Shown one piece after another: positions 1 through 64,000 of a stretch of DNA of 64,000 bases. The notes under the pieces are model-generated. The model saw only the letters and a program-made list of their open reading frames with translations. It ran no database searches and was not told the DNA's origin. This DNA is from Candidatus Moanibacter tarae. Its GTDB lineage: Bacteria; Verrucomicrobiota; Verrucomicrobiia; Opitutales; UBA2987. How positions within the stretch are numbered: position 1 is the first letter of the stretch; each line of letters starts with the position of its first letter. The DNA is taken from positions 1,481,477-1,545,476 of the forward strand of contig CP029803.1 in assembly GCA_003226295.1 (NCBI GenBank), in the 5' to 3' direction. A program made the translations under genes and the position numbers.

Positions 1-152
1 CTGATTTGAGCTGCTCAAAGATCATAAAAACCCAGAGAATTCCTGCTGAAGTACGCACATTTGTCTGTCGTACGAGATATGACTTATAGCAGAATCCTTG
101 ATTGCTCTACTCCACAAAATTTGCAGTCAATCTCTGTATTAGTGACGCCGAA

Positions 153-905
153 TCACCCTCTCCCGATATAGGGCATCTTGGTCGCCATTACAGTCATAAA
201 CTGTACATTCTCTTCAAGAGGAAGACTCGCCATGTACACAACAGCCCGCGCCACGTTATCAACATTCATCTTCGGCTCATTCTCTTGGATCATTGTCACC
301 GGGTTACCCTTTCCCGATCGAAAAGTCCTTTCCACAGCTGCGTTTCCAATATCAATTTGCCCACACGCTATATCATACTTTCGCCCATCGAGAGAAACTG
401 CTTTGGTTAAACCTGTTATGGCATGTTTGGTAGCCGTATAGGGTGCAGAATTCTCTCGCGGAACATGAGCCGAAACGGAACCGTTGTTGATGATACGGCC
501 ACCACAAGGATTCTGATCCTTCATTATCTTGAAGGCTTCCTTGGTGCAAAGAAATGTGCCGGTCAGATTAGTGTCAACAACCGCTTTCCATTGCTCTGTA
601 GTCAAGTCTTCAAAAAGAACCCCCGGAGCACCAATCCCGGCGTTGTTAAACAGCAAATCAAGCCGACCAAAAACTTCCTTTGTTTTGGTGAAGAGTGACT
701 GTATCGACCTAGGATCCGTCACGTCTGTCGGAAAAACAACCGCTCGTTGTCCAGCAGACGCCTCCGCTGCGGTCGATTCCAACAACTCTATCCGGCGTCC
801 TGCTAACATAACCGAATAACCCTCCTCAAGGAGAGCTATTGATGTCCTTTTTCCGATCCCCGAACCTGCTCCTGTTACAACTGCTACCTTACTTACAATA
901 CTCAT
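153..905 (-). CDS. SDR family short-chain dehydrogenase/reductase
   Basis: N-terminal TGAGSGIG Rossmann motif, NNAG, and catalytic YTATK (YxxxK). 250 aa is typical for classical SDRs. Confidence 0.85.
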
Positions 906-1150
906 CTCTGATACTTCTTTAAAAACTAAGGGTATAAAGAAAATTTCATTATGTTTCCCAGAAATTGGGAATTATTCTATCGACTACTTGAAAAGACAGC
1001 TAATTTAAATCCCAGAGGCAAGAGAGTTCCTGCTTCCTATTGTTTAACCAATTTCCAAATTAATATCTGCCAGCTATTTAGATCCACAGGATACGGCACT
1101 GAAGATATATCGCCAGGCATCAATACCTGAAGCAATCACTACATTTTTTA

Positions 1151-1651
1151 CTAATGGTTCTTCAAGCTTTCATAGAATAAATCCAAAGCTGCGGTCGCAA
1201 AAGCCACCATATTGTCATTTCGCTTTTTAGATTCTGTATTAACTAATATGCTAACCTCGCTCCTACCCGCGAGGCCGATTGCGGAATGCCCCGCTAAATC
1301 CCCATATCGATTCGCATCCGGACCAGCAGCCCCAGTTTCTCCGATTCCCCAGTCAGAACCTAAACTTTTCTTTGCAGCCCGACCTAAATCAATCGCATGC
1401 GCCTCCGTAGCTGGTCGATTGGCCGCCATCTGCGCCTCTGAAATCCCCATCAGGATTCGCTTAGAATCGTGCGTGTAAACCACACCTCCTCCTTTGAAGT
1501 ATGTGGAAGCACCGGGAACAGCCAAAAGCGCCGCCGAGATCAGTCCGCCAGATGAGGACTCCGCCACCGCAATTGTCTCTGATCGGGCCTTAAGAAGCTC
1601 ACTGACCTTGAGGGCTAATGTGCTAATATCACATTCCATGGTATTTCTCAT
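1151..1651 (-). CDS. CinA C-terminal domain protein / nicotinamide-nucleotide amidohydrolase (PncC-like)
   Basis: IAVAESSSGGLISAALLAVPGASTYFKGGGVVYTHDSK matches the CinA/PncC C-terminal domain signature. 166 aa stand-alone domain. Confidence 0.75.
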   Translation of the reverse strand: MRNTMECDISTLALKVSELLKARSETIAVAESSSGGLISAALLAVPGASTYFKGGGVVYTHDSKRILMGISEAQMAANRPATEAHAIDLGRAAKKSLGSDWGIGETGAAGPDANRYGDLAGHSAIGLAGRSEVSILVNTESKKRNDNMVAFATAALDLFYESLKNH

Positions 1652-1771
1652 TCGAAGTTGAAAAAACTAAAATGACTGCTGAATAAATCAAAGGAAGCTA
1701 AAGTTTAAGCCATTTATGTAAATTCGTTTTATTATAATTTTATCCATTTCAGGAACCGGCCCGAACAAGCA

Positions 1772-2311
1772 TCATTTCTCGAGAATAACCGCCTGTGGTC
1801 TCCAGGTCTCTGGATGTCCTTTGATTCCGTGACCCATGACTTCGATCCAAAATGGTATTACTTTGATCAGAAGATAATCCTTGGGATATTGCGGCCAGAA
1901 TTTTTTAAGATCCTCCTCCGCGAAGAAATTCTCCTTTTCTTTTGTCGGAAAATCATTGTGTAGGGTGGCTCGTCCCATCAGCGAAACATAGCTCGATGTC
2001 TCGTCATTATTAAAATATAGCGTGACTCTATTATTTGCCAGAATCTGATTTACCTTTCGTGTCGACGGACGAGTAGCGATCCAGATCGTCATTCCCTCCT
2101 TCGGAGCCGATCCACGTACTGTGCGTACCCGAGGGTGTCCTTCCTCGTCAATCGTAATTAGAGCGCAATTTGGATCCCCAGCGATGATCTCTCTCGCCGC
2201 CCTTAGAATGGTCGCCTCACTGGCTTCCTGAAACAGCTCCCCTCTACATTCACAAGCCGCAACTGTGAAGAAACAAATTAAAATAATCTTGATATCAGAT
2301 CGATTGAACAT
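1772..2311 (-). CDS. pyridoxamine 5'-phosphate oxidase-like FMN-binding split-barrel protein with N-terminal signal peptide
   Basis: Hydrophobic N-terminus (IILICFFTVAACEC). Central region resembles the PNPOx-like/general stress protein 26 fold (ITIDEEGHPRVRTV...IWIATRPSTRK). Confidence 0.45.
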   Translation of the reverse strand: MFNRSDIKIILICFFTVAACECRGELFQEASEATILRAAREIIAGDPNCALITIDEEGHPRVRTVRGSAPKEGMTIWIATRPSTRKVNQILANNRVTLYFNNDETSSYVSLMGRATLHNDFPTKEKENFFAEEDLKKFWPQYPKDYLLIKVIPFWIEVMGHGIKGHPETWRPQAVILEK

Positions 2312-2482
2312 AGGCCTATCCTCCGGTCATTCATTTAACTATGTCACAATACCAGACTCCTTTCAATGGCCAAACACTGGAAACCACGGAAATTGAATTA
2401 GTAGAACTAGTACGGAGCTAGGATTTTCAATTCCACTTGAGTTGGGGGGCCGATTTTAAAATCTAAAAGAATACTTTAAGAA

Positions 2483-3625
2483 ATGAAAATTATTGATGTA
2501 AAAACCTACCTCACCGGCCAGGCTTGGCCCGACAGAGAAGGAGTACGGAATTTCCTCTTTGTCCGAATTTACACTGATGAGGGAATCACCGGAATCGGGG
2601 AAGCTTCATCCCTTCCTGCAATAGAGGCAGAGATAAGAAACAAGGGGGCACTCATTATCGGTGAAGACCCGTTTCAAATCCAAAAATTGTGGAGTAAAAT
2701 GTATCTTCAATCTCACTTTATGACTGGAATTGCCAGCGGCGGTGCGATCTCAGCAATCGAGATGGCACTCTGGGACATCAAGGGGAAAGCTCTAGGACAA
2801 CCAATCTGGAATCTTCTTGGAGGAAAAATGCGTGACAAAGTACGGGCCTATACTCATGCCAATACTCCAGAACAGGCGAGAGCCTTTGTCGACCAGGGCT
2901 ACACTGGCCTCAAGATGGGAGGGATCGAACAAGCAGTCCAACGAGTCAAGGACATGAGGGAAGAAGTCGGAGATGACATAGATATTATGGCTGATCTTCA
3001 TGGCCCACCGTGGATGACCACTTCTGACGCTATCTCAGTCGGGAAAGCAATCGAGGATTACGGCCTGCTCTTCTACGAAGAACCTGTGGCACCGGAAAAT
3101 ATTGAGGCCTTATCCCGTATCCAAAATTCGGTCAACATTCCACTCGCTTCAGGAGAACGTCTGGCCTATATCTACGCAGCTCGTGAACTAATCGAGCGGG
3201 AGATTGTCGATATAATTCAGCCTGATGCCGGTCGTTTTGGTGGCCTTTCACAGATGATGAAACTGGCTGCCATGGCCGAAGCACACTACATTCAAATGGC
3301 ACCTCATGACGGTTCTCTCGGCCCTGTAGGGGAAATCGCCTCCATCCACCTCTGTGCGTCAATACCGAATTTCCTCATTTGGGAACACCGGACGGGAGAT
3401 GTCCCGCTTCGCTACGAGGTAATGCAACCACAACCAGAAGTTTTCGATAGTCATATTATCGTGCCGAACTTACCCGGACTTGGTGTCGACCTCATCGATG
3501 AAGTCATGTTGGCCAACCCTGGTGATTTCACTCCTGGAGGTCACGCTACTAACAACAAGCACGAATACCGTTTTGTTTATCCCCAGCCACGACGTGCCAA
3601 CTGGTTGAAGGGGAAAATCCAGTGA
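2483..3625 (+). CDS. enolase-superfamily dehydratase (mandelate racemase/muconate lactonizing family, galactonate dehydratase-like)
   Basis: MKIIDVKTYLTG...FVRIYTDEGITGIGEA N-terminal capping domain and the barrel region with EEP metal-ligand context. 380 aa. Confidence 0.8.
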   Translation: MKIIDVKTYLTGQAWPDREGVRNFLFVRIYTDEGITGIGEASSLPAIEAEIRNKGALIIGEDPFQIQKLWSKMYLQSHFMTGIASGGAISAIEMALWDIKGKALGQPIWNLLGGKMRDKVRAYTHANTPEQARAFVDQGYTGLKMGGIEQAVQRVKDMREEVGDDIDIMADLHGPPWMTTSDAISVGKAIEDYGLLFYEEPVAPENIEALSRIQNSVNIPLASGERLAYIYAARELIEREIVDIIQPDAGRFGGLSQMMKLAAMAEAHYIQMAPHDGSLGPVGEIASIHLCASIPNFLIWEHRTGDVPLRYEVMQPQPEVFDSHIIVPNLPGLGVDLIDEVMLANPGDFTPGGHATNNKHEYRFVYPQPRRANWLKGKIQ

Positions 3626-3724
3626 TCGTCAAAGAATTTCCTTCTCTAGGAAGGTTTCCTTTGGGGAACCAGCTGGCTAACTGAAACAGCAGAAAATCAC
3701 AGCCTCAATTTAGGAGTTAATTGA

Positions 3725-4414
3725 TTAAGACTTATAATCATTCCGGTTTTCAGTGCCATCGAGCAGCTCTACTACCCGGTGGAGTATCTCATGGGCCACC
3801 TCGATTTTTCTCATCAGCGGCAGCGCTTCCTTTTTGCCCGAAGGATACAAGATCGTAATGCGATTAGTATCAACACCGAAACCAGCATCTGAAGAGGAAA
3901 CGTCATTTGCACAAATGAAGGACAAGCGTTTATGCTTCAGTTTGTCCCGAGCATTTTTCAGGATGTTCTCAGTCTCAGCAGCAAATCCAATCTTGATGAA
4001 AGTATCCGGTAATTCCAAAAGAAAGTCCGCATTTTTAACGAATTCCAACTTTAGATTTTCACCGTCCTTCTTTATTTTATGAGTTCGCGGCTCAGCGATC
4101 CGATAATCAGCAACCGCGGCTGCCATCAGAAGTACATCCGCTGATTTGCATGCCGAGAGAACGGTCTTTCGCATTTCCATCGTTGTCTCGACTTCGCATA
4201 CCTGACCGTAACCTTCATACTTTGGAGGGAGCACAGTTGTAATCAACGTTACTTGTGCCCCACGCTCGCAGGCAGCCTCTGCAAGAGCAAATCCCATCTT
4301 CCCCGAGGACCTGTTCCCAACAAATCGAACTGGATCAATTGGTTCTCGTGTCCCACCTGCCGTCACTACAATTTTGCGTCCTAATAGATCCATTCTATTA
4401 CCTTTTAGTCCCAA
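3725..4414 (-). CDS. coaB: phosphopantothenate--cysteine ligase (stand-alone CoaB domain)
   Basis: VTAGGTREPIDPVRFVGNRSSGKMGFALAEAACERGAQVTLI matches the DFP/CoaB signature. Only 229 aa, with no fused CoaC flavoprotein domain. Confidence 0.75.
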   Translation of the reverse strand: MGLKGNRMDLLGRKIVVTAGGTREPIDPVRFVGNRSSGKMGFALAEAACERGAQVTLITTVLPPKYEGYGQVCEVETTMEMRKTVLSACKSADVLLMAAAVADYRIAEPRTHKIKKDGENLKLEFVKNADFLLELPDTFIKIGFAAETENILKNARDKLKHKRLSFICANDVSSSDAGFGVDTNRITILYPSGKKEALPLMRKIEVAHEILHRVVELLDGTENRNDYKS

Positions 4415-4938
4415 CTAACAGAATACCTTGGAAAACTACCATTTTATCGGTATCTAATCATTACTTTTCAGCAGTGCGTCAATACCCCTAAACAACCCTA
4501 ATGTAGATAATGGGTTTCTCCCCTCTCGGTTATAAATTAGACTACCCGACCCAAAGTAGTGAGGATGAAATGAATTTCAATCTACCGCAAGAACGTAGGA
4601 CGCAAAGATCGGCGAAAACATTCGTCCTTTAATAGTAATTGTACTGATTTTGACCAGTCAGAAAAATTTTACTCCTCTCAAAATCTGAGACAGAAACAGG
4701 GATTACCACAATGTCGTACAAATCCATAGTAGCCTTTTCCTTTAAGAAGTTATGCGGAATTAAAAAGAGAGTGTGCCCTAAAGCACGAAAAGATAGCAGT
4801 GGCCTAAATTCCGCACTAGGGAAATACTATCTAGCGGCAAAAATATTGCTTATTTCAGTTGCGGACCGAAAACGTTAATTGTCTGATGGTACCGGTTCCC
4901 CTTTAGATCTAACCACATAATCAAAAAAAGAAAATTAT

Positions 4939-5964
4939 TTGATGAAAATTGGAAACTGGGAGTCAGCCGAATCTATGCCGATGTTATATCGGGAGCTTCG
5001 GGAATTAGGACTTGAAACAAATATTGCTGAATTGGAAGCTTTTGGCTTTACAGTCGTCCCACCCGAAAAAGTAGCTCCACCGGAATTTCTCGAAGCAGCG
5101 AAAAAGGCGCTTCTTCGAATCGTTTCCGATCGTTTCGGGTCGATTGAGCAATCAGGCAACTTATGGAATGAAAGTAATGAGAATATCAGGTTTATCTTAT
5201 GGGACGATCCTATATTCGAAAAGGTAGTTCTTCTCCCCGCTATTTTAGGATTGGCAGAGTACCTCATAGGTACAAATTGCACACTCAGCCTATTCGATGG
5301 GTGGATGGCCGGCCCTGGCAAACTTCATACCCAGGTTCATTGTGACTGGACGGATCCGACCCGCCGGACGTTCCCTCCCGAATCGAATCATGTTAATACT
5401 AACTACCTTCTGACTGACTATTCCATAGAAAACGGGTGCCTCGGATTCATCCCCGGTAGTCATAGGTGGCAAAGAGGACCATCTCCAGAAGAAGGTAAAG
5501 TCTGGGCGGACAAGCTTCATCCTGTCGAAGCGCCGGCCGGTTCCGCCCTTATCTTCGGGGATCATGTGTGGCACGGTTCATTTCCCAGAAAAGTCCCAGG
5601 ACACCGGATGATGATCTTATCTGAATATTCCCGACCCCGACTCCAAATGCAGGAACCTTTCAGAGAATCTGTCACTCAGGAGATTTTGGATCGAAACCCC
5701 ATCCGCTTCAGTGGTCTCATGGATATCTACGGGATGTTCCCCTTCGGCAAAAACGACCGACCCTTGGAAAGATCGGAACTTGGCCCACCTGGTACTGGAG
5801 GGGCTTCAAGCGCGGATCGATACTGTAGCCTTTTTGACAATGAGCCAGCCGCCGGCCGTACTTCCCTTAGACCCCACATCGAGTACTATAAGCACGACGG
5901 GTTAATGCGAAGGGAGCGAAATAGAAAATTTGAAGAGGCCAAGAAGGATTGGAAATTCCGTTAA
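4939..5964 (+). CDS. phytanoyl-CoA dioxygenase (PhyH) family Fe(II)/2-oxoglutarate-dependent oxygenase
   Basis: HCDWTD (HxD) followed by GFIPGSHRW and a distal HVWHGS, the facial-triad pattern of the PhyH family. Confidence 0.6.
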   Translation: MMKIGNWESAESMPMLYRELRELGLETNIAELEAFGFTVVPPEKVAPPEFLEAAKKALLRIVSDRFGSIEQSGNLWNESNENIRFILWDDPIFEKVVLLPAILGLAEYLIGTNCTLSLFDGWMAGPGKLHTQVHCDWTDPTRRTFPPESNHVNTNYLLTDYSIENGCLGFIPGSHRWQRGPSPEEGKVWADKLHPVEAPAGSALIFGDHVWHGSFPRKVPGHRMMILSEYSRPRLQMQEPFRESVTQEILDRNPIRFSGLMDIYGMFPFGKNDRPLERSELGPPGTGGASSADRYCSLFDNEPAAGRTSLRPHIEYYKHDGLMRRERNRKFEEAKKDWKFR

Positions 5965-6264
5965 CGATCAAGTACTGACGGACTATATACTTGGGCATAC
6001 GAAACCTGAAGAATAACTGAAACCTTCAGCTTAGATCCTCGCGCCTCGGTATTTCTCTTACAGTCCATGTTCTGCACCCCCGTCAAGGGAAGTTACTACC
6101 AACAGCAATTTTTTGACCTTAGGTTGTCTTGCCCATTTTAATCAAAAGATCTTCCGACAACCTCTCCAATATTAAACCCCTTCTCTTGTTTTATTGTCAC
6201 ACCAAAGACTCAACTAGATTGAAATCCCCAAGGACCCTTGAAGCGCAACCCTCCTCCGATCACT

Positions 6265-7200
6265 TTAACCTATCGCGTCGAAAAGCATGTCAAGAAACCC
6301 TTGCCTCGAGACTTTCGTGACAATTTCCACGTTAAGCGGTTTTCCCGGGACCTCCAAGTGATTTACAACAGTCTGTCCGCGAAACACCTCGTCAGTGGCA
6401 ATGTCCACACGACATACTTTCGACTCCTCCACAATATCGGGCTTTAAAGCCACTGCCATAGCAATCGGATCAGGCAGATTGAACCAACCCGTATTTAATC
6501 TTTTCTTCATCACTTCGATCTTTGATGTCTGAATATCGGCACAAAATAGAGCCAAAGGCGTACCTACTGAACGAAGCCGTTCGTAGTCCTCCCTGCCAAA
6601 ATACGCAAACTCGCCAGCAATCTCCCAACCCACCATCTTAAGCCGCATACCTGAATTGAATACGGCATTTGCCGCTTCTGGATCGACCCATATATTAAAC
6701 TCAGCCACCGAGGTAATGTTTCCAGGCCCCCTTCCGGTTCCTCCCATTATGACGCATTCCACGACACGTTCGGCAATTTCTGGACACAGCCGTAACGCTG
6801 CGGCAATATTAGTTAGGGGCCCCAGGGTCACCAAAAACATCTCCTTTCCTCCTCTCATCAAGCGCGAACAGAGTTCGTTAACCGCATGTCCTTGATTAGG
6901 TTCTCGTCCTTTTAATGGCAACCCAATATCCCCCATCCCATCGGCCCCATGAACTTCTTGCGCAGTTTGAAGAGGCCGTAAAAACGGTTTCGCATATCCT
7001 GCGTAAATCGGCGCCCGACACATACACAGTTCTAGCGTATAAAGCGCATTCTGGACTCCTTGTTCCAGAGGGACATTTCCCGCCACCACAGTAACAGCAT
7101 CAATCTTTAAATCAGGATGTTTCGCGGCCATTACCAAGGCTACCGCATCATCTGAACCCGTGTCTGTATCGATAATTACCGTTCTCATAGCATAAACCAT
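6265..7200 (-). CDS. inosine-uridine-preferring nucleoside hydrolase family protein
   Basis: N-terminal IIDTDTGSDDAVAL aspartate cluster (DxDxxxDD). About 310 aa. Confidence 0.85.
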   Translation of the reverse strand: MVYAMRTVIIDTDTGSDDAVALVMAAKHPDLKIDAVTVVAGNVPLEQGVQNALYTLELCMCRAPIYAGYAKPFLRPLQTAQEVHGADGMGDIGLPLKGREPNQGHAVNELCSRLMRGGKEMFLVTLGPLTNIAAALRLCPEIAERVVECVIMGGTGRGPGNITSVAEFNIWVDPEAANAVFNSGMRLKMVGWEIAGEFAYFGREDYERLRSVGTPLALFCADIQTSKIEVMKKRLNTGWFNLPDPIAMAVALKPDIVEESKVCRVDIATDEVFRGQTVVNHLEVPGKPLNVEIVTKVSRQGFLDMLFDAIG

Positions 7201-7301
7201 ACAAACGAATTAGCTAATGACCAAAATATTGTGCCCCTAGGGCTGTTTATTTAAACAAACTTTCTATTGCGGGAACCATACCGGCTGTCACCCTTATCTA
7301 A

Positions 7302-8057
7302 ATGAAAATTCGCCCTTTATCTATTTTTCCCTATATCGTTGCTACATTCCTTACTTTTAATTCAGCGATACAGGGAGCTCTGGCTCCTGTCCATATGATG
7401 CAACCCGACTATCCGGATGAGCTGATGAGTACAGGGTTCGAGGGGGATGCGACATTAAAAGTCACTGTGACTACTGAGGGAACGGTGGGGAAATGCGAAG
7501 TCATATCTAGCGATCATGAACTATTGGGCATAGCGGCCAAAGAAGCAGTTCAGCAATGGATCTTTACTCCTCACGAAGTGGGTGGGAAGCCTGTGGAAAA
7601 AGAAGTTCAGATTCCATTTAAATTTCGTCTATCGGAAAAGCAAAGGGCCGCTCTCAAATTGAAGAAGCTTAACGCACTTTTTGGAAGAGAAGTTTTCCAA
7701 CCTCTAGATCCAAGTATCGAGATTATTGTTGCCGAAGATCTATCAGAGAATCCGCGTCCTACTATACCCATTATTCCCATCTATCCCCAGGAACTGAGAG
7801 GCAGCGGGAAAAAGGGTAAAGTGGTGTTGAAGTTCTACCTGGACGGAGAAGGTAAAGTAATCAACCCTTCAGTCCTCAGTTCGAGCGATCCTGCTTTTGA
7901 ACCCAATGCACTTGCTTCACTTATCAGAGGCGAATATGAACAACAGAAATGGGGAGAACAACCGATCTATGTTGAAATGCAGTGTTCCGTAGAATTTCTC
8001 GAACCGGCAAAAGAAGAGCTCAAGATTGAGGCCGAGAAAGAAGAGAACAGTAAATGA
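7302..8057 (+). CDS. secreted TonB C-terminal-domain-containing protein (two TonB_C-like repeats, no Pro-rich or TM anchor)
   Basis: Signal-peptide-like N-terminus. Two segments resemble the TonB C-terminal fold: GKCEVISS...GKPVEKEVQIPFKFRL and GKKGKVVLKFYLDGEGKV. Confidence 0.45.
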   Translation: MKIRPLSIFPYIVATFLTFNSAIQGALAPVHMMQPDYPDELMSTGFEGDATLKVTVTTEGTVGKCEVISSDHELLGIAAKEAVQQWIFTPHEVGGKPVEKEVQIPFKFRLSEKQRAALKLKKLNALFGREVFQPLDPSIEIIVAEDLSENPRPTIPIIPIYPQELRGSGKKGKVVLKFYLDGEGKVINPSVLSSSDPAFEPNALASLIRGEYEQQKWGEQPIYVEMQCSVEFLEPAKEELKIEAEKEENSK

Positions 8058-8288
8058 TAAATGATGATGGAGCCATACTTAGGTATTGTCCGACCTTCTA
8101 GTCACTATCTTTATTTTTCTGTTTATCACCCATTGATGACTTCTTTCCCGATCGACTTCAATTAACACCTAGAAGATTACGTTAATAACGATAAAAAAGA
8201 TGATCCAAAAACAACATACGGGTTCTGTTGTAAACAACGACTAATTTGTATTATTAAATGGATAAACACCCTATTACTTGATTGAGAT

Positions 8289-9101
8289 ATGAAACCTAGT
8301 GAAATGTTTGATCTGTCGGGGAAATTCGCGCTGGTATCTGGAGCGGCTAGTGGAATGGGGCGTGCTACTTCACTAGCCTTGTCTGAAGCAGGAGCAACTC
8401 TGATGTTGGCTGACATCAACGAGGAAGAAATGAATAAAACGGCTAAAGATATAAGTGACTTGGGGGGACATGCGGTTCCAGTAAAATGTGATGTATCAAG
8501 ACCCGATCAAATCCTTTCCATGTTTGAAATACTAGACGGTGAGTTTGGGAAAATCGACTTTCTGGGCAACATAGCAGGTGAGGGCTTACGTGGTAAGCCG
8601 GAAGATGTTTCGCTCGACGACATCGAGCAATCCTGGAGAAATCTTGTCTATGGTCGTTTCTGCTGTTGTCAAGAGGCGGGAAGACGCATGCTTGTTTCGG
8701 GTTGTGGTAGTATCGTAAACGTTGGTTCGCTGGCCAGTGTAACCGCTCTGGGCCGCGGCCACATTCCGTATAGCATGGCGATGGGAGCGGTTGTGCAAAT
8801 GACGCGCGAACTAAGTACGGAGTGGGCAGGTAGAGGCGTACGGGTCAACGCGATCCTACCAGCCCAGGTATTGAACCCGGGGCTTCAGGAACGGATTAGA
8901 TCTGATGCTCGTATTAAAGAGAAATTTCTTAGCGGGATACCAAGGGGTCGGTTTGGCCAACCTGACGACATTCGAGGGCTTGCAGTTCTTTTGGCGTCTG
9001 ATGCCTCGTCGTGGATAACAGGCGCCTTAATCCCAATGGATGGCGGCAACCTAGCTATGAATGCAGGGGGCTCCGTCGGAACTGAAGTATTCATCGAGTA
9101 G
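8289..9101 (+). CDS. SDR family oxidoreductase
   Basis: LVSGAASGMGRA Rossmann motif, NIAG, and YSMAMGA (Yxxx[K/M] region). Directly upstream of the E1/E2 genes. Confidence 0.8.
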   Translation: MKPSEMFDLSGKFALVSGAASGMGRATSLALSEAGATLMLADINEEEMNKTAKDISDLGGHAVPVKCDVSRPDQILSMFEILDGEFGKIDFLGNIAGEGLRGKPEDVSLDDIEQSWRNLVYGRFCCCQEAGRRMLVSGCGSIVNVGSLASVTALGRGHIPYSMAMGAVVQMTRELSTEWAGRGVRVNAILPAQVLNPGLQERIRSDARIKEKFLSGIPRGRFGQPDDIRGLAVLLASDASSWITGALIPMDGGNLAMNAGGSVGTEVFIE

Positions 9102-9173
9102 AAACATATTGATTTTGAAACAAAACCATTTCTGCCAAAAAAGACCAATGCTACCAAAACTGATTCATTAAAA

Positions 9174-11168
9174 GTGAAACCAGCACCCAAAGGCCTCAAC
9201 AATACGTCGTACCTCTCACTCTATCGGAACATGCAGCTGATTCGACGGTCCGAACTTCGGTTAGCAAGATCTCATCAGCAAGGGCTGGTCCATGGAGCAT
9301 GTCATACCTATGTGGGGGAAGAAGCAATTGCTTGTGGAGTCTGTGCCCACTTGCGCCTGGATGACATTATATTCAGTACTCACCGTGGTCACGGTCACGC
9401 ACTGGCTAAGGGCCTAGAACCAAAAGAGCTGATGGCAGAACTCTATGGCCGCGATACCGGGTGTTCTCGAGGGCGAGGCGGTAGTATGCATTTATTCAAG
9501 CCTGAAATCGGGTTAATGGGAACAAGTGGAATCGTAGGCCCTTGCATCCTACAAGCCTGTGGAGGTGGCTATAGTTTTAAAATCCTAAGAACCGATCAAG
9601 TGGCAGTCGCATTTTTCGGCGACGGTGCAGTTAATAATGGTGCGTTCCACGAAGGCCTCAATATGGCGGCTATTTGGAAGCTCCCGGTCATTTTCGTGTG
9701 TGAGAACAACGAATTCGCCACCGAAGTGGCATTCGAATACGCAAGCGGCATTCCAGACGTTGGACGCCGGGCAAAAAACTATGGATTACCCGGATTTGAA
9801 GTCGATGGGAACGATGTTGCTGAAGTTCATCGGATTGCTGGTGATGCTGTCCAACGAGCCAGGGCGGGCGAAGGAGCCACTCTCATTGAATGCAAGACCT
9901 ACCGCACTCGCGCCCATGCTGAAGGAATGGTCGATTTTACCTATCGGACACGAGATGAAGTGGACAGGTGGAAAACACGCTGTCCAATCGAACGGCTCCG
10001 AAACTCGATCATAGAAAACATTACAGACGCACAATCAGCATTGGACGAAATTGACGAAGAGATTAATGAAATTGTTGATCAATCCCACTCTTTTGCAGAA
10101 AAAAGCGCCTTTCCCGATAGTGCAACTGCAAAGGATCACGTCTATTCGAAGCCAGAAGTCGTTACAGCAACAAAAGAATCTCCCATAGGCACCCGGGAGA
10201 AGACGTACGTCGACGCTACTTTGGAGGCGTTGGATTTTGCCATGGCCCAAGACGAAACAATCTTTGTAATGGGACAAGGAATCGGGAAACGAGGTGGCAA
10301 CTTTGCGACTACTCTTGGATTATTTGATAAATATGGAGCGGATCGTCTGTGTGACACGCCACTTTGTGAGCGAGGATTTGTCGGACTGGGTTGTGGAGCC
10401 GCTGTATCAGGCACACGACCGGTAATTGATTGCATGTTCATTGACTTTATCAACGATTCCTTCGGCGAGCTCGTCAACCAAATCGCAAAAATGCAGTACA
10501 TGAGCAGCGGTCGTTTAAGAGTGCCAATAATTTTGAGAGGTTGTATTGGTGTCGGTCATTCAGCAGCCACCCATCACTCGGGTAGCTACCATTCGATTTA
10601 CGCTCACATTCCCGGCTTACGGGTAGTCCTTCCCTCAACACCCTTTGATGCAAAGGGACTCTTTGCACATGCCCTACGATCTTGGGATCCAGTACTTTTT
10701 CTCGAACACCGAGAACTAATGGCAACGAAAGGTCCCGTTCCTGAGGAATGGTACGAGATACCGTTCGGGGAAGGGGTAGTAGCACAAGAAGGAACGGATG
10801 TCACAGTGGTGGCATTTGCATTGATGTGTCGGCACGCTCTAAAGGCAGCGGAGCGATTGTCCAAAGATCACATATCGGTTGAAGTAATCGACCCACGAAC
10901 TGCTTCGCCTCTCGACCTTGGGATAATTTTGGATTCGGTAAATAAAACGGGACGAATTCTAGTGATAGATGAAGCATTCGGTCCGTGTGGGATCGCTTCA
11001 GAAATTGCAGCACGAGTTTCAGAAAAAGGCTTCAACGACCTAGATGCTCCAGTTAAATGTCTAACTGGAGATTTCACTCCTACCCCGTACAGTCCGAGTC
11101 TCGAAGCCGCAGTAGTACCGAACGTAGATCATATTGAAAACTCAATTCGACAACTAATCAACGAATAG
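9174..11168 (+). CDS. fused E1 alpha/beta subunit of a TPP-dependent 2-oxoacid (pyruvate/acetoin/branched-chain) dehydrogenase
   Basis: N-terminal half carries the E1-alpha TPP motifs (HRGHGH, GDGAVNNGAFHEGLN). C-terminal half carries the E1-beta transketolase-like region (TYVDATLEALDFAMAQDETIFVMGQGIG...). The GTG start overlaps nothing, and the stop overlaps the E2 start. Confidence 0.9.
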   Translation: MKPAPKGLNNTSYLSLYRNMQLIRRSELRLARSHQQGLVHGACHTYVGEEAIACGVCAHLRLDDIIFSTHRGHGHALAKGLEPKELMAELYGRDTGCSRGRGGSMHLFKPEIGLMGTSGIVGPCILQACGGGYSFKILRTDQVAVAFFGDGAVNNGAFHEGLNMAAIWKLPVIFVCENNEFATEVAFEYASGIPDVGRRAKNYGLPGFEVDGNDVAEVHRIAGDAVQRARAGEGATLIECKTYRTRAHAEGMVDFTYRTRDEVDRWKTRCPIERLRNSIIENITDAQSALDEIDEEINEIVDQSHSFAEKSAFPDSATAKDHVYSKPEVVTATKESPIGTREKTYVDATLEALDFAMAQDETIFVMGQGIGKRGGNFATTLGLFDKYGADRLCDTPLCERGFVGLGCGAAVSGTRPVIDCMFIDFINDSFGELVNQIAKMQYMSSGRLRVPIILRGCIGVGHSAATHHSGSYHSIYAHIPGLRVVLPSTPFDAKGLFAHALRSWDPVLFLEHRELMATKGPVPEEWYEIPFGEGVVAQEGTDVTVVAFALMCRHALKAAERLSKDHISVEVIDPRTASPLDLGIILDSVNKTGRILVIDEAFGPCGIASEIAARVSEKGFNDLDAPVKCLTGDFTPTPYSPSLEAAVVPNVDHIENSIRQLINE

Positions 11169-12424
11169 TGGCAAAGTCGAATTTAGTAGAAGTAGTAGTG
11201 CCCCGACTCGGCTGGTCAATGGACGAAGGTACTTTTGTTGAATGGTTAAAAGAGGATGGTGGACAAGTTGAAGTAGGCGATATGTTGTTTGTTCTCGAAA
11301 GCGAAAAATCTGCTCAAGAGGTCGAATCATTTGACGAAGGAATTCTCCGAATCCCCCCTGATGCTCCGATTCCAGGAGACCCCGTAAAAGTTGGTCAATT
11401 ATTAGGTTACATTGTTCCCGAGGGAGAATCTCCTCCCTTTGAAAACCGTTCAGAATCCGGACGAATAGAAACCTCAAAGGAGAGATCAGTACTTAATTCG
11501 CCTCAAGATATTGAAGTTGTAACGCAACACCGAGAACCAAGATCCTCATCGGCACGCTCAAATCAAAACACCAAGATCAGCCCGCGCGCCCGCCGTTTAG
11601 CTCGTGATTTGGGTATTGATTGGACGGCAATTCGGGGTACTGGGAAGGATGGGCGAATACGCGAAGAAGATATTCGAGTGGCATCAAAAGGATCGAATAC
11701 ACCTCCTCTTACAAAGGAAAAAGAAAAGTCTTTCAGCCTGCCCGGTAGATACATTCCTGTAACTCCGACCAGATTAACAATTGCACAACAAATGTCGGCA
11801 GGGATTAACCAAGCAGCTCCCTGTACCTTATCGAGCAAAGTCGTAGCTTCCAAACTAGTAGCTTTACGTCACAAACTGAAGCTGAATACAGACGGTATTT
11901 TGCCGAGCTACACTGACATATTTATCAAGCTGATTGCTTCTGCACTTAAAGAGGACCCAATGATGGCCGGCCAGTGGCACGATAAAGAAATCTTCCTCCC
12001 TACCGAAATAAACATCGCTTTCGCCGTCGATACAGAATCTGGAGTATGTGCTCCTGTGATTCAGGGCGCTGACGTAAAGCCGTTGTCTACTATCGCTTAC
12101 GAGTCCAATGCGTTGATACATGCTGCATATCAGAGTCGGCTGAAAATCGAACAGATTCAGGGTGGTATTTTCACGGTGACCAATCTCGGCTCACATGGAA
12201 TCGATTCTTTTACTCCCATTATTAATTTGCCTCAGTCTGCAATCCTGGGAATTGGCCGTATTCAGCGAGAACCGATCGTCGCCTTAGATAAAATTGAAAT
12301 CCAGCATACTATGCAGTTGAGCCTAACTTTTGATCATCGCGTCATTGATGGGGCTCCCGCCGCACGCTTTCTGGCTAGAATCTATGAACTGATTGATGAT
12401 GTTGAGAACTTTCTCCATCCTTGA
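11168..12424 (+). CDS. dihydrolipoamide acyltransferase (E2) with a single lipoyl domain
   Basis: Lipoyl domain with the candidate lipoyl-lysine in LESEKSA, a peripheral subunit-binding region, and the catalytic DHRVIDGA motif near the C-terminus. Start overlaps the E1 stop (TAGTG). Confidence 0.9.
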   Translation: MAKSNLVEVVVPRLGWSMDEGTFVEWLKEDGGQVEVGDMLFVLESEKSAQEVESFDEGILRIPPDAPIPGDPVKVGQLLGYIVPEGESPPFENRSESGRIETSKERSVLNSPQDIEVVTQHREPRSSSARSNQNTKISPRARRLARDLGIDWTAIRGTGKDGRIREEDIRVASKGSNTPPLTKEKEKSFSLPGRYIPVTPTRLTIAQQMSAGINQAAPCTLSSKVVASKLVALRHKLKLNTDGILPSYTDIFIKLIASALKEDPMMAGQWHDKEIFLPTEINIAFAVDTESGVCAPVIQGADVKPLSTIAYESNALIHAAYQSRLKIEQIQGGIFTVTNLGSHGIDSFTPIINLPQSAILGIGRIQREPIVALDKIEIQHTMQLSLTFDHRVIDGAPAARFLARIYELIDDVENFLHP

Positions 12425-12792
12425 GCCCAAGATGAAATCTCACCGATTGTAAGGATCTACAAATCATTCAGAGAACCAAGAAAACCTAAATCTGTCCTAA
12501 ACATCGACCGACTGCAATATCCGCGGACATGAATAGGCAACCCACACAAACAGAAAGCCCAACAAGATCATGGAACACAGGAGCGAACCCACATGTTGAA
12601 TGACGCTGAGTGGTTTACAGTTTTGCTGCCATTCACATGTGCCCATTGGATAAAGCGGTTTCTAGGTTAACTTAAAATAGGAAATTGCAGTTGCGCGGAT
12701 CTTTAAATGCGATAATTAAAACCCATTAGACAGTAGGGAACCGATTCCTACCTTTCTAACCAAACTGGGGAACGTGTCATCACTGAAAACCT

Positions 12793-13332
12793 TTGGAGCA
12801 AACGATGTCCACTTACTTTTTTAATCGTCTATCATTAAGCATTGTCACCATAGTTTTTCTTTCATTAACAGCATTTGCGGAAGAGCATCCTTCAGAGCAC
12901 CCCGAACACCCGAAGCATTCCGGGAAACACACTGAAAAAGTTGAGCCCAAAATTTCCAGCTTTCCCCCAGGTTCCGCCACAGCGCGTAGTATAGTAGGAG
13001 ACATTGCAAGTGGGATAAAATCTCATATTAAAGCCGTGACAGAAGGGGGTGACGGCAAGTATAAATTAAATCATAAAGGCGCTATGTTGTCTCTCGAACT
13101 TGAGAAAGTACACGAGGACAAACTCGCTCAGCTGGACAACGGGTATTTTTTCGCCTGTACTGATTTCAAAGGAACCGACGGCAATACCTACGACATCGAT
13201 TTCTTTCTCAGCGGCTCAAGAGGAGACATGTGGGTAACGGACGCAACAGTGCATAAAATTAACGGCTCCCCACTCTATACTTGGCGCCAACATTCCAATG
13301 GGAAGTGGGTTAAGGATCCTGTTTCCAAATAG
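12793..13332 (+). CDS. hypothetical secreted protein with His-rich N-terminal segment
   Basis: Signal-peptide-like start, then an EEHPSEHPEHPKHSGKHTEK His/Glu-rich stretch. No recognisable catalytic motif. Confidence 0.45.
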   Translation: MEQTMSTYFFNRLSLSIVTIVFLSLTAFAEEHPSEHPEHPKHSGKHTEKVEPKISSFPPGSATARSIVGDIASGIKSHIKAVTEGGDGKYKLNHKGAMLSLELEKVHEDKLAQLDNGYFFACTDFKGTDGNTYDIDFFLSGSRGDMWVTDATVHKINGSPLYTWRQHSNGKWVKDPVSK

Positions 13333-13612
13333 ATAACTCCAACTTTGAAGGCCTGTTCTTAACTTAATGGGAACTTCTAAAACACCCGTGTCAGTTCGCT
13401 ATTGGGATTCAATTATCAAGGCAAGGATGTTTCACCACGTTGCTTCGAAGTGGTTTTTTCTTCTCTTTTTGCCTATACGCTTTCGATCTCTACTTCGGAG
13501 GCATCACATTTGCCGACAACCACCTTTAAGGACTCAGTACAGCATTCAAGTATTCTAACTGGACTTTGAATTCGTATATAGGGCGAAAATTCCACTGATT
13601 GAGAAGTCGGCT

Positions 13613-14410
13613 TTGCTATGGATCCCGGTAGCCACTTCAGACGCGTTTCAGGAAGTCGCACTGATCGATATTGAATCTCCCCTTTCGGGAAAGACAATCA
13701 CGGACCGAGACTTTGGTAATCGTTTACTCTACTTCAAGCTCGACAAGAAATACACTGGAAGCGAAATCGTCTTGCGCTACCAAGTTAAACGTCGAGAGAA
13801 ATCACCATATGTGTCCTCCGAAATAGAATTGGCTAATTATCTTTGTCCCGAACGGCTCACGCCGTTCCATTTAGAATTCAAACGCCTCGCGGAAAAAGAA
13901 ATCGACAGCAAGATAGGGCAACAAGCAAAGGCCCGTGATCTCTATGAGCACGTACTTAGGCGAATGAGGTACGACAAGAGCGGCATTGGTTGGGGTCGAG
14001 GAGACGCACTCTACGCTTGCGATGTGAAGACAGGAAATTGTACAGACTTCCATGCCTATTTTATATCTCTTTCGAGATCAGTGGGTATTCCAGCACGGTT
14101 CTCCATTGGGGCAACAATACCTACCGGAAAAGACGAAGGCCCTGTGGGAGGTTACCATTGTTGGGTAGAATTCTACGCTGACGGAAAATGGTTTCCCATC
14201 GACATCAGCGAAGTATGGAAAACCCCTTCCTTGACGAATTATTATTTCGGAAATCAGCCGGCCAATCGAATCGGATTTACCCGGGGACAAGATCTTATCG
14301 TGACACCGTCCCCTTCAAGCGGGCCAATAAATTTTCTTATCTATCCTATTCTTGAGGTCCAAGGTAGAGAACAAGTCCTGATTCCCAATCTATGGTTTAA
14401 GAGGATTTAA
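13613..14410 (+). CDS. transglutaminase-like cysteine peptidase domain protein
   Basis: GNCTDFHAYFISLSRSVGIPAR (Cys nucleophile), GYHCWVEFY (His) and a downstream Asp. This is the transglutaminase-core triad pattern. Confidence 0.7.
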   Translation: MLWIPVATSDAFQEVALIDIESPLSGKTITDRDFGNRLLYFKLDKKYTGSEIVLRYQVKRREKSPYVSSEIELANYLCPERLTPFHLEFKRLAEKEIDSKIGQQAKARDLYEHVLRRMRYDKSGIGWGRGDALYACDVKTGNCTDFHAYFISLSRSVGIPARFSIGATIPTGKDEGPVGGYHCWVEFYADGKWFPIDISEVWKTPSLTNYYFGNQPANRIGFTRGQDLIVTPSPSSGPINFLIYPILEVQGREQVLIPNLWFKRI

Positions 14411-14481
14411 AAAGGGGACGGGCCCTTAATACTAAAACAAGCCCGACGAAGAAACTCTTATCAAGGACACTATAAAATAAA

Positions 14482-17400
14482 TTACTGGGCATCAAAATCT
14501 TTCAGCTCTCTTCGTGAGAAAAGAAAGAAAGCACCAAACCTAACTGCACGACGGATATCATCTAAGATTAGGTAGCAAATCGGTACAAGTATGAGGGTGA
14601 TACCAGTGGCAAAAAGAACCCCAAACCCAAGGGAAGTAGCCATCGGAATCAGAAACTGGGCCTGAAGACTTGATTCCAAAAGAATTGGGACAAGCCCAAA
14701 AAAGGTTGTAAGCGAGGTCAAAATAATGGGCCGAAATCGCGCAACACCTCCTTCCCATACAGCTTCTCTGATTTCGCAGTCCTCTCGTCGAAGGCGATTA
14801 ATGTAGTCAACCAACACTAGGGAATCATTGACCACCACACCAGTTAAGGCAATAACACCTAAAAAAGAAAGAATACTGAGATTCTGAAATGTAATAAAGT
14901 GACCGAATATGGCTGCTGCTATCCCAAAAGGGATTACCGCGATGACAATGAGTGGCTGCATATAGCTTCTGAAAGGAATCGCCAATAGGATATAAATGAC
15001 CACCGAGACCATAACTACTCCCCTCTTGATTACAGGAAGGATTTCAGCCATCTCCTTGGCTTCTCCCGACTTCAAAGATACAATCTGGGGAAATTGATCT
15101 AGGATCTGCGCCAAAGGACCTTCATTCGAATAGAGTTCGTTGTTTATGGCACTAACATCGGCCACGTCTTTGTCAGCATCCGCTTGAATATTGATTACCC
15201 TCTGACCATCAATTCGAACGATAGAGGAATATCCATCCCCGACCTGGATATCCGCTACTTCAGAGATTGGGATTTCGGCACCTTCGGGAGATCTGATCCT
15301 CATCGACTCGAGATGGCCCAGTGAAATCCGCTCCTGCGCTGGGTAACGGACCATTATCCTAATGTCTTCTCGATTCCGTTGCACTCGCTGCACTTCCTCG
15401 CCATAAAAACCCTGGCGGATCTGCCGGGCCAGATCAACGGAACTTAATCCCAGGATACGAGCCTGATCTTTGAGCCTGATTTTGATCTCCTTTTTACTTT
15501 CTGTGAACGTATCTCGGATGTCGTAAAGGCCCTTATATTCGGCTAATTGCCTACGAACCTTGTTGGCAGCATTCCTAAGATCCTCAAAATCCGGGCCTGT
15601 GAGACGAATATCAACAGGTAACCCCGTGGGGCCGCCAGCATTGCCTCGAATCGTTAATTTTCTCGCCCCAGGAACGGCTCCGATCGCCTCGCGCCAACGT
15701 CTTGATATTTCGAACGCATTTGAATCCCTTACCTCACTTTTTGACAATTCCACAAACATCGAACCAATGTTGCTGGCAGAAAAGGTGGATCCCATAGATT
15801 CCACATTAGCTGCCATTGGGACATACCCTAGGAAAACCCCTTTGTTCTTTACCGGATCCGGCTTCCCAGACCTGATCTCTTCCTGGGAAATATTGTGTAA
15901 AGATTCCTCTATATGATTCAGAGCGCGTTTAGTTTCTGCGAGAGGAATTCCTTCGGCCATTTTCAATTCAAGCATAAAATAGTCGGAAGGAATATTGGGG
16001 AAGAAAACGAAGCGCACCCAACCTCCAAGGGTGAAACCTACTGATATAATCAATAGAGCAACGAAAATTGCTAAAGTTACATACCGATGCTCCATCGCTC
16101 GGTTTAGTATCTTGCGATACCGGGTGTTGATGAAATTTTCGAGACCATCTGAGAACCAGCGTTGTAATCTAAAAAGAGGATTGAATCTCCCCCGTCGAAC
16201 TCGTTCATCGAATCGGCACAAGGAAAGATGGTATGGAAGCACCAACTTGCTCTGGATCAGAGAAAATATCAGCGTAGGAATAACCACCAGAGGCACCGAG
16301 ACAAAAAACTTTCCAATGAGCCCTGGCAGCGCAAAAATCGGAATAAAAGCGGCAATCGTAGTGATAACTGCGAAAGTGACAGGAGTACTAACTGCGTGAG
16401 TTCCCCTAATAGCACTCTCCGCGCCTGGCCCGTTTCGTTGGTACTCAGTGAATACGCTTTCTCCCACTACGATAGCATCATCAACCACAATTCCAAGAAC
16501 GAGGACGAAGGCAAAAAGAGAAATCATATTAATAGTAAGACCGATTGCAGGAGCAATCATGAGAGTGCCCAAAAAGCTAACGGGTATCCCAATGGCTACA
16601 AAGACCGCGAGCGACGGGCGCAGAAAAATGGCGAGAGCAAGAATAACCAACACAAAGCCATAGAACCCATTTTTCATCAGCATATTCAAACGGTCCTGAA
16701 GATAAAATGAGAAATCACCCCAAGCAACCAACTCGACACCTTCGGGCAACCAAGTTCCCTTGGCGTCCTCAACGTAAGAGTAAATCTTATGAGCAATATC
16801 AAGTGGATCCTCACGGCCAACCTCTTCAATCTTAACGAGAGTCGCCGAATGCCCATTGAAACGGCTGAAGAGATCCTGATCTTCGAAAGCGTCACGAACA
16901 TCCGCCACATCATTTAAATATATCCGAGTTCCATCAGGATGCGTGAGGAGAACGATTTCCTCAAAATCGGGGCCGGTGTAAGCTTGTTCTTTGGTCCGCA
17001 ATTGAATTTCCCCGCCCGATGCCTTGATCGTACCACCAGGTAAATCTAGTGAACTGCGCCGGATTGCCTGTACGACCGCATCGAAGCTGATCCCGTACCT
17101 CCGCATCTGCTCCTCTGAAACCTCGATCGATATTTCGTAGTTTCTCGCGCCCTGGACAAAAGCCCGGGAGATCCCCGGAATTCTGACGACGTCATCCCGA
17201 ATTTTCTCTGCCAAGGCCTTGAGGTTCTTTTCATCCGCTTCCCCATAAACGGCAACCCATATGATATCACGATCAAAAAGGAGCTCTTCCACAATGGGTC
17301 GCTCCGTCTCTGCTGGGAAGGATGGAATAGCATCTACTCGAGCCCTGATCTGATCTTTAACAGATGTGACATCGTAGCCCTTATTTACGGTGACTGCCAC

Positions 17401-17664
17401 GGACCCATGGCCTTCGTAAGCAGTTGCCATTATCTCTTTTATTCCGTTAATCCCCTCAATAGCCTCTTCGATGCGAATAATAACCGCTTCTTCAATTTCC
17501 GAAGGTGACGCACCCGGGTAGGGAACTCGCACTACTACTGTGTCGAGGGAAAAGAAGGGAAACATCTCTCGCTTAACGGTGAGTACTGAATAGCCGCCAC
17601 CGAATACCAGTAGCAGCATTAACAGATTAGCCGCGACTCCGTTACGAGTGAACCAAGCAATCAT
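14482..17664 (-). CDS. RND efflux transporter permease (AcrB/CzcA/HAE family)
   Basis: 1060 aa with 12-TM RND topology and typical AcrB-like N-terminus (MIAWFTRNGVAANLLMLLLVFGG). Start overlaps the upstream MFP stop by 4 nt. Confidence 0.9.
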   Translation of the reverse strand: MIAWFTRNGVAANLLMLLLVFGGGYSVLTVKREMFPFFSLDTVVVRVPYPGASPSEIEEAVIIRIEEAIEGINGIKEIMATAYEGHGSVAVTVNKGYDVTSVKDQIRARVDAIPSFPAETERPIVEELLFDRDIIWVAVYGEADEKNLKALAEKIRDDVVRIPGISRAFVQGARNYEISIEVSEEQMRRYGISFDAVVQAIRRSSLDLPGGTIKASGGEIQLRTKEQAYTGPDFEEIVLLTHPDGTRIYLNDVADVRDAFEDQDLFSRFNGHSATLVKIEEVGREDPLDIAHKIYSYVEDAKGTWLPEGVELVAWGDFSFYLQDRLNMLMKNGFYGFVLVILALAIFLRPSLAVFVAIGIPVSFLGTLMIAPAIGLTINMISLFAFVLVLGIVVDDAIVVGESVFTEYQRNGPGAESAIRGTHAVSTPVTFAVITTIAAFIPIFALPGLIGKFFVSVPLVVIPTLIFSLIQSKLVLPYHLSLCRFDERVRRGRFNPLFRLQRWFSDGLENFINTRYRKILNRAMEHRYVTLAIFVALLIISVGFTLGGWVRFVFFPNIPSDYFMLELKMAEGIPLAETKRALNHIEESLHNISQEEIRSGKPDPVKNKGVFLGYVPMAANVESMGSTFSASNIGSMFVELSKSEVRDSNAFEISRRWREAIGAVPGARKLTIRGNAGGPTGLPVDIRLTGPDFEDLRNAANKVRRQLAEYKGLYDIRDTFTESKKEIKIRLKDQARILGLSSVDLARQIRQGFYGEEVQRVQRNREDIRIMVRYPAQERISLGHLESMRIRSPEGAEIPISEVADIQVGDGYSSIVRIDGQRVINIQADADKDVADVSAINNELYSNEGPLAQILDQFPQIVSLKSGEAKEMAEILPVIKRGVVMVSVVIYILLAIPFRSYMQPLIVIAVIPFGIAAAIFGHFITFQNLSILSFLGVIALTGVVVNDSLVLVDYINRLRREDCEIREAVWEGGVARFRPIILTSLTTFFGLVPILLESSLQAQFLIPMATSLGFGVLFATGITLILVPICYLILDDIRRAVRFGAFFLFSRRELKDFDAQ

Positions 17665-18878
17665 GGGAGGTCTTTAGCTTCCCTTGGGAGGGCATCTCCA
17701 GAAATATTTTCTACGATGACTTCCATACCCTCGATTGCGAATACTAAAGGAGTTATACAGACGAGATCACCCTCGTTCAACCCTTCAGCGACAACCACTT
17801 TATCGATCCCCTTGCGCACAACTCTTACAGGACGTATCTGCAGGCGGGCCTGGGCATCTATCACGTAGACAAGCTGATTGTGTAATGAACCTCGAGGAAT
17901 GATCGCTGCATCCTTGATAAGATGTCCTAAGATACGGGCTCGGACAAATTGTCCTGGTTTCAGGGGTGGTTCGTCGGAAGCTCCGGCCCGAGAAAACGGC
18001 TTCAAAACCTTAGCTACAACGACGGTTTGCCGCGTTGAAACCTCAATGGCACCCTCAACTCGATCAACAAATCCAAGCCGAGAAATACGTCTTCCAGCAT
18101 AGTCGAATTCAAGGATGACTTCCGGTTTATCTGAGGCGTTAATGTCATCCTGATATTGCTCCGGTAATTCCACAAATGCCGCCTCCTCTGCCGAAATCGG
18201 TAGCCGAACTTCGGCCACATCGACCGAATAGATACGCGCTAAAGGGGTCACTCGCGCGGCTACCACCTGACCGATGTCCACAGACTTTTCCCTTACGCGT
18301 CCAGTATAGGGAGCGCGAATTGTTGTTAAGCGAAGATTGCGTTCCGCCACTTCAAGAGCCGCCTCAGCCGCTTCCATCTCCATCTTCGCCCTAAAGACCT
18401 GAGGCTTTCTCAGGGCTAAATCACCCCCTTCTCCTAACCCAAGATCGTTCCAATCATCACGAGCCTGCTCCGCGAAGGCACTTTCCTGCTTAAAAACGAG
18501 TCTGGCTTGGGCGAGTCTGCTTCTAGCTTCTGCACGCAGAGCCCGATATTCAGTAGAATCAATCTCAAGGAGCACTTCGTTCTCGTGAAAGAATTTTCCA
18601 GGAAAGAAGTTAGGAGAAACCGCAACAATAACACCCGAAACCTCGCTGGTTAGGCTCGTTTCCGTCCGAGGCTGAACAGTGCCGTGAGTCACCACTTCCA
18701 ACCGATGAGATTCTAGCTGTACTCTGACAACCTCAACCCTCGGAAGGACCGGAAGATCTTCTTTCTCCTCAGGCCTAGACCGCAACTTGTCCATATAGAT
18801 GGCAAACAAAACTGCGACACCTAGGATAACAAAAGACAGAATGATCGACCTTAAAACACCTCTAGTTCGCGAATTCAT
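17661..18878 (-). CDS. RND efflux periplasmic adaptor (membrane fusion protein, HlyD family)
   Basis: N-terminal TM anchor, coiled-coil hairpin (ALRAEARSRLAQARL...), and beta-barrel/lipoyl-like segments. ATGA overlap with the permease. Confidence 0.85.
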   Translation of the reverse strand: MNSRTRGVLRSIILSFVILGVAVLFAIYMDKLRSRPEEKEDLPVLPRVEVVRVQLESHRLEVVTHGTVQPRTETSLTSEVSGVIVAVSPNFFPGKFFHENEVLLEIDSTEYRALRAEARSRLAQARLVFKQESAFAEQARDDWNDLGLGEGGDLALRKPQVFRAKMEMEAAEAALEVAERNLRLTTIRAPYTGRVREKSVDIGQVVAARVTPLARIYSVDVAEVRLPISAEEAAFVELPEQYQDDINASDKPEVILEFDYAGRRISRLGFVDRVEGAIEVSTRQTVVVAKVLKPFSRAGASDEPPLKPGQFVRARILGHLIKDAAIIPRGSLHNQLVYVIDAQARLQIRPVRVVRKGIDKVVVAEGLNEGDLVCITPLVFAIEGMEVIVENISGDALPREAKDLP

Positions 18879-18894
18879 TTCTCAATTTAGTAAC

Positions 18895-18922
18895 CCCTAT
18901 AAATTACTAGGATCCTATAGGG
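18895..18922. promoter_or_regulatory. perfect palindrome TAGGATCCTA nested in a 7-bp inverted repeat (CCCTATA...TATAGGG) just upstream of the RND operon start codon; candidate operator
   Basis: Read directly from the sequence as CCCTATAAATTACTAGGATCCTATAGGG. It lies 17-44 nt upstream of the MFP start at 18878. Confidence 0.3.
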
Positions 18923-19248
18923 CATACTCAATTTAACTGACCCAATTAAGTCAGCAGGCCAGGTCGAGATTCTTCGACAAGTTAATTCTTTAACCAATAT
19001 AAAATTATCTTTTTAATTTCCCCATTCGGTCAAGAATCTTTATTTTGGTGCACTGCTCAAACTCACGAATAAGTTTGTTAGGGTTTCGAATGCGGTCCGG
19101 GAGACAGAGTTTAAGTCCTATTCCTAACAGAATTCTTGATACTTATCCTTTGCCATGATTCCATGAGGTATGAAAGTTTGTGCACCAATGGAATCGGGGC
19201 TTCCAGACTACTCAATTAGATTAACAAGGCCACCATTTGAAAACCTGA

Positions 19249-20823
19249 GTGATATGGACCTCACCAAAAATATCGATGTTCACAAAATATAGCCCGAAGA
19301 ATCATTTCGAAATCATTGGGAACCAGCCCCAGTATTTCCTCGATGACAGCATAATCGAATGGGTTAAGAATATCAAACGAACCCATCACGTGGCGGAAAA
19401 ATATAACGGAAATCCCGTTATTCGACGTGACCAGCCTTGGGAGGCTTGGCTTCATTTCAACACAACAGTGACTCTATTGCGTGACGATGATGGCCGTTTC
19501 CGTTGTTGGTATACCGACGTCACAAATCTCAGTTTTGAAGGAGGTGGTGCCGATGCTCTATACAAGCCGAAATTGAGTTACGCCGAGTCGACTGATGGCA
19601 TCCAATGGGAAAAGCCTAACCTCGGCATGGTTAAGATCGACGGGAGAGACACCAATCGTATCGACTGGGAAGCAGCTCCGGGACAACCAGTAGCACTGAC
19701 AGTAATCCGCGACCCCATTGATCCTGATCCGAAAAGGCGCTATAAGATGGCCTACCTTCCGGAAGCCTACAACGTCAACGTACCAAAGAAAAGTGTCATG
19801 GCGCATTCCCATTCGCTGGGACTGTGTATTGCTTACTCATCAGATGGGTTCCACTGGGAACATGAAGAGCGAAACCCGGTACTTGATATTTGGGGGAGTG
19901 ACGTGCTGACCATGACCTACGATATGGAATACGAGCGCTACGTCATTTATGGTCGTTGCCACTATATGGCAGAATCCGGTAACCCTTCTTCTGACCAATG
20001 GTTTACGCCTTACTATCCTGCTCAACCAAACGGATGGGTTTCTAAGAGAGCCATCTACCGTATAGAGAGCACTGACCTGATCCATTGGTCAGAACCAAAA
20101 CGGGTGCTAACGCCAGGTACGCTCCACAACCTTGACGATCAGTTCTACTCGTTGGCCTACTTTCGGCTCGGGCGTTACCATTGCGCCCTGATGCCCGTGT
20201 TTCATGCGGTCGACAATACTAAGGACACTGAATTAGTATACAGCCACGACGGAATAGAATGGCACCATTATCCGCGAGAACCTTGGAGGATTCAGCGGGG
20301 AGGCCAGGGGACCTGGGACGAGTTTCAAATCGATACCGTTATCCCACCTTTGCGATTGGGAGATCATCATTTGGTATTTTATGGCGGCGCTGATTTTCAT
20401 CACGATTGGGCAATGGTAGGAAAAGCCCAGGGCCTCGACACGCCGGAGGTAAATTATTCTCTGGAACAGTTGAACGAGAGTTTGGGGCTGGCAACCTTCC
20501 GCGCCGACGGATTCGTGTCATTGGACAGTGGTCTGCGCGAGGGAATCATCACCACCACACCTTTCTTCTCAACGGGAGAACAACTAATTATAAATGCCCG
20601 CTGTCACAGCAAAGGCTATATCGAAGTAGAAATCACCGATATCATGGATGAGGTTTGGAAAGGTTTTTCGCGCTCCGACTGCAAGCGATTCACCGGTGAC
20701 GAAACATCTCACGTGGTGGCTTGGAAAGGGCAGTCGGGAATTAATATGGTTCCCGGATACACAAGGGTTCGATTTTATATGAAGAATGCAGAGTTATATT
20801 CATTTCGAGTGGATAAGCTGTGA
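19249..20823 (+). CDS. hypothetical protein, possible beta-propeller glycoside-hydrolase-like fold
   Basis: Trp/Asp-rich sequence with NGNPVIRRDQPWEAW and recurring W-x-D/E blade-like segments resembling GH43/GH130-type propellers. Inference only. The alternative ATG at 19276 may be the real start. Confidence 0.4.
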   Translation: MIWTSPKISMFTKYSPKNHFEIIGNQPQYFLDDSIIEWVKNIKRTHHVAEKYNGNPVIRRDQPWEAWLHFNTTVTLLRDDDGRFRCWYTDVTNLSFEGGGADALYKPKLSYAESTDGIQWEKPNLGMVKIDGRDTNRIDWEAAPGQPVALTVIRDPIDPDPKRRYKMAYLPEAYNVNVPKKSVMAHSHSLGLCIAYSSDGFHWEHEERNPVLDIWGSDVLTMTYDMEYERYVIYGRCHYMAESGNPSSDQWFTPYYPAQPNGWVSKRAIYRIESTDLIHWSEPKRVLTPGTLHNLDDQFYSLAYFRLGRYHCALMPVFHAVDNTKDTELVYSHDGIEWHHYPREPWRIQRGGQGTWDEFQIDTVIPPLRLGDHHLVFYGGADFHHDWAMVGKAQGLDTPEVNYSLEQLNESLGLATFRADGFVSLDSGLREGIITTTPFFSTGEQLIINARCHSKGYIEVEITDIMDEVWKGFSRSDCKRFTGDETSHVVAWKGQSGINMVPGYTRVRFYMKNAELYSFRVDKL

Positions 20824-21145
20824 TCAGGGAAGCCTGACAGCAATTATCTGAAACGTAACGATATAACTTGAATAATTGTTTTCCCACGGTGTTCTCCAAC
20901 GCTATTCTTTCTATCCTTCGCGCTATAAACTCCAGCTAGAGGAAAACTTGGTGGGAGTTTTCTATTATCGGCGAACAATTTCTGTTCTCGGACATTTGTC
21001 TCTATTTACTTTGTGGATCCTGCAGACAAAATTGTACCTTCAAAAATTCCCCTTGGCAACACACTCTCCTATCATACCGTTCATTCCTAAACGAACCTGG
21101 GACTTCTTAACAGTAAATTCTCCCTCATGAAGAACAACTCAAAGA

Positions 21146-22459
21146 TTGCATCTCCCAACCTTCATTAATCATTTTTGCACTATGAAGCTGGAATGGATCC
21201 TCTATTTTCTTCTCGTCCTCTGGTCCCTCCAGGGATTCTACGGCTGGTTGAATCTTTGGCTTTATCGAACTCGAATGCGTATTCAGGATGAAGAACTTGA
21301 TCAACCACTAGGATCCCCCCCTCTTCCAGCAATACTAATGGCTCCGATGAAAGGAATTCGGCATAATTTTGAATTCTATATAAACGGTCTCCTCAATCAG
21401 GACTATCCGGATTACCATCTAGTATTTACCATTGAATCGACTAATGACCCCCTGTATCTAAGGCTTAGAACCAGGTTGGGGTTAACAGATGAAATACTGC
21501 TTTGGTCTCCATATGCAGGACCGCCACCGGATGGGTCATCTGTACAAGTTAGTCCAGGTCTGCGGAAAATCCAACTCATAGTGGTTGGTCTTTGCTATGA
21601 GGGCTCACAGAAAGTACACAATCAGCTAAGAGCTCTTCAAGAACTGAGAGAAGAGGACCGTCTGATTGCCGCCTCTGACGCTGACATTAATCCTCCTCAA
21701 AACATGCTATCTCGTTTACTGAAACCGCTTAATCAAGGTACTCACGTCGCCGCTACAGGCTATCGCTGGTTGATTCCCCTCAACCGCCATTTCGGGATGT
21801 GGACTGCTTCCGTGGTAAATTCTTCGGTAGCAACCATGGGAGGTCCTGAGTGGTGTAACCTAATGTGGGGGGGGGCCCACGCTCTCACCCGTGAAGCCCA
21901 CGAGGAGATCGGAATGACTGAGAAACTCAAGGGAGCCTTCAATGACGATCTTCAAACAGCTCACCACGTCCGATATAAAGGAAATAAAATCGCCTATATT
22001 CGCTCCCTTATGCTTCCGAGCTTGGAAAAATACAACTGGATAACCATGTTCGAGTTCGGATGGAGACAATATTTTCACGTCCGCATCTATGCTCCGTGGG
22101 CATGGTGGTCCACCCTAATAATAACGGCCCTATACATTTCTGGATCTGCTGCTGCCTGGGTGTCGCTGATCACCGGTGATTTCAAAATTCTACTGCCCAT
22201 TGGAATTGTCTTCCTTTTCAATCAAATGCGAGCTTCAGAACGGATCTCCCTCCAAAAGACTCTCTTTCCCGAGAAGGATTTGAATCGTCTCAAACCAACC
22301 TTCATTCTTGAAAAGTTTGGTACCTTTTTCTACATGACTGTCCATTTCCTCATGGTTTGTCGGTCCCGAATCGGGAACAAGGTTATCTGGTCTGGAGTAA
22401 TTTACAGAGTAAAGGGGAGGCAACAAGCAACAGTTGTGAGCAGATCTGATGAGTCGTAA
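21146..22459 (+). CDS. family-2-like glycosyltransferase (ceramide glucosyltransferase/HpnI-like, GT2/GT21)
   Basis: N-terminal TM helix, a D-x-D-like ASDADINP acidic motif, and a distal GWRQ/RW segment, the usual arrangement for GT2/GT21 membrane glycosyltransferases. The likely true start is the internal MKLEWIL at about 21182. Confidence 0.55.
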   Translation: MHLPTFINHFCTMKLEWILYFLLVLWSLQGFYGWLNLWLYRTRMRIQDEELDQPLGSPPLPAILMAPMKGIRHNFEFYINGLLNQDYPDYHLVFTIESTNDPLYLRLRTRLGLTDEILLWSPYAGPPPDGSSVQVSPGLRKIQLIVVGLCYEGSQKVHNQLRALQELREEDRLIAASDADINPPQNMLSRLLKPLNQGTHVAATGYRWLIPLNRHFGMWTASVVNSSVATMGGPEWCNLMWGGAHALTREAHEEIGMTEKLKGAFNDDLQTAHHVRYKGNKIAYIRSLMLPSLEKYNWITMFEFGWRQYFHVRIYAPWAWWSTLIITALYISGSAAAWVSLITGDFKILLPIGIVFLFNQMRASERISLQKTLFPEKDLNRLKPTFILEKFGTFFYMTVHFLMVCRSRIGNKVIWSGVIYRVKGRQQATVVSRSDES

Positions 22460-22671
22460 TTAGATAGAAACTTCAGGCACCCTGGATCTAAGTCGTGGCG
22501 TATTAGGAACACAAGTGAGTCACAGGGTTTTAGCCACTGTTACCCAAAGGCAACTCTGTCGGCTTATCTCTTGCTTATCCTCCCAAGCCAAATTTGTTTG
22601 GCACGGCCAACCTCATCTCGTAGTGATCCAGGCTTGAAACATCAACATTAGTGCATGAATCTCAAGGGACG

Positions 22672-23691
22672 ATGAAAAATTCGATAAATTCTCGGAAAAT
22701 TGGAGTAACCGAATTGGAGGTAACCTCCTTGGGCTTCGGCGCAGCCCCTATTGGAGATCTCTTCCAAAAGCTTGCCGAACCAGAAGCCGAATCCATTCTG
22801 AATGCTGCCTGGAACTCCGGCATCCGTTACTTCGATACTGCGCCCTTCTATGGCCATGGAAAGAGCGAGCTTAGAGTCGGCCAATTTCTTCGACAAAAGG
22901 ATCGGGACGAGTTCGTCCTCTCAACCAAAGTGGGCCGAGTGCTTCGCGCCCCCAAGGACCCCGCGAACTTCAAGTCAGATTTCTGGATCGATGCCATTTT
23001 TGATTTTCAATTCGACTATACCTATGACGGGGTGATGCGCTCCTTTGAGGATAGCCTACAACGCCTTGGACTCAATCGAATCGACGTATTGCTGATTCAT
23101 GATCTCGACCCCTGGTTCCATGGTCCAGACGTATTCAATGCATACTTTGGGCAACTTCTTTCGGGAGGTTACCAAGCTCTTCAAGATCTTAAAAATAGCG
23201 GTGCGATAAGAGCGTTCGGTGCCGGGGTAAACCTCCCTGGGACAATACCCAAGTTCCTGGACTCAATGGATCTCGATCTCTTCATAGTCGCTATGCCCTA
23301 TACCCTCCTTGACCAAGGTGCGCTGGATAGCGAGTTTCCACGATGTGCAGACCGCAGCGTTGGCATTGTCATCGGATCTCCCTTTGCCTCCGGCATACTC
23401 GCGACTGGTCCTATTGAAGGAGCTGTCTACGGTTACAAACCCGCCAGTCCGGAAATAATGGAAAAAACATGCCGCATAGCATCTGTTTGCAAAAAACATG
23501 GCGTCTCTCTTCGTTCGGCTGCAATGCAGTTTCCCCTCGCCCATCCAATCGTCGCTGCTATAATCCCGGGCTCAATCAAACCGGAATACCTCCCAACCAA
23601 TCGCGATGATTTTATCCGTGAGATCCCATCAGGCCTTTGGGACGAATTGAGAAAGGACGGTCTTATTAGGGAAGACGCCCCAACGCCCTAG
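22672..23691 (+). CDS. aldo/keto reductase
   Basis: LGFGAAPIGDLF N-terminal AKR motif, the (alpha/beta)8 pattern, and the C-terminal IPGSIKPEYL. The ATG at 22672 is preferred over the upstream GTG at 22651. Confidence 0.85.
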   Translation: MKNSINSRKIGVTELEVTSLGFGAAPIGDLFQKLAEPEAESILNAAWNSGIRYFDTAPFYGHGKSELRVGQFLRQKDRDEFVLSTKVGRVLRAPKDPANFKSDFWIDAIFDFQFDYTYDGVMRSFEDSLQRLGLNRIDVLLIHDLDPWFHGPDVFNAYFGQLLSGGYQALQDLKNSGAIRAFGAGVNLPGTIPKFLDSMDLDLFIVAMPYTLLDQGALDSEFPRCADRSVGIVIGSPFASGILATGPIEGAVYGYKPASPEIMEKTCRIASVCKKHGVSLRSAAMQFPLAHPIVAAIIPGSIKPEYLPTNRDDFIREIPSGLWDELRKDGLIREDAPTP

Positions 23692-24000
23692 GAAATCGGG
23701 TTTGCAACGATTCTTATGGGAAAAGTTATTCTGCCTACATTACACTGTTGAGTTACCTCGGGAATTTTTCAAATGGATCCTTTTTCGAATTCGGGTCCTT
23801 CACTCCAGTATTTGTACTCTCTTTCATTAAGCTAAGAACGAAAAAGAATTCCTATTCGAGGACAGAAGAAACGTAGATTAGCAAAACAAACCCACTGTAT
23901 ACGGGGGATGATTTCTATAGCTAACCAGTTCACATTTTGCGAATTCCAATGGCATAGTTGCTTAGAGGAACGTGAACGCTTCTCTCCGACGATACTCAGG

Positions 24001-25383
24001 TCAGAATTCCGCGTTACCCGGAGTTCGGGGGAACGGAATGACATCCCGGATATTGGAAACACCAGTGACGAACATCAACATCCGGTCGAACCCGAGTCCG
24101 AAACCGCTGTGAGGAACCGTGCCGTAGCGCCGGAGGTCTAGATACCACCAGTAGTCCGTCTTGTCGATTTCATGCCGATCCATGTTTTCCTCGAGCAGAT
24201 CGAGTCGTTCCTCACGCTGACTGCCACCAATTAATTCTCCGATGCCAGGAACAAGGACATCCATGGCTCGAACTGTCTTCTCATCGTCATTTACCCTCAT
24301 GTAAAAGGGCTTTGAGGCACGGGGGAAATCATAGATTGAAACCGGAGATTCAAAGTGTTCTTCAGTAAGATATCGCTCGTGCTCGGATTGCAAATTACCT
24401 TCCTCCTCAATTGGATATTCGAAGGTCTTGTTGGAGGCCTTCAGAACCTCGATCGCCTCAGCATGAGAAACTCGGAGGAAGGGCCTCTCTGAAACAAACC
24501 GCAGACGTTCTCTCAAACCCCTATCAACGTAGCGCTCAAAAAGGACCAGGTCATCAGCGCAATTCTCTACAACATCATCAACCAGGAATTTAACGAATTC
24601 CTCTGCCAACTTGATATTCCCCTCTAAATCGCAAAAAGCCATCTCCGGTTCAATCATCCAAAATTCACTTGCATGGCGTGATGTGTTTGAATTTTCCGCC
24701 CGAAAAGTAGGTCCAAAGGAATAGACGTTTGAGAGAGAGAGGGCAAAAGCCTCCACTCCAAATTGGCCGCTTACGGTAAGATAGGTTGGCCGAGAAAAAA
24801 AATCCTTTGCATCATTAACTTCCCCTTTTTCAATAGGGAGAGCAGCCGAGTCCAAAGACGTTACTTGGAAAAGTTCACCCGCGCCCTCACAGTCGCTCGA
24901 AGTAATTATCGGAGTGTGGACATAAATAAATTTCCGATCTTGGAAGAATCTATGCACAGCATAAGAAAGATGATTGCGGATACGGAACACGCACCCAAAA
25001 AAATTAGAACGAGGTCGGAGGTGCGCAATCTCTCTGAGATATTCATTACTATGTCGCTTCTTCTGAAGTGGATACGATTCTTCCGCCTTCCCAATCAACT
25101 TAACCGTCTCTGCTTTAATCTCCCATCTCTGTCCCTTGCCCTCAGACTCAACAAGACTCCCTTTTACCGCAACTGCCGAACCCGTGCTAATCGAAACTGA
25201 TTTGGCACCCTCAAGAAGGGAGGACTCAACGATAACTTGAATGTTCTTAAGGCAGGTACCGTCGTTAACTTCAACAAATGAGAGTTCTTTCGTATCACGG
25301 CGAGTACGCACCCAGCCTTGTATCAATACTGAGTCGATTTCTGAGTCACTTCTCAGAGCATCAATAATTCGCGTCCTTCGCAT
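24001..25383 (-). CDS. asnS: asparagine--tRNA ligase
   Basis: N-terminal OB anticodon-binding domain (VLIQGWVRTRRDTKELSFVEVNDG), class II motifs, and the C-terminal IPFPRTPG. 460 aa. Confidence 0.88.
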   Translation of the reverse strand: MRRTRIIDALRSDSEIDSVLIQGWVRTRRDTKELSFVEVNDGTCLKNIQVIVESSLLEGAKSVSISTGSAVAVKGSLVESEGKGQRWEIKAETVKLIGKAEESYPLQKKRHSNEYLREIAHLRPRSNFFGCVFRIRNHLSYAVHRFFQDRKFIYVHTPIITSSDCEGAGELFQVTSLDSAALPIEKGEVNDAKDFFSRPTYLTVSGQFGVEAFALSLSNVYSFGPTFRAENSNTSRHASEFWMIEPEMAFCDLEGNIKLAEEFVKFLVDDVVENCADDLVLFERYVDRGLRERLRFVSERPFLRVSHAEAIEVLKASNKTFEYPIEEEGNLQSEHERYLTEEHFESPVSIYDFPRASKPFYMRVNDDEKTVRAMDVLVPGIGELIGGSQREERLDLLEENMDRHEIDKTDYWWYLDLRRYGTVPHSGFGLGFDRMLMFVTGVSNIRDVIPFPRTPGNAEF

Positions 25384-25929
25384 TACACAAGCAATCTACC
25401 TATAGGGAATTCATATTTTAATCTTTATCGAATCAAAAAATCTAACGTACTCCTAGCATAATCATGCCATATTTTTAGAAGGCTAAAACACGAGAATGTT
25501 GTTAAAAAAAGAACTACACCCGACAATTATTTAAAAATCTACATTCATAGGCGAAAGAGCCGACATTATTGTTAAATTTCAGTTCTCGTAAGGAACAACT
25601 TCACAAATTTCAATATGCAAACTGCAAACAGAACACACTATCATCCGTTTTGTTGCTCCAGAAATAATTTGATTCAAAATGAACTGGCTATCAGCTGATC
25701 CAATCTGCCTGCAATTATTCTATTCACTACCCTATTCCGAGCAGACAACGTACCTTTATGAAGAGAGAAATAGCATGATCGACAATATCCCGACTGAAGA
25801 AAATATAACCATAATCTCGAAAAACATGGAATATCTCCATCCTTGCATTGTGTTTTGCATCTATTAGTTGTGATTGAGTCCAACCGTCCTGGACGTATCA
25901 GATAGGATAGAACCCATCACGGACATATA

Positions 25930-27138
25930 ATGAGATTCCGACAAAGCTCCAATCTTCGATTATACAAATATAAAAGCTGGGCCTTTATTCTCCTTATCCT
26001 TGTCCTCGCCAACGGTCGGCTTCTTTCAAAGGCAAGAGATATTGGGATACCTTTTGAAGGGAATCCCGGAAGTTTGAACGCTATTACCGACGTCAGCGGC
26101 GTGACCGTAGGTCACAGCACGATCGTGAAAGGTCAAGGACAGCTGAGAGTAGGCAAGGGGCCCGTGCGTACAGGAGTTACGGCAATTTTTCCGTTAGGAT
26201 CTATAACTTTAACGGAACCAGTTTTTGCCGGAATTTCTGCTCTAAATGGAAATGGGGAAGTAACAGGGGCAGCATGGGTGGAAGAGTCGGGCTTTCTGGA
26301 AGGTCCCATCCTCATCACTAACACCCACAGCGTTGGCATGACTCATCATTCGGTAATCTCCTGGCGTACTCGGCAAGCGGGGCCAGACTCGACTGGATAC
26401 TGGTGGTCCCTTCCAGTAGTCGCGGAGACTTGGGATGGACACCTCAATGATATAAATGGGTTTCACGTTAGAGAGCGACACGTCTACGAAGCACTTGAAT
26501 CGGCTCGAGGGGGGCCTGTTGCCGAGGGGAATGTGGGCGGGGGAACCGGTATGGTTTCTTACGAATTTAAGGGAGGTATTGGAACTTCGTCCCGAATTTT
26601 TAAGGTTGAAAAAGAGTTCTATACAGTTGGGGTTCTGGTCCAAGCGAATTGTGGCAGACGTGGACAGCTTCTCATCGCTGGGATACCTGTGGGACGGGAA
26701 ATTTCTGAATATACTTTCAAAAAGAGGTCCAACCCGAAGCCTCCCCAGCAAAACAGTTCGATCATTATCGTTATCGCAACCGATGCACCCCTTCTTCCTC
26801 ATCAACTCAAGCGGGTAGCTCGGAGAGCATCGCTTGGACTCGCCCGAACTGGAAGCACTTCGGCTAATGGATCCGGGGATTTCTTTATCGCCTTCTCCAT
26901 CAAGCCAATTCATAAACTGAAGAATTCCTCGCTGGAATCGGCAGATATGGTACCTAATAGACTTTTGAACCCATTATTTACTGCGACAGTTCAAGCTACA
27001 GAAGAGGCTATCATCAATGCCCTTGTGGCCGCAGAGACTATGGAAGGAAGGGATAATCACAGGATTATCGCCCTTCCCCACAAACGTCTTAAAGAGATTC
27101 TTCAGAAGCATAACCGCCTTAGACCGAAACAGAAATGA
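25930..27138 (+). CDS. DmpA/ArgJ-fold L-aminopeptidase/D-esterase (peptidase S58 family)
   Basis: NAITDVSGVTVGHSTI and the downstream Gly-rich region are characteristic of DmpA-family self-processing aminopeptidases. N-terminal TM or signal segment. Confidence 0.7.
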   Translation: MRFRQSSNLRLYKYKSWAFILLILVLANGRLLSKARDIGIPFEGNPGSLNAITDVSGVTVGHSTIVKGQGQLRVGKGPVRTGVTAIFPLGSITLTEPVFAGISALNGNGEVTGAAWVEESGFLEGPILITNTHSVGMTHHSVISWRTRQAGPDSTGYWWSLPVVAETWDGHLNDINGFHVRERHVYEALESARGGPVAEGNVGGGTGMVSYEFKGGIGTSSRIFKVEKEFYTVGVLVQANCGRRGQLLIAGIPVGREISEYTFKKRSNPKPPQQNSSIIIVIATDAPLLPHQLKRVARRASLGLARTGSTSANGSGDFFIAFSIKPIHKLKNSSLESADMVPNRLLNPLFTATVQATEEAIINALVAAETMEGRDNHRIIALPHKRLKEILQKHNRLRPKQK

Positions 27139-27300
27139 ATGCCCTAAACACACTTTATTCTTGTCCGACTTCCCTCAGGATTGTATGCATTAGTACCATA
27201 AATTGTGGTTAGAGTAAGTAACAACTGAAATTCCCTTGCCACTGTAGATCCGAACCCTAGGACCTGCCTACCAAAACCAGATCTAAAAAAAGGCGAAAAA

Positions 27301-27537
27301 ATGTCAGAACCAAAAATTGCTCAGACCAGGCCTTTCGTTCAAAAAATGGACCCCGGCACCTATTATTGGTGCCGCTGCGGCTACTCCAATAAACAACCTT
27401 TCTGCGATGGGGCTCACAAAGGAACCGAGTTCTCGCCAATTGAAGTTGTTATCGATGAGCCGAAAGTCGTGGCCTTCTGCGGCTGCAAGCTCTCCTCCGA
27501 TAATCCTCACTGCGACGGAACACACAGTACACTTTAG
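27301..27537 (+). CDS. CDGSH iron-sulfur domain protein (two CDGSH motifs)
   Basis: CRCGYSNKQPFCDGAH and CGCKLSSDNPHCDGTH, two copies of the C-x-C-x(5-6)-P-x-C-D-G-x-H 2Fe-2S motif in 78 aa. Confidence 0.85.
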   Translation: MSEPKIAQTRPFVQKMDPGTYYWCRCGYSNKQPFCDGAHKGTEFSPIEVVIDEPKVVAFCGCKLSSDNPHCDGTHSTL

Positions 27538-27661
27538 GGTTCAGTTGGCAAGGAATCCTCATTCCCGCATTCTTCCATTTTTAATGTCCAATGGAAACCC
27601 ACGAAAAGAGGTTTTGCCTTGTACAGTCTAATATATTGAGAAGCATATTTTACGAAAAACA

Positions 27662-28000
27662 ATGAGCAGTAATACAGTCGAAATAACTGAAGCTAATTTT
27701 GAAGAGCAGGTTGGGAATTCTGAGATTCCGGTGCTTGTCGATTTCTGGGCAGAATGGTGTGGTCCTTGTAAAATGATTGCACCGGTTCTTGAGGAAGTAG
27801 CAAAAGAAAGATCGGAATTGGTTAAAATAGGGAAAGTTAACGTAGATCATAGCACTACCCTAGCCAGTCGCTTTGAAATTCAAGCTATACCTACTATGTT
27901 AATTTTCAACAGCGGTGAGGTAAAAGAGCAGATTGTCGGTTTTACTAGTAAAGAAGCGATTCTAGAAAAAATCGATCAAGCCATTCAGTCGGATTCCTAG
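27662..28000 (+). CDS. trxA: thioredoxin
   Basis: WAEWCGPCK active site, 112 aa. Confidence 0.9.
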   Translation: MSSNTVEITEANFEEQVGNSEIPVLVDFWAEWCGPCKMIAPVLEEVAKERSELVKIGKVNVDHSTTLASRFEIQAIPTMLIFNSGEVKEQIVGFTSKEAILEKIDQAIQSDS

Positions 28001-28149
28001 GGGCAGGCTTTCGGAAATCCAGGCACGTTTGTTTTGGATTGTCTTGGGAGATGGTATTACAAACCGACCGACCTCAGATTAGACTTTTGCTCGTACGCGT
28101 TTAACAAACGGTGCAATCCCAGGGTTTTCGGTAATAACCGTCGAACTCG

Positions 28150-28860
28150 ATGACACCCGAACCCAAATCAAACAAGGAGCATAATAACCATCTAGGGGTC
28201 GCTATTCTTGCCGCCGGACAATCAACACGGATGGGCAAACAGAAACTCCTCTTGCCCTGGTGTAATTCGACGATTCTTGGCCATCTGATCACACTCTATA
28301 GAACTCTTCCAACGTCACAAATCACAGCTGTTTACACTAGGGGTAATTCTGCCGTAAGGAATGAACTCGAACGGAATGCAATTCCCTCACCAAATTGGAT
28401 TGAGAATCCGAAGATCTCGCCAGAAATGTACAGTTCAGTACTTTGTGCGATCCGTTGGAAAGGATGGTCTAACCGGATCACACACATCGCTATTGTTCTC
28501 GGCGATCAGCCACAGATTAGAAAGGCTACTATTTTTCAACTCACCCAATTTTCCAGGAAGAACCCTGAATCTATCTGCCAGCCTCAATATAAGGAGAAAC
28601 GCTGTCACCCTGTAATTTTGCCCCTATCAACCGCTCGCTCTATGGCTTCTCGGAACTTTATTCACCTAAAAGAAGCCCTTGAAGCCTATAAGCACCTTAT
28701 TCTTCCATTTCCATCTCAAGACTCAGGCCTGATAAATGACATCGATACTCCAAAAGACTACTTAGAGCAACGAACCCTGCACGGTATGAGTAAACAGAAT
28801 GGCCAGGAAACAGAGATACACGGAGAGCATTGCTCAAGAGACAGTAAAGGACCTTGTTAG
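28150..28860 (+). CDS. MobA-like NTP-transferase domain protein (molybdenum cofactor cytidylyl/guanylyltransferase-like)
   Basis: GVAILAAGQSTRMGKQKLLLPW, the N-terminal nucleotide-binding signature of the MobA/MocA family. Confidence 0.6.
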   Translation: MTPEPKSNKEHNNHLGVAILAAGQSTRMGKQKLLLPWCNSTILGHLITLYRTLPTSQITAVYTRGNSAVRNELERNAIPSPNWIENPKISPEMYSSVLCAIRWKGWSNRITHIAIVLGDQPQIRKATIFQLTQFSRKNPESICQPQYKEKRCHPVILPLSTARSMASRNFIHLKEALEAYKHLILPFPSQDSGLINDIDTPKDYLEQRTLHGMSKQNGQETEIHGEHCSRDSKGPC

Positions 28861-28987
28861 TGACTCTGTAAGTGAAGTGTCGGCCATCTACCGATTCGGA
28901 AAGGGCCACTTAACAAACCCACTCAGGTTGCTTTTCTTCAGGTGAGATCTAATCCCTTAAAGCCTCAAGGATGCGCTCCATTTGTCC

Positions 28988-30664
28988 CTATCGGTTTAGT
29001 CCCATTAGAAATTCTGCATTGGTCTTCGTCTTCTTAACTCGTTGGATAAGCATCTCCATAGCCTCTGTGGAAGGAACCCCCTTCATTACTCGACGCAAAG
29101 AATAGATTTTATTCATCTCATCCAGATGATAGAGAAGCTCCTCCTTTCGCGTCCCACTTCGTTCCAAATTAATTGCTGGATACATCCGTTTGTCGACCAA
29201 AGCCCGATCCAAATGCAGCTCCATATTCCCGGTTCCTTTGAATTCCTCAAATATCACTTCGTCCATCCGACTGCCGGTCTCAATCAAGGCGGTTCCAATA
29301 ATGGTCAAACTCCCTCCTCCTTCGATATTACGAGCCGAGCCAAAAAATCTTTTTGGCTTTTGGAGTGCACTCGCTTCCACTCCTCCCGAGAGAATTTTAC
29401 CACTACTGGGGCGAAGAGTATTGTATGCTCTCGCCAGCCGGGTAATAGAATCGAGCAGAACAACGACATCTCGCGAATCTTCCACCATTCTCCGGGATTT
29501 TTCGATCACCATCTCTGCAGCATGCACGTGGCTCTCGGCCGATTGATCGAAAGTCGAGCTCACAACCTCGCCTACAACCTGCCGCTTAAAATCCGTGACC
29601 TCCTCTGGCCGCTCATCAACGAGTAGGACAATAAGGTGAACATCCGGGTTGTTCAATGCGATGGCATTCGCAATACATTGAAGGAGTACTGTTTTCCCAG
29701 TCCTCGGTGGTGCAACGATAAGCCCCCTTTGCCCCAAGCCGATCGGAGTCAGTAAATCAACGATACGCATTGAGAGGTTGTCCCAGCCTACATCGGAATT
29801 ACTCTCCAGAAGAATGCGCTCAAGCGGATAATAGGGGATCAGGTCCTCAAACGGCGCTACCCCCTGATTTTTCGCCATTGCATCATCCATAACCGAGATT
29901 AACTTGATGACGAAAGGGCAGCTCTCCCCTTCCCGATGGGGATGCACTTGGGTATCTAGGATCTGTCCTCTTTTCAGCCCATATTGCTTAATTAAGCCAG
30001 CTGACACAAAGGCACTGTAGGGCCGTATACGATAGTTATCATTTTCGAAGACAATCAGCCCAAATCCCTGATCCGTAATCTCTAATACTCCTCTCATCAC
30101 AATTGGCACTCGGCGCTCGAACCCTGTTCGAATCACCTCATCGATCAGCATGTTCCGATTGGGAACTCCATTTGTCGAAACTCCAAGTGCCTTAGCCTCC
30201 TCCACCAATTCCACAAGAGACATGTTCAAAAGTGGAGTCACCAGAAGTGGACTCCCCCCGGTCGAATGCTCCTGTGACAAGATTTCCATCTCTTCCAGGT
30301 TGCTTAGGAAGTCATATCCGGTCAGATTGCCAATATTTGTTCCAATCCCATTTTCAATCTCTTGCAGGCCGCGCTGCGGACGTCCGCGAGGCTTCCTCTT
30401 TTGCTTCTTTCTTGGCATCAACGACCGGTTATTAGGCGATCTCCTTTCTCCTGACTGCCCTCGTGATCCTCTTCTGTTTCCCTCATTCGTATTTCTACGA
30501 CCCTTCGCTGTATCTCCACCTAGCCTCCTGTGATTTTCGCGTTGTTCTCCTTTCTGATCACTTATAACGGGCTCCTCGGAAGGAGTATTCGTTGAGATTA
30601 CATTCCTTCCAGAATCGGATTCGAGGACAACTTCCTCTTTGTTGCTTTCTTCGTTATTCGACAT
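28988..30664 (-). CDS. rho: transcription termination factor Rho with Arg/Gly-rich N-terminal extension
   Basis: RecA-type core with the Walker A motif APPRTGKT, plus Q- and R-loop regions ([31 protein letters not shown]). About 110 disordered RG/K-rich residues precede the Rho N-terminal RNA-binding domain. Confidence 0.92.
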
Positions 30665-30743
30665 AGTAACGTCGCAGTAGGCATATCCTACTGCACTCTT
30701 TTTAGAATCTCCTTTTAATGGATTCGCCCAAGTTTGGGATTAC

Positions 30744-31331
30744 TCAACAAAGGAAAAATTCTGCCTTCAGTACTGAGACTTGCTCTAGTAAAAATTTAAC
30801 TGGTCCATTATTGGACAATACGAAATCTGAACGATTGAGTTTCTCTCTCAAGGGCAACTGTCGATCAATCCGCAGCTTTACCTGCTCGTCGGTAAACCCT
30901 TTAGCCCTCAATCTCGCTAACTGCAAAGACTGGCTTGCCGATACACAAACAGTAAAATCAAATAGTTTTTCAAGGTTTTTTTCGAACAAAAGAGGGATCT
31001 CTACAACCCAAAGAACCCTGGGCATTGCCCGAACATTTAATTCCCAGTGCTTCCTAACTAAGGGATGAAGGAGGGTTTCTAACCATTCAAGATCCCCCGC
31101 ACCGCCAAATACAATACTAGCAAGGTGCTTCCTGTCAACCTTTCCCCGTCTTCCGAAGATTCTTTCGCCAAACCGATCTCTAAGAGCACTCCTTACCAAT
31201 TTGTCCCCGTCAAGCAACTCCTTCACAACAGCATCAGAATCCACCGTTTTCGCCCCTTCGGACTCGAAGCCTGCAAGCGCGGTTGATTTTCCGCATCCAA
31301 TGCCTCCTGTTAGGCCGATAACCATTTTCAA
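30744..31331 (-). CDS. coaE: dephospho-CoA kinase
   Basis: MVIGLTGGIGCGKST P-loop and 195 aa. Immediately upstream of rho on the same strand. Confidence 0.85.
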   Translation of the reverse strand: MKMVIGLTGGIGCGKSTALAGFESEGAKTVDSDAVVKELLDGDKLVRSALRDRFGERIFGRRGKVDRKHLASIVFGGAGDLEWLETLLHPLVRKHWELNVRAMPRVLWVVEIPLLFEKNLEKLFDFTVCVSASQSLQLARLRAKGFTDEQVKLRIDRQLPLREKLNRSDFVLSNNGPVKFLLEQVSVLKAEFFLC

Positions 31332-31552
31332 ATGTCAGAAAATGTTTCCATCACAGGCCAATTTAATGTGGGGAAATTGTATCGTATAGGAATATGACAC
31401 GAAAAACGTGATTCAAATAGCAAACCTGAATTCAGAACTGCCATCTTGGAGATGGTTTTAGAAACCGAAAATCTCTTTTCGAGCTGCTATACAAACACAT
31501 CATACCTCTGGTCAACTTTACACCCGAGATTACGATCTCGGAGATCAACCTC

Positions 31553-32449
31553 CTACTTTGCAAGCAGCGGATCACCTATGTTCATCAATGGAAGCGGCAT
31601 CGGACTATCACCATCTAGAAAATATAATTTTGTCGAGGGATCCTCGCTAATTTCCTTTAGAGCCTCAAGAGCTTGAAGCTGCAAATAGGCGGGATTAGAA
31701 GCGATCGCTTCATTAATTTTGTTGATCTCATAGGCTTGAGCATCTGCCAGAACCCTCCTTTGCTCTGCTTCCTCCTCAGCTGCTGCTCGCGAAGCCTCGG
31801 CCGCAACGACCTTTTGATTCATTTCGATTCTCACTCGTTCCAACTCTGCCTTCTGCTTCTCTACCTCCTGTTCACGTGTTTTCTTCGCTTCGATTCCCCT
31901 TGTTATGGCAACCGGTAAATTGATATCACGAATCAGTACCGCTTGGACTTCAATACCCTTCGCGGTTAGGTAATCCTTAAGAGCCACTTCCAAAGATGCT
32001 TGTAATTGTTCTTGGGTATCTTCTAGAAAAAAGTCTTCAGCACGCTTGATCGTTTTCCCCTGCTCGCGCAGTAAGGAGCGAAGTGTGGGTAGCAAGTGAA
32101 CTGTCACCGCTTCTCCAATGGAACCAGTTTCCTTGAGAATGCTTGGGGCCATCCCACCAATGATCCTGTATTGTACGCTGGCATCAATTCTTGTCTGAAG
32201 CTGATCCTGGGAAGGAACGCTCGCAGTCTCCTTAAGTGTCTTTTGACGAGTGTCAAAAAACATCCACTTATAGAGAGGGTTAACTGGAAAATGGAGACCT
32301 TCCTCGTAGGGCCTATCCTGGACTTCTCCAAATAATGCCGCCACTCCAACGTGGCCCGCTTCCACAGTTACAATCAGTCTCGAACCAATCAGGAGGATAA
32401 CACCAACAATGATTACGGTTCCAATTAGAGGCCATGAGGTAATATTCAT
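31553..32449 (-). CDS. SPFH/band-7 (prohibitin/HflC-like) membrane protein
   Basis: N-terminal TM helix, SPFH core, and a C-terminal Ala/Glu-rich coiled coil (AAEASRAAAEEEAEQRRV). Confidence 0.8.
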   Translation of the reverse strand: MNITSWPLIGTVIIVGVILLIGSRLIVTVEAGHVGVAALFGEVQDRPYEEGLHFPVNPLYKWMFFDTRQKTLKETASVPSQDQLQTRIDASVQYRIIGGMAPSILKETGSIGEAVTVHLLPTLRSLLREQGKTIKRAEDFFLEDTQEQLQASLEVALKDYLTAKGIEVQAVLIRDINLPVAITRGIEAKKTREQEVEKQKAELERVRIEMNQKVVAAEASRAAAEEEAEQRRVLADAQAYEINKINEAIASNPAYLQLQALEALKEISEDPSTKLYFLDGDSPMPLPLMNIGDPLLAK

Positions 32450-32496
32450 TTTCCTACTATCCTTTCTGTGCGCGCTGTACTTTAGTTATTCAAGAA

Positions 32497-33693
32497 TCAG
32501 TCTGTCCGTGCAGCTAGTCTGTTCACGATTAATTTCCCTATATTAAGTGATGCAGTAGCAGCTGGAGAAGGTGCGTTGCAAACATTAAGCACTTGTTTAT
32601 TCCCTTGAATAAAAAAATCATCAACCAATTCCCCGTCAGAGGCAAGCGCCTGAGCCCGAATTCCGCTTGGTGCTGGATAGATCTGATCCGCACGGATATC
32701 AGGTACTAGCCGCTGTAGAGCCTTCACAAAAGCTTTTTTGCTCAGAGAACGGTGGATTTCACCTAACGCAGTCCGCCAGTATCGCGTCGCTACTTTCCAA
32801 AACGCGGGATAGCTCAGAGTTTCGAAAAGATCAAAGGCATTGAAGTCTATTTTCTTGTAACCCTCACGTGCAAAAGCAAGGACAGCGTTTGGTCCACATT
32901 CAACAGCTCCGTCGATCATTCGGGTAAAGTGAACTCCCAAGAAAGGGAATCGGGGATCCGGTACCGGGTAGATTAAATTCCTGCATAAATGGTAGGCTTC
33001 CTTTCTCAACTTGAAGTACTCTCCCCTAAACGGTACAATCTTCACTTTCGCGCTTTCACTCATAGATGTGACTCGGTCCGAGTGAAGGCCAGCACAATTT
33101 ACTAAGAATCTTGAAGCGAATTCCCCTCTCGTCGTTTCCACAATGATCTCATCTGAATTTCGCTTCAACCCAACCACCCGCGTGTTTTTATGAATTTCTC
33201 CCTCATTCTCAAGAATTCGCCCACCAAGGCGCTCGCAAACCTCAACAAAGTCAATAATTCCTGCCTCCGGCACATGGATTGCTTTAATCCCCGCAGCATA
33301 AGGCTCGATTTCTCTCAATCTCTCTGGCCCAATTAGTTCACACTTTACCCCGTTGGCTTGCCCCCTCTCGTATATCCCATCTAACCTTCCCAGTTCACTA
33401 TCGTCAACCGCTACGATAACCTTTCCGCAGATTTCAAAAGAGACACCCTCACTGCGGCAGAATTCTTCCATTGCCAACTTCCCAAATCGACAGTTCTCTG
33501 CCTTGAGCGAACCCGGCCGATAGTAGATTCCAGAGTGGAGAACTCCTGAATTATGGCCCGTCTGATGTCGCGCCAGTTCTCCTTCTTTCTCCAATATGAT
33601 AACCTTCTTATCCGGATACCTCCTCTGGAAATTGTATCCTGTCGCCAGCCCCACAATTCCACCGCCAACGATGATTAGTTCAGCTCTTTCCAT
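32497..33693 (-). CDS. lhgO: L-2-hydroxyglutarate oxidase/dehydrogenase (FAD-dependent)
   Basis: IIVGGGIVGLATGY dinucleotide fold followed by HQTGHNSGVLHSGIYY, characteristic of LhgO/YgaF. Confidence 0.75.
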   Translation of the reverse strand: MERAELIIVGGGIVGLATGYNFQRRYPDKKVIILEKEGELARHQTGHNSGVLHSGIYYRPGSLKAENCRFGKLAMEEFCRSEGVSFEICGKVIVAVDDSELGRLDGIYERGQANGVKCELIGPERLREIEPYAAGIKAIHVPEAGIIDFVEVCERLGGRILENEGEIHKNTRVVGLKRNSDEIIVETTRGEFASRFLVNCAGLHSDRVTSMSESAKVKIVPFRGEYFKLRKEAYHLCRNLIYPVPDPRFPFLGVHFTRMIDGAVECGPNAVLAFAREGYKKIDFNAFDLFETLSYPAFWKVATRYWRTALGEIHRSLSKKAFVKALQRLVPDIRADQIYPAPSGIRAQALASDGELVDDFFIQGNKQVLNVCNAPSPAATASLNIGKLIVNRLAARTD

Positions 33694-33778
33694 TCTTTTA
33701 AATAGTTTTAATAACTTACTCAGACCACCAGATGTTGCGTAGCCAACGGCTGCACTTTCCCTTCCCTATATCACCTCA

Positions 33779-34774
33779 CTATATTTCTCCCGCATAACCA
33801 AATAAGGCGGAAGTCCCTCCAGTATGCCAGAACAACACCGTTTCATCCGATGAAATGTAACTTTTGCGTATCAGATCAATCATCCCGCCAAATGCTCTTC
33901 CCGTATAAACCGGATCGAGCAGCAAGCCTTCCGTTCCGGCGCAAAGCTGGATCGCTTCCCTCTCCATGTCACCCACGACTCCATAACCGCCTCCAAGATA
34001 ATCGTAACTCAGTTCATAGTCCGTCGGACCGAATTGCTCCTCGCTTCCAATTAGCTTCGCTGACTCATTAGAGATTTCTGCTAACTCTCTTTGATAAGGA
34101 AGGTCATCCAACTTCTCTTGGTCCACACTGATCCCCAGAACCTGACCAGAGAATCCCGCAATCCGAGCACCCAGGGCCATCCCGGCCTGAGTGCCCCCAG
34201 AACTGGATCCAAATACAATCCGATCGACCTTTTCACCTAATTGCTTAAGCTGCCCTTGCAATTCAACCATTGCCCGGACATATCCCAATGCACCCACACC
34301 GTTCGATCCACCAATCGGAATCACATACGGCCGCCGTCCTTGCTTTTTTAGATCCGCCGCAATCTCATCCATTTTTACACTTCGTTTCTCCTTTTCCGTA
34401 AAGTGTGCCCGAGCACCCAAAAGCCGATCTAAGAGAAGGTTCCCATTCCATATTTCGGGTTCTTCCCCTCCTAAAATCAAGTCACAATTTAATCCTTTAA
34501 GTGCAGCCACAGCCGCCGTCTGACGACAGTGATTGGATTGAGGAGCACCTGCAGTCAGTAACGTATCAGAACCCTTCGCAATCGCATCCGCTACCAGGTA
34601 TTCAAGTTTTCGGGCCTTATTTCCTCCAGTCGCTAAACCCGTCTGATCGTCGCGTTTAACTAAAATTCTTGGTCCCAAGAGAGATTTACTTAAGCGTGGA
34701 AGCCCATGAACTGGAGTTGGTAACTGTGCAACGCAAATTCGCGGAATATTATCGAAGTCATTAGGAAGCGACAT
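33779..34774 (-). CDS. PLP-dependent D-cysteine desulfhydrase / ACC deaminase family enzyme
   Basis: KRDDQTGLATGGNKARKLEYL with the PLP-lysine context (GGNKxRKLE), and a tryptophan-synthase-beta-like fold. 331 aa. Confidence 0.8.
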   Translation of the reverse strand: MSLPNDFDNIPRICVAQLPTPVHGLPRLSKSLLGPRILVKRDDQTGLATGGNKARKLEYLVADAIAKGSDTLLTAGAPQSNHCRQTAAVAALKGLNCDLILGGEEPEIWNGNLLLDRLLGARAHFTEKEKRSVKMDEIAADLKKQGRRPYVIPIGGSNGVGALGYVRAMVELQGQLKQLGEKVDRIVFGSSSGGTQAGMALGARIAGFSGQVLGISVDQEKLDDLPYQRELAEISNESAKLIGSEEQFGPTDYELSYDYLGGGYGVVGDMEREAIQLCAGTEGLLLDPVYTGRAFGGMIDLIRKSYISSDETVLFWHTGGTSALFGYAGEI

Positions 34775-35208
34775 GGATTTTCCCTTTCTTTGCCTCTTTC
34801 TCTTTCCACTTGATCAGACAGTCCACAAATTATTAAGCCAGTATTGCTTGTTGAAAACTCAAAAAATCAAAGTAGAGGATGCGGAAAATCTAGACAAACA
34901 CAATTCTGTACATTTCCATCCGGACCCGATAGTTATGTATAATCTCTTTTTGGACTATCCGCCTGTTAAGTTAAAATACGTCTAATTTGCTATGTGCCAA
35001 ACGTCTTTGGCCAACCTTTTTTAATGAACCTTCGCTAAAAGAGTGAAAATTCTTTCGGATACAACTTTCCTTTCAGTCTAAATACAAGATTGACACAGAA
35101 GAAATCACCATTTTTTCATCACGAAATTGAAGAAATATCTTCACCCAATCCATTTTTTGACAAAGGAACTAATTCTTTTTCGGCTAACCACGAAAAAACA
35201 GAAACACA

Positions 35209-36135
35209 GTGATTGAATCAGATCATTTGGTAAAAGATTTCGGGCTGATACGTGCCGTCGATGATGTTACGTTCAGCGTTAAAAAGGGAGACATTCTGGG
35301 TTTCCTGGGACCCAACGGCGCCGGGAAGTCCACCACCATGAAGATGATCACGGGCTTTCTTTCACCTACTTCTGGCACGGCTAGAGTGGGGGGATTTGAT
35401 ATACACAAAGATCCAATCTCGGCTAAGAGACTATTTGGTTATCTTCCTGAAAGCGGACCAGTTTATCAGGAGATGACTGTCTTGGAATTCCTCGGATTCA
35501 TTGCCGAGCTTCGGGGATATCGCGCATCAACTGAAAAAGCCCGCCGAATCGATCGAGTCGTCCAGATCTGCCACCTTGGAGAGGTTAGAAATCAGCCAAT
35601 CGAAACACTAAGCAAGGGCTTTCGTCAGCGAGTCGGGCTGGCCCAGGCAGTTATTCACGACCCACCCTATCTTATTATGGATGAACCAACCGATGGTCTA
35701 GATCCAAACCAAAAACAAGAAGTTAGACGATTAATTGCATCGATGGCGGAGGAGAAGGCTATCATCTTATCCACTCATATACTTGAGGAAGTCCAGGCAA
35801 TGTGTAATCGCGTCGTCATCATTACGCGGGGTGCAATTATTGTGGATGAAAAACCAGAGGAATTTCGGCAGCGCCATCCAAGATACAACGCCGTTCAACT
35901 AAACATCGCAGAAGGCCAATCATCTATAGAAATCAGGAAGGAACTGGATGAACTTCCGGAAATTGAGGAGGTACACGAAAAAAATGGAGCCATTCTCTTA
36001 GTGCCATCTGATGGCAGGTCAATAGATTCCCTCGTTCTCCGAATGGCGCAGGAAAAGAATTGGGAACTTAAAAATATAGAAAAAACCCCCATCCGCCTTG
36101 AAGATGTATTTTGGAATCTAACACACAGTAATTGA
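35209..36135 (+). CDS. ABC transporter ATP-binding protein (GldA-like, ABC-2 type)
   Basis: Walker A GPNGAGKST, signature LSKGFRQR, and Walker B LIMDEPT. Confidence 0.85.
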   Translation: MIESDHLVKDFGLIRAVDDVTFSVKKGDILGFLGPNGAGKSTTMKMITGFLSPTSGTARVGGFDIHKDPISAKRLFGYLPESGPVYQEMTVLEFLGFIAELRGYRASTEKARRIDRVVQICHLGEVRNQPIETLSKGFRQRVGLAQAVIHDPPYLIMDEPTDGLDPNQKQEVRRLIASMAEEKAIILSTHILEEVQAMCNRVVIITRGAIIVDEKPEEFRQRHPRYNAVQLNIAEGQSSIEIRKELDELPEIEEVHEKNGAILLVPSDGRSIDSLVLRMAQEKNWELKNIEKTPIRLEDVFWNLTHSN

Positions 36136-36174
36136 ATTTGTCTCTGCCTTGAACACAAATTATAGTAAGAGCAA

Positions 36175-36900
36175 ATGCGTATCATATTTACGGTCCTAAA
36201 ACGAGAATTCCTGGGCTATTTTCGGTCACCCGTAGCCTATGTCTTCCTTATTGTCTTTCTCATCGCATCCGTTGGTCTTTCCTGGTTCGTGGGGAGTTTT
36301 TTTGAAACTAATAGCGCCAGTCTCCTTAGTTATTTCTATATTCAACCATGGATCTTTCTTTTTCTGATCCCAGCCGTCGGCATGCGTCTCTGGGCGGAAG
36401 AGAAACGTTCCGGAACCTGGGAACTGCTCTTTACTCTCCCCTTGTCTGTTACTCAAGCCGTATTTGGTAAGTTCCTCGCTGGCTGGGCCTTCATCAGTCT
36501 CGCGGTCGTCCTCAGCTTTACTATGCCTCTGACCGTAGGCTATCTTGGCGACCCAGATTGGGGCCCAATTTTTACCGGCTATTTCGGTACTATCTTAATG
36601 GCGGGAAGTTATCTCAGCATCTGCTCATTAACTTCTGCCCTAACCAAGAATCAGGTTATAAGCTTTGTTCTAAGTGTAATCACTTGTCTCATCCTAGTTT
36701 TCCTAGGTTGGAGCGTTTTTAATGACTTGATGCTGGCAGCTAGATTTCCTGTCTGGCTTGTAGACAGCTTTTCTAGTTTCAGTTTTCTGACTCATTTTGA
36801 ACCAATGGTGAAAGGACTCGTTACGGTGCGTGATACCCTATTTTTCCTTTCCGTTATGGGTTTTTCCCTTTTCGTAAATGTGCTGGTACTAGAACGTTGA
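36175..36900 (+). CDS. ABC-2 family transporter permease (GldF-like)
   Basis: Six predicted TM segments, 241 aa, directly after the ATPase. Confidence 0.7.
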   Translation: MRIIFTVLKREFLGYFRSPVAYVFLIVFLIASVGLSWFVGSFFETNSASLLSYFYIQPWIFLFLIPAVGMRLWAEEKRSGTWELLFTLPLSVTQAVFGKFLAGWAFISLAVVLSFTMPLTVGYLGDPDWGPIFTGYFGTILMAGSYLSICSLTSALTKNQVISFVLSVITCLILVFLGWSVFNDLMLAARFPVWLVDSFSSFSFLTHFEPMVKGLVTVRDTLFFLSVMGFSLFVNVLVLER

Positions 36901-36914
36901 GTTGATCACTTACT

Positions 36915-38813
36915 ATGAGAATGAAATCCAAGTGGGTCGCCTTTTTTCTCCTTTTGATCGGCCTTACTCTCATAACTGTCATCGGGAATTTCATGCCTGG
37001 ACAACTAGACTTTACCGAGGACAACATATATACCCTGTCCGATGGTAGCCGCTCCCTTCTCGAGCAAATCGAAGAGCCAATAACTCTCGAATTCTATTTC
37101 AGCCGCAGCGTAGAAGACGTCCCCAAATACCTCAAGGATTTCGCAACTCGAGTGGAAACACTCCTTCAACAATACGAGAACGCTGCTGGCGGAAAAATCG
37201 AGCTTTCTGTTATCGATCCGAAACAAGACACGGAGGAAGAGGAGGCCGCAATACGATCAGGCATCACTAACCAGCTGATTTCTAGCGGGGGAAGTGTCTT
37301 TTTCGGACTCTTGGTGATTCACGCCGACCAGGAAGAGACGATAGCCTTCTTTGATCCCGCTCGCGAATCTTTACTCGAATACGACATCTCCCGAAAAATC
37401 CATCACGTCCAGCAATACGAACTGCCCAAGCTCGGTGTTGTTTCTGGACTCCCCGTAATCAGCCAGCTTGTTCCGGGTATGATGCCTCCTGGTCAGCAAA
37501 TGCCACAGGATTGGGTCTTCATCGAAGAACTCCGAACTAGCTTTGAGATCCAACAGATCGAGACTTCCGCCGATAGAATTCCAGATGATATCGACCTGCT
37601 AGCAATTATCCATCCCCAGAATCTTTCCGACTTACTACTATACGCTATTGATCAATTTGTCCTCTCTAGTCGACCTGCATTTATCGCCATTGACCCCTCA
37701 TCGGATATACAGAAATCACAAGTGGGGCAACAGGCGATGATGCGGGGAATAAATCTCACTTCTAGCGATCTTTCTGAACTTTTCGACAGTTGGGGTATCG
37801 AATTTGATCCCCTCTTCTTCGTAGGAGATCTTAAATACGCAGCGACCGTTGCCGCTGGAGCCAGTCAAATACGCTATCCTGCGTGGCTACTCATTGACTC
37901 CTTCAATTCCGACACTCCGGCTACCGCTCAACTCAATTCCGTCCTTCTGGTCGAGACCGGAAGTTTCAGAATCGTGGAGGGTTCGGATAATGAGCTTACT
38001 CCTCTGTTGACCAGCTCTAATCAAAGCGGCTCACTCACTAAGAGTATACTTACCTTTGGCGGACCAGATGAGGTGTTCCGACAACTTAAGCCCACCGGAA
38101 TTAGACACACCCTGGCAGGAATTGTTCGCGGAAACTTTAAATCCGCCTTCCCGGAGGGGAAGCCTAAAAAAGACGAAGAAATTGAGTCTGCTGAGGAGAG
38201 AGATAACCCTTCCCTTATGCTTCCCGACGAGGATAGTGAAACATCTTTCAAGGAATCTGAACTTACGAGTACCGTAGCCATCATCGCAGATACAGACTTC
38301 CTGGCTGATCAATACAGTGTTCGCCGTCTTAATTTCTTTGGTCTATCCGCGCTCAGGCCTCTCAATGATAATCTCAACTTTGTTACCAATGTTCTCGAGC
38401 TTCTCTCGGGAAGCGAAGACCTAATTTCACTCCGAGGGAAGGGAACAGCAATTCGACCGTTCACGGTCGTTCGGAACCTCGAGATCAAGGCGCAGATGAG
38501 TTACCAGGATAAGTATGAATCTATCCAAAATGAACTTAACGAAATTCAAGATCAGTTGCGAAATCTACAGAATGATCAAGCCGAAAGAGGAAAGTTGGTC
38601 GCAACACAAGAAGTTAGAAACGCTATCGTAAGATATCGTAAAGAAGAAGCCGACAAACGTGCTGCCCTCCGTCAAATTCGAAAGAGACTTCGGGAGAAAA
38701 TCGAGAGTCTAGACCGTCGGCTTGCTCTCTTCAACCTCCTCACCGTTCCAGTACTGATCTGTATTTTTGGTCTAAACTTTTTCGGCAAACGCAACAAACG
38801 ACAAAAGAACTGA
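36915..38813 (+). CDS. GldG-like ABC-transporter-associated auxiliary protein
   Basis: N-terminal and C-terminal TM helices flank a large extracytoplasmic domain, and the protein ends in a coiled coil plus a TM helix. The position after the ATPase/permease matches the GldA/F/G arrangement. Confidence 0.65.
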   Translation: MRMKSKWVAFFLLLIGLTLITVIGNFMPGQLDFTEDNIYTLSDGSRSLLEQIEEPITLEFYFSRSVEDVPKYLKDFATRVETLLQQYENAAGGKIELSVIDPKQDTEEEEAAIRSGITNQLISSGGSVFFGLLVIHADQEETIAFFDPARESLLEYDISRKIHHVQQYELPKLGVVSGLPVISQLVPGMMPPGQQMPQDWVFIEELRTSFEIQQIETSADRIPDDIDLLAIIHPQNLSDLLLYAIDQFVLSSRPAFIAIDPSSDIQKSQVGQQAMMRGINLTSSDLSELFDSWGIEFDPLFFVGDLKYAATVAAGASQIRYPAWLLIDSFNSDTPATAQLNSVLLVETGSFRIVEGSDNELTPLLTSSNQSGSLTKSILTFGGPDEVFRQLKPTGIRHTLAGIVRGNFKSAFPEGKPKKDEEIESAEERDNPSLMLPDEDSETSFKESELTSTVAIIADTDFLADQYSVRRLNFFGLSALRPLNDNLNFVTNVLELLSGSEDLISLRGKGTAIRPFTVVRNLEIKAQMSYQDKYESIQNELNEIQDQLRNLQNDQAERGKLVATQEVRNAIVRYRKEEADKRAALRQIRKRLREKIESLDRRLALFNLLTVPVLICIFGLNFFGKRNKRQKN

Positions 38814-38819
38814 ATACGG

Positions 38820-39968
38820 ATGAGATTGAAACGTATTTGTCTAGCTATTGCGATCCTCGGTACACTCGCCGCACTTGCATTATGGATCGATCGATCACAA
38901 TCCCAATTAAAGACGAAGGAGAAACCGGTCGGAGAGAATTTAGTTGCACATAAAACCATAGAGTTAACCAGTGAGATCTTACTCGGTGATTCCGATTTAG
39001 AAAACAAAGTGCATCTTAAGCTGGAAGATAACATCTGGATTCTTCCCGAATATCACCAATTCCCTGTAGATTTTAACAAACTAAAATCTTTTGTTAGTTC
39101 TCTCCTCAACGCAAAATTTATTCGACTAGTAACACGAAATCCGGAACGAATGAAGCAACTTGAATTCAATGAGAATACGGTTCGGTTCATATCTGCCGAG
39201 GGTGAGAATATCTGGTCGCTTATCACTGGAAAAGGGAATAACGCTGGAGGCCGCTTCGTTAAAGTCCAAGATTATGATGCAGCCTACTTGTCCGATATCA
39301 GCTTATACATCGACACCGATGAGAAAAACTGGGCCCAAAAGAAACTCCTCGACATCAAACCGAATCACGTCGAGGTCGTAAAACTAGATTACCCCGGAGA
39401 AGATAGATTCCTTTCTATTGCCCGCGCGACACATGATTCTATTTTTTCCTCTGAGAACATCGCTCAGGACCAGGAAATTAATGACTCAGCGGCCAAAGAT
39501 CTCATTCGCACCCTCATAAATGCCAGATTCTCAGACGTAAAGGAACCCGATAATCCAGACGCTCTGGCAGCCTTTGAAAACTCCCAACATATCGAGTTTT
39601 TTCTCTTTGGTGGTGAAACCTTTTCGTTCCGAATTGGCCGTAACCCGGCCGGATTCATAGGAAAAACAGAGGCCCCGGGGTCACCCGAGCCTGTCGAAAC
39701 TTTGAAATCCGAAGAAGGGCCTGATACGGGAATCGCTGACTTCGAAACCTCCGACAAGCCGGATGTGCCAGGGATGACTGATCTGAGACCTGTTTTTATT
39801 TTTTATTCAACAGCAAATTCCAAGAGCCAGCTCAACGACCTCATGAAACGCGTCTCTCTCTCCTATTCTGACTACACCTTTGATCAGATCAACGAGTCCA
39901 TAACGAGACTCATCCAAGCCAAGAAGGAGCCCAAAGAACTGGCTGAGGAGTCTAAAGACAGCTTGTAG
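38820..39968 (+). CDS. DUF4340-like protein (GldG-associated)
   Basis: N-terminal TM or signal segment and 382 aa. Follows GldG with a 6-nt gap, the conserved partner arrangement. Confidence 0.55.
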   Translation: MRLKRICLAIAILGTLAALALWIDRSQSQLKTKEKPVGENLVAHKTIELTSEILLGDSDLENKVHLKLEDNIWILPEYHQFPVDFNKLKSFVSSLLNAKFIRLVTRNPERMKQLEFNENTVRFISAEGENIWSLITGKGNNAGGRFVKVQDYDAAYLSDISLYIDTDEKNWAQKKLLDIKPNHVEVVKLDYPGEDRFLSIARATHDSIFSSENIAQDQEINDSAAKDLIRTLINARFSDVKEPDNPDALAAFENSQHIEFFLFGGETFSFRIGRNPAGFIGKTEAPGSPEPVETLKSEEGPDTGIADFETSDKPDVPGMTDLRPVFIFYSTANSKSQLNDLMKRVSLSYSDYTFDQINESITRLIQAKKEPKELAEESKDSL

Positions 39969-40258
39969 AATAATTCAGAATAGCAATATAGAGAGAATTG
40001 CAGGGCATCCGGACCTTCGAAAACGTTTAACACCTGCTAACATTTGATTAGTGGCCAGCTGTGCGACAAGATATGCCAATAGAAATCGAGCTAGCGGATC
40101 TGATGGAATGTCTTGGGTCGGGGCAATTGCGGAAGCATCTTATGCTGAGTACGAAAGGATTGGATAAGAAGCAAACGGCTAACAGCCTCTTCAGTTAGCA
40201 TCTTCGCCATATGTTGACATTCTCCGTCGGTTGCGCAGGATTAGAGTGTAGTGCGCCA

Positions 40259-40534
40259 ATGGGAAATCGAAGACAGAAGATTTTGATCCTCTACCTCGAC
40301 AATTCGGCCCTCGACAGCAAGGTTCTGGCCTGGACGCAATACGACGGAACCGGCAAATCACACCCGACATACGGAGACAGTGATTCCCCACCCTATGAAT
40401 CGGGATTGGATGCTTTGTTAGACGGATGGCGTGTCATTCAATTCCCGCAACTGATTCCGTCTGCTCCCGGGGCAGAATACTCGACTTCGTTCATGCAATT
40501 TGAATACATCTTCGAGAAACTTGAAGAAAGCTAA
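40259..40534 (+). CDS. small hypothetical protein translationally coupled to downstream PhyH-like oxygenase
   Basis: 91 aa ORF (MGNRRQKILILYLD...DGWRVIQFPQL). Its stop lies 4 nt before the ATG of the next gene. No recognisable family. Confidence 0.4.
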   Translation: MGNRRQKILILYLDNSALDSKVLAWTQYDGTGKSHPTYGDSDSPPYESGLDALLDGWRVIQFPQLIPSAPGAEYSTSFMQFEYIFEKLEES

Positions 40535-40538
40535 AAGT

Positions 40539-41375
40539 ATGAGAAATCACCTCTTGGACTCGCAGCAAATGGCACGCTTCGCCGCCCTCGGCGTGCTTCG
40601 CTTTGATAAATTGGTTCCGGCCGATTTGAACACAGCCGCGCACGAGGAAATGGCCGAATCTAATCCCCAGCGCCTGGCGGCCGGCACGCCGCTATCGGAG
40701 TGTTTTCCTGCCCCCTCCGCCATTGGCGAAATCATTCGGCTGCCGCAGATCCAAGGAATCATTGAAAGCTTAGTAGGCCCCGGTTGCGAGTACGACCACC
40801 ATTCTATCCACACGCGGGAACCCAGGCAAGTGATAGCACAAAGCATTCACGGTGACGCCATCATCGACACCCGGATGCATTTCGATATCCAACTACTCTA
40901 TTTTCCGCATGATGTGCCACCAGAAATGGGAGGAACGATGCTGATACCCGGCAGCCACTTCCGAAGAATCAACTGTTCCGACATCGCACGCTACCAGAAC
41001 TTCCTGGGGCAGGAGAAGATGCATGGAAAGGCAGGAACAGTGTTTGCACTGCATCACGGCATCTGGCACGGAGGAGGACGCAATGAGACAAATCGCATCC
41101 GATATATGTTCAAGCTGCGGCTGAATCCTAAGGTTCGCCAAAAGCGCCTATGGGATGTGAGTGATATTGATCAACAGAACTCAGGTGGGGAAAAAATCAG
41201 ATCGGAGATCAAACGCATCCTAGGTAAGAAAGAGTCATGGTTCGAGTTCGCGGACGGCCAGCTGGAAATTGTCAACCGGATCAAGTTTTGGCGCTTCCTC
41301 ACCGGGGATGAAACCTTCGACACCGGATACTGGCTGACGCGTATCGAAAATATGCCAGAATCCGTAGCAGGCTAG
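40539..41375 (+). CDS. phytanoyl-CoA dioxygenase (PhyH) family oxygenase
   Basis: HGD (HxD) then LIPGSHFRR and a distal HHGIWHGG. This is a second paralog of the 4939 gene. The start is taken at the internal ATG after the upstream ORF stop. Confidence 0.6.
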   Translation: MRNHLLDSQQMARFAALGVLRFDKLVPADLNTAAHEEMAESNPQRLAAGTPLSECFPAPSAIGEIIRLPQIQGIIESLVGPGCEYDHHSIHTREPRQVIAQSIHGDAIIDTRMHFDIQLLYFPHDVPPEMGGTMLIPGSHFRRINCSDIARYQNFLGQEKMHGKAGTVFALHHGIWHGGGRNETNRIRYMFKLRLNPKVRQKRLWDVSDIDQQNSGGEKIRSEIKRILGKKESWFEFADGQLEIVNRIKFWRFLTGDETFDTGYWLTRIENMPESVAG

Positions 41376-41723
41376 GATGGGACGCAGTAGCTCTCACAAG
41401 ACAATTACCCCCTGGAAACGGATATACGGGTTCCATGTTAGGACAGAGTCTTGACGGTGTCCGACGCCCCAACAACGGAAAGTTGCACCTGGATAGGAAC
41501 TGTAATTCGTAAGGTTTTTAAAGGCAGTGAAACGGGAACGGATAATTCGAAAGCAATCCCAATTTGTTTGACTTAAATACCAGTTTTTTACCCTATCCTG
41601 TCTACGGAGCGCCTACTGATACAGGCTGGGTTGCACGATGGGAAAGAGACTTTTTACCAACGGATTTCGGTCCTATCGTGCCGCTGAGGTTGTGCTGAAA
41701 GTATCCTAATTATAAAGGTCCAG

Positions 41724-42947
41724 ATGAGTGGAATGGTCATTAACGAGATGAAAGGCGATCTTCTGCTGTGCAGTTGGGGCGACACCTTGCAGGCGGAGCA
41801 AGAAGAACACCGTCTAAATACACCCGAACGCATTCGCGATGCACTTATTGAATGGAAGGAGAAGTATAATCTCGCCGGCGTTCTCTGGCGTCAGGAACGG
41901 TGGCTAGACAAATTCGCGAATATTCACCCACATGCCTACAACAAGGTGTCCAAGTATGGCGAGGCTGCTCCACAAGCCGAAGGCTATGAAATAACGCATT
42001 CGGTGGACGACGCCGTCGTCGCTTGTGAGGCAGCTCGTGAAGCCGGTATCAAGATCTTCTGCTACATCGACATGTTTGATGAAGGTCAGCCTTTCCACGT
42101 CGATAGCTGGAACAACAATCACTACTACTGGGAGTCGAAGTTCTTTGCGAAACACCCAGAATTCTATGCCTGTGATCGCACCTGGCAGAACAAACACTGG
42201 GGCGTGCCCGAGTACGCCTATGATCAAGTGCGCGACTACAAGTGCCGCGAAGAGCTCGCCTACCTGGTTGACAACTATTCCTGGGACGGTGTCTACATAA
42301 GTACCCGAGGTCATCGTCTCTCCGCGGTGAATGGCGATCAGTACGGCTTCAATGAACCCATCGTCTCAGCCTTCGCGGAGCGGTATGGCGTTGATATCCT
42401 TACGCAGAATTTCGACCTCGAAGCTTGGCGGCGCTTGCGCGGCGAGTTTGTGACGCAGTATATTCGTGAAGTTAGAACGTTATGCGAAGAACGGGGCCTC
42501 GAGCTTGGAATTGGGGTGCCACCGGGCGACTATTTTGGCCCCCCATTGGGCAACCTCTACCTCGATTGGCACACCTGGGTCCAGGACCGCCTCATCGACT
42601 TTATTGTCGTGGGACACGCCAACATAGTCGGCCGACATTTGCGTTTTGGCTACGGCTATCTTAACAGTTATTTCGAAGGAGAGTTCGGTTTGCCCCCACT
42701 TCCGAAGATCCTTGCCAACGACTACGCCCCCTTATGCCAGCAAAACCAGGTCGGGCTCTGGGCGAGTCTAATGATACGACAGCGTCTGGCCCAAGTCTAC
42801 GGGAGGCCGTACACAAATGAAATGCTCAGAGGTATTCCGAACCTCAATGGGCTACAATGGAGTTGGGCAAGCAAAGGCGATAAAATGCTGACAGTTGATC
42901 TAGGCAATGCTCCCTGGGCGTCGGATTTGGCGCCCGAAGGAGTTTAA
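41724..42947 (+). CDS. hypothetical Trp-rich protein (possible TIM-barrel glycoside-hydrolase-like)
   Basis: 407 aa with no recognised catalytic motif. Aromatic-rich and has a long, clean ORF. Inference only. Confidence 0.35.
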   Translation: MSGMVINEMKGDLLLCSWGDTLQAEQEEHRLNTPERIRDALIEWKEKYNLAGVLWRQERWLDKFANIHPHAYNKVSKYGEAAPQAEGYEITHSVDDAVVACEAAREAGIKIFCYIDMFDEGQPFHVDSWNNNHYYWESKFFAKHPEFYACDRTWQNKHWGVPEYAYDQVRDYKCREELAYLVDNYSWDGVYISTRGHRLSAVNGDQYGFNEPIVSAFAERYGVDILTQNFDLEAWRRLRGEFVTQYIREVRTLCEERGLELGIGVPPGDYFGPPLGNLYLDWHTWVQDRLIDFIVVGHANIVGRHLRFGYGYLNSYFEGEFGLPPLPKILANDYAPLCQQNQVGLWASLMIRQRLAQVYGRPYTNEMLRGIPNLNGLQWSWASKGDKMLTVDLGNAPWASDLAPEGV

Positions 42948-43105
42948 ATCCTTAAGGGCTCAGATGATCAAGCCCTCTTGGGGGAGAAACGGAACCTAAC
43001 CTCTGCTGGGAATATACCCCGTTGGAAAGGAATTCCTTATTCAGGATTTGTAAGATTTCGTGAGAAAGGGGATGAGCCGAATAATCAGATTACTTCAGAA
43101 TAAAA

Positions 43106-44089
43106 ATGCGAAAACACCTCATTCTATTACTTTTCACACTCTATATATCCGTTACCCTAACTGCGGATGAAACGTTGTGTAGCGAAATAGCAGAACCCGG
43201 CCCTAGAATTCCAGCTGGGATTGAGATTAAGCGGGCTCTTGCTTATAAGAAAGTCGGAGAAACCACCCTCGCACTGGACCTCTATTTCCCCAAAGGGCAT
43301 TCCAATGAATCGTCATTCCCTCTTATTGTTTACGTCCATGGTGGCGGCTACCGACGAGGCACTCGAGATGAAATTAGCGCTGTCCAATTTATGAATGAAA
43401 CTTTCCTTAAGCCGGTTGCTCAGGGACGTTATGCCCTCGCATCAATCGACTATCGTAAAGCGAGCAAAAAGGCTCCCTTCCCTCTCTTGGTTGAGGATAC
43501 GAGAGATGCCGTTAAGTGGCTCAGCATACGTGCTTCCGAATATCACCTCGACCCTGAACGAATCGGACTAGTCGGAGAAACAAGTGGTGGGCACTTGGTC
43601 TTATTGGCTGGCCTGGACAGCAAAATTGGGGCAGGGAAACCGACCGCCAATGGAAAGCCCCCTCATCCAGCTTCCTTTATCATGGCGTTTGCCCCTCCTG
43701 CTGATCTTACCCGTATCGCGAAAAGCGTTACTGACAGCGGTAAAAAGGGAGATAAGAAGATATATAACCAACTTAAGCTGGGGCTCGGCGGCAGGGTCGA
43801 CGAGATTCCAGAAGCCTATGCAGCTTCCAGTCCTGTAAACTATTTTCATAGCTCTTCCCCACCTACTCTTGTCATTGTGGGAAACCAGGACAAAAGAAGG
43901 GAACAAGCCGAATGGCTTCGGGAAGCCGCCAAGGAAACAACGGCCATGCTTGAAGTGATCGTAATCAAAAACGCAGGGGATCAAGCCTACCGAGGCTACG
44001 AGAATATGACTCCTTCAATTGAGGAACTAAAATCGTACCTTCAGAGCTTCATTTCCAAGCATTTCAACAACACGGTCAGCCACAAATAA
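43106..44089 (+). CDS. alpha/beta-hydrolase fold esterase/lipase (secreted)
   Basis: Signal peptide, the oxyanion-hole motif YVHGGGY, and the nucleophile elbow GETSGGH (GxSxG). Confidence 0.75.
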   Translation: MRKHLILLLFTLYISVTLTADETLCSEIAEPGPRIPAGIEIKRALAYKKVGETTLALDLYFPKGHSNESSFPLIVYVHGGGYRRGTRDEISAVQFMNETFLKPVAQGRYALASIDYRKASKKAPFPLLVEDTRDAVKWLSIRASEYHLDPERIGLVGETSGGHLVLLAGLDSKIGAGKPTANGKPPHPASFIMAFAPPADLTRIAKSVTDSGKKGDKKIYNQLKLGLGGRVDEIPEAYAASSPVNYFHSSSPPTLVIVGNQDKRREQAEWLREAAKETTAMLEVIVIKNAGDQAYRGYENMTPSIEELKSYLQSFISKHFNNTVSHK

Positions 44090-44563
44090 TTCTAATCCAA
44101 GGAAACCGACGAATCTTTGGCGTTTGCACTGACTCAATCCGAATACTAAAAGCCAAACTCTTTCAGGAAGAGAAAAGCTGGAGTTAATCCCCTTCCTTTT
44201 TTAGTTCTCTTAACTTGAATTCATCATCCACTAATTACTTAAATATTATTCTCCATTGATTGCCGCCCTCCTATTCACCGCTACAGTTTCTTTTCCTGAT
44301 CAACGACAGTCCTAGCGGAAAATCTAAACCTCCGAATGATTTATTTACGAATTGACCAACAAGAACTCGATTAATTGGGAAATCTAGTGGAGCAGTCCCC
44401 TGCCAAAGCAGTCACACCATTAGGAAAAAGTTGTTAATATGCTCCATTTTCTCAAGATACTGGGAAGTAATTAGATTTATCACGATTGACAAAAAACAAG
44501 ACCCGCTTCTTCTTTCCAATCTTTATACTTTAACATCACAATCCAAAACTGAGACTATTAATT

Positions 44564-45436
44564 ATGCCAAGTAGCGAGACCGTAGGATTCATTGGAACTG
44601 GAGTTATGGGCCGTAGCATGGCTAACCATCTCCTCGACGCAGGCTACCCTGTAAGCGTCTATAATCGCACCAAGGAAAGGGCAAACTCTCTCTTTGAAAA
44701 AGGTGCAGTCTGGAGAAATTCTCCTGGAGAAGTTGCCGCATCCTCCTCTGTTGTCATTACTATCGTTGGCTTTCCCAATGATGTTGAATCAGTCTACCTC
44801 AGCGAAAATGGGATTGTAGAAAATGCGAATTCGGGATCGCTCCTCATTGATATGACTACTTCAAGTCCGGTCCTTGCTCAAAAGATCTCGCAATCAGCAG
44901 CCGCCAAGGGAGTCGACACGCTTGACGCGCCAGTTTCAGGAGGTGACATCGGGGCTCGCGAAGCTCGTCTTTCTATAATGGTTGGCGGCGAAGAGCAGGC
45001 CTTTGACCGGGCCAAGCCTCTTTTTGACTGCATGGGAAAAAATATCATGCTGATGGGATCGGCTGGAGCCGGCCAACACACTAAAATGAGCAACCAGATC
45101 GCTATTGCCTCAGGAATGATTGGGATTTGCGAATCGATGATCTACGCGAAGCAATCTGGGCTTGATCCCGCACGCGTTGTTCAATGCATTGAGAGCGGTG
45201 CTGCTGGCAGCTGGTCGCTAAGTAATCTAGCTCCTCGCTTCCTCAAAGGTAATTTTGACCCCGGTTTTTTCGTCAAACACTTCATAAAGGATATGAAGAT
45301 TGCGATCGAAGTGGCCGAAGACATGAAACTTGATCTTCCAGGTCTCGCCCTCGCTAAGAGACTCTACGAACAAGTTGTATCAGAAGGTGGTGAAGACTTT
45401 GGCACTCAAGCGCTCTACAAAATCTATGACCGCTGA
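44564..45436 (+). CDS. 3-hydroxyisobutyrate dehydrogenase / 2-hydroxy-3-oxopropionate reductase family NAD(P) oxidoreductase
   Basis: VGFIGTGVMGRSMANHL N-terminal dinucleotide fold, a 6-PGDH-like C-terminal domain, and 290 aa. Confidence 0.8.
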   Translation: MPSSETVGFIGTGVMGRSMANHLLDAGYPVSVYNRTKERANSLFEKGAVWRNSPGEVAASSSVVITIVGFPNDVESVYLSENGIVENANSGSLLIDMTTSSPVLAQKISQSAAAKGVDTLDAPVSGGDIGAREARLSIMVGGEEQAFDRAKPLFDCMGKNIMLMGSAGAGQHTKMSNQIAIASGMIGICESMIYAKQSGLDPARVVQCIESGAAGSWSLSNLAPRFLKGNFDPGFFVKHFIKDMKIAIEVAEDMKLDLPGLALAKRLYEQVVSEGGEDFGTQALYKIYDR

Positions 45437-45504
45437 GTCCTACTGTTCACAATAACGGAAAGTCTATCACCCGAAGTACCAAGATTTGACGCTTCTCGGG
45501 AGGT

Positions 45505-45882
45505 CTAACTCTCGAGGATCTCAATCTCGTATCCATCCGGATCATCCACGAATGCCATTTTAAGTCCAGAGACGAACTGCTCGCGCCAACCGTCAGGCCA
45601 AATCTCCAGACCATTCTTTTCCAAGCGATCACAATATTCTATGATGTCCGGAACTCCAATCGCTAAGTGCATAAGGTCATCTGGTATATTTACCTCATAG
45701 TCGGGCGAATAAGTTAGCTCTAGAGTTGTTTCATTCCCAGGCAATTCGAGGTGCACGATCTGATTTCCGGCAGGCGACTTGTCGTTTCGACTTTTCAAAA
45801 CGAAGTCGAAGTTATCACAATAATAATTTATAGATTTCTCTAAATCACTGACACGCACTCGGGTATGGAGGAATTTATTCAT
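45505..45882 (-). CDS. VOC/glyoxalase I family protein (lactoylglutathione lyase-like)
   Basis: MNKFLHTRVRVSDLEKSINYY N-terminal beta-alpha-beta-beta-beta module and a distal metal-ligand His/Glu. 125 aa. Confidence 0.7.
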   Translation of the reverse strand: MNKFLHTRVRVSDLEKSINYYCDNFDFVLKSRNDKSPAGNQIVHLELPGNETTLELTYSPDYEVNIPDDLMHLAIGVPDIIEYCDRLEKNGLEIWPDGWREQFVSGLKMAFVDDPDGYEIEILES

Positions 45883-46555
45883 AAGCTCCTTGATTGGAGT
45901 TTCTTTCTAAATCGTGGTTCAAATATCGGGCACTAGGAAAATCCCTCAGGGATAGCTGTGCAAACTTAATCGATCTGGAACAAGACTCATATAGAATAGC
46001 TACAAGAGATACAGAAACCCGTGACAAGTACAACCCTGAGGCAGTCCATACAAAACAGTATTGTGCAGATCTCAGAAAGCCCTCGCCTGGATATCTGACA
46101 GCTGCCCAAGTCTTGTGAAGGTTATAATCTTATATCGCCTTAATTTTGCCAAGTTATCGACTTTAACTGCTCCCTAACTTAACGCATCCATAGCAAACAA
46201 AACCCGAGATCAATACTCAGGACAAGTTCATCCGGATTTTAAGTTGTATTTCCAATTAAAGGTTCGTTCACAGATTACGGAGACTGTGCATCTGTTCAAT
46301 ATTTTGTCGGCGTTCACGCGATTCAAACTTCAGATTCATTGCACCATGCCACCGGAATACTAATAAATAACAGCAAATTTGACATCCGTTACTTAATAAC
46401 GAAAGGTGCGCTCCTTCTGTTGAGGAGATTTTTTGTTTTGATCCCTTCCATTTATTTACCAGTCGTCGCAGTCAAATTCTTTAGGAAAGCCAAGTCAGGA
46501 ATAAGATTATCTTCTAAATACGGTTGGAAGACGTCACAGAATTTTGAACAAACCC

Positions 46556-47677
46556 TTAGTGAAAATCGCCCACGTTAATACCTCCCTTGTCCGTATTCCC
46601 GTTGAAAAGCCGACCTCAATCTCAACTAGGCAGCTCAGCGCAAGAGAATACGTCGTTGTTTCGGTAGAATCTGATTCTGGAGAAACGGGACACGGCTACA
46701 CCTATGCTGGAACAGTTGCTGGCTATTCTACCTTATCATTTGTTAAGGACGTCTTTATTCCTCTGATACTGGACTGCGATCCTCACCTTATTGAGCGCCT
46801 CTGGTCGAAAATGTACCAAGAAGTTTTACTCTCAGGTCGCCGTGGAGCTGCCATTCGTGCTCTCTCTGCCGTTGATATCGCACTCTGGGACCTTTTGGCG
46901 AAATCCGCCGGACTTCCTCTCTACCGTCTCCTCGGAGGGAGTTCCGATCGAGTTCCTGCCTATGCTTCTGGCGGTTATTATCGTCCTGGTGATTTGCTTG
47001 AAAATGTACGCGAGGAGATAACAGCTTACCAAGATCTCGGTTTCACTGACTTTAAAATCAAGGTAGGAGGTTCAGATTTTGACACTGATGTCGCCCGCGT
47101 AAAGGTCGCACGTGAAACCATCGGTTCCAGTGGTCGCCTTGCTCTCGATGCAAACAATGCATGGAAGTGGCCCCATGAAGCAATCCGGTTCGCTCGTGCA
47201 GTTGAAACTGCCGATATTTGGTGGCTCGAAGAACCGCTATCACCTGATGATTTCGAGGGGCACGCAGAAGTCGCCCGCACCCTTGAAATTCCGGTTGCCA
47301 CTGGCGAAATTCACGCCACCCGATGGGAATTTCGCCAGCTTATAGAACATCATTCTGCCGATATCCTTCAACCCGACGCCGCTGTTCTTGGAGGGATTTC
47401 GGAATATATGAAAATCGCTCATTGTGCCGCCTCGTTCAATCTTCCATTAGCCCCTCACTGGCACGCGAATCTACATGCCCAGCTCATCGCTGCTGTCAGC
47501 AACGGCCTAACAGTCGAATTTTTTGCCTTAGAACAGGACATCTATAATTTCGAACGCCTCCTTACTCCAGACACCCGCCTAAGGCCAACTAACGGCGAAA
47601 TCTACTTACCCGATCGACATGGAATTGGCATTGAATTTGACCAAGAATCCATCAATCGCTGGAGGGTTAATTCGTGA
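46556..47677 (+). CDS. enolase-superfamily (mandelate racemase/muconate lactonizing) enzyme
   Basis: MR/MLE N-terminal domain, then the KxK context (FKIKVG) and the metal-ligand D/E/D positions (LDANNAW, WLEEP, ILQPD). The GTG start at 46556 is preferred over the upstream TTG. Confidence 0.8.
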   Translation, partial: LVKIAHVNTSLVRIPVEKPTSISTRQLSAREYVVVSVESDSGETGHGYTYAGTVAGYSTLSFVKDVFIPLILDCDPHLIERLWSKMYQEVLLSGRRGAAIRALSAVDIALWDLLAKSAGLPLYRLLGGSSDRVPAYASGGYYRPGDLLENVREEITAYQDLGFTDFKIKVGGSDFDTDVARVKVARETIGSSGRLALDANNAWKWPHEAIRFARAVETADIWWLEEPLSPDDFEGHAEVARTLEIPVATGEIHATRWEFRQLIEHHSADILQPDAAVLGGISEYMKIAHCAASFNLPLAPHWHANLHAQLIAAVSNGLTVEFFALEQDIYNFERLLTPDTRLRPTNGEIYLPDRHGIGIEFDQESINRWRVNS

Positions 47678-47823
47678 TTCACTTAACACACGCAAAATAG
47701 CGTTGAGAATAGTTAAATTGCCCCAATACATCTAACTTATCAGCTAATTCGTTCAATGTACGAACAATCAAAAGGACAAATTTCATCGCCAATGTGGGCA
47801 GGCCGTGAAGTCCACGACTCTAA

Positions 47824-48660
47824 ATGAATTTTGCCCTCCGTCTGGTGATAGGGATTGCGATCGCTTACGGTGCCATCCTTCTTCTTGTTTCATTTTTCCA
47901 ATCTAGCCTAATCTACCGTAACCAGAAACCCAAACCTACTCGGCAAATTGTCCAGGACGGGGGCCTCAGATTCTGGCCAAAAAACAATAACTTGTACCGT
48001 GGTCTGCTGGCAACCACTCCAGCAGAAAAGTCCAAGGGTCTAGTCGTGGTCTTTCACGGCAACGCCGGAACTGCCGCCGATCGCATGCACTATTCTCGAG
48101 CCTTGAACCCACTAGGTTATAATGTTCTACTGGTTGAATATCCGGGCTACGGTGGACGTGATGGAAGCCTAAACGAGAAGTCCTTTGTTTCCGACGCCAA
48201 GGAAACAGTCCGACGCGCCAAGGCCGAATTGGGAGGCCCCATCTATTTATGGGGCGAATCTCTTGGTTGCGGAATTGCGAGCGCCGTTGCTGCGGATCCT
48301 CTAACCCAAGCCGATGGAGTCATTCTAGTAACTCCATGGGATACTCTCGCTGATTTAGTCCAGACTCTTTATTGGTACTTTCCTGCCAAGTGGCTGCTTC
48401 GCGACAAATACGACAACATTCGAAATCTTCAGAAATTTGATAATCCCATCGCCATCCTTGTCGCAGAAAATGATGAGATCATACCCCCCCACCATGCTTT
48501 CCGCCTCTTTGAAAGTCTCTCACCCTCCAAACGCAAATGGATTTTCCAGCGCTCTGGTCACAACAATTGGCCGTCTGATGCGACTGAATTCTGGTGGAAA
48601 GAAGTAATGGACTTCGTCTCTCTTGTAGACGGAAACTCCTCCATTCAAGTAATGCAATAA
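47824..48660 (+). CDS. alpha/beta-hydrolase fold protein
   Basis: N-terminal TM anchor, the VVFHGNAG oxyanion region, and the nucleophile elbow GESLGCG. Confidence 0.7.
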   Translation: MNFALRLVIGIAIAYGAILLLVSFFQSSLIYRNQKPKPTRQIVQDGGLRFWPKNNNLYRGLLATTPAEKSKGLVVVFHGNAGTAADRMHYSRALNPLGYNVLLVEYPGYGGRDGSLNEKSFVSDAKETVRRAKAELGGPIYLWGESLGCGIASAVAADPLTQADGVILVTPWDTLADLVQTLYWYFPAKWLLRDKYDNIRNLQKFDNPIAILVAENDEIIPPHHAFRLFESLSPSKRKWIFQRSGHNNWPSDATEFWWKEVMDFVSLVDGNSSIQVMQ

Positions 48661-48839
48661 CCAATTAATTGGATGTTTTTTCTGTTAAGCCGTACACTCT
48701 ATCTCCTATTTACCACGGAAGTGTGTCCCTTTAGATGTTCAAACCATCTCGTTTCAACACGACAAATTCAGCAAAGAAAAGATTCTCGTTCGTCTAGAAA
48801 CAACTCATACTGCTTTCGTACCCAAGGTCGCTATGACGC

Positions 48840-49214
48840 TCAATAAATTGCGACCACTACTCGATTCCGTTCCACACGCACCGGGTAAGTTTTCACCCGA
48901 CCACGATGTGGATTGGCAATCGCTTCACCTTTTCTAAGGTCAAACTCCCACCCGTGCCAGGGACAAATTAAGATCTCTCCGACCCGATCAAGTACAATCT
49001 CTTCCCCCGGAAGACATGGCTTGATAGCACCGCTTACGAATCCTCTCGAAAGGGAAGCTCCCTGATGAGGGCAAACGTCCCGAAGGGCGAAAAAGGAATC
49101 TTCCTTACGAACGAGAACAATGGCCTTCCCGGCTAATTGTACTCGACAGGCCCGTCCTTTTTCAAAATCGGATACCGCACCAACGTCATACTCATTTGAA
49201 CCCATAGAAATCAA
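48840..49214 (-). CDS. Rieske [2Fe-2S] domain protein
   Basis: CPHQGASL (CxH) and CPWHGWEF (CxxH) Rieske ligand boxes in 124 aa. Start overlaps the amidohydrolase stop. Confidence 0.8.
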
Positions 49215-50325
49215 CTGCGTTCTCCACCATAATCTTTCTTCTTAGCCTGCGGTCAATGATAGACGGAAGAGACCGATCTGGAGAATCGAAATCCCAGTGC
49301 GGATAATCTGTCGCAAACATCAAAAAATCATCCCGTCCAATCATCTCCATAATCTGCGGTAGGAAGCTCGGTTCCGGAGGCTCTTCCATAGGCTGAGTGG
49401 TCGCCCGAAAGTGGTGAAGGATGTACTCACTTGGAGCTTTCTGCAGCCAGGGGACTTCGCTTCTCAGTCCCCGGTAATTCTTGTCCAATCGCCACATCAG
49501 TGCTGGGATCCAAGCAAATCCCCCTTCTATGAGAACGATACGCAAATCAGGTAACTCCTCAAACACTCCTTCACAAACGAGACTTATGACATGAGTCTCA
49601 AAGGCCTGGGTCATACTTGTGTGATCCTCAATGTAATATGAGGGCCACCCGCAGGCAGTTATTGGATTACCTCCTCCCCCAAAATGAATTCCAACCGGCA
49701 ACCCAGCCTCGGCTGCCGCCCGGAAAATTGGTCGAAATTCACGGCGCCCGTAGGGAGAATGGGATCTAACCAACAAAAGCACCTGTACAAAACGTGAATC
49801 ATCCGCTAGTCGAAGTATCTCCTCCCCCGCTGCCTCAGGATCATGGCTATTGACGACAATCGATCCTCGCCAACGGGGGTCCGAATCTAACCATACCTCC
49901 AACATCCAATCGTTCATCGCCCTCATCAATACGTTTGCAAGATCGATATTATATACTGATGAAATCCCCATCAGAGGATTGAGAATAGCCAGGTCAACGC
50001 CCCATTTCTCAATTAACTGCTCCCGCGAGAATCCTGGGTTTGTTCCAGGTTTTTTACCGTCCGGAGGCCATGCATCCCTCCGGGCTGCCATTTCGAAGAG
50101 TTTGGGGTAAATAGAAACTCCTGGTAACGGCATTCCAGATTGTTCAATATAGGTTCTCCACCGCGAAGAGAGAAAGGGAAAAAGATCCTCCATCCCGTTG
50201 GGATAGTTGTGAACGTCAGCATCAATCAAATTTAGCCCTTTTGCCAAATCTACTTCTACATCCCCCCCCGATACAGACGTTTTCATATTTGTTCCCTCTT
50301 CAAAAGCTGGAGCCAGATTTGACAC
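49192..50325 (-). CDS. amidohydrolase-2 (ACMSD-like metal-dependent hydrolase/decarboxylase) family protein
   Basis: TIM-barrel amidohydrolase_2 pattern with the N-terminal IDADVH metal-ligand motif and a distal FATDYPHWD. 377 aa. Confidence 0.65.
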
Positions 50326-50371
50326 TAGTATCTAGGAATTGTCGAACCGTGTTTATATCAAGCAGCATTTT

Positions 50372-51568
50372 CTATTTCTCTCCCTCTCTCCTTCCCAAGT
50401 AAAGGAGTACCAATGCAAAAATTGGGCTTCCCACAGCAGTCAAGGGCAGAATCCAATAGACTTTGCCGAAAACCGAAAGGAGCAGAATAAGATATATAAA
50501 ATCCCGATTACCTAAAGCATCCATGATTTTCGAGATTCTACTCGATCTCGTCCTAACGACGGAGGAAAACGAGGGGATTTCGGTCCGGGCCCAAAACACT
50601 GATTTTCGGTACACTAACCATGCCGTCCACAACACACCTGCAATTGCAATAGCTGTTACGAGCAATGGCCATTTCCCCTGATTTCCAATCCACCATCCAA
50701 TCCCCATACAAAAAAATACAGCAGAATGTACTAAATTATCCCCCCAAAGATCGAGCTTCATACCTATTCGTGACTCCTGAAACCGAAGCCGCGCTAGTTC
50801 CCCATCACATCCGTCAATTATCGCATGAATGAGAAAGAGAAGTGCACCAGTAAATTGATCTATGGCTCGTGCCGAAAGAAAATACGGGCTACTCGATAAC
50901 CCAATTCCAACACTAAAAATTGTCCACAGATTTGGTGAGATTGGCGTCGATACAAGATGCCTAGAAATTGCCAAGGAGATTCGACGATGGAAATGACGGG
51001 CGATAAGGGAATCACTTTTCTTGATCAATCGCTCGAGGAGCCAGCTCTCGGCCTTATCAATCCCTGCGCCACTAGGAATCAAGGTCCGACCTTGATGGTC
51101 TACCTCAAGTAATTCTGTCTCAATCTCTCGATCAAAGACAAGACCTAGATCCTCTTCGCTTCGCCCATATCGGGTCGACGGAAACAATTTTAATGACTTT
51201 TTCGTTTCGATAGCAGCAGCCACCCCAGTGTCACAATAGAGTCGATCTGGTTTCAGTGGTGTCTCCAACAAAGTTTTGAGCCAAGTGGCGTCTGGGAGTA
51301 CACCCCCGACCATGAATACGATCCTCCTGAATCCAGCCAAATCTAACGTCGCATCCAACGATTTAAACTCTACGGTCGTCCCCTCCAGGATTTTTGTCAC
51401 CTCACGGTCCTCTCTCACGGCCACCCAGATGTTGTCAAATCCCGCTCTTTTAGCAGAGAGAACCATCCGGCGAATTAATGGCAATCCAAGTATAGGCTGA
51501 TCCAGTCTAACCGACTCATCTAATTCATCGGGCCAAAGAAAAACAACCAATTGCGATGAAGTCTCCAT
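50372..51568 (-). CDS. two-domain CDP-alcohol phosphatidyltransferase with N-terminal nucleotidyltransferase-like domain (IPCT/DIPPS-like architecture)
   Basis: The C-terminal membrane domain carries an intact D-G-x2-A-R-x8-G-x3-D-x3-D motif (CDGELARLRFQESRIGMKLDLWGD). The roughly 200-aa soluble N-terminal domain has an NTP-transferase-like pattern (PILGLPLIRRMVLSAKRAG) but lacks the Gly-rich loop. The start is taken at METSSQ. Confidence 0.6.
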   Translation of the reverse strand: METSSQLVVFLWPDELDESVRLDQPILGLPLIRRMVLSAKRAGFDNIWVAVREDREVTKILEGTTVEFKSLDATLDLAGFRRIVFMVGGVLPDATWLKTLLETPLKPDRLYCDTGVAAAIETKKSLKLFPSTRYGRSEEDLGLVFDREIETELLEVDHQGRTLIPSGAGIDKAESWLLERLIKKSDSLIARHFHRRISLAISRHLVSTPISPNLWTIFSVGIGLSSSPYFLSARAIDQFTGALLFLIHAIIDGCDGELARLRFQESRIGMKLDLWGDNLVHSAVFFCMGIGWWIGNQGKWPLLVTAIAIAGVLWTAWLVYRKSVFWARTEIPSFSSVVRTRSSRISKIMDALGNRDFIYLILLLSVFGKVYWILPLTAVGSPIFALVLLYLGRREGEK

Positions 51569-51688
51569 CCTAAAGATTAAATCGTAAAGCAACCGCCTTC
51601 AGTTATCCAGATAAACCTTGTCCGTGAAAAGAAGTCGGAAAGGTTGCTTTTTTCTAGACCGCTAAACTCCCACCTAATTCCTATCTAA

Positions 51689-52699
51689 TTAACGGATCTT
51701 TCCTTCATTCTTGAACCAATTGATACTTTCCAAGAGAGATGTACGACAGTCTCGCATGGGCGGCAAATCTAGTTTTTCAGCCGACCGACTACCGTTAAAA
51801 TGTAGAATTCGCTTTGTTAGCTTTACCCCAGTCACAGTGGCCATCGGTAGTTTTCGAGAGTTGAATAGATAGCGAATCCATTCTTCAAAATAGGCAAAAG
51901 TCAGCGCAACGGTATAAGGGATCCGCCGCTGGGGCGCAGGACGATCCACCAGTTTAGAGAGATATCGAAACAAATCGACAATCGTCCAATTCTCGTGGAC
52001 CAGGAGATAGCTCCTTCCCACTTCACCTCTCTGTGCAGCTATCCAGATTCCGGCTGCGACATCCCTAACATCAATAAAGTTAAGATACCCATCGAGATAG
52101 GCCTTAATTCGCCCATTGCAAAAGTCGCAAATCATTCGAGAAGGAGGACCCATGTTCCGATCGCCTGGACCAATTGGAATACTCGGACGGACAATAACTA
52201 CAGGATCGCCGGATTCCGCAGCCTCTCTGGCTGCCTCTTCAGCTAGCCACTTACTCTCACAATAGGGCCCTATCATATCCTCAAAGTCAGTTTGAGTCTC
52301 TTCAGTGATGACACCTTTCATTCCCTTCGGAGATAGTATGGACTCAGTCGAAACATGCACTATCCTCCCGGCTCCTGCTTTTCGCGCAGCCGAAAGCACA
52401 TTTCGAGTCCCTTGGTGATTGACCTGCTCAAACTCCTCTGAGTCTCGTGCCCAGAGATTAGGGTTCGCCGCTAGATGTAAGACCACTTGGCAGCCTTCTG
52501 CCGCATTTTTTACTCCCAAAGGGTCACGAAGATCGACATGAACAATCTCAACCCTATCCGAAGGCAGGTGATGCGTGAGAGCCCCGGGCTTCTCCAGTAC
52601 TCTTACCTCGCAGCCTTCATCCACAAGCATCTTTACAAGATGCGAACCCACAAAACCGGCCCCTCCAGTTACCAATACCTTCCTTTTATTTTCAGCCAC
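51689..52699 (-). CDS. NAD-dependent epimerase/dehydratase (extended SDR; HpnA-like)
   Basis: KVLVTGGAGFVGSHLVKMLVDEGCEV Rossmann motif, the YxxxK context (YCESK), and 336 aa. Confidence 0.8.
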   Translation of the reverse strand: MAENKRKVLVTGGAGFVGSHLVKMLVDEGCEVRVLEKPGALTHHLPSDRVEIVHVDLRDPLGVKNAAEGCQVVLHLAANPNLWARDSEEFEQVNHQGTRNVLSAARKAGAGRIVHVSTESILSPKGMKGVITEETQTDFEDMIGPYCESKWLAEEAAREAAESGDPVVIVRPSIPIGPGDRNMGPPSRMICDFCNGRIKAYLDGYLNFIDVRDVAAGIWIAAQRGEVGRSYLLVHENWTIVDLFRYLSKLVDRPAPQRRIPYTVALTFAYFEEWIRYLFNSRKLPMATVTGVKLTKRILHFNGSRSAEKLDLPPMRDCRTSLLESINWFKNEGKIR

Positions 52700-52732
52700 T
52701 CTCGAAATTAGCTTTCTAGCAAGTAATTCGAT

Positions 52733-53791
52733 TCATTCTCTTATTTCGATTCCAATCCGTGTAATCTCAATAAGCCTATCAAGCACATCCAAAGAGGGTG
52801 CCTGCTGCGTCTTCTCCATGCATTTAATGAAATTAAAAATCGATCGATTGAGAGGAATTTTACGTTCTCCTGCAAGCTCGATCAAATGACCGTTAAAAAA
52901 GTCAATCTCCGTCCGTCCTTTCTCGATATCACCCGCCATCGAACAGTAGGTGTTACGTAGTGAGTTTGCGAAAGGCTTTGCCAGGATCTTCGCTAGAAAG
53001 GGATAATGAAGAATGCGATTCACGGTGTCAGGATGGAAGGGCCCAATGACTCCTAGAGGCACACCTGCAGCCTTAAGGATGCCATAGTTTTCCTGCAAAA
53101 TCCGAAAGAAGAAATCACGGGCCTTTCGAATTGTTAAAAGCTGACCATTATCTAGACCAGCCATCGCCGCCAACGGACTAATGGCGGCATTATACATAAC
53201 CTTACTGTACTTGTAAGGAAGAACATTAGGAACAATCTTCACATTAAAATCACCATGCTTCTTGAGGACGTCTAACACCCTTATGAATTTCCCTTGAATT
53301 TCCCTCTTATTGTATTCTCCCCATTGGCCAATGTGGAGGTCTCCTCTCCTCGTAATTCGGGTCTGGGTCTTGTCCGGAAGGCATTCGGAAACAAATGATG
53401 CAATTCCTTCTAAGTTACTGCGTTCCATTAATTCTGAATCGAATCCATTCTGGATCGGCAGCACCCCTGCTGATTTAGGTAATCGCTTAAGAATAGATGC
53501 ATTCTCAAAACATTTCGTACAAAGAATGACAACACACGTATCCGAAGGCTTCCACTCCTCGAAGCAAACAAACTTGGCTGATAATAACGAACGATTATCC
53601 AACCCAATTCCATTACGACTACCCCATTCTAGTTTTCGTCGATCGACTTCGACAAACGTTACATCGAACCCGCCGGAAATGAGAGCATACCCTACCGCGC
53701 AGCCAATGCCTCCAGCCCCAACTATATAGATTTCCACGGAACTTTCACTGGGACCTCTGGTCGAACAACTCCAAATTGATCGTCCTTCCAC
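52733..53791 (-). CDS. 2-dehydropantoate 2-reductase (ApbA/PanE) family oxidoreductase
   Basis: IYIVGAGGIGCAVGYAL dinucleotide fold at the N-terminus and a KPR-like C-terminal helical domain. The true start is probably near 53734, which gives about 330 aa. Confidence 0.65.
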   Translation of the reverse strand: MEGRSIWSCSTRGPSESSVEIYIVGAGGIGCAVGYALISGGFDVTFVEVDRRKLEWGSRNGIGLDNRSLLSAKFVCFEEWKPSDTCVVILCTKCFENASILKRLPKSAGVLPIQNGFDSELMERSNLEGIASFVSECLPDKTQTRITRRGDLHIGQWGEYNKREIQGKFIRVLDVLKKHGDFNVKIVPNVLPYKYSKVMYNAAISPLAAMAGLDNGQLLTIRKARDFFFRILQENYGILKAAGVPLGVIGPFHPDTVNRILHYPFLAKILAKPFANSLRNTYCSMAGDIEKGRTEIDFFNGHLIELAGERKIPLNRSIFNFIKCMEKTQQAPSLDVLDRLIEITRIGIEIRE

Positions 53792-53947
53792 TACCCTTAA
53801 AAATTAAATGATTCACACTTTATGATAGCACGTTCCTACTACATTCAAGTACATTACTTCATATCTCGATATACTTGTAATCCAGGAGGCTTTGGACCTA
53901 TCTAACTTGAAAAATTCCAAGACCCAGATAAGGCATAGTAATTGAAC

Positions 53948-54712
53948 CTACTGGACAACAAGCCCACCGTCAACCGTCATCATATGGCCAATAACAAATG
54001 AAGCTTTGTCCGAACAGAGCCAGATGACAGCCTCAGCGATCTCCTCGGGCTTTCCGACACGTCCAATCGGCTGCCAACTATCAGCTTCCGCCTTTAAGTC
54101 AGGGTTGCTCGCGTAGATACGATCCATCAGCGGCGTGTTGACTAGCCCCGGGCACACGGCATTGATACGAATGCCCCGGCCCGCATACTCCACAGCGGCC
54201 GACTTGGTCAATCCGGCGACCCCATGCTTACTTGCCACATAGATTGGTTGATCAGGTATACCAACCAACCCTGCAACTGAAGAGCTGTTAACAATTGCGC
54301 CGGACCCTTGTTCCAGCATCTGCGGGATTTGGTACTTCATACAAAGCCAGGCCCCCTTAAGGTTTGTATCGATCAGCGTTTGGAAAGTCTCCTCAGCATG
54401 TCGCTGGTCTGGATTGGAAATTTCCCGCTCAATACCTGCGTTATTAAAGGCAAAATCGAGTCGGCCATAGGTCTCAATAGTCTTGCGAATCAGAACCTTG
54501 ACCTCGTCAGAAACCGTTACATCGGCTCTAACGAAGGTTGCCTCTCCGCCAAAGTCTTCAATCATGTTAACAGTCTCACCAGCACCTTTTTCATACATGT
54601 CGGAGACAACTGTCTTGGCACCCTCTCGAGCAAAGGCTAGAGCAGTGGCCCGACCTATCCCAGATGCACTACCAGTTACAAGTGCGACGTTACCCGCGAA
54701 CCATTCTTTCAT
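53948..54712 (-). CDS. SDR family oxidoreductase (FabG-like)
   Basis: ALVTGSASGIGRA, NNAG, catalytic YVASKHGV, and the PG motif. 254 aa. Confidence 0.85.
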   Translation of the reverse strand: MKEWFAGNVALVTGSASGIGRATALAFAREGAKTVVSDMYEKGAGETVNMIEDFGGEATFVRADVTVSDEVKVLIRKTIETYGRLDFAFNNAGIEREISNPDQRHAEETFQTLIDTNLKGAWLCMKYQIPQMLEQGSGAIVNSSSVAGLVGIPDQPIYVASKHGVAGLTKSAAVEYAGRGIRINAVCPGLVNTPLMDRIYASNPDLKAEADSWQPIGRVGKPEEIAEAVIWLCSDKASFVIGHMMTVDGGLVVQ

Positions 54713-54850
54713 TTTTATTCCTCATCAACAGGGTTACCATATTTTCCCAACCATTTTTATGTAATAAAATGCTCGATCTATCTACCCATCAATAATTTAA
54801 ATCAGTAAACAAGTCCATCCACCGGAAAATACAAAAGACGTTGAAGAGAT

Positions 54851-56110
54851 TCATGAATCAGCTATCCCGTCTCGGCATATTGCCGCTGTCGCATACCATC
54901 TCTGGTCTTTTATGACGGTTTCCCACCATCGGCTCATGTCTCTTTCGTTCATCCTTCCCCAATCTCTCGTCCCATCCTGTAAAGCTTCACCCATTCTTTG
55001 CGCTAATGCAACCAGCCTATCACCTTCCAACCGCTGCTCATCATCCCAAAAGGTCAGAGCAGTATCCAGTGATTGATTAGCCTTAAGGATCTCTGTAAGG
55101 GACATAACACTATACAGTGCCTTGGTAGCTCCAGCCGCAACATGGGGTCGGACAACAGCAGATGCATCACCAAGCAGACAGATATTACCCCTTCGGTAAC
55201 TCGGTATATTGCCATCAAATATTGCCTGTATAAACGGTCGGCCGGTGCGAATAATCATTTCTGCAATAAATTCGGGCAGAAACCTCAGAGCCTGCTCATG
55301 GAGCTCTGAAATCCTCTCATCCGAAACACTACCAGCGGGTAATGAAGTAGCGTGGATTGTACCGTTTCGGTCGGTGAGAGATTTAGCTAAATCGACTTCA
55401 GGCGTATTAACATACCATCCCCAGTTGAGTCGCCGTTGTCCAACCTCGGTTTCGCCATTACGCCCCGGGACAAGGTAAGCTATGAGATGGCCCAAAGGGG
55501 TAACAGCAAAGATATTAATCCCTTCCAGAACCGTAACGTCGTTGATAAGCTGCTCATCTATCAAACCTCGCCACATTATGTATCCAGCATATCGAAGTCC
55601 TTGGTCAGGGTATAGTATACTCCGGCCAGTCGACATGTACCCATCGGCGCAAACGACAAGATCAAAGACAGCATCTTGACCAGAAGCTAGTTCGACTACG
55701 GTGCCCCCTTCTCTCTCCTGAAAACCTGTCACTTCGCAACCTTGATGATAAATATCGTCACGTACACGTTTACGCAGAGTCCGATAGAGTGCATCCCAGT
55801 TGGTTGCAGCAATGTCGAAGTTTTGCTCCCAAAGAACACGTCTTCCACCCCCAGAGCGAGTATAGAAATCTCGCCTCCTGATGGGTAATATAGCCATTTT
55901 AGTATCAAAAATGTCACGCTCCTGGAGTGCCTCGACGAGGGCAAATGGGAATCCGATACCCGCACCTCGATCCTTTAGTGAACCCGTTGAGCGCTCGAAA
56001 ACTGTAACATCACACCCAGCGCGATCGAGTTCTATCGCAGCGGCACACCCAGCAATGGACCCCCCGATTATACACGTCCTTAATCCTTGGGCTACTCCTC
56101 TTTCTGACAT
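54851..56110 (-). CDS. FAD-dependent monooxygenase (UbiH/PHBH-like aromatic hydroxylase family)
   Basis: CIIGGSIAGCAAAIELDRAGCDVTVFER FAD fold, the distal DG motif (VVCADGYMS), and the GD motif (LLGDASAVVRPH). Confidence 0.8.
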   Translation of the reverse strand: MSERGVAQGLRTCIIGGSIAGCAAAIELDRAGCDVTVFERSTGSLKDRGAGIGFPFALVEALQERDIFDTKMAILPIRRRDFYTRSGGGRRVLWEQNFDIAATNWDALYRTLRKRVRDDIYHQGCEVTGFQEREGGTVVELASGQDAVFDLVVCADGYMSTGRSILYPDQGLRYAGYIMWRGLIDEQLINDVTVLEGINIFAVTPLGHLIAYLVPGRNGETEVGQRRLNWGWYVNTPEVDLAKSLTDRNGTIHATSLPAGSVSDERISELHEQALRFLPEFIAEMIIRTGRPFIQAIFDGNIPSYRRGNICLLGDASAVVRPHVAAGATKALYSVMSLTEILKANQSLDTALTFWDDEQRLEGDRLVALAQRMGEALQDGTRDWGRMNERDMSRWWETVIKDQRWYATAAICRDGIADS

Positions 56111-56298
56111 CTGGTTTTGACTGGGACACTTCCCTCTCTTAAGAGTGCTATAACCTTAGTTTCGATTATATTACATTCTCGGGACTCATACCAGCCCTGA
56201 TTTTGGACAGGTTAGCTTTAAATGTAGGATACTAGGCGCTAAGAAGATTTCTCTAATTGCTCCGTTTATTCTGAAGTCAAAATTCTGTGAAAGCAAAC

Positions 56299-56391
56299 TG
56301 GCGGAGAGGGCGGGATTCGAACCCGCGAGGCCCTTTTTAGAGGCCTACTCCCTTAGCAGGGGAGCGCTTTCGGCCACTCAGCCACCTCTCC
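56299..56391 (-). tRNA. tRNA-Ser (anticodon GCU)
   Basis: The minus-strand sequence is GGAGAGGTGGCTGAGTGGCCGAAAGCGCTCCCCTGCTAAGGGAGTAGGCCTCTAAAAAGGGCCTCGCGGGTTCGAATCCCGCCCTCTCCGCCA. It has a 7-bp acceptor stem (GGAGAGG/CCTCTCC), a D-loop, anticodon stem CTCCC/GGGAG with loop CTGCTAA (anticodon GCT), a long variable arm typical of Ser, the T-loop GGTTCGAATCC, and an encoded CCA. Confidence 0.85.
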
Positions 56392-56641
56392 TTCAGGAAA
56401 GTCTGGTACGAATTAACCAAAACCGTATACAAGTATCCGTTGGAAGGAGTGGGAAATCAACTGAATACTTCCTTGCAGGGGTTGGGAAGGGACAAAAGTA
56501 GACAAACAAAAGGCCTTTACTGGATTCCCTTTGTTGTTCCTACTCTTTTACTATCCAGAGTCCGTTCAATTCTATGGAAAATCCAGAGGATTAACACCCG
56601 AATTTTGAACAGCTGAATCCCTGTATATCTTACCCCTGCTT

Positions 56642-57631
56642 TTAGTTAGACCTAGTTCTCAATAATTGCTGACTTTCCACAATCTGCCATAGCAGTAGCG
56701 CAGGAATTCCAAAAAGGAGGGTACGGGCTCGAACCAAAAGAGCGAGCGCAAGTCCAGTTTCAGGACCTAGGCCGAGGGCCGTTCCTAGAACCATGAAACC
56801 ACCCTCCTGAACACCTAGAGCACCAGGAATAAAAAACACGGCATTGCGTACCGCATGCGTCATGCTTTCAAGCATTATAGCTTCGATTATACCAATTGGA
56901 TGACCGAGAAAATGAAGACCGATTAGAATCTGACCAGTCCCTAAAAAGACCCCCATCATGCGCCAGAACACTGCATAAAAGAGATCCCTTTTTTTCTGAT
57001 AGAGCTTATCTAGGGCTGTATCCAAGGCCTTTGCACCCCCTGTAACACTCTGCCAGTTTGCCACTTTTACGATCTTCTCAATGCGTTGTGCTAGGCGTGA
57101 AAACATTCCCCAGCGTTGAGCAATGTAGAACCCCATAACGCACAACAAAAACAAAGAAATCCCACCGATCGCAGCATGGGCAGTTTCCCCAAATCCGTAG
57201 TAATAGATGAAGAAAGCTATACCCAAAATAACGAAAATCGACTGAGAAGCGATCGCCAAAGTCACGTCGACGATGACGCTCGCACCAGCCTCGGAACTCC
57301 GAGATCCCCTAAGAGAAGCCAATCTAACCCTAAGCAACTCGCCTCCCACCTGAGCAACTGGCAATAGACTGTTTGCGGAAGTTCCCACCCACCGAATCCA
57401 ACAAACGGAGACGAATGAAGGCCGTCCCGCTGCACCCAATAAAATCCACCAACAAATAGCACTGGCCGAGAATGGGATTACACTGTAGGCTACCATTGCA
57501 AGCAGTCCCCACCCAGACTGAACGAGGGCCTCGGCCACCTTTCCGAATCCCTGAATCACAACCAATCCAAGCATCAATGCTATACCGATCAGCCAGAGTA
57601 GGATAGTGAAAATACGCATCGTAAACCTCAA
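56642..57631 (-). CDS. UPF0104 / lysylphosphatidylglycerol-synthase-TM-region (flippase-like, HpnL-like) membrane protein
   Basis: About 8 TM helices and 329 aa. The N-terminus MRIFTILLWLIGIALMLGLVVIQGFGKVAEAL, the conserved positions and the length fit the LPG_synthase_TM-only family. Confidence 0.65.
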   Translation of the reverse strand: MRFTMRIFTILLWLIGIALMLGLVVIQGFGKVAEALVQSGWGLLAMVAYSVIPFSASAICWWILLGAAGRPSFVSVCWIRWVGTSANSLLPVAQVGGELLRVRLASLRGSRSSEAGASVIVDVTLAIASQSIFVILGIAFFIYYYGFGETAHAAIGGISLFLLCVMGFYIAQRWGMFSRLAQRIEKIVKVANWQSVTGGAKALDTALDKLYQKKRDLFYAVFWRMMGVFLGTGQILIGLHFLGHPIGIIEAIMLESMTHAVRNAVFFIPGALGVQEGGFMVLGTALGLGPETGLALALLVRARTLLFGIPALLLWQIVESQQLLRTRSN

Positions 57632-57935
57632 ATCAAGTTCATCAGCGTCATTGAAAAGCTATACAATTGTCAATCGGTTCGTGCCGCAGACAAATACGTA
57701 GGACCTTCAAATGAGTATCATTATATACTATAGTGAAATAATCCGAAAAAATTCGGACGCTGGGTTTATACCCAGCATAGAAAATGCCAAGTTACCCTCC
57801 AATAAAATACTTCATAAAGTGCCTTAAATATTTGACTGTAAATCAATAACAGATTTAGGAACTAAATTAATTTGGACCCAAAGAACGGCTAGAGCATTTC
57901 AACAAGGAGTACAATTAAGAGGCACAACGGAACAA

Positions 57936-58451
57936 TTGATCCAAAGACTCTTCAAACTAATCCACCTCTTCCCCTCAATACCCATGCAACCCCATAACTG
58001 GAAGATCTCTTCGATATACTGTTCTATAGCCCTAGTTTCTTATTCCCAAGTCTGCGGCGTGAATTTAGCAGAGGGAAAACTGCTCTCCGGCACACTCAGT
58101 ATTCAGATCTCCGGATTGCGAAGCAAAAAAGGAACACTCAGGATCGGTCTATTTAATTCTAAGGAGACATTCTCCAAGAGAGGGAAAGCTCTTCGCTCAG
58201 CGGTAGTGAAACCGAATTCAAGAAAGGTCGAAACCAGCTTTAAGGAACTACCCTACGGAAATTACGCTATTTCCCTCTACCACGACGAGAACGACAATGA
58301 CAAATACAACCTAGGCCTTGTACTGTTTTCACGCGAGCGCTACGGGTTTTCCAACAATGTAAAACCCGGTCTCAGGGGACCCCCGTCCTTCGAAGCCGCG
58401 ATGTTCCTAATGAACTCAGATGAGAAAGTCGTAACAATAAAATTACATTAG
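57936..58451 (+). CDS. DUF2141-like secreted protein
   Basis: Signal-peptide-like start. GTLRIGLFNSKETF and YHDENDNDKYNLGLVLFSRERYGFSNN match the DUF2141 consensus pattern as I recall it. Confidence 0.5.
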   Translation: MIQRLFKLIHLFPSIPMQPHNWKISSIYCSIALVSYSQVCGVNLAEGKLLSGTLSIQISGLRSKKGTLRIGLFNSKETFSKRGKALRSAVVKPNSRKVETSFKELPYGNYAISLYHDENDNDKYNLGLVLFSRERYGFSNNVKPGLRGPPSFEAAMFLMNSDEKVVTIKLH

Positions 58452-58472
58452 GAGGTAAATACGGTGTTCTCG

Positions 58473-59492
58473 CTAGTCCATTTTTCGCCACTCATCGAAA
58501 GCCGAAGTGGTACGGACACAACCCACAGTGCAGGTTTTGTTGCAAAATTTTGGTGTATGGAACTGCTCTCGAAGGTCATCATGAGTATAGTCCATTAAAT
58601 TCTTGGAGAATATTCCCCGAGTTTGAGAGCACCAGTGGACGATTCCGAATTCGTCTATGTAGAGATAACGTGCTCCAGCCCGACATTTGAATGGAGCAAC
58701 TCCGTCTCGAATAAGTTTTTCCCTGTAACGATCAGCATCCTCCAACCTCGGACCAATCATCTGTTTGACCTCTCGATAGGCTGCCAACTCTTCCGTATTT
58801 AACCGCAATTGGCCGTTAGAATCATGAATAAGGAGGATTCGTGGAACAAAACCTCGGTCCCTGGCAAATCGAACCACCTCTACTGCTTCTTCAGGAGGCG
58901 CACTTCCAATCACACCGCTCATCACCACTTTGAATCGGGCATGTTTGCTTAATAGTTCGAGTTTCTTTCGGAGTGGCTGGAGCGTCTTTACAGTGATCTT
59001 ATTCGGCTTTACTCCATCGACGCTAATCTGCATATCAGTCAACCCACTAACATTGAGAGATTCTATGAGTTCTTCGGTAAGCCGATACCCATTAGTAATC
59101 ATCAGCCGCCGCCGTACACCAAGGGCTTTCAACTCGCTAATGAGGCCCGGTAAATCAGGGTGGAGCGTCGGCTCTCCTCCAGTTAGGCAAACCGCCCAGG
59201 TTTTTAGTTGGCGTAATTTTCTGAACCGACTGATCAAGACTTCCGATGCTATCGGCTCCGAGGTCTTATCGAATTCCGAACAGTAAGTACAAGAGAGATT
59301 GCAGCGCCGGACAATGACGATTTGCGCTAGGAACGGTCCGTATCGGATCCATTGAAAAGAGCTCAAATTACGGCCAGCCATACTATCTGGCGACACCTCT
59401 GCATACTCTTCTCTTCCTCCACTGGACGAATGCTTGTCCTTCTTCTCCTTCTCTATCAAGGACTTTATCCCCCAATTGAATCTGCCAGCCAT
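58473..59492 (-). CDS. radical SAM enzyme with C-terminal auxiliary Cys cluster
   Basis: CNLSCTYC (CxxxCxxC) followed by GGEPTL. The C-terminal cysteines (FKCRAG...HWCSQ...FCNKTCTVGC) suggest a SPASM/twitch-like second cluster. Convergent with DUF2141 and co-directional with dxs. Confidence 0.75.
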   Translation of the reverse strand: MAGRFNWGIKSLIEKEKKDKHSSSGGREEYAEVSPDSMAGRNLSSFQWIRYGPFLAQIVIVRRCNLSCTYCSEFDKTSEPIASEVLISRFRKLRQLKTWAVCLTGGEPTLHPDLPGLISELKALGVRRRLMITNGYRLTEELIESLNVSGLTDMQISVDGVKPNKITVKTLQPLRKKLELLSKHARFKVVMSGVIGSAPPEEAVEVVRFARDRGFVPRILLIHDSNGQLRLNTEELAAYREVKQMIGPRLEDADRYREKLIRDGVAPFKCRAGARYLYIDEFGIVHWCSQTRGIFSKNLMDYTHDDLREQFHTPKFCNKTCTVGCVRTTSAFDEWRKMD

Positions 59493-59576
59493 TTGATTGT
59501 CATGAGATAAACTCCACTTCTCGAGACTTATTAAGAGAGCGAAAGCTCCCTCACTAATGGACCGCTGAATTCTCGA

Positions 59577-61493
59577 TTAATGGGCCAATGTCGCCCTTTC
59601 ACGAGGCACAGAAATTTGGTTCAAGCGCTTCAGGATACGATTGAAGATCGAATTATTGTCGAGGTCGTTAACAGCACGTAGATCACCGACAGAACTCCCA
59701 TGATCAACAAAACGGTCAGGCCATCCAACAATCTCAACAGGAATTTCACAGGAGGACTCATTGAGAGCTTCCAAGACAGAGGAACCAAAGCCTCCTTTTG
59801 AAACATGATCTTCTATTGTCACGATCAGTTCCATCTTACTGGCGTGCTGCATAAGAAGCTCAAGATCGATTGGTTTAGCGAACCTGGCATTGACTACACC
59901 GGCTGAAATCCCTTCTTCAACTTCCAATCGATCCGCTAATTTGAGAGCTTCCTGAACCCAAGGACCTAGAGCCCAAAAAACAAGCTCTTTCCCCTCCCTT
60001 AGAACCTCGGCCTTGCCAATATCAATATATTGGGGGTCATCTTTTATAGTCACACCTGAAGCCTCCCCACGCGGATAACGAACAAAAGTCGGATCGGATG
60101 TATAAAGGCTCGTCCAAAGCATGTCCACTAATTCGTCTTCGTCCTTGGGCTGCATCACAACCGTACCCGGTATGCATCGTAAATAAGCTATATCGAAAAG
60201 ACCATGATGAGTCGGACCGTCCTGGGGAGATAGTCCAGCCCGGTCCATACAAAATGTCACTGGAAGGTTTTGGACGCCAACATCGTGAATGATCGGATCG
60301 TAGGCCCGCTGCAGCATTGTTGAGTAGATGGCACAAACCGGTCGAAATCCTTGGGTCGCTAATCCAGCCGCAAACAGCACAGCATGCTCTTCCGCCATCC
60401 CCACATCAAAAAATTGTTTTGGGGAGGCTTCGCGCAGCATATTCAAACTGGTTCCCGCCGACATAGCAGCCGTTATTCCCACCACTTTCGAGTCCTCTTT
60501 TGCAAATCGGACCATAGCCCTCCCAAAAACGTCCTGAAATTTGGGCGGACCTCCTGGTTTTCCCGGCTTGCTCTTACCTGTTGTAATATTAAAGGGGCTC
60601 GGACCATGGAATTTTTCCGGATCTTTCAACGCCGGTTCGTAACCCTTTCCTTTTGTGGTCATGATGTGGAGAACAACCGGACGGTCACAATTCTTACAGA
60701 ATTCGAGGTAGTGGGTAACCGCTTCTAGATCATTCCCCTCAATTGGACCAAGGTAGCGCAGTCCGTAGTTTTCGAAAAGTGACGATGGTACAAACAACTC
60801 TTTGGCCTCTTTTTTTGCCTTTTTCCCGATTTTTATAAGGGATTCACCACCAGGCAATTTTTCCAGGAACTTACTGACATCCTGATCGATACGGTTGTAA
60901 ATTGGATTGGTGATCAACTCATTGAGATACTTTGATATAGCCCCAACATTCGGCGAGATAGACCACTTGTTGTCATTTATTACGACGATGAGCCGCTTAG
61001 TGTGAATCGCCACATTATTAAGGGCTTCCATAGTGATTCCACAGGTTAATCCCGCATCGCCAACCACGGCTACAACGTGCTCATCACTCCCTCTGATATC
61101 TCGTGCCACCGCCATTCCAATAGCAGCGGAAAGCCCGGTTCCTGCATGCCCCGCACCATAACTGTCGTGAGCACTCTCCGTTCGACAGAGGAAACCACTT
61201 ACCCCCCCCGTCATCCGAATATTCTTAAAACCGTCTCCTTGCCGTCCAGTTAGAAGCTTGTGGACATAGCCCTGATGGGAAACATCAAAAGTGAATTTGT
61301 CTCGCGGGGAGTCGAACACCCGGTGCAAGGCAAGAGTGAGTTCTACCACTCCCAGATTGGGGCCCAAATGACCCCCATTCACAGACGTTACTTCGATAAG
61401 TTCTTCACGGATTTCATCAGCTAACTTAACCAACTCGTGCTGAGTAAGCTTTCTAATATCCGAGGGTTCATTTATTTCATGTAGGATTGCCAT
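59577..61493 (-). CDS. dxs: 1-deoxy-D-xylulose-5-phosphate synthase
   Basis: N-terminal GGHLGPNLGVVELTLALHRVF, the TPP motif GDAGLTCGITMEALNNV, and a transketolase-like C-terminal. 638 aa. Confidence 0.92.
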   Translation of the reverse strand: MAILHEINEPSDIRKLTQHELVKLADEIREELIEVTSVNGGHLGPNLGVVELTLALHRVFDSPRDKFTFDVSHQGYVHKLLTGRQGDGFKNIRMTGGVSGFLCRTESAHDSYGAGHAGTGLSAAIGMAVARDIRGSDEHVVAVVGDAGLTCGITMEALNNVAIHTKRLIVVINDNKWSISPNVGAISKYLNELITNPIYNRIDQDVSKFLEKLPGGESLIKIGKKAKKEAKELFVPSSLFENYGLRYLGPIEGNDLEAVTHYLEFCKNCDRPVVLHIMTTKGKGYEPALKDPEKFHGPSPFNITTGKSKPGKPGGPPKFQDVFGRAMVRFAKEDSKVVGITAAMSAGTSLNMLREASPKQFFDVGMAEEHAVLFAAGLATQGFRPVCAIYSTMLQRAYDPIIHDVGVQNLPVTFCMDRAGLSPQDGPTHHGLFDIAYLRCIPGTVVMQPKDEDELVDMLWTSLYTSDPTFVRYPRGEASGVTIKDDPQYIDIGKAEVLREGKELVFWALGPWVQEALKLADRLEVEEGISAGVVNARFAKPIDLELLMQHASKMELIVTIEDHVSKGGFGSSVLEALNESSCEIPVEIVGWPDRFVDHGSSVGDLRAVNDLDNNSIFNRILKRLNQISVPRERATLAH

Positions 61494-61783
61494 TATTGAA
61501 ATAACGATGGTTAGTCTCGGACAAACTGATTCCTGTGTTGATTCAGCGTACGGGCACTCTCAAATTCATCCGGGAAAAAAACGAGAATCCAACTCCAATC
61601 CCACAGTTCAATTGGTCAGTGGTGACACAATTAAGATCGTAGGGAAATGGTTAAATACCTTATTGCCATATTGCAACCACTTTTCGATTATCAAAATTTC
61701 ATATATTCTGTATAATCTGATTTCCATTTTTACCCAAATGAAGCGCTCCTAGATTGCAGAGCATTAACCTGGTTCTCCCTTCA

Positions 61784-63034
61784 ATGATAGCGATAATTTA
61801 TAAGTTCCCCGGGGATGCCTGGGTTCAACTTGGTGGAATGTCCGTCCTTGAGCGGAACCTGCGGTCGCTCGATAAAATCAACATTGAAAAAGTACGAATC
61901 GTCCTTCCTCCCGGAGAGTATCCACCAACGATATCCATTCCAAGGCCCCTCGGAATAAAACAAGAGATTGTCCACGAAAAACTAGTCGAGAATAACCTAC
62001 TTTCTACGTTAGGAGTGGCATTCCCAAAGAATTCCGAGTCTGCGTTGATCTTTCACGCTAACTTACTAACAGACCCCAGGATTTTTATCTTCTTAGCAGG
62101 CTTGAACTGTGCATTTTTTTCCCTAGATCCAGACGCAACAACACCGCAAAAAAATTGGAGGATCGCCCTACTAAGATTTAAAGACCTGGAAAAGGTGGAT
62201 GAACTGTGGGAAAAGGTAGATCTAATAACTCAAAACGATATAGCCAGCTATGACACCGAAGTCCGCGGGGAAGTCGATCCTTACTGTCTAGGTATAAATA
62301 GTCCCGAAAAACTGCACCAAGGCTGGGAGATCCTCATACGGAGATCGCAGAAACGGCCAGGTGATTTCATTGAGAAATACGTCCATCCCGACATACAAAA
62401 CTGGATTGTCAAAAGGATCTGCGACACCTCGATAACTCCGAATCAGATCTCTTTCATTGTCATCGCCTGCGCTGTAGCTGGCGCAATCCTATTCTATCAT
62501 GGACTTTTTCTTATCGCATGGATTTTGGCATTTTCAGCAACAATACTTGACGGCGTAGATGGCAAACTCGCACGTGTTAAACTGATGACTTCCAAGCTTG
62601 GTAAGTTTGAGCATATTTTTGATTACTTTGGTGAAAACGCTTGGTACCTCTGTCTAGCAAGAAATCTTGCTCTTACCTCCGGGCCCTCTGCATGGCTCTG
62701 TGGTATTGCCATTTCAGCCTGCGACACCGTGGATCGAATTATTGCCGCCTTCTTTGAAAAAAGAATGAAAATAACGCTTGACGAATATTCACTGTTCGAC
62801 CGCGACTTTCGACTGATTGGGGGCCGCAAAACCATATACCTTTTTTTCCTTCTGGTCGGTTTTTTTTCCGACTCCCTCTATTCTGCTCTTAAAATTTCAT
62901 TAGCCTGGGCAATCTTCACTGTCTTCATACACGCAACCAGAAGCTTCTGGCATTTCCGGAGAGCACCAAGGGTTGGTACCATCTCAGCCATACCTGAACA
63001 GGCCAAGTCTTCTTCAGATGGAACGGGGACATAG
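61784..63034 (+). CDS. second two-domain CDP-alcohol phosphatidyltransferase paralog with degenerate catalytic motif
   Basis: Same architecture as the gene at 50372-51568, with an N-terminal NTP-transferase-like soluble domain (IAIIYKFPGDAWVQLGGMSVLERNL). The membrane domain carries DGKLARVKLMTSKLGKFEHIFD, where the first conserved Asp of G-x3-D-x3-D is His and the second Asp is shifted. Start at the internal ATG. Confidence 0.55.
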   Translation: MIAIIYKFPGDAWVQLGGMSVLERNLRSLDKINIEKVRIVLPPGEYPPTISIPRPLGIKQEIVHEKLVENNLLSTLGVAFPKNSESALIFHANLLTDPRIFIFLAGLNCAFFSLDPDATTPQKNWRIALLRFKDLEKVDELWEKVDLITQNDIASYDTEVRGEVDPYCLGINSPEKLHQGWEILIRRSQKRPGDFIEKYVHPDIQNWIVKRICDTSITPNQISFIVIACAVAGAILFYHGLFLIAWILAFSATILDGVDGKLARVKLMTSKLGKFEHIFDYFGENAWYLCLARNLALTSGPSAWLCGIAISACDTVDRIIAAFFEKRMKITLDEYSLFDRDFRLIGGRKTIYLFFLLVGFFSDSLYSALKISLAWAIFTVFIHATRSFWHFRRAPRVGTISAIPEQAKSSSDGTGT

Positions 63035-63365
63035 CTTTCTAATGAATAAGCGAATGCTCTCATCTCTTTAGGAAGATTTAGGGCCAGCTTTGGCCATCTA
63101 GCAGGGCAAAGATATTTCCTGAACCAAATCAATAATCGTTGGATCTAAGATGGGCTTTAGAATAAGATTGAAGATGTTTATCTTTGATACACCGGTACAC
63201 TGGTCTCAACGGTTCCATTCGCTACCTTGGTCATTTGGTTCACGTAATGAAAGGAGGTTTAAAACCTTCATGAATCAATTAGCACACCCTTTGAACAATC
63301 AAGGGATTTCTCTAATCCAAACCTAATTGGGAATCAGAATATTCCACCAGTACTTTAACAACAGC

Positions 63366-64000
63366 CTAGTTACTACGTCGCGAGCGCAGAAGATAGTAAG
63401 AAGGCAGTATGATCAAGGTCGTGGTCATGGTAAGGAAGACTCCCAGACAAAGCAACTGGCCAAGACTAGCGGTACCTCGATGAGAGAGAAACATGAGCGT
63501 GCCAAAACTAAACATAGTCGTGAGCCCGCTGAAAAGGACACCTCTAGCAGTACTAGTGTGTAGAAAGTCTGTATTCGTACCGGAGATGCTCCGCATGCGA
63601 TGGACCATATGGATACCATTATCAACTCCTAGTCCAAGAAGAAGAGGCAGGGCTATTATATTGGCAAAGTTAAAGGATGCTCCCATGAGAACAGTCGCAG
63701 CGCCGGTGAAGAGACCAGCAACAAGCAAGGGGATCAAGACGAGAAGGGGTTCCGCCCAATTCCTAAAGATGGCTATCAATAGTACCGTAATAAGTAATAA
63801 GGCACTGAGAAAAGCCTGTTTAAAAGAATAGACAATGGTCCTCCCCGCTTCATATGTAAATATGGGACCCGAAGTTGCATTGGAAGCAACCGTCCTTACT
63901 TCATTGACGAAGCGGATTAAGGCTTCATTTTCGGATATGTTAAGGTTTGAAAAAACTTGGATCCGAAAGCGTTCGTTTTCGCTAATCCAACGGTCGCGAA
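63366..64000 (-). CDS. MMPL/RND-superfamily transporter, C-terminal portion (HpnN-like); gene continues beyond window end
   Basis: The reading frame stays open from the window edge to the stop at 63366. The translation (…FVNEVRTVASNATSGPIFTYEAGRTIVYSFKQAFLSALLLITVLLIAIFRNWAEPLLVLIPLLVAGLFTGAATVLMGASFNFANIIALPLLLGLGVDNGIHMVHRMRS…) is the characteristic last TM bundle of MMPL/RND exporters. The ORF track's 137-aa call begins at an internal TTG. Confidence 0.65.
   Translation of the reverse strand, partial: RDRWISENERFRIQVFSNLNISENEALIRFVNEVRTVASNATSGPIFTYEAGRTIVYSFKQAFLSALLLITVLLIAIFRNWAEPLLVLIPLLVAGLFTGAATVLMGASFNFANIIALPLLLGLGVDNGIHMVHRMRSISGTNTDFLHTSTARGVLFSGLTTMFSFGTLMFLSHRGTASLGQLLCLGVFLTMTTTLIILPSYYLLRSRRSN

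Follow-up and report, generated by a model that had tools for sequence, protein, structure and literature searches.

Background

Seven consecutive genes of 'Candidatus Moanabacter tarae', a marine Verrucomicrobiota of the Opitutae, raise the question whether they form one operon for a single pathway or were assembled from separate sources. A preliminary description of this DNA had read them as one candidate operon, devoted to quinone or aromatic-polyol tailoring or to the synthesis of a modified, phosphodiester-linked polyol, and possibly of a lipid head group. We analysed the row within a 64-kb stretch of DNA (the window) and compared it with loci of related and distant genomes. The reading that we favour, with a probability of roughly 0.6, is that the row is a mosaic of modules, each inherited separately, within a hopanoid-type (hpn-like) lipid locus.

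The gene row

The row comprises the following genes:

48840..49214, minus strand: small Rieske [2Fe-2S] ferredoxin (rFd), predicted electron donor to ARO (Pfam Rieske, 70.9 bits)
49192..50325, minus strand: ARO, amidohydrolase-related dinuclear oxygenase of the low-potential/rFd-coupled type (PDB matches and motifs)
50372..51592, minus strand: CDPOH1, CDP-alcohol phosphotransferase of the AF2299/DIPP-synthase type with a cytidylyltransferase-like N-domain (Pfam CDP-OH_P_transf, motif and fold)
51689..52699, minus strand: HpnA-like extended SDR, sister subfamily of the hopanoid-associated 'sugar epimerase' (TIGR03466, motifs and PDB)
52733..53791, minus strand: ApbA/PanE-fold NAD(P)H oxidoreductase (Pfam ApbA and ApbA_C)
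53948..54712, minus strand: classical SDR of the PRK06172 type (NF004818, 369 bits, cutoff 336)
54851..56110, minus strand: class A flavoprotein monooxygenase of the PRK07236 type (NF005566, 355 bits, cutoff 333)

The ORF listing reproduced exactly the seven genes, coordinates and spacings of the preliminary description, which had also named the families correctly at the Pfam level (Rieske, Amidohydro_2, CDP-OH_P_transf, Epimerase/3Beta_HSD, ApbA/ApbA_C, adh_short and FAD_binding-like). From low to high coordinate the intergenic distances are -23, 46, 96, 33, 156 and 138 nt. Public gene calls on the same contig widen some of them, to 156-210 nt between the ApbA-like and SDR genes, 120 nt between HpnA-like and CDPOH1, and 46-85 nt between CDPOH1 and ARO; CDPOH1 itself is called there at 50372-51568 (398 aa). 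The shared strand is by itself weak evidence for an operon, because the window holds a second run of eight co-directional genes and about 10% of strand-shuffling trials gave runs of at least eight. A consensus scan of the row found promoter-like and terminator-like sites at chance frequency and no outstanding terminator. With the short gaps, this makes co-transcription of all seven genes possible in this organism.

Conservation of the row

The complete set was found, among related and distant genomes, in L004 alone; since that genome is near-identical (89-97% amino-acid identity), its synteny is uninformative. Five genes, from ApbA-like through Rieske, also lie together in L001 and L003, so that three Moanabacter-type genomes keep them side by side on one strand, although the gap between CDPOH1 and ARO reaches 333-402 nt in L001 and L003. 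Three genes (ApbA-like, HpnA-like and CDPOH1) occur together in L006, L007, L011 and L047. This triad is uninterrupted in four genomes of the Moanabacter type as well as in Tistlia and in one MAG each of Nitrospirae and Rhodospirillales, and its CDPOH1 copies fall into one clade of a neighbour-joining tree that carries no support values. The triad and module loci compared are phylogenetically non-independent. The ARO-Rieske pair stands in other phyla without the remaining genes, and so does the ApbA/HpnA-like pair. The genes scatter in other genomes, which is largely the outcome that the preliminary description had itself named as speaking against its reading. Flanking genes are generally syntenic in Moanabacter, so that the adjacency of ARO and the triad may simply be inherited.

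L001, L003 and L006 lack the SDR and the flavin monooxygenase in this neighbourhood; the two are syntenic in L004 alone, and their membership in a unit is not supported. The SDR carries the classical TGxxxGIG, NNAG and YxxxK motifs. The flavoprotein had been called UbiH-like; UbiH/UbiF/Coq6 identity was rejected (TIGR01988, 25.7 bits against a cutoff of 224.65; TIGR01984, 21.3 against 392.2), and among solved structures its nearest relative is 2,6-dihydroxypyridine 3-hydroxylase (2vou, E=1e-40). The aromatic or quinone tailoring idea found no support. These two genes (53948-56110) occur as neighbours in this species only and are probably unrelated.

An oxygenase and its ferredoxin

The amidohydrolase, previously taken for a decarboxylase, has the signature of a dinuclear oxygenase. 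It falls within PF04909 (Amidohydro_2, TIM barrel; 142.8 bits, residues 34-376) and aligns over its full length with the crystal structures 8sm7 (E=4e-91), 8sm6 (SfbO, 1e-80) and 6m1w (AibH2, 6m1w_B, 2e-71). AROs are defined by the motifs D-x-H and D-x-P-H-x-D/E (PMC13154177). The N-terminal motif, which supplies the site-1 metal ligands from the first beta strand, is D37-V38-H39, aligned with D-V-H or D-I-H of 8sm7, SfbO and AibH2. The C-terminal motif (site-2 ligands), expected at least ~200 residues from the N-terminus, is D340-Y-P-H-W-D345, followed by F346. H214 and E267 are kept in all three structure alignments, and both motifs are present in 119 of 120 homologs. The low-potential ARO subtype has an adjacent small Rieske ferredoxin, a hydrophobic gamma1, Trp at gamma4 and an aromatic gamma5; here we found an overlapping Rieske gene at the 3' end, Val38, Trp344 and Phe346, respectively.

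The Rieske protein, described earlier as free-standing, is the dedicated ferredoxin of this ARO. It is 124 aa long, has the cluster ligands C48-P-H50 and C84-P-W-H87 and has dioxygenase ferredoxins as its top PDB matches; the two genes overlap by 14-23 nt. The pair resembles the AibH1H2/AibG/AibF and SfbO/SfbR systems (PMC7782822, PMC10401708, PMC10811679, PMC13154177) in the PF04909 TIM barrel, both motifs, Val at gamma1, Trp at gamma4, the aromatic gamma5 and the small Rieske ferredoxin immediately downstream. It differs in having no adjacent reductase gene and, compared with AibH1H2, a single ARO gene instead of an H1/H2 heteromer; the sulfonate-binding arginines R232 and R235 of SfbO are replaced by His and Met. 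Judged from sequence, the two genes (48840-50325) would encode a two-component O2-dependent monooxygenase, in which an ARO with a putative dinuclear Mn/Fe or Fe2 site would take electrons from the translationally coupled ferredoxin and hydroxylate a C-H bond of its substrate. The reductase for this pair would have to be encoded elsewhere.

The pair, with its overlap of ~20 nt, is retained in a Chloroflexi-named cluster, in Latescibacteria and on a third metagenome contig, in each case with no CDP-OH transferase nearby. In other phyla, members of the same ARO subfamily (60-77% identity) adjoin a Rieske partner in settings that are not lipid-related, and ARO is absent from one Moanabacter-type genome (L006) and from all triad loci outside Moanabacter. 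By its motifs, the amidohydrolase-Rieske combination is a published type of two-gene monooxygenase module, spread over phyla in unrelated contexts.

The reductase pair

The ApbA-like protein carries the motif G25-A-G-G-I-G and shares just the fold and this NAD(P) motif with ketopantoate reductase. True PanE/ApbA identity was rejected (TIGR00745, 110.1 against 141.35), all equivalog models scoring far below their cutoffs. The HpnA-like protein has the motifs GGAGFVG and Y146-x3-K and matches 3wj7 (E=4e-50). It scores 314.5 bits on TIGR03466 (HpnA), below the cutoff of 367.65; because all ApbA-paired homologs score 290-323 on this model, we assign it to a sister subfamily and not to HpnA.

The HpnA-like gene had an ApbA-like partner in every case examined. 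At every triad genome locus it directly follows the ApbA-like gene. It does so too in 29 of 80 metagenome loci, including nearly all of those with an ApbA at least ~56% identical to that of the window. The two form a widespread gene pair. Most such pairs have neither a CDP-OH transferase nor a hopanoid gene nearby, and some, such as that of L100, adjoin genuine HpnN and HpnM. The second-best curated match of the HpnA-like protein is the SdmB model (152 bits). SdmA and SdmB carry out bacterial sterol C-4 demethylation with a Rieske oxygenase and an NAD(P)-dependent SDR. The likeness lies in a Rieske-centre oxygenase system together with a 3beta-HSD-like SDR in a polycyclic-lipid context. It is a resemblance only: the scores are far under the cutoffs (SdmB, 152 against 600; SdmA, 26 against 600), and the window has a 124-aa ferredoxin where SdmA is a Rieske oxygenase.

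The CDP-alcohol phosphotransferase

CDPOH1 has the intact signature D-x2-D-G-x2-A-R-x8-G-x3-D-x3-D, starting at D260 (residues 260-285, DGCDGELARLRFQESRIGMKLDLWGD). Seven of its positions (D260, D263, G264, A267, R268, G277 and D285) do not vary among 20 homologs, and an eighth, D281, is conserved in at least 90%. The AF2 model (pLDDT 83.8) has a six-helix membrane domain and an N-terminal cytidylyltransferase-like cytosolic domain. In Foldseek it matched AF2299 (E=4e-15) and IPCT-DIPPS (3e-12) over both domains, with 395-444 columns aligned; its N-domain also weakly matches RmlA/GlmU/KdsB-type folds. The G-x-G-x-R loop is missing from the family consensus, the N-terminus reads LVVFLWPDELDES at the expected position, and Pfam NTP_transferase was not found in the protein. 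The public annotation as bifunctional IPCT/DIPPS was rejected: NF041135 gave 74.5 bits against a cutoff of 580, covering profile positions 209-415 only, and the glycine-rich loop is lacking. By sequence, the N-domain is a degenerate cytidylyltransferase-like domain.

AF2299 and IPCT-DIPPS of Archaeoglobus fulgidus (PDB 4o6m/4o6n and 4mnd; PMC4634129) are the top matches in both sequence and fold, sharing the two-domain architecture, six TM helices and the full signature. CDPOH1 is just 14-23% identical to them, lacks the glycine-rich nucleotidyltransferase loop in its N-domain and comes from a bacterial, mesophilic host; its partners are the ApbA-like and HpnA-like reductases and not an inositol-phosphate synthase.

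Its sister clade occurs in inositol/aminotransferase operons adjoining squalene-hopene cyclase, flanked by MIPS, an NTP transferase, a HAD phosphatase and an HpnL/LPG_synthase_TM protein. In 16 of 79 loci, L044 for example, a sister-clade copy has squalene-hopene cyclase or HpnN/HpnM-like genes next to it. At least 26 of the 79 hold HpnL-like genes along with the CDPOH1 family, and Dxs lies within 10 kb of family members in 15 loci. The same enzyme types make up a putative alternative inositol-lipid cluster of Bacteroides vulgatus and Prevotella (NTP transferase, CDP-alcohol phosphatidyltransferase, HAD and MIPS, with an LPG-synthase-like gene nearby; PMC9246714). The window has HpnL 5 kb from CDPOH1 but no MIPS, NTP transferase or HAD gene, and the non-Bacteroides operons, which are located in hopanoid clusters, add a GFO/IDH/MocA dehydrogenase, a class-III aminotransferase and a radical SAM enzyme.

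The surrounding locus

Beyond the row, the window contains:

56299..56391, minus strand: tRNA-Ser(GCT), between the seven genes and HpnL (ARAGORN and Rfam)
56642..57631, minus strand: HpnL-family flippase-like membrane protein (TIGR03476, 310 bits, cutoff 195.65)
57936..58451, plus strand: DUF2141 protein, adjoining the radical SAM gene, in the same position in L172 (Pfam)
58473..59492, minus strand: radical SAM enzyme (Pfam Radical_SAM)
59577..61493, minus strand: 1-deoxy-D-xylulose-5-phosphate synthase, Dxs (TIGR00204, 714 bits, cutoff 466)
61754..63034, plus strand: CDPOH2, second DIPPS-like CDP-alcohol phosphotransferase (NF041135, 61 bits, transferase half)
63366..64000, minus strand: 3' end of hpnN, hopanoid RND transporter, the remainder lying past the window (TIGR03480)

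The tRNA was the sole Rfam match between the seventh gene and HpnL. On TIGR03480 the full HpnN protein encoded by this contig reaches 916 bits (cutoff 752), and its C-terminal 210 aa correspond to 63369-63998 with 100% identity. The public call of CDPOH2 starts at 61784, and its motif is the variant G-x2-E-x3-D. The radical SAM enzyme matches none of HpnH/J/P/R (NCBIfam). It is 60-78% identical across phyla, and in L170 and L172 its gene has MIPS, an NTP transferase and Dxs as neighbours, and in L038 homologs of CDPOH1 and CDPOH2; in other genomes it is thus linked to the cyclitol cluster.

An HpnG-like gene, for which HpnG is the best-scoring model, follows just beyond the window edge. HpnL, HpnN and the HpnG-like gene lie 4-13 kb from the HpnA-like gene. 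The locus resembles hpn clusters (HpnA, HpnL, HpnN, HpnM, HpnG) in that HpnL and HpnN pass the curated cutoffs, HpnA and HpnG are the best models for their respective genes, and Dxs is present. It departs from them in an HpnA-like protein below the HpnA cutoff and in the absence of squalene-hopene cyclase (shc), HpnH (hpnH) and squalene synthase from the window and the 7.5 kb beyond (71.5 kb in all); MIPS and a cytidylyltransferase are also absent from the window. The functions of HpnA and HpnL in hopanoid clusters are still to be established (PMC12583986, PMC5462960), and described hpn clusters contain no CDP-alcohol phosphotransferase, as far as the searchable literature shows.

Alternative explanations

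A single operon in which all seven products hydroxylate, decarboxylate and reduce an aromatic or polyol precursor before a phosphodiester link is formed would suit the common direction, the gaps of -23 to 156 nt, the complete order in L004 and the five-gene part in two further Moanabacter-type genomes. We consider it improbable, given the near-identity of L004, the absence of the SDR and flavin monooxygenase from three other neighbourhoods, the wide CDPOH1-ARO gap in L001 and L003, the many lineages in which the ARO-Rieske and ApbA/HpnA-like pairs stand alone, the oxygenase motifs of the supposed decarboxylase and the ordinary occurrence of eight-gene runs in the window. Only slightly better placed, and still doubtful, is a narrower tie in which the ARO-Rieske pair would serve the triad in Moanabacter, hydroxylating either a hopanoid/isoprenoid lipid or the head group of that lipid, whether the phosphodiester is formed later or is already in place. 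A lineage-specific tie is possible given the five genes kept in three genomes, and HpnL, HpnN and the HpnA-like gene share the locus. Diterpenoid scaffolds are the substrates of PtmU3 and DitZ. Hydroxylation at unactivated aliphatic C-H bonds is the activity of characterised AROs (PMC7782822, PMC10401708). Against this tie stand the non-lipid settings of the same ARO subfamily, its absence from L006 and all other triad loci, and the general flanking synteny, by which the adjacency may be merely inherited.

The strongest competitor, though still unlikely, is that the product of the triad is a compatible solute for marine osmoadaptation, a soluble polyol-phosphodiester comparable to di-myo-inositol phosphate or glycero-phospho-inositol, and no membrane lipid head group. 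The donors of AF2299 and IPCT-DIPPS are soluble CDP-polyols, and neither enzyme processes lipids (PMC4634129). A six-helix architecture is associated with soluble acceptors. MIPS, NTP transferase and HAD phosphatase around the sister clade are enzyme types of DIP synthesis, and marine and saline lineages are among the hosts. The repeated association of the CDPOH1 family with HpnL-type flippase-like proteins, squalene-hopene cyclase and HpnN/HpnM-like transport genes argues instead for a lipid, as do the reductase pair beside HpnN/HpnM in L100 and the proposal of inositol lipids for the Bacteroides clusters.

A candidate head-group pathway

Within the mosaic that we favour, the lipid head-group proposal of the preliminary description survives as a fair lead for the ApbA-like, HpnA-like and CDP-OH transferase genes (50372-53791). 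We infer the following order of steps. The ApbA-fold NAD(P)H reductase and the HpnA-like SDR would prepare or modify an alcohol, which could be a head group of the polyol/cyclitol type or else the acceptor lipid. The six-helix CDPOH1 would then couple a CDP-activated partner to the acceptor hydroxyl, yielding a phosphodiester and CMP; the CDP-donor would be made by another enzyme, because the N-domain of CDPOH1 has lost the catalytic glycine loop. Transport of the product would plausibly fall to two proteins encoded nearby, the flippase-like HpnL and the transporter HpnN. This conserved triad may thus have an undescribed phosphate-linked head group as its product.

The seven-gene row and its locus

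The seven minus-strand open reading frames (ORFs) at 48840-56110 coincide exactly with the genes of the preliminary description and are separated by -23, 46, 96, 33, 156 and 138 nt in the ORF listing. By coordinate, Pfam assigned them to the families Rieske, Amidohydro_2, CDP-OH_P_transf, Epimerase/3Beta_HSD, ApbA plus ApbA_C, adh_short and FAD_binding-like. The CDP-alcohol transferase is called CDPOH1 here, and the ApbA-like, HpnA-like and CDPOH1 genes are together called the triad. The source, 'Candidatus Moanabacter tarae', is a marine member of the class Opitutae known from a single 2.6-Mb Tara Oceans contig. A second run of eight co-directional genes lies elsewhere in the window, and strand shuffling gave a run that long in ~10% of trials, so that co-direction alone is weak evidence for a functional unit. 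Consensus promoter and terminator scans gave counts at chance frequency and were uninformative, and an Rfam scan returned the tRNA-Ser and nothing else.

The seven genes sit in an hpn-like locus, whose other genes lie at window positions 56642-64000 and in positions 1-10000 of L173, a record of the same contig past the window edge that is 99.99% identical over the overlap. Its features are:

48840-56110, minus strand, seven-gene row (CDPOH1 at 50372-51592)
56299-56391, minus strand, tRNA-Ser(GCT), between the FAD monooxygenase and HpnL genes
upstream of the row, HpnL (310 bits, above the cutoff of 196)
upstream of the row, DUF2141 gene, between HpnL and the radical SAM gene
58473-59492, minus strand, orphan radical SAM enzyme of 339 aa with cysteine-rich C-terminal motifs
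upstream of the row, in the hpn-like locus, Dxs
61754-63034, plus strand, CDPOH2, a DIPPS-like paralog with the same two-domain layout as CDPOH1
63369-63998, last 210 codons of hpnN (916 bits, above the cutoff of 752), the remainder being past the edge
past the edge, HpnG-like phosphorylase (165 bits for a cutoff of 187)
past the edge, IolG-like dehydrogenase, then lpxA and lpxC-fabZ

Conservation of the row

Twenty CDPOH1 homologs were aligned, one genome per prokaryotic species was scanned, and homologs of every window protein were then located in the 80 loci returned. The full set of seven genes, with the upstream HpnL, radical SAM and Dxs genes, was found in only one of them, an Opitutales MAG (L004) with 89-97% amino-acid identity to the window and effectively of the same species. 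Two other Moanabacter-type genomes (L001/L005 and L003) keep the triad, the Amidohydro_2 and the Rieske genes, with a gap of 333-402 nt ahead of the Amidohydro_2 gene, and neither the SDR nor the FAD monooxygenase was found within 10 kb. The triad alone is kept in a fourth Moanabacter-type genome (L006/L086), a Nitrospirae MAG (L007), Tistlia (L011/L084) and a Rhodospirillales MAG (L047). In L003 a helix-turn-helix transposase-like ORF and a 51-aa ORF lie between the HpnA-like gene and CDPOH1 (8907-9743), so the triad tolerates interruption there.

The sugar-acid and hydrolase genes flanking the row are syntenic across Moanabacter genomes, and the five-gene adjacency within this group may therefore be mere inheritance. 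Downstream of the Rieske gene, positions 43106-48660 encode an esterase, a 2-hydroxy-3-oxopropionate-reductase-like protein, a glyoxalase, an MR/MLE sugar-acid dehydratase and an alpha/beta hydrolase; their synteny in other Moanabacter genomes indicates that the entire stretch has been passed on as one block. In L001 and L006, proteins of ~675 aa are encoded downstream of the cluster. Had they been homologous, the Amidohydro_2-Rieske pair would have stood out as an insertion; they are not.

The row thus splits into separately conserved modules, which leaves its reading as a single tailoring operon without support. The best-supported reading is a mosaic inside an hpn-like locus, made up of a two-gene oxygenase, the triad and two unlinked redox genes.

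The oxygenase pair and the two redox genes

The Amidohydro_2 protein had been taken for a decarboxylase-type amidohydrolase and the Rieske protein for a free-standing one; neither view held. The best solved relatives of the former are 8sm7 (E=4e-91), SfbO 8sm6 (1e-80) and AibH2 6m1w_B/8ful (2e-71), all amidohydrolase-related dinuclear oxygenases (AROs), while decarboxylases such as LigW match at E=1e-15 or weaker. Two motifs define the ARO superfamily, N-terminal D-x-H and C-terminal D-x-P-H-x-D/E, and PF04909 hydrolases and decarboxylases have neither (PMC13154177). The window protein carries D37-V-H39 and D340-Y-P-H-W-D-F346, and both motifs are present in 119 of 120 homologs. In low-potential, ferredoxin-coupled AROs, positions gamma1, gamma4 and gamma5 are Val/Ile, Trp and aromatic, respectively. 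AibH1H2, which has a Mn/Fe cofactor, hydroxylates a methyl group of 2-aminoisobutyrate with AibG as its Rieske ferredoxin and AibF as the reductase, and SfbO and three orphan AROs were found precisely through adjacent small Rieske ferredoxin genes.

The window's Rieske protein has the motifs C48-P-H50 and C84-P-W-H87. The Amidohydro_2 family is very large, with 60-77% identity across sources including Latescibacteria, Actinobacteria, Chloroflexi and Verrucomicrobiota, and in three distant genomes a Rieske gene of 120-121 aa follows it with an overlap of ~20 nt, in otherwise unrelated contexts containing no CDP-OH transferase. From their sequences, the two genes are predicted to make up a two-gene monooxygenase of an already known kind. 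The window ARO does not conserve the sulfonate-binding arginines of SfbO, indicating a substrate different from that of SfbO. In one distant genome (L087, 2928-8728) the pair lies amid PhyH, luciferase-like monooxygenase, second Amidohydro_2, creatinase/M24, GCV_T/SoxG and glutamine-synthetase-like genes, a context suggestive of the breakdown of an N-alkylated small molecule, which could help to narrow down substrates of this ARO subfamily.

Of the two redox proteins, the SDR scores above the cutoff of the PRK06172 model and the flavoprotein above that of PRK07236. The nearest structure to the latter is 2,6-dihydroxypyridine 3-hydroxylase, and UbiH-family models score ~25 bits on it, which argues against its earlier description as UbiH-like. 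Both genes are tied to the rest of the row solely by position, in one species; other Moanabacter species lack them next to the cluster, so that the two could have entered this lineage as a small insertion at the tRNA-Ser gene.

The triad

The CDP-alcohol phosphotransferase signature is complete in CDPOH1. Among PDB sequences it matches AF2299 and the Archaeoglobus IPCT-DIPPS protein best, and its AlphaFold model (pLDDT 83.8) superposes on both structures over the membrane and N-terminal domains. The N-domain alone weakly matches nucleotidyltransferases, and the glycine-rich catalytic loop is missing from it across the whole family. Given this and a score of 74.5 bits on the curated IPCT/DIPPS model, far short of the 580 required, its public annotation as a 'bifunctional IPC transferase and DIPP synthase' lacks support.

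A metagenome scan was seeded with the ApbA-like protein, which itself scores under every ketopantoate-reductase cutoff. Where the ApbA-like gene is at least ~56% identical to that of the window, an HpnA-like gene nearly always follows directly. On the HpnA model all the paired HpnA-like proteins reach 290-323 bits, a little short of its cutoff of 367.65. No metagenome locus, including those with several kb downstream, has CDPOH1 after this pair, and apart from HpnN/HpnM or Bac_transf genes in occasional loci no third conserved partner was seen. The pair thus constitutes a separate module. In one locus (L100) it adjoins a genuine HpnN (888 bits, cutoff 752) and HpnM (190, cutoff 160), in two more (L102, L092) homologs of that HpnN, and in L107 and L110 it follows a polyprenyl-phosphate sugar transferase. 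The best-supported picture of the triad is a conserved, uncharacterised reductase-reductase-phosphotransferase unit, putatively forming a phosphodiester.

A cyclitol operon beside hopanoid genes

In a neighbour-joining tree of the CDPOH1 family, the triad-linked copies group in one clade; a single exception is nested inside it. Sister to this clade is a large one with members in Nitrospirota, Methylomirabilota, Rokubacteria, Acidobacteria and part of the Alphaproteobacteria, found in a recurrent operon that encodes HpnL-like, HAD, NTP transferase, a 280-aa protein of unknown function, class-III aminotransferase, GFO/IDH/MocA dehydrogenase, CDPOH1 and myo-inositol-phosphate synthase (MIPS). This operon was seen in L044, L010, L008, L016, L009, L075 and ~30 other loci. 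Judging from their families, these enzymes would synthesize and activate inositol or inosamine phosphate. Bacteroides clusters combine an NTP transferase, CDP-alcohol transferase, HAD and MIPS with an LPG-synthase-like gene, and inositol lipids have been proposed as their products (PMC9246714).

Squalene-hopene cyclase (774 bits, cutoff 431), HpnN-like or HpnM-like genes border the operon in 16 of 79 loci, and 15 loci have Dxs inside 10 kb. In L044 the order, all co-directional, is HpnM, SHC, HpnL, HAD, NTP, u291, AT3, GFO, CDPOH1, MIPS. The searchable literature, which leaves out most subscription journals, holds no description of such a cyclitol-hopanoid cluster and nothing relevant on an inosamine phospholipid or hopanoid-inositol-phosphatidyltransferase cluster; the arrangement is apparently undescribed.

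The window's radical SAM family is 60-78% identical across phyla. Its members repeatedly adjoin MIPS, NTP transferase, Dxs and CDP-OH transferases, and elsewhere end the cyclitol operon:

L170: SQS_PSY, Dxs, HpnL, HAD, NTP, u282, MIPS, rSAM
L172: CDP-OH transferase / MIPS, NTP, Dxs, rSAM / DUF2141
L038: CDPOH1, HpnL, rSAM, CDPOH2

The models for HpnH, HpnJ, HpnP and HpnR were not among the hits of the radical SAM enzyme, and these identities were dismissed. CDPOH2 has a shortened motif (G-x2-E-x3-D for G-x3-D-x3-D) and matches CDPOH1 at 24% identity over 131 residues only; by its motif it may be a variant or inactive enzyme.

The 64-kb window holds no homologs of MIPS, cytidylyltransferase, HAD or cyclase. 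A classical hopanoid biosynthesis cluster within it was rejected, with no squalene-hopene cyclase, squalene synthase, HpnH or MIPS among the ORFs, and the 664-aa ORF at 9174-11168 encodes a dehydrogenase E1 component, not a cyclase. Elsewhere, this verrucomicrobium encodes a GldA/GldF/GldG-like ABC transporter with a DUF4340 protein (35209-39968, plus strand); all its Gld-like genes score under the gliding-motility cutoffs, which probably makes it a generic ABC-2 exporter rather than a gliding system. Together with a long Rho, these genes had suggested a Bacteroidota origin, which was dropped once the proteins proved 100% identical to gene products of 'Ca. Moanabacter tarae'.

Possible role of the locus

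In at least five phyla, CDP-alcohol phosphotransferases accompanied by the inositol/aminotransferase toolkit or the ApbA/HpnA-like pair recur beside squalene-hopene cyclase, HpnL, HpnM and HpnN, which points to undescribed head-group chemistry. CDPOH1, CDPOH2, HpnL, the HpnA-like/ApbA-like pair and the radical SAM enzyme might jointly furnish bacteriohopanepolyols or another isoprenoid lipid with a head group, a polyol or (amino)cyclitol attached through a phosphodiester, a speculative proposal to which we give about one chance in five. In Moanabacter, the neighbouring oxygenase might hydroxylate this lipid as well. The preliminary idea of a lipid head-group pathway finds partial support, for three of the seven genes, the triad; that of aromatic tailoring found no support.

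The best-supported picture has two main rivals. The triad could yield a soluble polyol-phosphodiester osmolyte, as AF2299 and DIPP synthase take soluble CDP-polyols as donors and do not process lipids (PMC4634129); the recurrence beside hopanoid genes points the other way. The five genes retained in L001/L005 and L003 could also be a lineage-specific pathway, oxygenase included, a coupling to be set against the block inheritance of the region and the separate occurrence of triad and oxygenase pair elsewhere. The analysis itself shows the families, motifs, folds and patterns of conservation; what the enzymes act on, the tie to hopanoids and any coupling of the ARO with the triad are inferred.

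For genome scans, the row is a caution that tight co-directional genes in a single genome can be mosaics. Annotation changes too: the supposed amidohydrolase becomes a putative dinuclear oxygenase that activates O2. Hopanoids serve as major biomarkers in geochemistry. After 25 years, the functions of hpnA and hpnL were still called unknown in 2025 (PMC12583986). If true, the head-group proposal would define an undescribed lipid class, 'phospho-hopanoids', and give the long-orphan hpnA-like and hpnL genes a first function. The conserved triad and the cyclitol operon are concrete, testable candidates for hopanoid biology.

What the first reader, a model, noticed from the sequence alone, without database searches (positions are those of the whole stretch)
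50372..51592. IPCT/DIPPS-like two-domain enzyme (NTP-transferase-like domain fused to CDP-alcohol phosphatidyltransferase) embedded in a redox operon
The C-terminal half has a textbook CDP-alcohol phosphotransferase motif, D-G-E-L-A-R-x8-G-x3-D-x3-D. It is fused to a soluble domain of about 200 aa that looks like a nucleotidyltransferase but lacks the glycine-rich loop. The best-known bacterial and archaeal example of this architecture is the bifunctional CTP:inositol-1-phosphate cytidylyltransferase/di-inositol-phosphate-phosphate synthase of hyperthermophiles. Finding it in a mesophile-like genome, inside an operon of oxidoreductases rather than next to inositol-phosphate synthase, suggests a different alcohol substrate. 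That would mean an unknown phosphodiester-linked head group or solute.
Basis: partly seen in the sequence, partly recalled or inferred. Interest (0 to 1): 0.8.

Follow-up and report, generated by a model that had tools for sequence, protein, structure and literature searches.

The report
AF2299-like phosphotransferase in hopanoid island
This is a real but uncharacterised membrane enzyme, a CDP-alcohol phosphotransferase capped by a degenerate nucleotidyltransferase domain, that travels with two reductase genes and here sits in a hopanoid-lipid gene island, so it probably builds an unknown phosphate-linked head group rather than the heat-stress solute its database name implies.

Summary

That N-domain lacks the AAGxGSRL loop, the PKP lysine and the catalytic Asp, so it is probably inactive. 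The closest solved relative is AF2299. It is not a DIPPS member (NCBIfam 74 bits against a cutoff of 580), nor PgsA, PssA or PIPS.

The family is large: 893 representatives at E<=1e-30. In 74 of 80 species loci it sits beside a separate NTP-transferase, ATP-grasp, aminotransferase, GFO oxidoreductase, HAD, MIPS and HpnL. HpnN, MlaC, SHC, squalene synthase and dxs are frequent neighbours.

The window gene belongs to a nested clade found in Verrucomicrobia, Nitrospirae and Alphaproteobacteria. There all of those genes are replaced by an abutting ApbA-like reductase and HpnA-like SDR. The window cassette lies in a hopanoid island (HpnL, dxs, HpnN, HpnG-like) that also holds a second divergent two-domain paralog.

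The substrate is unknown. The most likely product is a non-inositol phosphodiester head group on an envelope lipid. The enzymology is known; the pathway is unexplored.

The parts
50372..51568 (-). CDS of the two-domain CDP-alcohol phosphotransferase: 398 aa from ATG 51568. The mechanical ORF extends to TTG 51592. The stop codon is at 50372-50374.
   Evidence: P0001, 100% identity, 398 aa; public gene call 19926-21122 in L089.
51041..51568 (-). N-terminal cytosolic domain (aa 1-176). It has a nucleotidyltransferase (cytidylyltransferase-like) fold but lacks the AAGxGSRL loop, the PKP lysine and the catalytic Asp, so it is a presumed non-catalytic cap.
50375..51040 (-). Linker, juxtamembrane helix and six-TM CDP-alcohol phosphotransferase domain (aa 177-398).
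   Evidence: PF01066, aa 220-330. (the DIPPS model matches only aa 177-399). (AF2299, aa 194-356). (helices 188-397).
50738..50815 (-). Catalytic signature D252GCD255GELAR260-x8-G269-x3-D273-x3-D277.
   Evidence: translation. (all signature residues invariant in 49 homologues).
51689..52699 (-). HpnA-like extended SDR (336 aa), a conserved partner immediately upstream.
   Evidence: Epimerase, 3Beta_HSD. (TIGR03466 HpnA, 314.5 bits end to end, cutoff 367.65). Present in 6 of 6 trio-clade loci. Also seen.
52733..53791 (-). ApbA/PanE (ketopantoate-reductase family)-like reductase, the first gene of the conserved three-gene cassette. The public call starts at 53737 (334 aa).
   Evidence: TIGR00745, 110 bits, cutoff 141. 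Present in 6 of 6 trio-clade loci and in none of the 74 others. Also seen.
56642..57631 (-). HpnL (LPG_synthase_TM / flippase-like membrane protein), co-directional and about 5 kb upstream.
   Evidence: TIGR03476, 310.3 bits, cutoff 195.65. An HpnL-like gene lies next to family members in 53 of 74 non-trio loci.
53948..56110 (-). SDR (53948-54712) and FAD monooxygenase (54851-56110) between HpnL and the cassette. They are shared only with the closest relative (L009), so they are probably not core.
48840..50325 (-). Amidohydro_2 (49192-50325) and Rieske ferredoxin (48840-49214) immediately downstream. They are conserved only within Moanabacter/Opitutales relatives.
   Evidence: 2 of 6 trio-clade loci.
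59577..61493 (-). [quoted passage not shown]
   Evidence: TIGR00204, 713.8 bits. dxs lies near family members in 17 of 80 loci.
61784..63034 (+). Second two-domain CDP-alcohol phosphotransferase paralog (416 aa by the public call). It is 24% identical to the target and has an off-register motif.
63366..64000 (-). 3' end of hpnN (hopanoid RND transporter), cut by the window end.
   Evidence: tblastn. (the full gene in L089 scores 915.7 bits on TIGR03480, cutoff 751.85). An HpnG-like gene lies just beyond it.

Best explanation
The gene encodes a class I CDP-alcohol phosphotransferase of the AF2299/DIPPS structural type.

Mechanism. A six-helix membrane domain uses the D-x2-DG-x2-AR...G-x3-D-x3-D metal site to transfer a phospho-alcohol from a CDP-activated donor onto an acceptor hydroxyl, releasing CMP. 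The N-terminal domain is a degenerate cytidylyltransferase fold. It caps the active site but no longer makes CDP-alcohols, so the protein is monofunctional.

Gene partners. The gene is the last member of a mobile three-gene cassette: ApbA-like reductase, HpnA-like SDR, then the phosphotransferase. The cassette descends from a larger bacterial family. In most lineages that family is wired to an inositol/aminocyclitol-phosphate pathway (MIPS, separate NTP-transferase, GFO oxidoreductase, class-III aminotransferase, ATP-grasp, HAD, HpnL) within hopanoid gene islands.

Inferred function. In this clade the inositol branch has been swapped for two NAD(P)H reductases. These presumably supply or modify the alcohol partner. 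The CDP donor is then either an unidentified soluble CDP-alcohol made elsewhere in the genome or a housekeeping one; CDP-diacylglycerol or CDP-methylerythritol are the obvious candidates. The product would be a non-inositol phosphodiester head group on an envelope lipid. In Ca. Moanabacter the pathway is co-located with HpnL (flippase-like) and HpnN (hopanoid exporter).

Shown: fold, motif, loss of cytidylyltransferase signatures, family and clade structure, gene neighbourhoods. Inferred: inactivity of the cap, role of the reductases, lipid (rather than solute) product, identity of donor and acceptor.
For: Catalytic domain:
- PF01066 scores above cutoff.
- The motif is invariant in 49 homologues.
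- The best PDB sequence hit is AF2299, E 8.6e-18.
- Foldseek to AF2299 gives TM 0.74 over both domains.

Degenerate cap:
- There is no Pfam or NCBIfam hit on aa 1-176.
- hhalign aligns only residues 21-104.
- Stand-alone NTP-transferases in sister clusters keep IiAAGeGSRL...PKPlV...STVD. This family has llvi.p........vsp.t.lLGLpLlRR...nVLp instead.
- A separate NTP-transferase is encoded in 57 of 74 non-trio loci.

Soluble-donor type: the juxtamembrane helix and TM domain score much higher on the DIPPS model (74.5 bits) and AF2299 than on PIPS (37.9) or PgsA (21). AF2299 and DIPPS use soluble CDP-alcohols (PMC4634129).

Cassette:
- The ApbA-like and HpnA-like genes occur in 6 of 6 clade loci and none of the inositol genes do.
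- The ORFs abut or overlap in L095-L097.
- Two further metagenome contigs show ApbA-like followed directly by HpnA-like.
- The clade is monophyletic and nested in the MIPS-linked family.
- Residues next to the catalytic site differ by clade: S187, A/N249, M270, L274.

Hopanoid link:
- In the same island: HpnL at 310 bits, HpnN at 916 bits, HpnG-like at 165 bits, and dxs.
- In the wider family: HpnL 53, dxs 16, HpnN 13, MlaC 11, SHC 7 and squalene synthase 5 of 74 loci.

Literature: the functions of HpnA and HpnL are still unknown (PMC12583986; bioRxiv 10.1101/2025.07.29.667474).
Against: There is no biochemical evidence for any member, and neither donor nor acceptor is identified.

The trio cassette stands outside hopanoid islands in other genomes (L003, L095-L097). 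The hopanoid link of this particular clade therefore rests on the Moanabacter and Opitutales loci and on ancestry.

The window HpnL may belong to the neighbouring paralog/radical-SAM module rather than to this gene.

No cytidylyltransferase lies in the cassette. That fits a CDP-DAG donor, whereas sequence affinity points to soluble-donor enzymes. These two inferences pull in different directions.

HpnA-like (314 bits against 368) and HpnG-like (165 against 187) both score below their curated cutoffs. No SHC or HpnH was seen within the sequence available. To my knowledge, phosphodiester-linked hopanoids have not been reported.

Inactivity of the cap domain is inferred from sequence only.
Confidence: 0.55

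Rival explanations
1. The enzyme makes a soluble phosphodiester compatible solute. It would work like DIPPS or the presumed AF2299 reaction: condense a CDP-polyol with a polyol phosphate made by the two reductases, giving an osmolyte for a marine bacterium rather than a lipid.
For: The nearest structural and sequence relatives, AF2299 and DIPPS, act on soluble substrates (PMC4634129). The MIPS + NTP-transferase + CDP-AP + HAD set found in the main clade is exactly the gene set needed for di-inositol phosphate. The trio cassette is autonomous and sits outside lipid loci in several genomes. The ApbA/KPR-type enzymes solved so far act on a small soluble keto acid (2-dehydropantoate).
Against: The family sits next to flippase-like HpnL in 53 of 74 loci, and also next to HpnN, MlaC, SHC and squalene synthase. 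The cassette has no phosphatase or cytidylyltransferase. The HpnA-like partner resembles lipid-acting SDRs: SdmB at 152 bits, OleD at 106 bits, plus 3Beta_HSD and NAD_binding_4.
Confidence: 0.17
2. The enzyme is a phospholipid synthase of the PIPS type. It would use CDP-diacylglycerol as donor and a small alcohol, or alcohol phosphate, produced by the ApbA-like and HpnA-like reductases as acceptor. The product would be a new phosphatidyl-X head group unrelated to hopanoids.
For: The cassette contains no cytidylyltransferase, and CDP-DAG is universally available. PIP synthases are the closest lipid-processing relatives. The cassette occurs without hopanoid genes in L003 and L095-L097. In Bacteroides, inositol-lipid clusters also carry an LPG-synthase-like gene (PMC9246714).
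Against: The protein scores far below the PIPS, PgsA and PssA cutoffs (37.9/170, 21/109, 17.6/200). Its juxtamembrane and TM2 region resembles the soluble-donor enzymes AF2299 and DIPPS. Sister-clade clusters encode their own NTP-transferase, which implies a soluble CDP-alcohol donor for the family.
Confidence: 0.2
3. The protein is a genuine bifunctional IPCT/DIPPS, as annotated by Prokka, that makes di-myo-inositol phosphate.
Against: NF041135 scores 74.5 bits against a cutoff of 580 and covers only the DIPPS half. The N-domain lacks the GxGxR loop, the lysine and the Asp. No MIPS is present in the window or in any trio-clade locus. The host is a mesophile.
Confidence: 0.03
4. The protein is a decaying or neutral paralog with no specific function.
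For: None specific. Two divergent copies lie in one island.
Against: There are 38 invariant columns across four or more phyla, including the whole catalytic motif. The family has 893 representatives at E<=1e-30. Synteny is conserved with overlapping ORFs. The reading frame is intact.
Confidence: 0.02

Closest known systems
AF2299 of Archaeoglobus fulgidus (PDB 4o6m/4o6n/4q7c), a CDP-alcohol phosphotransferase with an N-terminal cytidylyltransferase-like domain
   Same: It is the best sequence match (E 8.6e-18) and the best Foldseek match over both domains (TM 0.74). It shares the juxtamembrane motif (D/S)xIARxxxRxxSLxISR and the core ...DGCDGE(I/L)ARLxF(M/Q)ES..G..LD. The cytosolic cap is also a cytidylyltransferase-like fold.
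   Different: Only 23% identical. It is archaeal and from a hyperthermophile. AF2299 was crystallised with CDP-glycerol and its physiological product is itself unsettled (PMC4634129, PMC8633023). It has no known ApbA/HpnA or hopanoid context.
IPCT/DIPPS (AF0263, PDB 4mnd; NCBIfam NF041135)
   Different: The N-domain here has lost the CTP-binding signatures. The protein scores 74.5 bits against a cutoff of 580. No MIPS is in this clade's loci. The host is a mesophile.
Bacteroides vulgatus-type 'alternative' inositol-lipid cluster (MIPS + NTP transferase + CDP-alcohol phosphatidyltransferase + HAD, with an LPG-synthase-like gene nearby; Heaver et al. 2022, PMC9246714)
   Same: The gene inventory matches the main clade of this family: MIPS, stand-alone NTP-transferase, CDP-AP, HAD and an LPG_synthase_TM protein. 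The logic is Kennedy-like, with a soluble CDP-alcohol and a lipid acceptor.
   Different: That pathway is itself unconfirmed. Homology of its transferase to this family was not tested here. The main clade adds an aminotransferase, a GFO oxidoreductase and an ATP-grasp. The window clade has none of the inositol genes.
Bacterial PIP synthases (PgsA1/RsPIPS; NF045883)
   Different: PIPS has no cap domain, uses CDP-DAG as donor, and the target scores 37.9 bits against a cutoff of 170.
Hopanoid-associated genes hpnA and hpnL (TIGR03466, TIGR03476)
   Same: The upstream partner aligns end to end with HpnA (314 bits). A true HpnL (310 bits, above cutoff) lies in the same gene string. HpnN and an HpnG-like gene are adjacent.
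   Different: The functions of HpnA and HpnL are not established (PMC12583986). Canonical hpn clusters are not described as carrying a CDP-alcohol phosphotransferase, and no paper was found linking them.

Membership tests
Class I CDP-alcohol phosphotransferases (PF01066) | Signature D-x2-D-G-x2-A-R-x8-G-x3-D-x3-D | tested here: met
   DGCDGELARLRFQESRIGMKLDLWGD at 50738-50815(-); invariant in 49 homologues.
Class I CDP-alcohol phosphotransferases (PF01066) | Pfam score above the gathering threshold | tested here: met
   40.8 bits against a cutoff of 22.
Class I CDP-alcohol phosphotransferases (PF01066) | Six-TM fold with a juxtamembrane helix | tested here: met
Bifunctional IPCT/DIPPS (NF041135) | Whole-protein score reaches the curated cutoff | tested here: not met
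   74.5 bits against 580; only profile positions 209-415 are matched.
Bifunctional IPCT/DIPPS (NF041135) | Catalytically competent cytidylyltransferase domain (G-rich loop, conserved Lys, Asp) | tested here: not met
   No NTP_transferase HMM hit. The loop, Lys and Asp are absent when aligned to genuine NTP-transferases.
Bifunctional IPCT/DIPPS (NF041135) | Two-domain architecture with an NTase fold N-terminal to the CDP-AP domain | tested here: met
Bifunctional IPCT/DIPPS (NF041135) | Genomic or metabolic link to myo-inositol-1-phosphate synthase | tested here: not met
   No MIPS in the 64-kb window or in 6 of 6 trio-clade loci. It is met in 37 of 74 loci of the sister clades.
Bifunctional IPCT/DIPPS (NF041135) | Synthesis of DIPP from CDP-inositol and inositol-1-phosphate | not testable with these tools
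   Requires an enzyme assay.
AF2299-like CDP-alcohol phosphotransferases | Closest sequence and structure similarity, including the cytidylyltransferase-like cap | tested here: met
   phmmer E 8.6e-18. Foldseek E 5e-15, TM 0.74, 23% identity. The cap of AF2299 is described as cytidylyltransferase-like in PMC4634129.
AF2299-like CDP-alcohol phosphotransferases | Use of a soluble CDP-alcohol donor (CDP-glycerol in the crystal) | not testable with these tools
   Only indirect: a higher score on soluble-donor models than on the PIPS or PgsA models.
Ordinary phospholipid synthases (PgsA, PssA, PIPS, ClsA) | NCBIfam equivalog score reaches the cutoff | tested here: not met
   pgsA 21/109, PIPS 37.9/170, archaetidylserine synthase 17.6/200, ClsA 17.6/240, archaetidylinositol-P synthase 50.2/180.
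Hopanoid (hpn) gene island component | Physical clustering with curated hopanoid-associated genes | tested here: met
   HpnL at 310 bits (cutoff 196), HpnN at 916 bits (cutoff 752), HpnA-like at 314 bits (cutoff 368), HpnG-like at 165 bits (cutoff 187), and dxs, all within about 15 kb.
Hopanoid (hpn) gene island component | The genome encodes squalene-hopene cyclase and HpnH | not tested
   Neither is in the window or in L089. SHC is adjacent to family members in 7 of 74 other loci.
Hopanoid (hpn) gene island component | The product is a hopanoid derivative | not testable with these tools
   Requires lipidomics.

The most novel reading that the evidence does not exclude
The family is the missing head-group transferase of hopanoid islands. 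It would attach a phospho-alcohol to the polyol side chain of an extended hopanoid: inositol or aminocyclitol phosphate in Rokubacteria, Acidobacteria and Nitrospirota, and a different, reductase-derived alcohol in the Moanabacter clade. The HpnA-like reductase would prepare the acceptor, for example by the still-unassigned NADPH reduction of ribosylhopane to bacteriohopanetetrol. HpnL would flip the product and HpnN would export it. This would define a new class of phosphodiester-linked bacteriohopanepolyols and assign functions to HpnA and HpnL.
Probability: 0.15. Interest if true: 0.85.

Novelty: new variant of a known kind. Interest (0 to 1): 0.62.

Why it matters
CDP-alcohol phosphotransferases define the head group of membrane phospholipids. 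This is a large bacterial family of them (893 representatives at 50% identity with E<=1e-30; relatives in at least 533 species genomes) with no characterised member and a misleading 'IPCT/DIPPS' or 'PgsA' annotation.

The family is consistently placed beside HpnL, HpnN, SHC, MlaC and isoprenoid genes. Together with an inositol/aminocyclitol-phosphate pathway, this points to an undescribed polar lipid or hopanoid derivative in environmentally dominant, mostly uncultured phyla.

It also offers a concrete handle on hpnA and hpnL, whose roles were still described as unknown in 2025.

One clade has cleanly replaced the seven-gene inositol branch with two reductases. This is a natural experiment in head-group switching, and heterologous expression of just three genes could exploit it.

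If hopanoid-linked, such compounds would be missed by standard derivatisation-based BHP analyses, which would matter for biomarker interpretation.

Tried and rejected
- Pfam and NCBIfam on the N-domain gave no hit. The fold had to be shown by structure prediction and hhalign.
- The original AF2299 paper (Sciara 2014) is not held, so AF2299's cap sequence and assays could not be checked directly.
- The radical SAM next to dxs was tested as HpnH and rejected. Its best NCBIfam hit is a generic core match.
- tblastn of MIPS, NTP-transferase, aminotransferase, GFO, HAD, SHC and MlaC seeds against the window found none; only the HpnN seed matched, at the window's right end.
- The promoter and terminator scan of 48.5-58 kb gave counts at the shuffle expectation, so it is uninformative about operon boundaries.
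- The metagenome scan with the ApbA-like protein returned only 3 short contigs. Two show ApbA-like followed by HpnA-like.
- The listing of cluster members gave no organism names, so no culturable carrier was identified.
- Naive ORF calling in the high-GC loci produced spurious antisense ORFs and over-long starts. The census was redone with tblastn.
- Strict specificity-position analysis yields only a few clade-specific residues. These are suggestive, not diagnostic.
- Literature searches for hopanoid + CDP-alcohol and for hopanoid + inositol-1-phosphate synthase found nothing relevant.
Full report
**1. Observation**

The identical public protein (P0001, 'Candidatus Moanabacter tarae') and all homologues begin at the ATG eight codons downstream. 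The real product is therefore most likely 398 aa, from 50372-51568. All residue numbers below use the 398-aa form.

Translating 50738-50815(-) gives DGCDGELARLRFQESRIGMKLDLWGD. This is the full class I CDP-alcohol phosphotransferase signature, D252-x2-D255-G-x2-A-R-x8-G269-x3-D273-x3-D277. Every signature residue is invariant in an alignment of 49 homologues down to 39% identity. Pfam PF01066 is the only family hit (aa 220-330, 40.8 bits, cutoff 22).

The source is a marine epipelagic verrucomicrobium with 46% GC (PMC6256433). 'Mesophile-like' is therefore right.

**2. The N-terminal domain**

Residues 1-176 match no Pfam or NCBIfam model. The AlphaFold2 model built on the 49-sequence alignment is confident (mean pLDDT 83, N-domain blocks mostly 80-92). 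It shows an alternating strand/helix domain followed by a linker helix, a juxtamembrane helix and six long helices.

- Foldseek against the PDB ranks AF2299 first (E 5e-15, target TM 0.74, both domains aligned), then IPCT-DIPPS 4mnd. Below E~1e-3 it lists RmlA, ST0452, KdsB, MurU and MobA-like nucleotidyltransferases.

The fold claim is therefore confirmed.

A profile-profile comparison with 31 stand-alone NTP-transferases taken from sister gene clusters gives E 1.9e-5, but aligns only residues 21-104. The consensus of those genuine enzymes is IiAAGeGSRLr..G...PKPlVpvaGvpLie ... STVDawC. This family reads llvi.p........vsp.t.lLGLpLlRR ... a.nVLp. The glycine-rich loop, the conserved lysine and the acidic residue are all missing.

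I infer that the domain no longer makes CDP-alcohols and serves as a structural cap. This matches the 'cytidylyltransferase-like domain' described for AF2299 (PMC4634129).

**3. What it is not**

| Model | Score (bits) | Cutoff (bits) |
|---|---|---|
| IPCT/DIPPS equivalog (DIPPS half only) | 74.5 | 580 |
| Archaetidylinositol-P synthase | 50.2 | 180 |
| PIP synthase | 37.9 | 170 |
| PgsA | 21 | 109 |
| Archaetidylserine synthase | 17.6 | 200 |
| ClsA | 17.6 | 240 |

By sequence, AF2299 (E 8.6e-18) is far closer than AfDIPPS (3.5e-7) or PIPS (about 1e-5 to 1e-6). The Prokka name 'Bifunctional IPC transferase and DIPP synthase' and the JGI name 'phosphatidylglycerophosphate synthase' are therefore both unsupported.

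**4. The family and its contexts**

The word-indexed search found 605 relatives. An exhaustive profile search found 893 50%-identity representatives at E<=1e-30. A scan of one genome per species found at least 533 encoding loci. The best 80 of those loci are all MAGs, from Rokubacteria/Methylomirabilota, Acidobacteriota, Nitrospirota, Rhodospirillales and Opitutales/Moanabacter.

A tblastn census of those 80 loci (mean 16 kb) is sharply bimodal. Counts for the 74 non-trio loci:

| Neighbouring gene | Loci (of 74) |
|---|---|
| ATP-grasp protein (RimK-like by PDB profile) | 60 |
| GFO/IDH/MocA oxidoreductase | 59 |
| Class-III aminotransferase | 58 |
| Stand-alone NTP-transferase | 57 |
| HAD hydrolase | 55 |
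| HpnL-like LPG_synthase_TM protein | 53 |
| MIPS | 37 |
| CopD-like membrane protein | 31 |
| dxs | 16 |
| HpnN (970 bits on TIGR03480 in L007) | 13 |
| MlaC | 11 |
| Squalene-hopene cyclase | 7 |
| Squalene-synthase-like | 5 |

Precomputed Pfam annotation of individual contigs agrees.

The remaining six loci carry none of these inositol-pathway genes. All six instead have an ApbA-like reductase and an HpnA-like SDR directly upstream. So do the window, two Tistlia contigs and three further NCBI contigs. In L095-L097 the three ORFs abut or overlap by a few bases. Two metagenome contigs recovered with the ApbA-like protein also show the HpnA-like gene next to it.

In a neighbour-joining tree the ApbA/HpnA-linked sequences form one clade nested inside the MIPS-linked family, sister to a Nitrospirales sequence. 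The clade spans Verrucomicrobia, Nitrospirae and Alphaproteobacteria. This suggests a mobile cassette.

A few positions flanking the catalytic residues are clade-specific: S187 versus G, A/N249 versus S, M270 versus G/S/A, and L274 versus F. This is compatible with a change of substrate, but it is not proof.

**5. The window locus**

Reading the minus strand from 57.6 kb to 48.8 kb, the genes are:
- HpnL (310 bits, above cutoff)
- FAD monooxygenase
- SDR
- ApbA-like reductase
- HpnA-like SDR (314.5 bits end to end; cutoff 367.65)
- the target
- Amidohydro_2
- Rieske ferredoxin

Upstream lie DUF2141, a radical SAM that is not HpnH, dxs, and a divergently transcribed second two-domain CDP-alcohol phosphotransferase. 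The 3' end of hpnN is cut by the window edge.

The same genome beyond the window carries the full HpnN (916 bits; cutoff 752) and an HpnG-like phosphorylase (165 bits; cutoff 187).

The FAD monooxygenase and SDR are shared only with the 90%-identical Opitutales relative. The amidohydrolase and Rieske genes are shared only within Moanabacter/Opitutales. I do not count any of these as core. The consensus promoter/terminator scan is uninformative.

**6. Mechanism**

*Shown.* The protein has the complete metal-binding and catalytic motif and the fold of enzymes that transfer a phospho-alcohol from a CDP-alcohol to a hydroxyl, releasing CMP.

*Inferred.*
- (a) The cap is non-catalytic. Sister clusters supply a separate NTP-transferase. 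With MIPS present, this makes CDP-inositol the likely donor there.
- (b) The juxtamembrane and TM2-3 region is much closer to the soluble-donor enzymes AF2299 and DIPPS than to CDP-DAG-using PIPS. A soluble CDP-alcohol donor is therefore favoured for the family.
- (c) In the main clade, the recurrent HpnL, HpnN, MlaC, SHC and squalene-synthase neighbours argue that the product is a membrane lipid head group, and possibly a hopanoid derivative. The GFO, aminotransferase and ATP-grasp genes suggest the inositol is converted to an N-substituted aminocyclitol.
- (d) In the window clade the whole inositol branch is replaced by two NAD(P)H reductases. The HpnA-like enzyme resembles lipid-acting extended SDRs: SdmB at 152 bits, OleD at 106 bits, with 3Beta_HSD and NAD_binding_4 domains; its best solved relative is the putative oxidoreductase 3wj7. 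The ApbA-like enzyme is a distant ketopantoate-reductase relative. They presumably generate or tailor the alcohol partner.

No cytidylyltransferase is in the cassette. The donor would then have to be made elsewhere, or be a housekeeping CDP-alcohol such as CDP-DAG or CDP-methylerythritol. This is the weakest link, and it conflicts partly with inference (b).

**7. Comparison with known systems**

The closest known protein is AF2299, whose own physiological reaction is unsettled (PMC4634129, PMC8633023). The closest known pathway logic for the main clade is the unconfirmed Kennedy-like 'alternative' inositol-lipid cluster of Bacteroides vulgatus (MIPS, NTP transferase, CDP-AP, HAD, with an LPG-synthase-like gene nearby; PMC9246714).

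The functions of hpnA and hpnL were still described as unknown in 2025 (PMC12583986; bioRxiv 10.1101/2025.07.29.667474). I found no paper connecting hopanoid loci with CDP-alcohol transferases or MIPS.

**8. Verdict**

It needs re-framing in four ways:
- The protein is AF2299-like, not a DIPPS.
- It is monofunctional.
- It descends from an inositol-linked family.
- It is part of a three-gene cassette lodged in a hopanoid island.

The enzymology is a known kind. The pathway and product are unknown and worth testing. Interest: 0.62.

Noticed in passing
window 61784-63034 (+) (ORF from 61754): A second two-domain CDP-alcohol phosphotransferase (416 aa), only 24% identical to the target. Its signature is off register: DGVDGKLAR-x8-G-KFE-H-IFD, which reads G-x2-E-x3-D rather than G-x3-D-x3-D. 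It has about 40 close homologues in Methylomirabilota and Deltaproteobacteria MAGs. In L093 it lies between a radical SAM gene and an LPG_synthase_TM gene, with a SAM_HAT (PF01887) gene upstream in both L093 and L094. This echoes the window's arrangement of radical SAM, dxs, paralog and HpnL, so the window HpnL may belong to this module.
   Followed up: partly
window 58473-59492 (-): A radical SAM protein next to dxs in the hopanoid-type island. It is not HpnH: the best NCBIfam hit is a generic core match to Tes at 72 bits. It is only weakly similar (36% over 108 aa) to the radical SAM next to the paralog's homologue in L093.
   Followed up: partly
window 63366-64000 (-) and L089 4797-8128: The window ends inside hpnN (916 bits on TIGR03480 for the full gene). 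Just beyond it lie an HpnG-like phosphorylase (165 bits, below the cutoff of 187), an iolG-like GFO oxidoreductase, lpxA and lpxC/fabZ. No SHC or HpnH was seen in the accessible sequence.
   Followed up: partly
L005-L007, L013-L088 (for example L006 2292-10597, L015, L021, L077): The main clade of the family sits in a recurrent cluster that is, as far as I could find, undescribed: HpnL, HAD, NTP-transferase, ATP-grasp, Aminotran_3, GFO_IDH_MocA, CDP-AP and MIPS. A CopD-like membrane protein, HpnN, MlaC, SHC, squalene synthase and dxs are often nearby. It looks like an aminocyclitol/inositol-phosphate head-group pathway in the hopanoid islands of Rokubacteria, Methylomirabilota, Acidobacteriota and Nitrospirota.
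   Followed up: partly
L005 6310-6963, L007 10646-11338, L015 13275-14768: Several main-clade clusters carry a second, short PIPS-like CDP-AP of 217-230 aa. In L015 this second CDP-AP is fused to a genuine NTP_transf_3 domain, which makes it a true IPCT/DIPPS-like fusion sitting beside the degenerate-cap enzyme. Two transferases per cluster seems to be a theme, as in the window.
   Followed up: no
window 57936-58451 (+): A DUF2141 protein (102 bits) lies between HpnL and the radical SAM gene. It is also present in the closest relative, L009. Its function is unknown.
   Followed up: no
window 48840-50325 (-): An Amidohydro_2 gene and a Rieske ferredoxin overlap by 23 bp directly downstream of the target. 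They are conserved in Moanabacter and Opitutales relatives only. The Rieske protein gives a weak hit to the sterol 4-methyl monooxygenase SdmA, while the HpnA-like gene hits SdmB at 152 bits.
   Followed up: no
window 19249-22459 (+): A 524-aa ORF with no Pfam hit is followed by a 437-aa protein with a weak Glyco_transf_21 (ceramide glucosyltransferase-like) match. Neither was examined further.
   Followed up: no

Follow-up and report, generated by a model that had tools for sequence, protein, structure and literature searches.

A candidate polar-lipid head-group and export module in Candidatus Moanabacter tarae

Gene content and conserved order of the locus

The window analysed here is a 64,000-nucleotide stretch of contig CP029803 of the marine Opitutales bacterium Candidatus Moanabacter tarae (PMC6256433), the genome of which has a size of 2.63 Mb. 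Its features are collected in Table 1. The genes named in the initial annotation—HpnL-type UPF0104, DUF2141, radical SAM, dxs, and HpnN-like RND—are all found where it had placed them. The HpnA-like epimerase is present as well, but its placement "just upstream" is loose: it is separated from the HpnL gene by about 4 kb that include three unrelated genes along with a tRNA-Ser. Two CDP-alcohol phosphotransferase genes, an HpnG-like nucleosidase gene just past the window, and the tRNA-Ser are absent from that annotation. The 10 kb past the window carry the rest of the RND gene, the HpnG-like gene, a GFO oxidoreductase gene, lpxA, lpxC-fabZ, efp, and a thymidine phosphorylase gene. The full RND gene encodes 877 aa (L001 5495–8128), and the HpnG-like gene ends 8 bp upstream of it.

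Table 1. Features of the M. tarae locus. Positions refer to the window or, where named, to L001, an identical public contig.
Feature	Position	Strand	Evidence (cutoff)
Type-A CDP-alcohol phosphotransferase	50372–51592	-	PF01066 40.8 bits; NF041135 74.5 bits (580)
HpnA-like extended-SDR epimerase/dehydratase/reductase	51689–52699	-	TIGR03466 314.5 bits (367.65, fails); PF01370, PF01073
PRK07236-type FAD monooxygenase, SDR, ApbA/PanE-like reductase	52733–56110	-	Family matches
tRNA-Ser(GCU)	56299–56391	-	Rfam RF00005 60.3 bits; ARAGORN
HpnL-subfamily UPF0104/LPG_synthase_TM membrane protein	56642–57631	-	TIGR03476 310.3 bits (195.65); PF03706 83 bits
DUF2141 protein	57936–58451	+	PF09912 102 bits
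Radical-SAM enzyme	58473–59492	-	PF04055
dxs, 1-deoxy-D-xylulose-5-phosphate synthase	59577–61493	-	TIGR00204 713.8 bits (465.95)
81-aa ORF between dxs and CDP-alcohol transferase (doubtful)	61507–61752	+	JGI call
Type-B CDP-alcohol phosphotransferase (putative activity)	61754–63034	+	PF01066 34 bits; NF041135 IPCT/DIPPS 61.3 bits (580)
HpnN-like MMPL/RND (HAE3-type) inner-membrane lipid exporter, C-terminal 210 aa	63366–64000	-	TIGR03480 259 bits; PF03176 MMPL
HpnG-like PNP_UDP_1 nucleosidase	L001 4797–5486, just past the window		TIGR03468 164.6 bits (187.1, fails)

The gene order HpnN, CDP-alcohol transferase, dxs, radical SAM, DUF2141, HpnL is repeated in other Opitutales species at 45–83% amino-acid identity. 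All eight Opitutales species-level loci keep dxs, radical SAM, and DUF2141—with dxs immediately upstream of the radical-SAM gene and DUF2141 beside it, the latter in no other group—and the CDP-alcohol transferase(s), HpnL, and HpnN-like genes are also kept where the contig reaches far enough. Counterparts of the M. tarae cluster genes occur in Moanabacter sp. L006, and the Opitutales locus L011 is a contiguous 10-gene version: HpnN, HpnA, CDP-alcohol transferase A, myo-inositol-1-phosphate synthase (MIPS), NTP-transferase, CDP-alcohol transferase B, dxs, radical SAM, DUF2141, and HpnL. Because this order recurs across the Opitutales and parts of it in three other phyla, the gene grouping exceeds chance. 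In M. tarae, both CDP-alcohol transferases flank the Hpn-like set, and the cluster is rearranged and broken up by the tRNA-Ser and the three unrelated genes. The latter have no counterparts in the L006 or L011 clusters and are probably not part of the module; the tRNA-Ser, standing between them and HpnL, is the boundary of the conserved block.

Features of the encoded proteins and their relatives

The type-A and type-B CDP-alcohol phosphotransferases both feature an N-terminal cytidylyltransferase-like domain, in type B in the IPCT/DIPPS or AF2299 architecture. IPCT/DIPPS (NF041135) is the best NCBIfam match of the type-B protein, though far below cutoff, and the transferase family profile matches the PDB entries 4o6m (AF2299, 2.8e-32) and 4mnd (IPCT-DIPPS, matched over the full length, 5e-26). 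In the alignment, the type-A motif is canonical, DGxDGxxAR...G-x3-D-x3-D; all type-B members read DGxDGxxAR...G-x2-E-x3-D, and given this Glu in place of the third Asp, type-B activity is putative and unproven. The type-B protein (probable start ATG 61784) is 63% identical in L006. Type-A orthologues adjoin the radical-SAM gene in the Alphaproteobacteria L023, L024, and L043 and the Opitutales L008, L010, and L011.

The radical-SAM enzyme, annotated in GenBank as 'GTP 3',8-cyclase', belongs to a very conserved, uncharacterised family with 55–81% identity across at least five phyla. It features the CX3CX2C motif (C64/C68/C71) and a C-terminal cysteine-rich, twitch/SPASM-like domain with the invariant residues C270-x12-G-x4-C288, C317, C321, and C325. 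The best family matches cover the core only (Tes 71.7 bits, cutoff 450; MoaA 64.6 bits). The solved folds nearest to its AF2 model (pLDDT 83) are BlsE (TMq 0.64), SuiB, SkfB, MoaA, and viperin, which places it closest to twitch/SPASM enzymes with nucleotides, nucleoside sugars, or cyclitols as substrates—BlsE, MoaA, viperin, SpeY, and BtrN. An assignment as HpnH was rejected: the 25 best matches of the enzyme do not include TIGR03470, and a homologue reaches 32.8 bits against a cutoff of 225, with similarity limited to the core. A CDP-alcohol transferase gene accompanies the radical-SAM gene in none of the 10 myxococcal loci and is missing from 29 of the 32 loci of Alphaproteobacteria, and hence the radical-SAM reaction may be independent of the head-group enzymes.

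The dxs and radical-SAM genes share a strand, with dxs 84 bp upstream, and the dxs product is identical to AWT60158.1 of Ca. Moanabacter tarae. The adjacent 81-aa ORF is doubtful as a real gene: its start is 13 bp away from that of the divergent dxs, and it overlaps the likely promoter region with a promoter-like site at 61688–61716 (in a scan overall at chance level), and has no match in a family search; a 47% identical ORF occupies the matching position in L006. The DUF2141 protein, as judged by its N-terminal hydrophobic segment, is probably secreted (alternative start 57984, 155 aa). The HpnL-type protein belongs to the MprF flippase-domain family, and its orthologues adjoin radical-SAM and CDP-alcohol transferase genes in L006, L011, L023, L024, L043, and L033.

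Clusters of related Opitutales contain, in addition, MIPS—confirmed by PF01658—and an inositol-phosphate cytidylyltransferase-like gene. This stand-alone NTP-transferase best matches the IPCT half of NF041135 (119–127 bits), and it also occurs fused to PF01066 and to PF01658. No MIPS, IPCT-like, or HAD gene is present in the M. tarae cluster, and searches able to show a copy of the first two elsewhere in the genome found none. The alphaproteobacterial locus L024 has the order MIPS-HAD-aminotransferase-GFO-radical SAM-CDP-alcohol transferase-HpnL-MlaA-HpnN. In 26 of 27 Chthoniobacterales-type loci, the radical-SAM and CDP-alcohol transferase genes are 0–251 bp apart, within a sphingolipid-type cluster of Spt-like, sphingolipid-desaturase, FA-hydroxylase, GNAT, KdsR-like SDR, and Polysacc_synt flippase genes that contains no Hpn genes. 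Bacteroides inositol-lipid clusters likewise carry LPG-synthase-like and beta-sandwich-domain genes, there beside MIPS, NTP-transferase, CDP-alcohol transferase, and HAD (PMC9246714).

The hopanoid question and other readings

The initial annotation had reported no squalene-hopene cyclase or HpnC/D/E within the window, and tblastn with real SHC, SQS_PSY, and HpnE sequences agrees: no match occurs in the window, the 10-kb flank, or five related Opitutales loci. Its proposal of the distal tailoring and export part of a hopanoid locus, with the core beyond 64 kb, finds no support, as neither shc, hpnC/D/E, nor hpnH is found in the window and the next 10 kb, and the 74 kb examined contain no hopanoid core genes. 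It had also named sub-cutoff scores for all Hpn families as evidence against this proposal, which is only half the case: HpnA and HpnG stay below, and TIGR03476 (HpnL) and the older TIGR03480 (HpnN) are the only Hpn models passed. The RND fragment aligns to TIGR03480 positions 656–860; the full-length protein passes this model (915.7 bits, cutoff 751.85) and fails the strict HpnN equivalog NF052374 (636.3 bits, cutoff 1100). The L011 HpnA counterpart, inside the contiguous cluster, passes TIGR03466 at 490.3 bits.

A true set of accessory and export genes for hopanoids—HpnA, HpnG, HpnL, HpnN, and a dedicated dxs, with shc, squalene synthesis, and the side-chain enzyme elsewhere in the chromosome, and with the CDP-alcohol transferases and the radical-SAM enzyme decorating the hopanoid polyol side chain—is unlikely, albeit the foremost alternative. 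It draws on HpnL and HpnN scores above the TIGRFAM cutoffs, with HpnA and HpnG narrowly below, and dxs paralogues are typical of hopanoid clusters. The hopanoid connection of the radical-SAM enzyme is real in some lineages, since it stands beside shc, SQS_PSY, HpnE, and an HpnG-like gene in L042 (Anaeromyxobacteraceae) and, in a triad with CDP-alcohol transferase and HpnL, beside MlaA/HpnM and strict-equivalog HpnN in the Alphaproteobacteria L023 and L024. In a published synteny table, CDP-alcohol phosphatidyltransferase ranks sixth by frequency near shc. Yet the missing core genes here and in five other Opitutales loci, the missed strict HpnN equivalog, and the Chthoniobacterales pair without Hpn genes argue against such a set, as does a published survey of 21 Opitutales genomes, none with HpnH and one with SHC (10.1101/2025.07.29.667474, Table S5). 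The other proposal of the initial annotation, that Hpn-like genes were recruited for another isoprenoid or polar lipid, agrees better with the evidence.

A further reading is quite improbable: an HpnH/MqnE-like radical-SAM enzyme would attach 5'-deoxyadenosyl to an isoprenoid that is olefinic, not a hopanoid, and supplied through dxs; adenine would then be removed by the HpnG-like protein, a ribosyl/polyol tail elaborated by the HpnA-like reductase and the CDP-alcohol transferases, and the product exported by HpnL together with the HpnN-like pump. A divergent HpnG-like PNP_UDP_1 gene does occur near the radical-SAM gene in three phyla (M. tarae and L006; Acidobacteriota L086; Anaeromyxobacteraceae L042), the radical-SAM gene of L042 sits at the usual hpnH place, and dxs lies directly upstream in Opitutales and, in L086, in a cluster with an SQS_PSY-family gene. 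However, most radical-SAM loci have no PNP_UDP_1 gene nearby, and where present, 5'-deoxyadenosine removal explains it more simply. In addition, the similarity to HpnH is core-only, and the enzyme carries a twitch-type auxiliary-cluster domain, which adenosyl-adding radical-SAM enzymes are not known to need.

Still less probable is a chance neighbourhood of a housekeeping dxs and unrelated membrane-protein genes, with synteny reflecting shared ancestry within one order. It is true that the cluster genes are spread over both strands and form at least four transcription units, that scans for promoters and terminators in the M. tarae cluster are at chance level only, and that this copy is split, but subsets of the radical-SAM, CDP-alcohol transferase, HpnL, HpnN-like, and HpnA-like genes adjoin in Alphaproteobacteria, Acidobacteriota, the unclassified lineage L033, and two verrucomicrobial orders. 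A soluble osmolyte of the di-myo-inositol-phosphate (DIP) type, made as by IPCT/DIPPS in hyperthermophiles beside unrelated lipid-like neighbours, is the least probable reading: IPCT/DIPPS and AF2299 as best NCBIfam and PDB matches, a complete set of DIP-type genes in relatives (MIPS, IPCT-like, DIPPS-like, HAD phosphatase), and the marine habitat suit it, whereas scores of 61–75 bits against a cutoff of 580, the lack of MIPS, IPCT-like, and HAD genes in the M. tarae cluster, the consistent linkage with flippase-like, RND, MlaA, and sphingolipid genes, and the fact that DIP is known only from thermophiles speak against it.

A candidate pathway for a polar membrane lipid

With moderate probability, the region is not the tail of a hopanoid locus but a conserved module, shared across phyla and here rearranged and trimmed, for the synthesis and export of a polar membrane lipid whose head group is linked by a phosphodiester. 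The identities of the genes, their architectures and motifs, and their synteny both inside and between phyla are observed; from them we infer the biochemical steps of the module, the radical-SAM reaction, the alcohol, and the lipid anchor as follows. The type-A and type-B IPCT/DIPPS-AF2299-type membrane transferases would join a CDP-activated partner and an alcohol via a phosphodiester. The twitch-type radical-SAM enzyme would modify either the head group itself or the activated precursor, which in relatives is most likely a cyclitol derived from inositol. This CDP-inositol logic is borrowed from relatives, as the cluster of M. tarae has no MIPS, IPCT-like, or HAD gene, and hence its donor and alcohol may differ from theirs. 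By analogy to the flippase domain of MprF, the HpnL-type UPF0104 protein would flip the product across the inner membrane, and the HpnN-like RND pump would extract it toward the outer membrane, perhaps aided in the periplasm by the DUF2141 protein, which is probably secreted. The HpnG-like nucleosidase, apparently cotranscribed with the pump, would most simply clear 5'-deoxyadenosine, the radical-SAM by-product. The dxs gene, apparently cotranscribed with the radical-SAM gene, may hint at an isoprenoid anchor or simply be a housekeeping copy. The locus points to a widespread, portable, and uncharacterised module that would build the head group of a polar lipid, flip the lipid, and export it.

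Gene content of the cluster and its flanks

Each gene named in the initial annotation was confirmed at its place by ORF listing and HMM scans. Two CDP-alcohol phosphotransferase genes, here called type A and type B, were absent from that annotation and change the picture.

Features of the Hpn-like cluster of Candidatus Moanabacter tarae, in window coordinates
Feature	Position	Strand	Family match or remark
Type-A CDP-alcohol transferase	50372-51592	-	PF01066
HpnA-like epimerase	51689-52699	-	TIGR03466, 314.5 bits (cutoff 367.65)
tRNA-Ser(GCU)	56299-56391	-	Between HpnL and the FAD-monooxygenase/SDR/ApbA block
UPF0104/LPG_synthase_TM protein, HpnL subfamily	56642-57631	-	TIGR03476, 310.3 bits (cutoff 195.65)
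DUF2141 protein	57936-58451	+	PF09912, 102 bits
Radical-SAM protein	58473-59492	-	PF04055
dxs	59577-61493	-	TIGR00204, 713.8 bits (above the cutoff of 465.95)
Type-B CDP-alcohol transferase	61754-63034	+	PF01066
MMPL/RND protein, last 210 residues	63366-64000	-	Aligns with the C-terminus of TIGR03480 (HpnN), 259 bits

The radical-SAM, dxs, and HpnA-like proteins are identical to the Candidatus Moanabacter tarae entries AWT60157.1, AWT60158.1, and AWT60150.1, respectively, and contigs that include one of 1.6 Mb from Tara Oceans encode an identical dxs protein. M. tarae is a marine member of the Opitutae with a genome of 2.63 Mb and 46% GC (PMC6256433). On the public contig L001—identical to the window and extending past its end—the RND gene continues to a full length of 877 aa. 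A PNP_UDP_1 gene of 229 aa, which is HpnG-like, ends 8 bp upstream of the RND gene (L001 4797-5486) and is followed by genes for a GFO-family oxidoreductase, lpxA, lpxC-fabZ, efp, and thymidine phosphorylase. The dxs gene lies 84 bp upstream of the radical-SAM gene on the same strand, an arrangement held throughout the Opitutales. A promoter and terminator scan of the region is uninformative because its counts lie at shuffle level, and the Rfam scan features the tRNA as its sole match, with no riboswitch.

Synteny with the other Opitutales ends at the tRNA-Ser(GCU) gene, which may therefore mark a rearrangement or insertion boundary. Seen from HpnL, the HpnA-like and type-A genes lie beyond this tRNA and three non-conserved genes; hence, the M. 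tarae cluster is rearranged. The FAD-monooxygenase, SDR, and ApbA-like genes were rejected as cluster members, since they lie past the tRNA and are not conserved in relatives. An Amidohydro_2 gene is a candidate member. The GFO/IolG-like gene (L001 3372-4421) was not taken up as an inositol dehydrogenase of the cluster: its best match, IolG, reaches 163 bits against 355, and the 21 kb examined of Moanabacter sp. (L006), the sister species, carry no counterpart. Because lpxA and lpxC-fabZ directly adjoin it, a GnnA-like function in the synthesis of lipid A is just as likely. Across L001 1178-4421, a lpxC-fabZ fusion and lpxA are followed by this GFO_IDH_MocA oxidoreductase, which also matches UDP-GlcNAc 3-dehydrogenase and, as judged by sequence, may belong to lipid A synthesis, as a GnnA-like gene, instead of to the cluster.

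Further features were observed in the surroundings. In the sister species, HpnL is directly followed by another radical-SAM gene, distinct from the first, and by a Mutator-family transposase (L006 13239-15610). A 437-aa glycosyltransferase at window 21146-22459(+) carries a faint Glyco_transf_21 match and reaches 45.7 bits for HpnI (cutoff 310), so it is no hopanoid gene by score. At window 35209-39968(+), a four-gene ABC system (ABC_tran, ABC2_membrane, ABC_transp_aux/DUF7088, and DUF4340) resembles gliding-associated transporters of the GldA/F/G type.

Hopanoid-type families in a hopanoid-poor order

The hopanoid accessory genes hpnA, hpnG, hpnL, and hpnN are the nearest named families for four M. 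tarae genes, and dxs is clustered with them, as in many hopanoid loci. HpnL and HpnN pass their TIGRFAM cutoffs. The HpnL match covers residues 5-319 of 329; the family TIGR03476 was named from its occurrence alongside squalene-hopene cyclase. For this locus, the window and the 10 kb past it contain no shc, and order-level SHC amounts to one of 21 genomes. At its full length of 877 aa, the RND protein scores 915.7 bits on TIGR03480, an older hypothetical equivalog with a cutoff of 751.85, but 636.3 against 1100 bits on the strict equivalog NF052374. HpnN proteins adjoining the radical-SAM gene in Alphaproteobacteria pass the latter with 1231 and 1237 bits. The HpnA-like epimerase stays below its family cutoff, while the gene at the orthologous position in the Opitutales locus L011 passes with 490.3 bits. 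The PNP_UDP_1 gene reaches 164.6 of the 187.1 bits set for HpnG (TIGR03468). The functions of HpnL and HpnA are listed as unknown in papers of 2025-26.

The radical-SAM protein was rejected as HpnH. TIGR03470 lies outside its 25 best families, the 25th of which scores 31.8 bits; a homologue aligns over the core only with 32.8 bits (cutoff 225.05), and Pfam finds no DUF3463, the C-terminal domain of HpnH, in the window protein.

The lack of squalene-hopene cyclase and HpnC/D/E in the window, as stated in the initial annotation, is borne out: PF13243, PF13249, and PF00494 do not appear in the Pfam tables (approximately 7.6-64 kb), nor in those of the 10 kb past the window. In addition, tblastn with genuine SHC, SQS_PSY, and HpnE sequences gave no match at E ≤ 0.01 in the window, the flank, and five other Opitutales loci. 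Unlike hopanoid loci, these 74 kb carry no shc, hpnCDE, or hpnH, and the HpnA, HpnG, and strict HpnN scores lie below cutoff. The host order is almost entirely without SHC and HpnH—one and none of 21 genomes, respectively, in a survey of the Opitutales (10.1101/2025.07.29.667474, Table S5).

Two readings had been offered for these genes. Recruitment of Hpn-like genes for a different polar lipid is the one we favour, if by a modest preference. A hopanoid core hidden elsewhere in the M. tarae genome would fit the two passing Hpn families, and the search spans 74 kb of 2.63 Mb; given the near-absence of SHC and HpnH from the order, we consider it unlikely. The other reading, the distal part of a hopanoid locus with its core beyond 64 kb, is unsupported, as shc, hpnCDE, and hpnH are missing from the 74 kb. 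A published synteny table places "CDP-alcohol phosphatidyltransferase" sixth by frequency among the families near shc; in the available part of that paper, it is a numbered, unnamed family outside the four candidates discussed.

The radical-SAM family and the CDP-alcohol transferases

The radical-SAM family is matched by approximately 4,000 database proteins at E ≤ 1e-5, the best 120 of which are 59-94% identical. In GTDB loci, it occurs in at least five phyla at 53-81% identity, with carriers in the Opitutales, Chthoniobacterales/Udaeobacter, Alphaproteobacteria (Roseiarcus and relatives), Myxococcota, Acidobacteriota, Binatota, and Desulfobacterales. A literature search found no paper describing it. 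The cluster motif CX3CX2C is formed by C64, C68, and C71, and the C-terminus features C270-x12-G283-x4-C288 together with C317, C321, and C325, invariant in 55 aligned sequences. Twitch/SPASM enzymes are recognized by CX3CX2C and a C-terminal C-x(9-15)-G-x4-C hairpin with further Cys ligands, and the family shows both; by its sequence, the C-terminal pattern is that of an auxiliary-cluster domain of the twitch/SPASM kind, from which we infer that a second cluster is bound.

The AlphaFold model has a pLDDT of 83 and a predicted β-hairpin at residues 276-286. Among solved folds, the model comes closest to BlsE (TMq 0.64), then to SuiB, SkfB, MoaA, and viperin, with BtrN and SpeY further down the list. 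Like BlsE, BtrN, SpeY, MoaA, and viperin, the protein consists of a partial TIM-barrel core followed by a C-x12-G-x4-C β-hairpin and further Cys ligands. However, identity to these enzymes is just 14-20%, every family cutoff is missed, and the pattern C317-x3-C321-x3-C325 differs from theirs. Several of the nearest-fold enzymes act on nucleotides, nucleoside sugars, or cyclitols, which, as far as the model goes, provides a lead rather than a functional assignment.

The best families match over the core only, namely Tes (71.7 bits, cutoff 450) and MoaA. Membership in Tes (NF045702), a GDGT-type tail-coupling family, was rejected on this score; only 160 residues align with the Tes structure (PDB 7tol), and the large extensions of Tes are absent from the family. 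A lipid-tail substrate is possible. The GenBank names of the M. tarae protein, GTP 3',8-cyclase (MoaA), and of the HpnA-like protein, 2-alkyl-3-oxoalkanoate reductase (OleD), are probably mis-annotations, given scores that fall far short of the cutoffs (64.6 against 284 bits for MoaA; 105.6 against 580 for OleD). "Long" radical-SAM ORFs of 578-588 aa in Myxococcota carry an N-terminal addition with no family match and were discounted as probable ORF over-extension in high-GC DNA.

Both M. tarae transferases have approximately 400 aa and consist of a C-terminal PF01066 domain (cutoff 22; 40.8 bits for type A, 34.0 for type B) and an N-terminal part of approximately 190 aa with no family match. 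Type A features the canonical DGxDGxxAR...G-x3-D-x3-D motif. Type B features G-x2-E-x3-D, kept in all type-B members of the transferase alignment: Glu replaces the third signature Asp, and the spacing is shorter by one residue. A profile of 20 family members matches two Archaeoglobus fulgidus proteins best, AF2299 (PDB 4O6M, 2.8e-32) and the bifunctional IPCT/DIPPS AF0263 (PDB 4MND, 5e-26), its paralogue. The alignment with 4MND is near full length and takes in the cytosolic nucleotidyltransferase-fold domain; this domain and the six-helix CDP-alcohol phosphotransferase domain are common to the archaeal pair and the M. tarae family. Type A also keeps the canonical motif of the A. fulgidus enzymes, whereas type B departs from it at the third Asp. 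On NF041135 (bifunctional IPCT/DIPPS), the two proteins reach 74.5 and 61.3 bits against 580, over the C-terminal half only. No GxGxR nucleotide-binding signature is recognizable in their N-terminal domains in the alignment, and the Pfam NTP-transferase match is nonsignificant (E = 0.2); judged by sequence, these domains are probably non-catalytic. Unlike that of the A. fulgidus IPCT/DIPPS, their context is bacterial, mesophilic, and lipid-linked.

Related loci and a proposed head-group module

ORFs within 8 kb of the radical-SAM gene were clustered across 80 loci. The order dxs, radical-SAM, DUF2141 is kept in all eight Opitutales loci. L011 carries a contiguous set of HpnN, HpnA, type-A transferase, myo-inositol-1-phosphate synthase (MIPS, PF01658), NTP-transferase, type-B transferase, dxs, radical-SAM, DUF2141, and HpnL. 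For the stand-alone Opitutales NTP-transferase, the top-scoring match is to the IPCT half of NF041135 (119-127 bits). Nitrospinales and further marine lineages (P0376, P0279, P0281, and others) carry this IPCT-like protein fused to a CDP-alcohol transferase domain, and one fusion to a MIPS domain (PF01658) occurs as well. The fusions with PF01066 or PF01658 lend Rosetta-stone support to a role in inositol-phosphate activation.

MIPS, NTP-transferase, and HAD genes are found in the related loci L008, L010, L011, L012, L024, and L086. The M. tarae window and both its flanks carry none of the three, and neither does the cluster of the sister species. An Opitutales MIPS query returned no M. tarae protein among its best 120 matches, a search that does not discriminate because MIPS is approximately 75% identical across phyla. 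With the IPCT-like query, no M. tarae protein was among the matches listed; since these extend to 48% identity, an orthologue would probably be among them. The M. tarae copy is thus a trimmed state of the cluster, and its CDP-activated partner may differ from CDP-inositol, e.g., CDP-diacylglycerol, as these genes are missing.

In the Chthoniobacterales type, a type-B transferase divergently adjoins the radical-SAM gene at 0-251 bp in 26 of 27 loci. Neighbours of this pair are Spt-like, sphingolipid-desaturase, fatty-acid-hydroxylase, GNAT, KdsR-like SDR, IPCT-like, Polysacc_synt flippase, and ABC genes. L061, L062, L074, and approximately 20 further Chthoniobacterales/Udaeobacter loci hold a large sphingolipid-like cluster in which the radical-SAM, type-B transferase, and these neighbouring genes (the desaturase being Lipid_DES) are joined by a short CDP-alcohol transferase and GT9 glycosyltransferases, which suggests a complex phospho- or glyco-sphingolipid in soil Verrucomicrobia.

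In Alphaproteobacteria, the radical-SAM gene occurs with no CDP-alcohol transferase in 29 of 32 loci. The locus L024 runs MIPS, HAD, an unassigned gene, Aminotran_3, GFO, radical-SAM, type-A transferase, HpnL, MlaA, and HpnN, the last passing the strict equivalog with 1231 bits. In this uncultured alphaproteobacterium (L024 3777-17111), MIPS, HAD, the class-III aminotransferase, and the GFO-family dehydrogenase lie upstream of the radical-SAM-transferase-HpnL set beside HpnN and MlaA/HpnM, a gene logic that resembles aminocyclitol formation from inositol via inosose to inosamine. The acidobacterial locus L086 features HpnA-like, HpnG-like, SQS-like, dxs, HpnL-like, HAD, NTP-transferase, CDP-alcohol transferase, MIPS, and radical-SAM genes, with all Hpn and SQS scores below cutoff. 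In an Anaeromyxobacteraceae locus (L042 10900-18194), the radical-SAM gene stands divergently beside HpnG-like, shc, SQS_PSY, and HpnE genes; it occupies the usual hpnH position, and no HpnH is among the neighbours tested.

Judged by gene neighbourhoods, the radical-SAM/transferase pair is a cassette that adjoins different lipid systems: it stands beside genes of the sphingolipid type, beside genuine hopanoid transport genes, or, in a hopanoid-poor order, beside Hpn-like genes. Where precursor genes are present, they spell a CDP-inositol route: MIPS, IPCT-like, DIPPS-like, and sometimes HAD. [quoted passage not shown] 2022, PMC9246714). The alternative pathway proposed there via CDP-inositol, not PIP, is experimentally unconfirmed (PMC9246714). 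CDP-inositol in place of a PIP intermediate is likewise proposed for the module described here. The M. tarae cluster shares with it a CDP-alcohol phosphotransferase beside UPF0104/LPG_synthase_TM and a small β-sandwich-type protein, and the related Opitutales, alphaproteobacterial, and acidobacterial clusters match further in MIPS, IPCT-like NTP-transferase, and HAD—the genes that define the published cluster and that M. tarae lacks. Unlike the published cluster, M. tarae has radical-SAM, HpnN-like RND exporter, dxs, and HpnA- and HpnG-like genes, and its transferases bear an N-terminal degenerate cytidylyltransferase-like domain. A literature search found no paper joining hopanoid genes with MIPS or CDP-inositol. 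The M. tarae cluster is best filed as a CDP-alcohol (CDP-inositol-type) polar-lipid head-group cluster with an uncharacterised radical-SAM enzyme and Hpn-type transport parts.

The CDP-inositol gene logic and the Bacteroides/Prevotella parallel make a four-part module the most economical model. The transferases and the radical-SAM enzyme would synthesize the head group; HpnL would flip the lipid, by analogy with the flippase domain of MprF; the HpnN-like RND pump would export it, perhaps with the secreted DUF2141 protein; and the HpnG-like nucleosidase would remove 5'-deoxyadenosine. The dxs gene beside the radical-SAM gene may point to an isoprenoid anchor or may be a plain housekeeping gene. 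A wider proposal, which we advance tentatively and with low confidence, is that the triad of radical-SAM enzyme, IPCT/DIPPS-like transferase, and HpnL constitutes an unrecognised, horizontally mobile pathway. Its head group, a cyclitol-phosphate or related phospho-alcohol modified by the radical-SAM enzyme, would be placed on non-glycerol membrane anchors: on hopanoid polyols in the Alphaproteobacteria, on ceramides in the Chthoniobacterales, and on another, possibly isoprenoid, anchor in the Opitutales. HpnL would be the dedicated flippase and an HpnN-type pump the exporter.

TIGRFAM Hpn matches and dxs thus occur in a marine verrucomicrobial order nearly free of SHC and HpnH, and hopanoid calls from Hpn matches in metagenomes can therefore be false positives. 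The radical-SAM proteins are a strongly conserved orphan family that stands in GenBank under the name of MoaA. DIPPS-like transferases recur beside the conserved twitch-type radical-SAM enzyme, joined in relatives by MIPS and IPCT, and this neighbourhood provides a testable hypothesis for HpnL and HpnA. If true, the triad pathway would give HpnL, and perhaps HpnA, a first functional context and would predict phosphorylated hopanoid or ceramide lipids, a class not found in the literature searched. A phospho-cyclitol lipid on a non-glycerol anchor, should this be the product, would link bacterial inositol-lipid, sphingolipid, and hopanoid biology.
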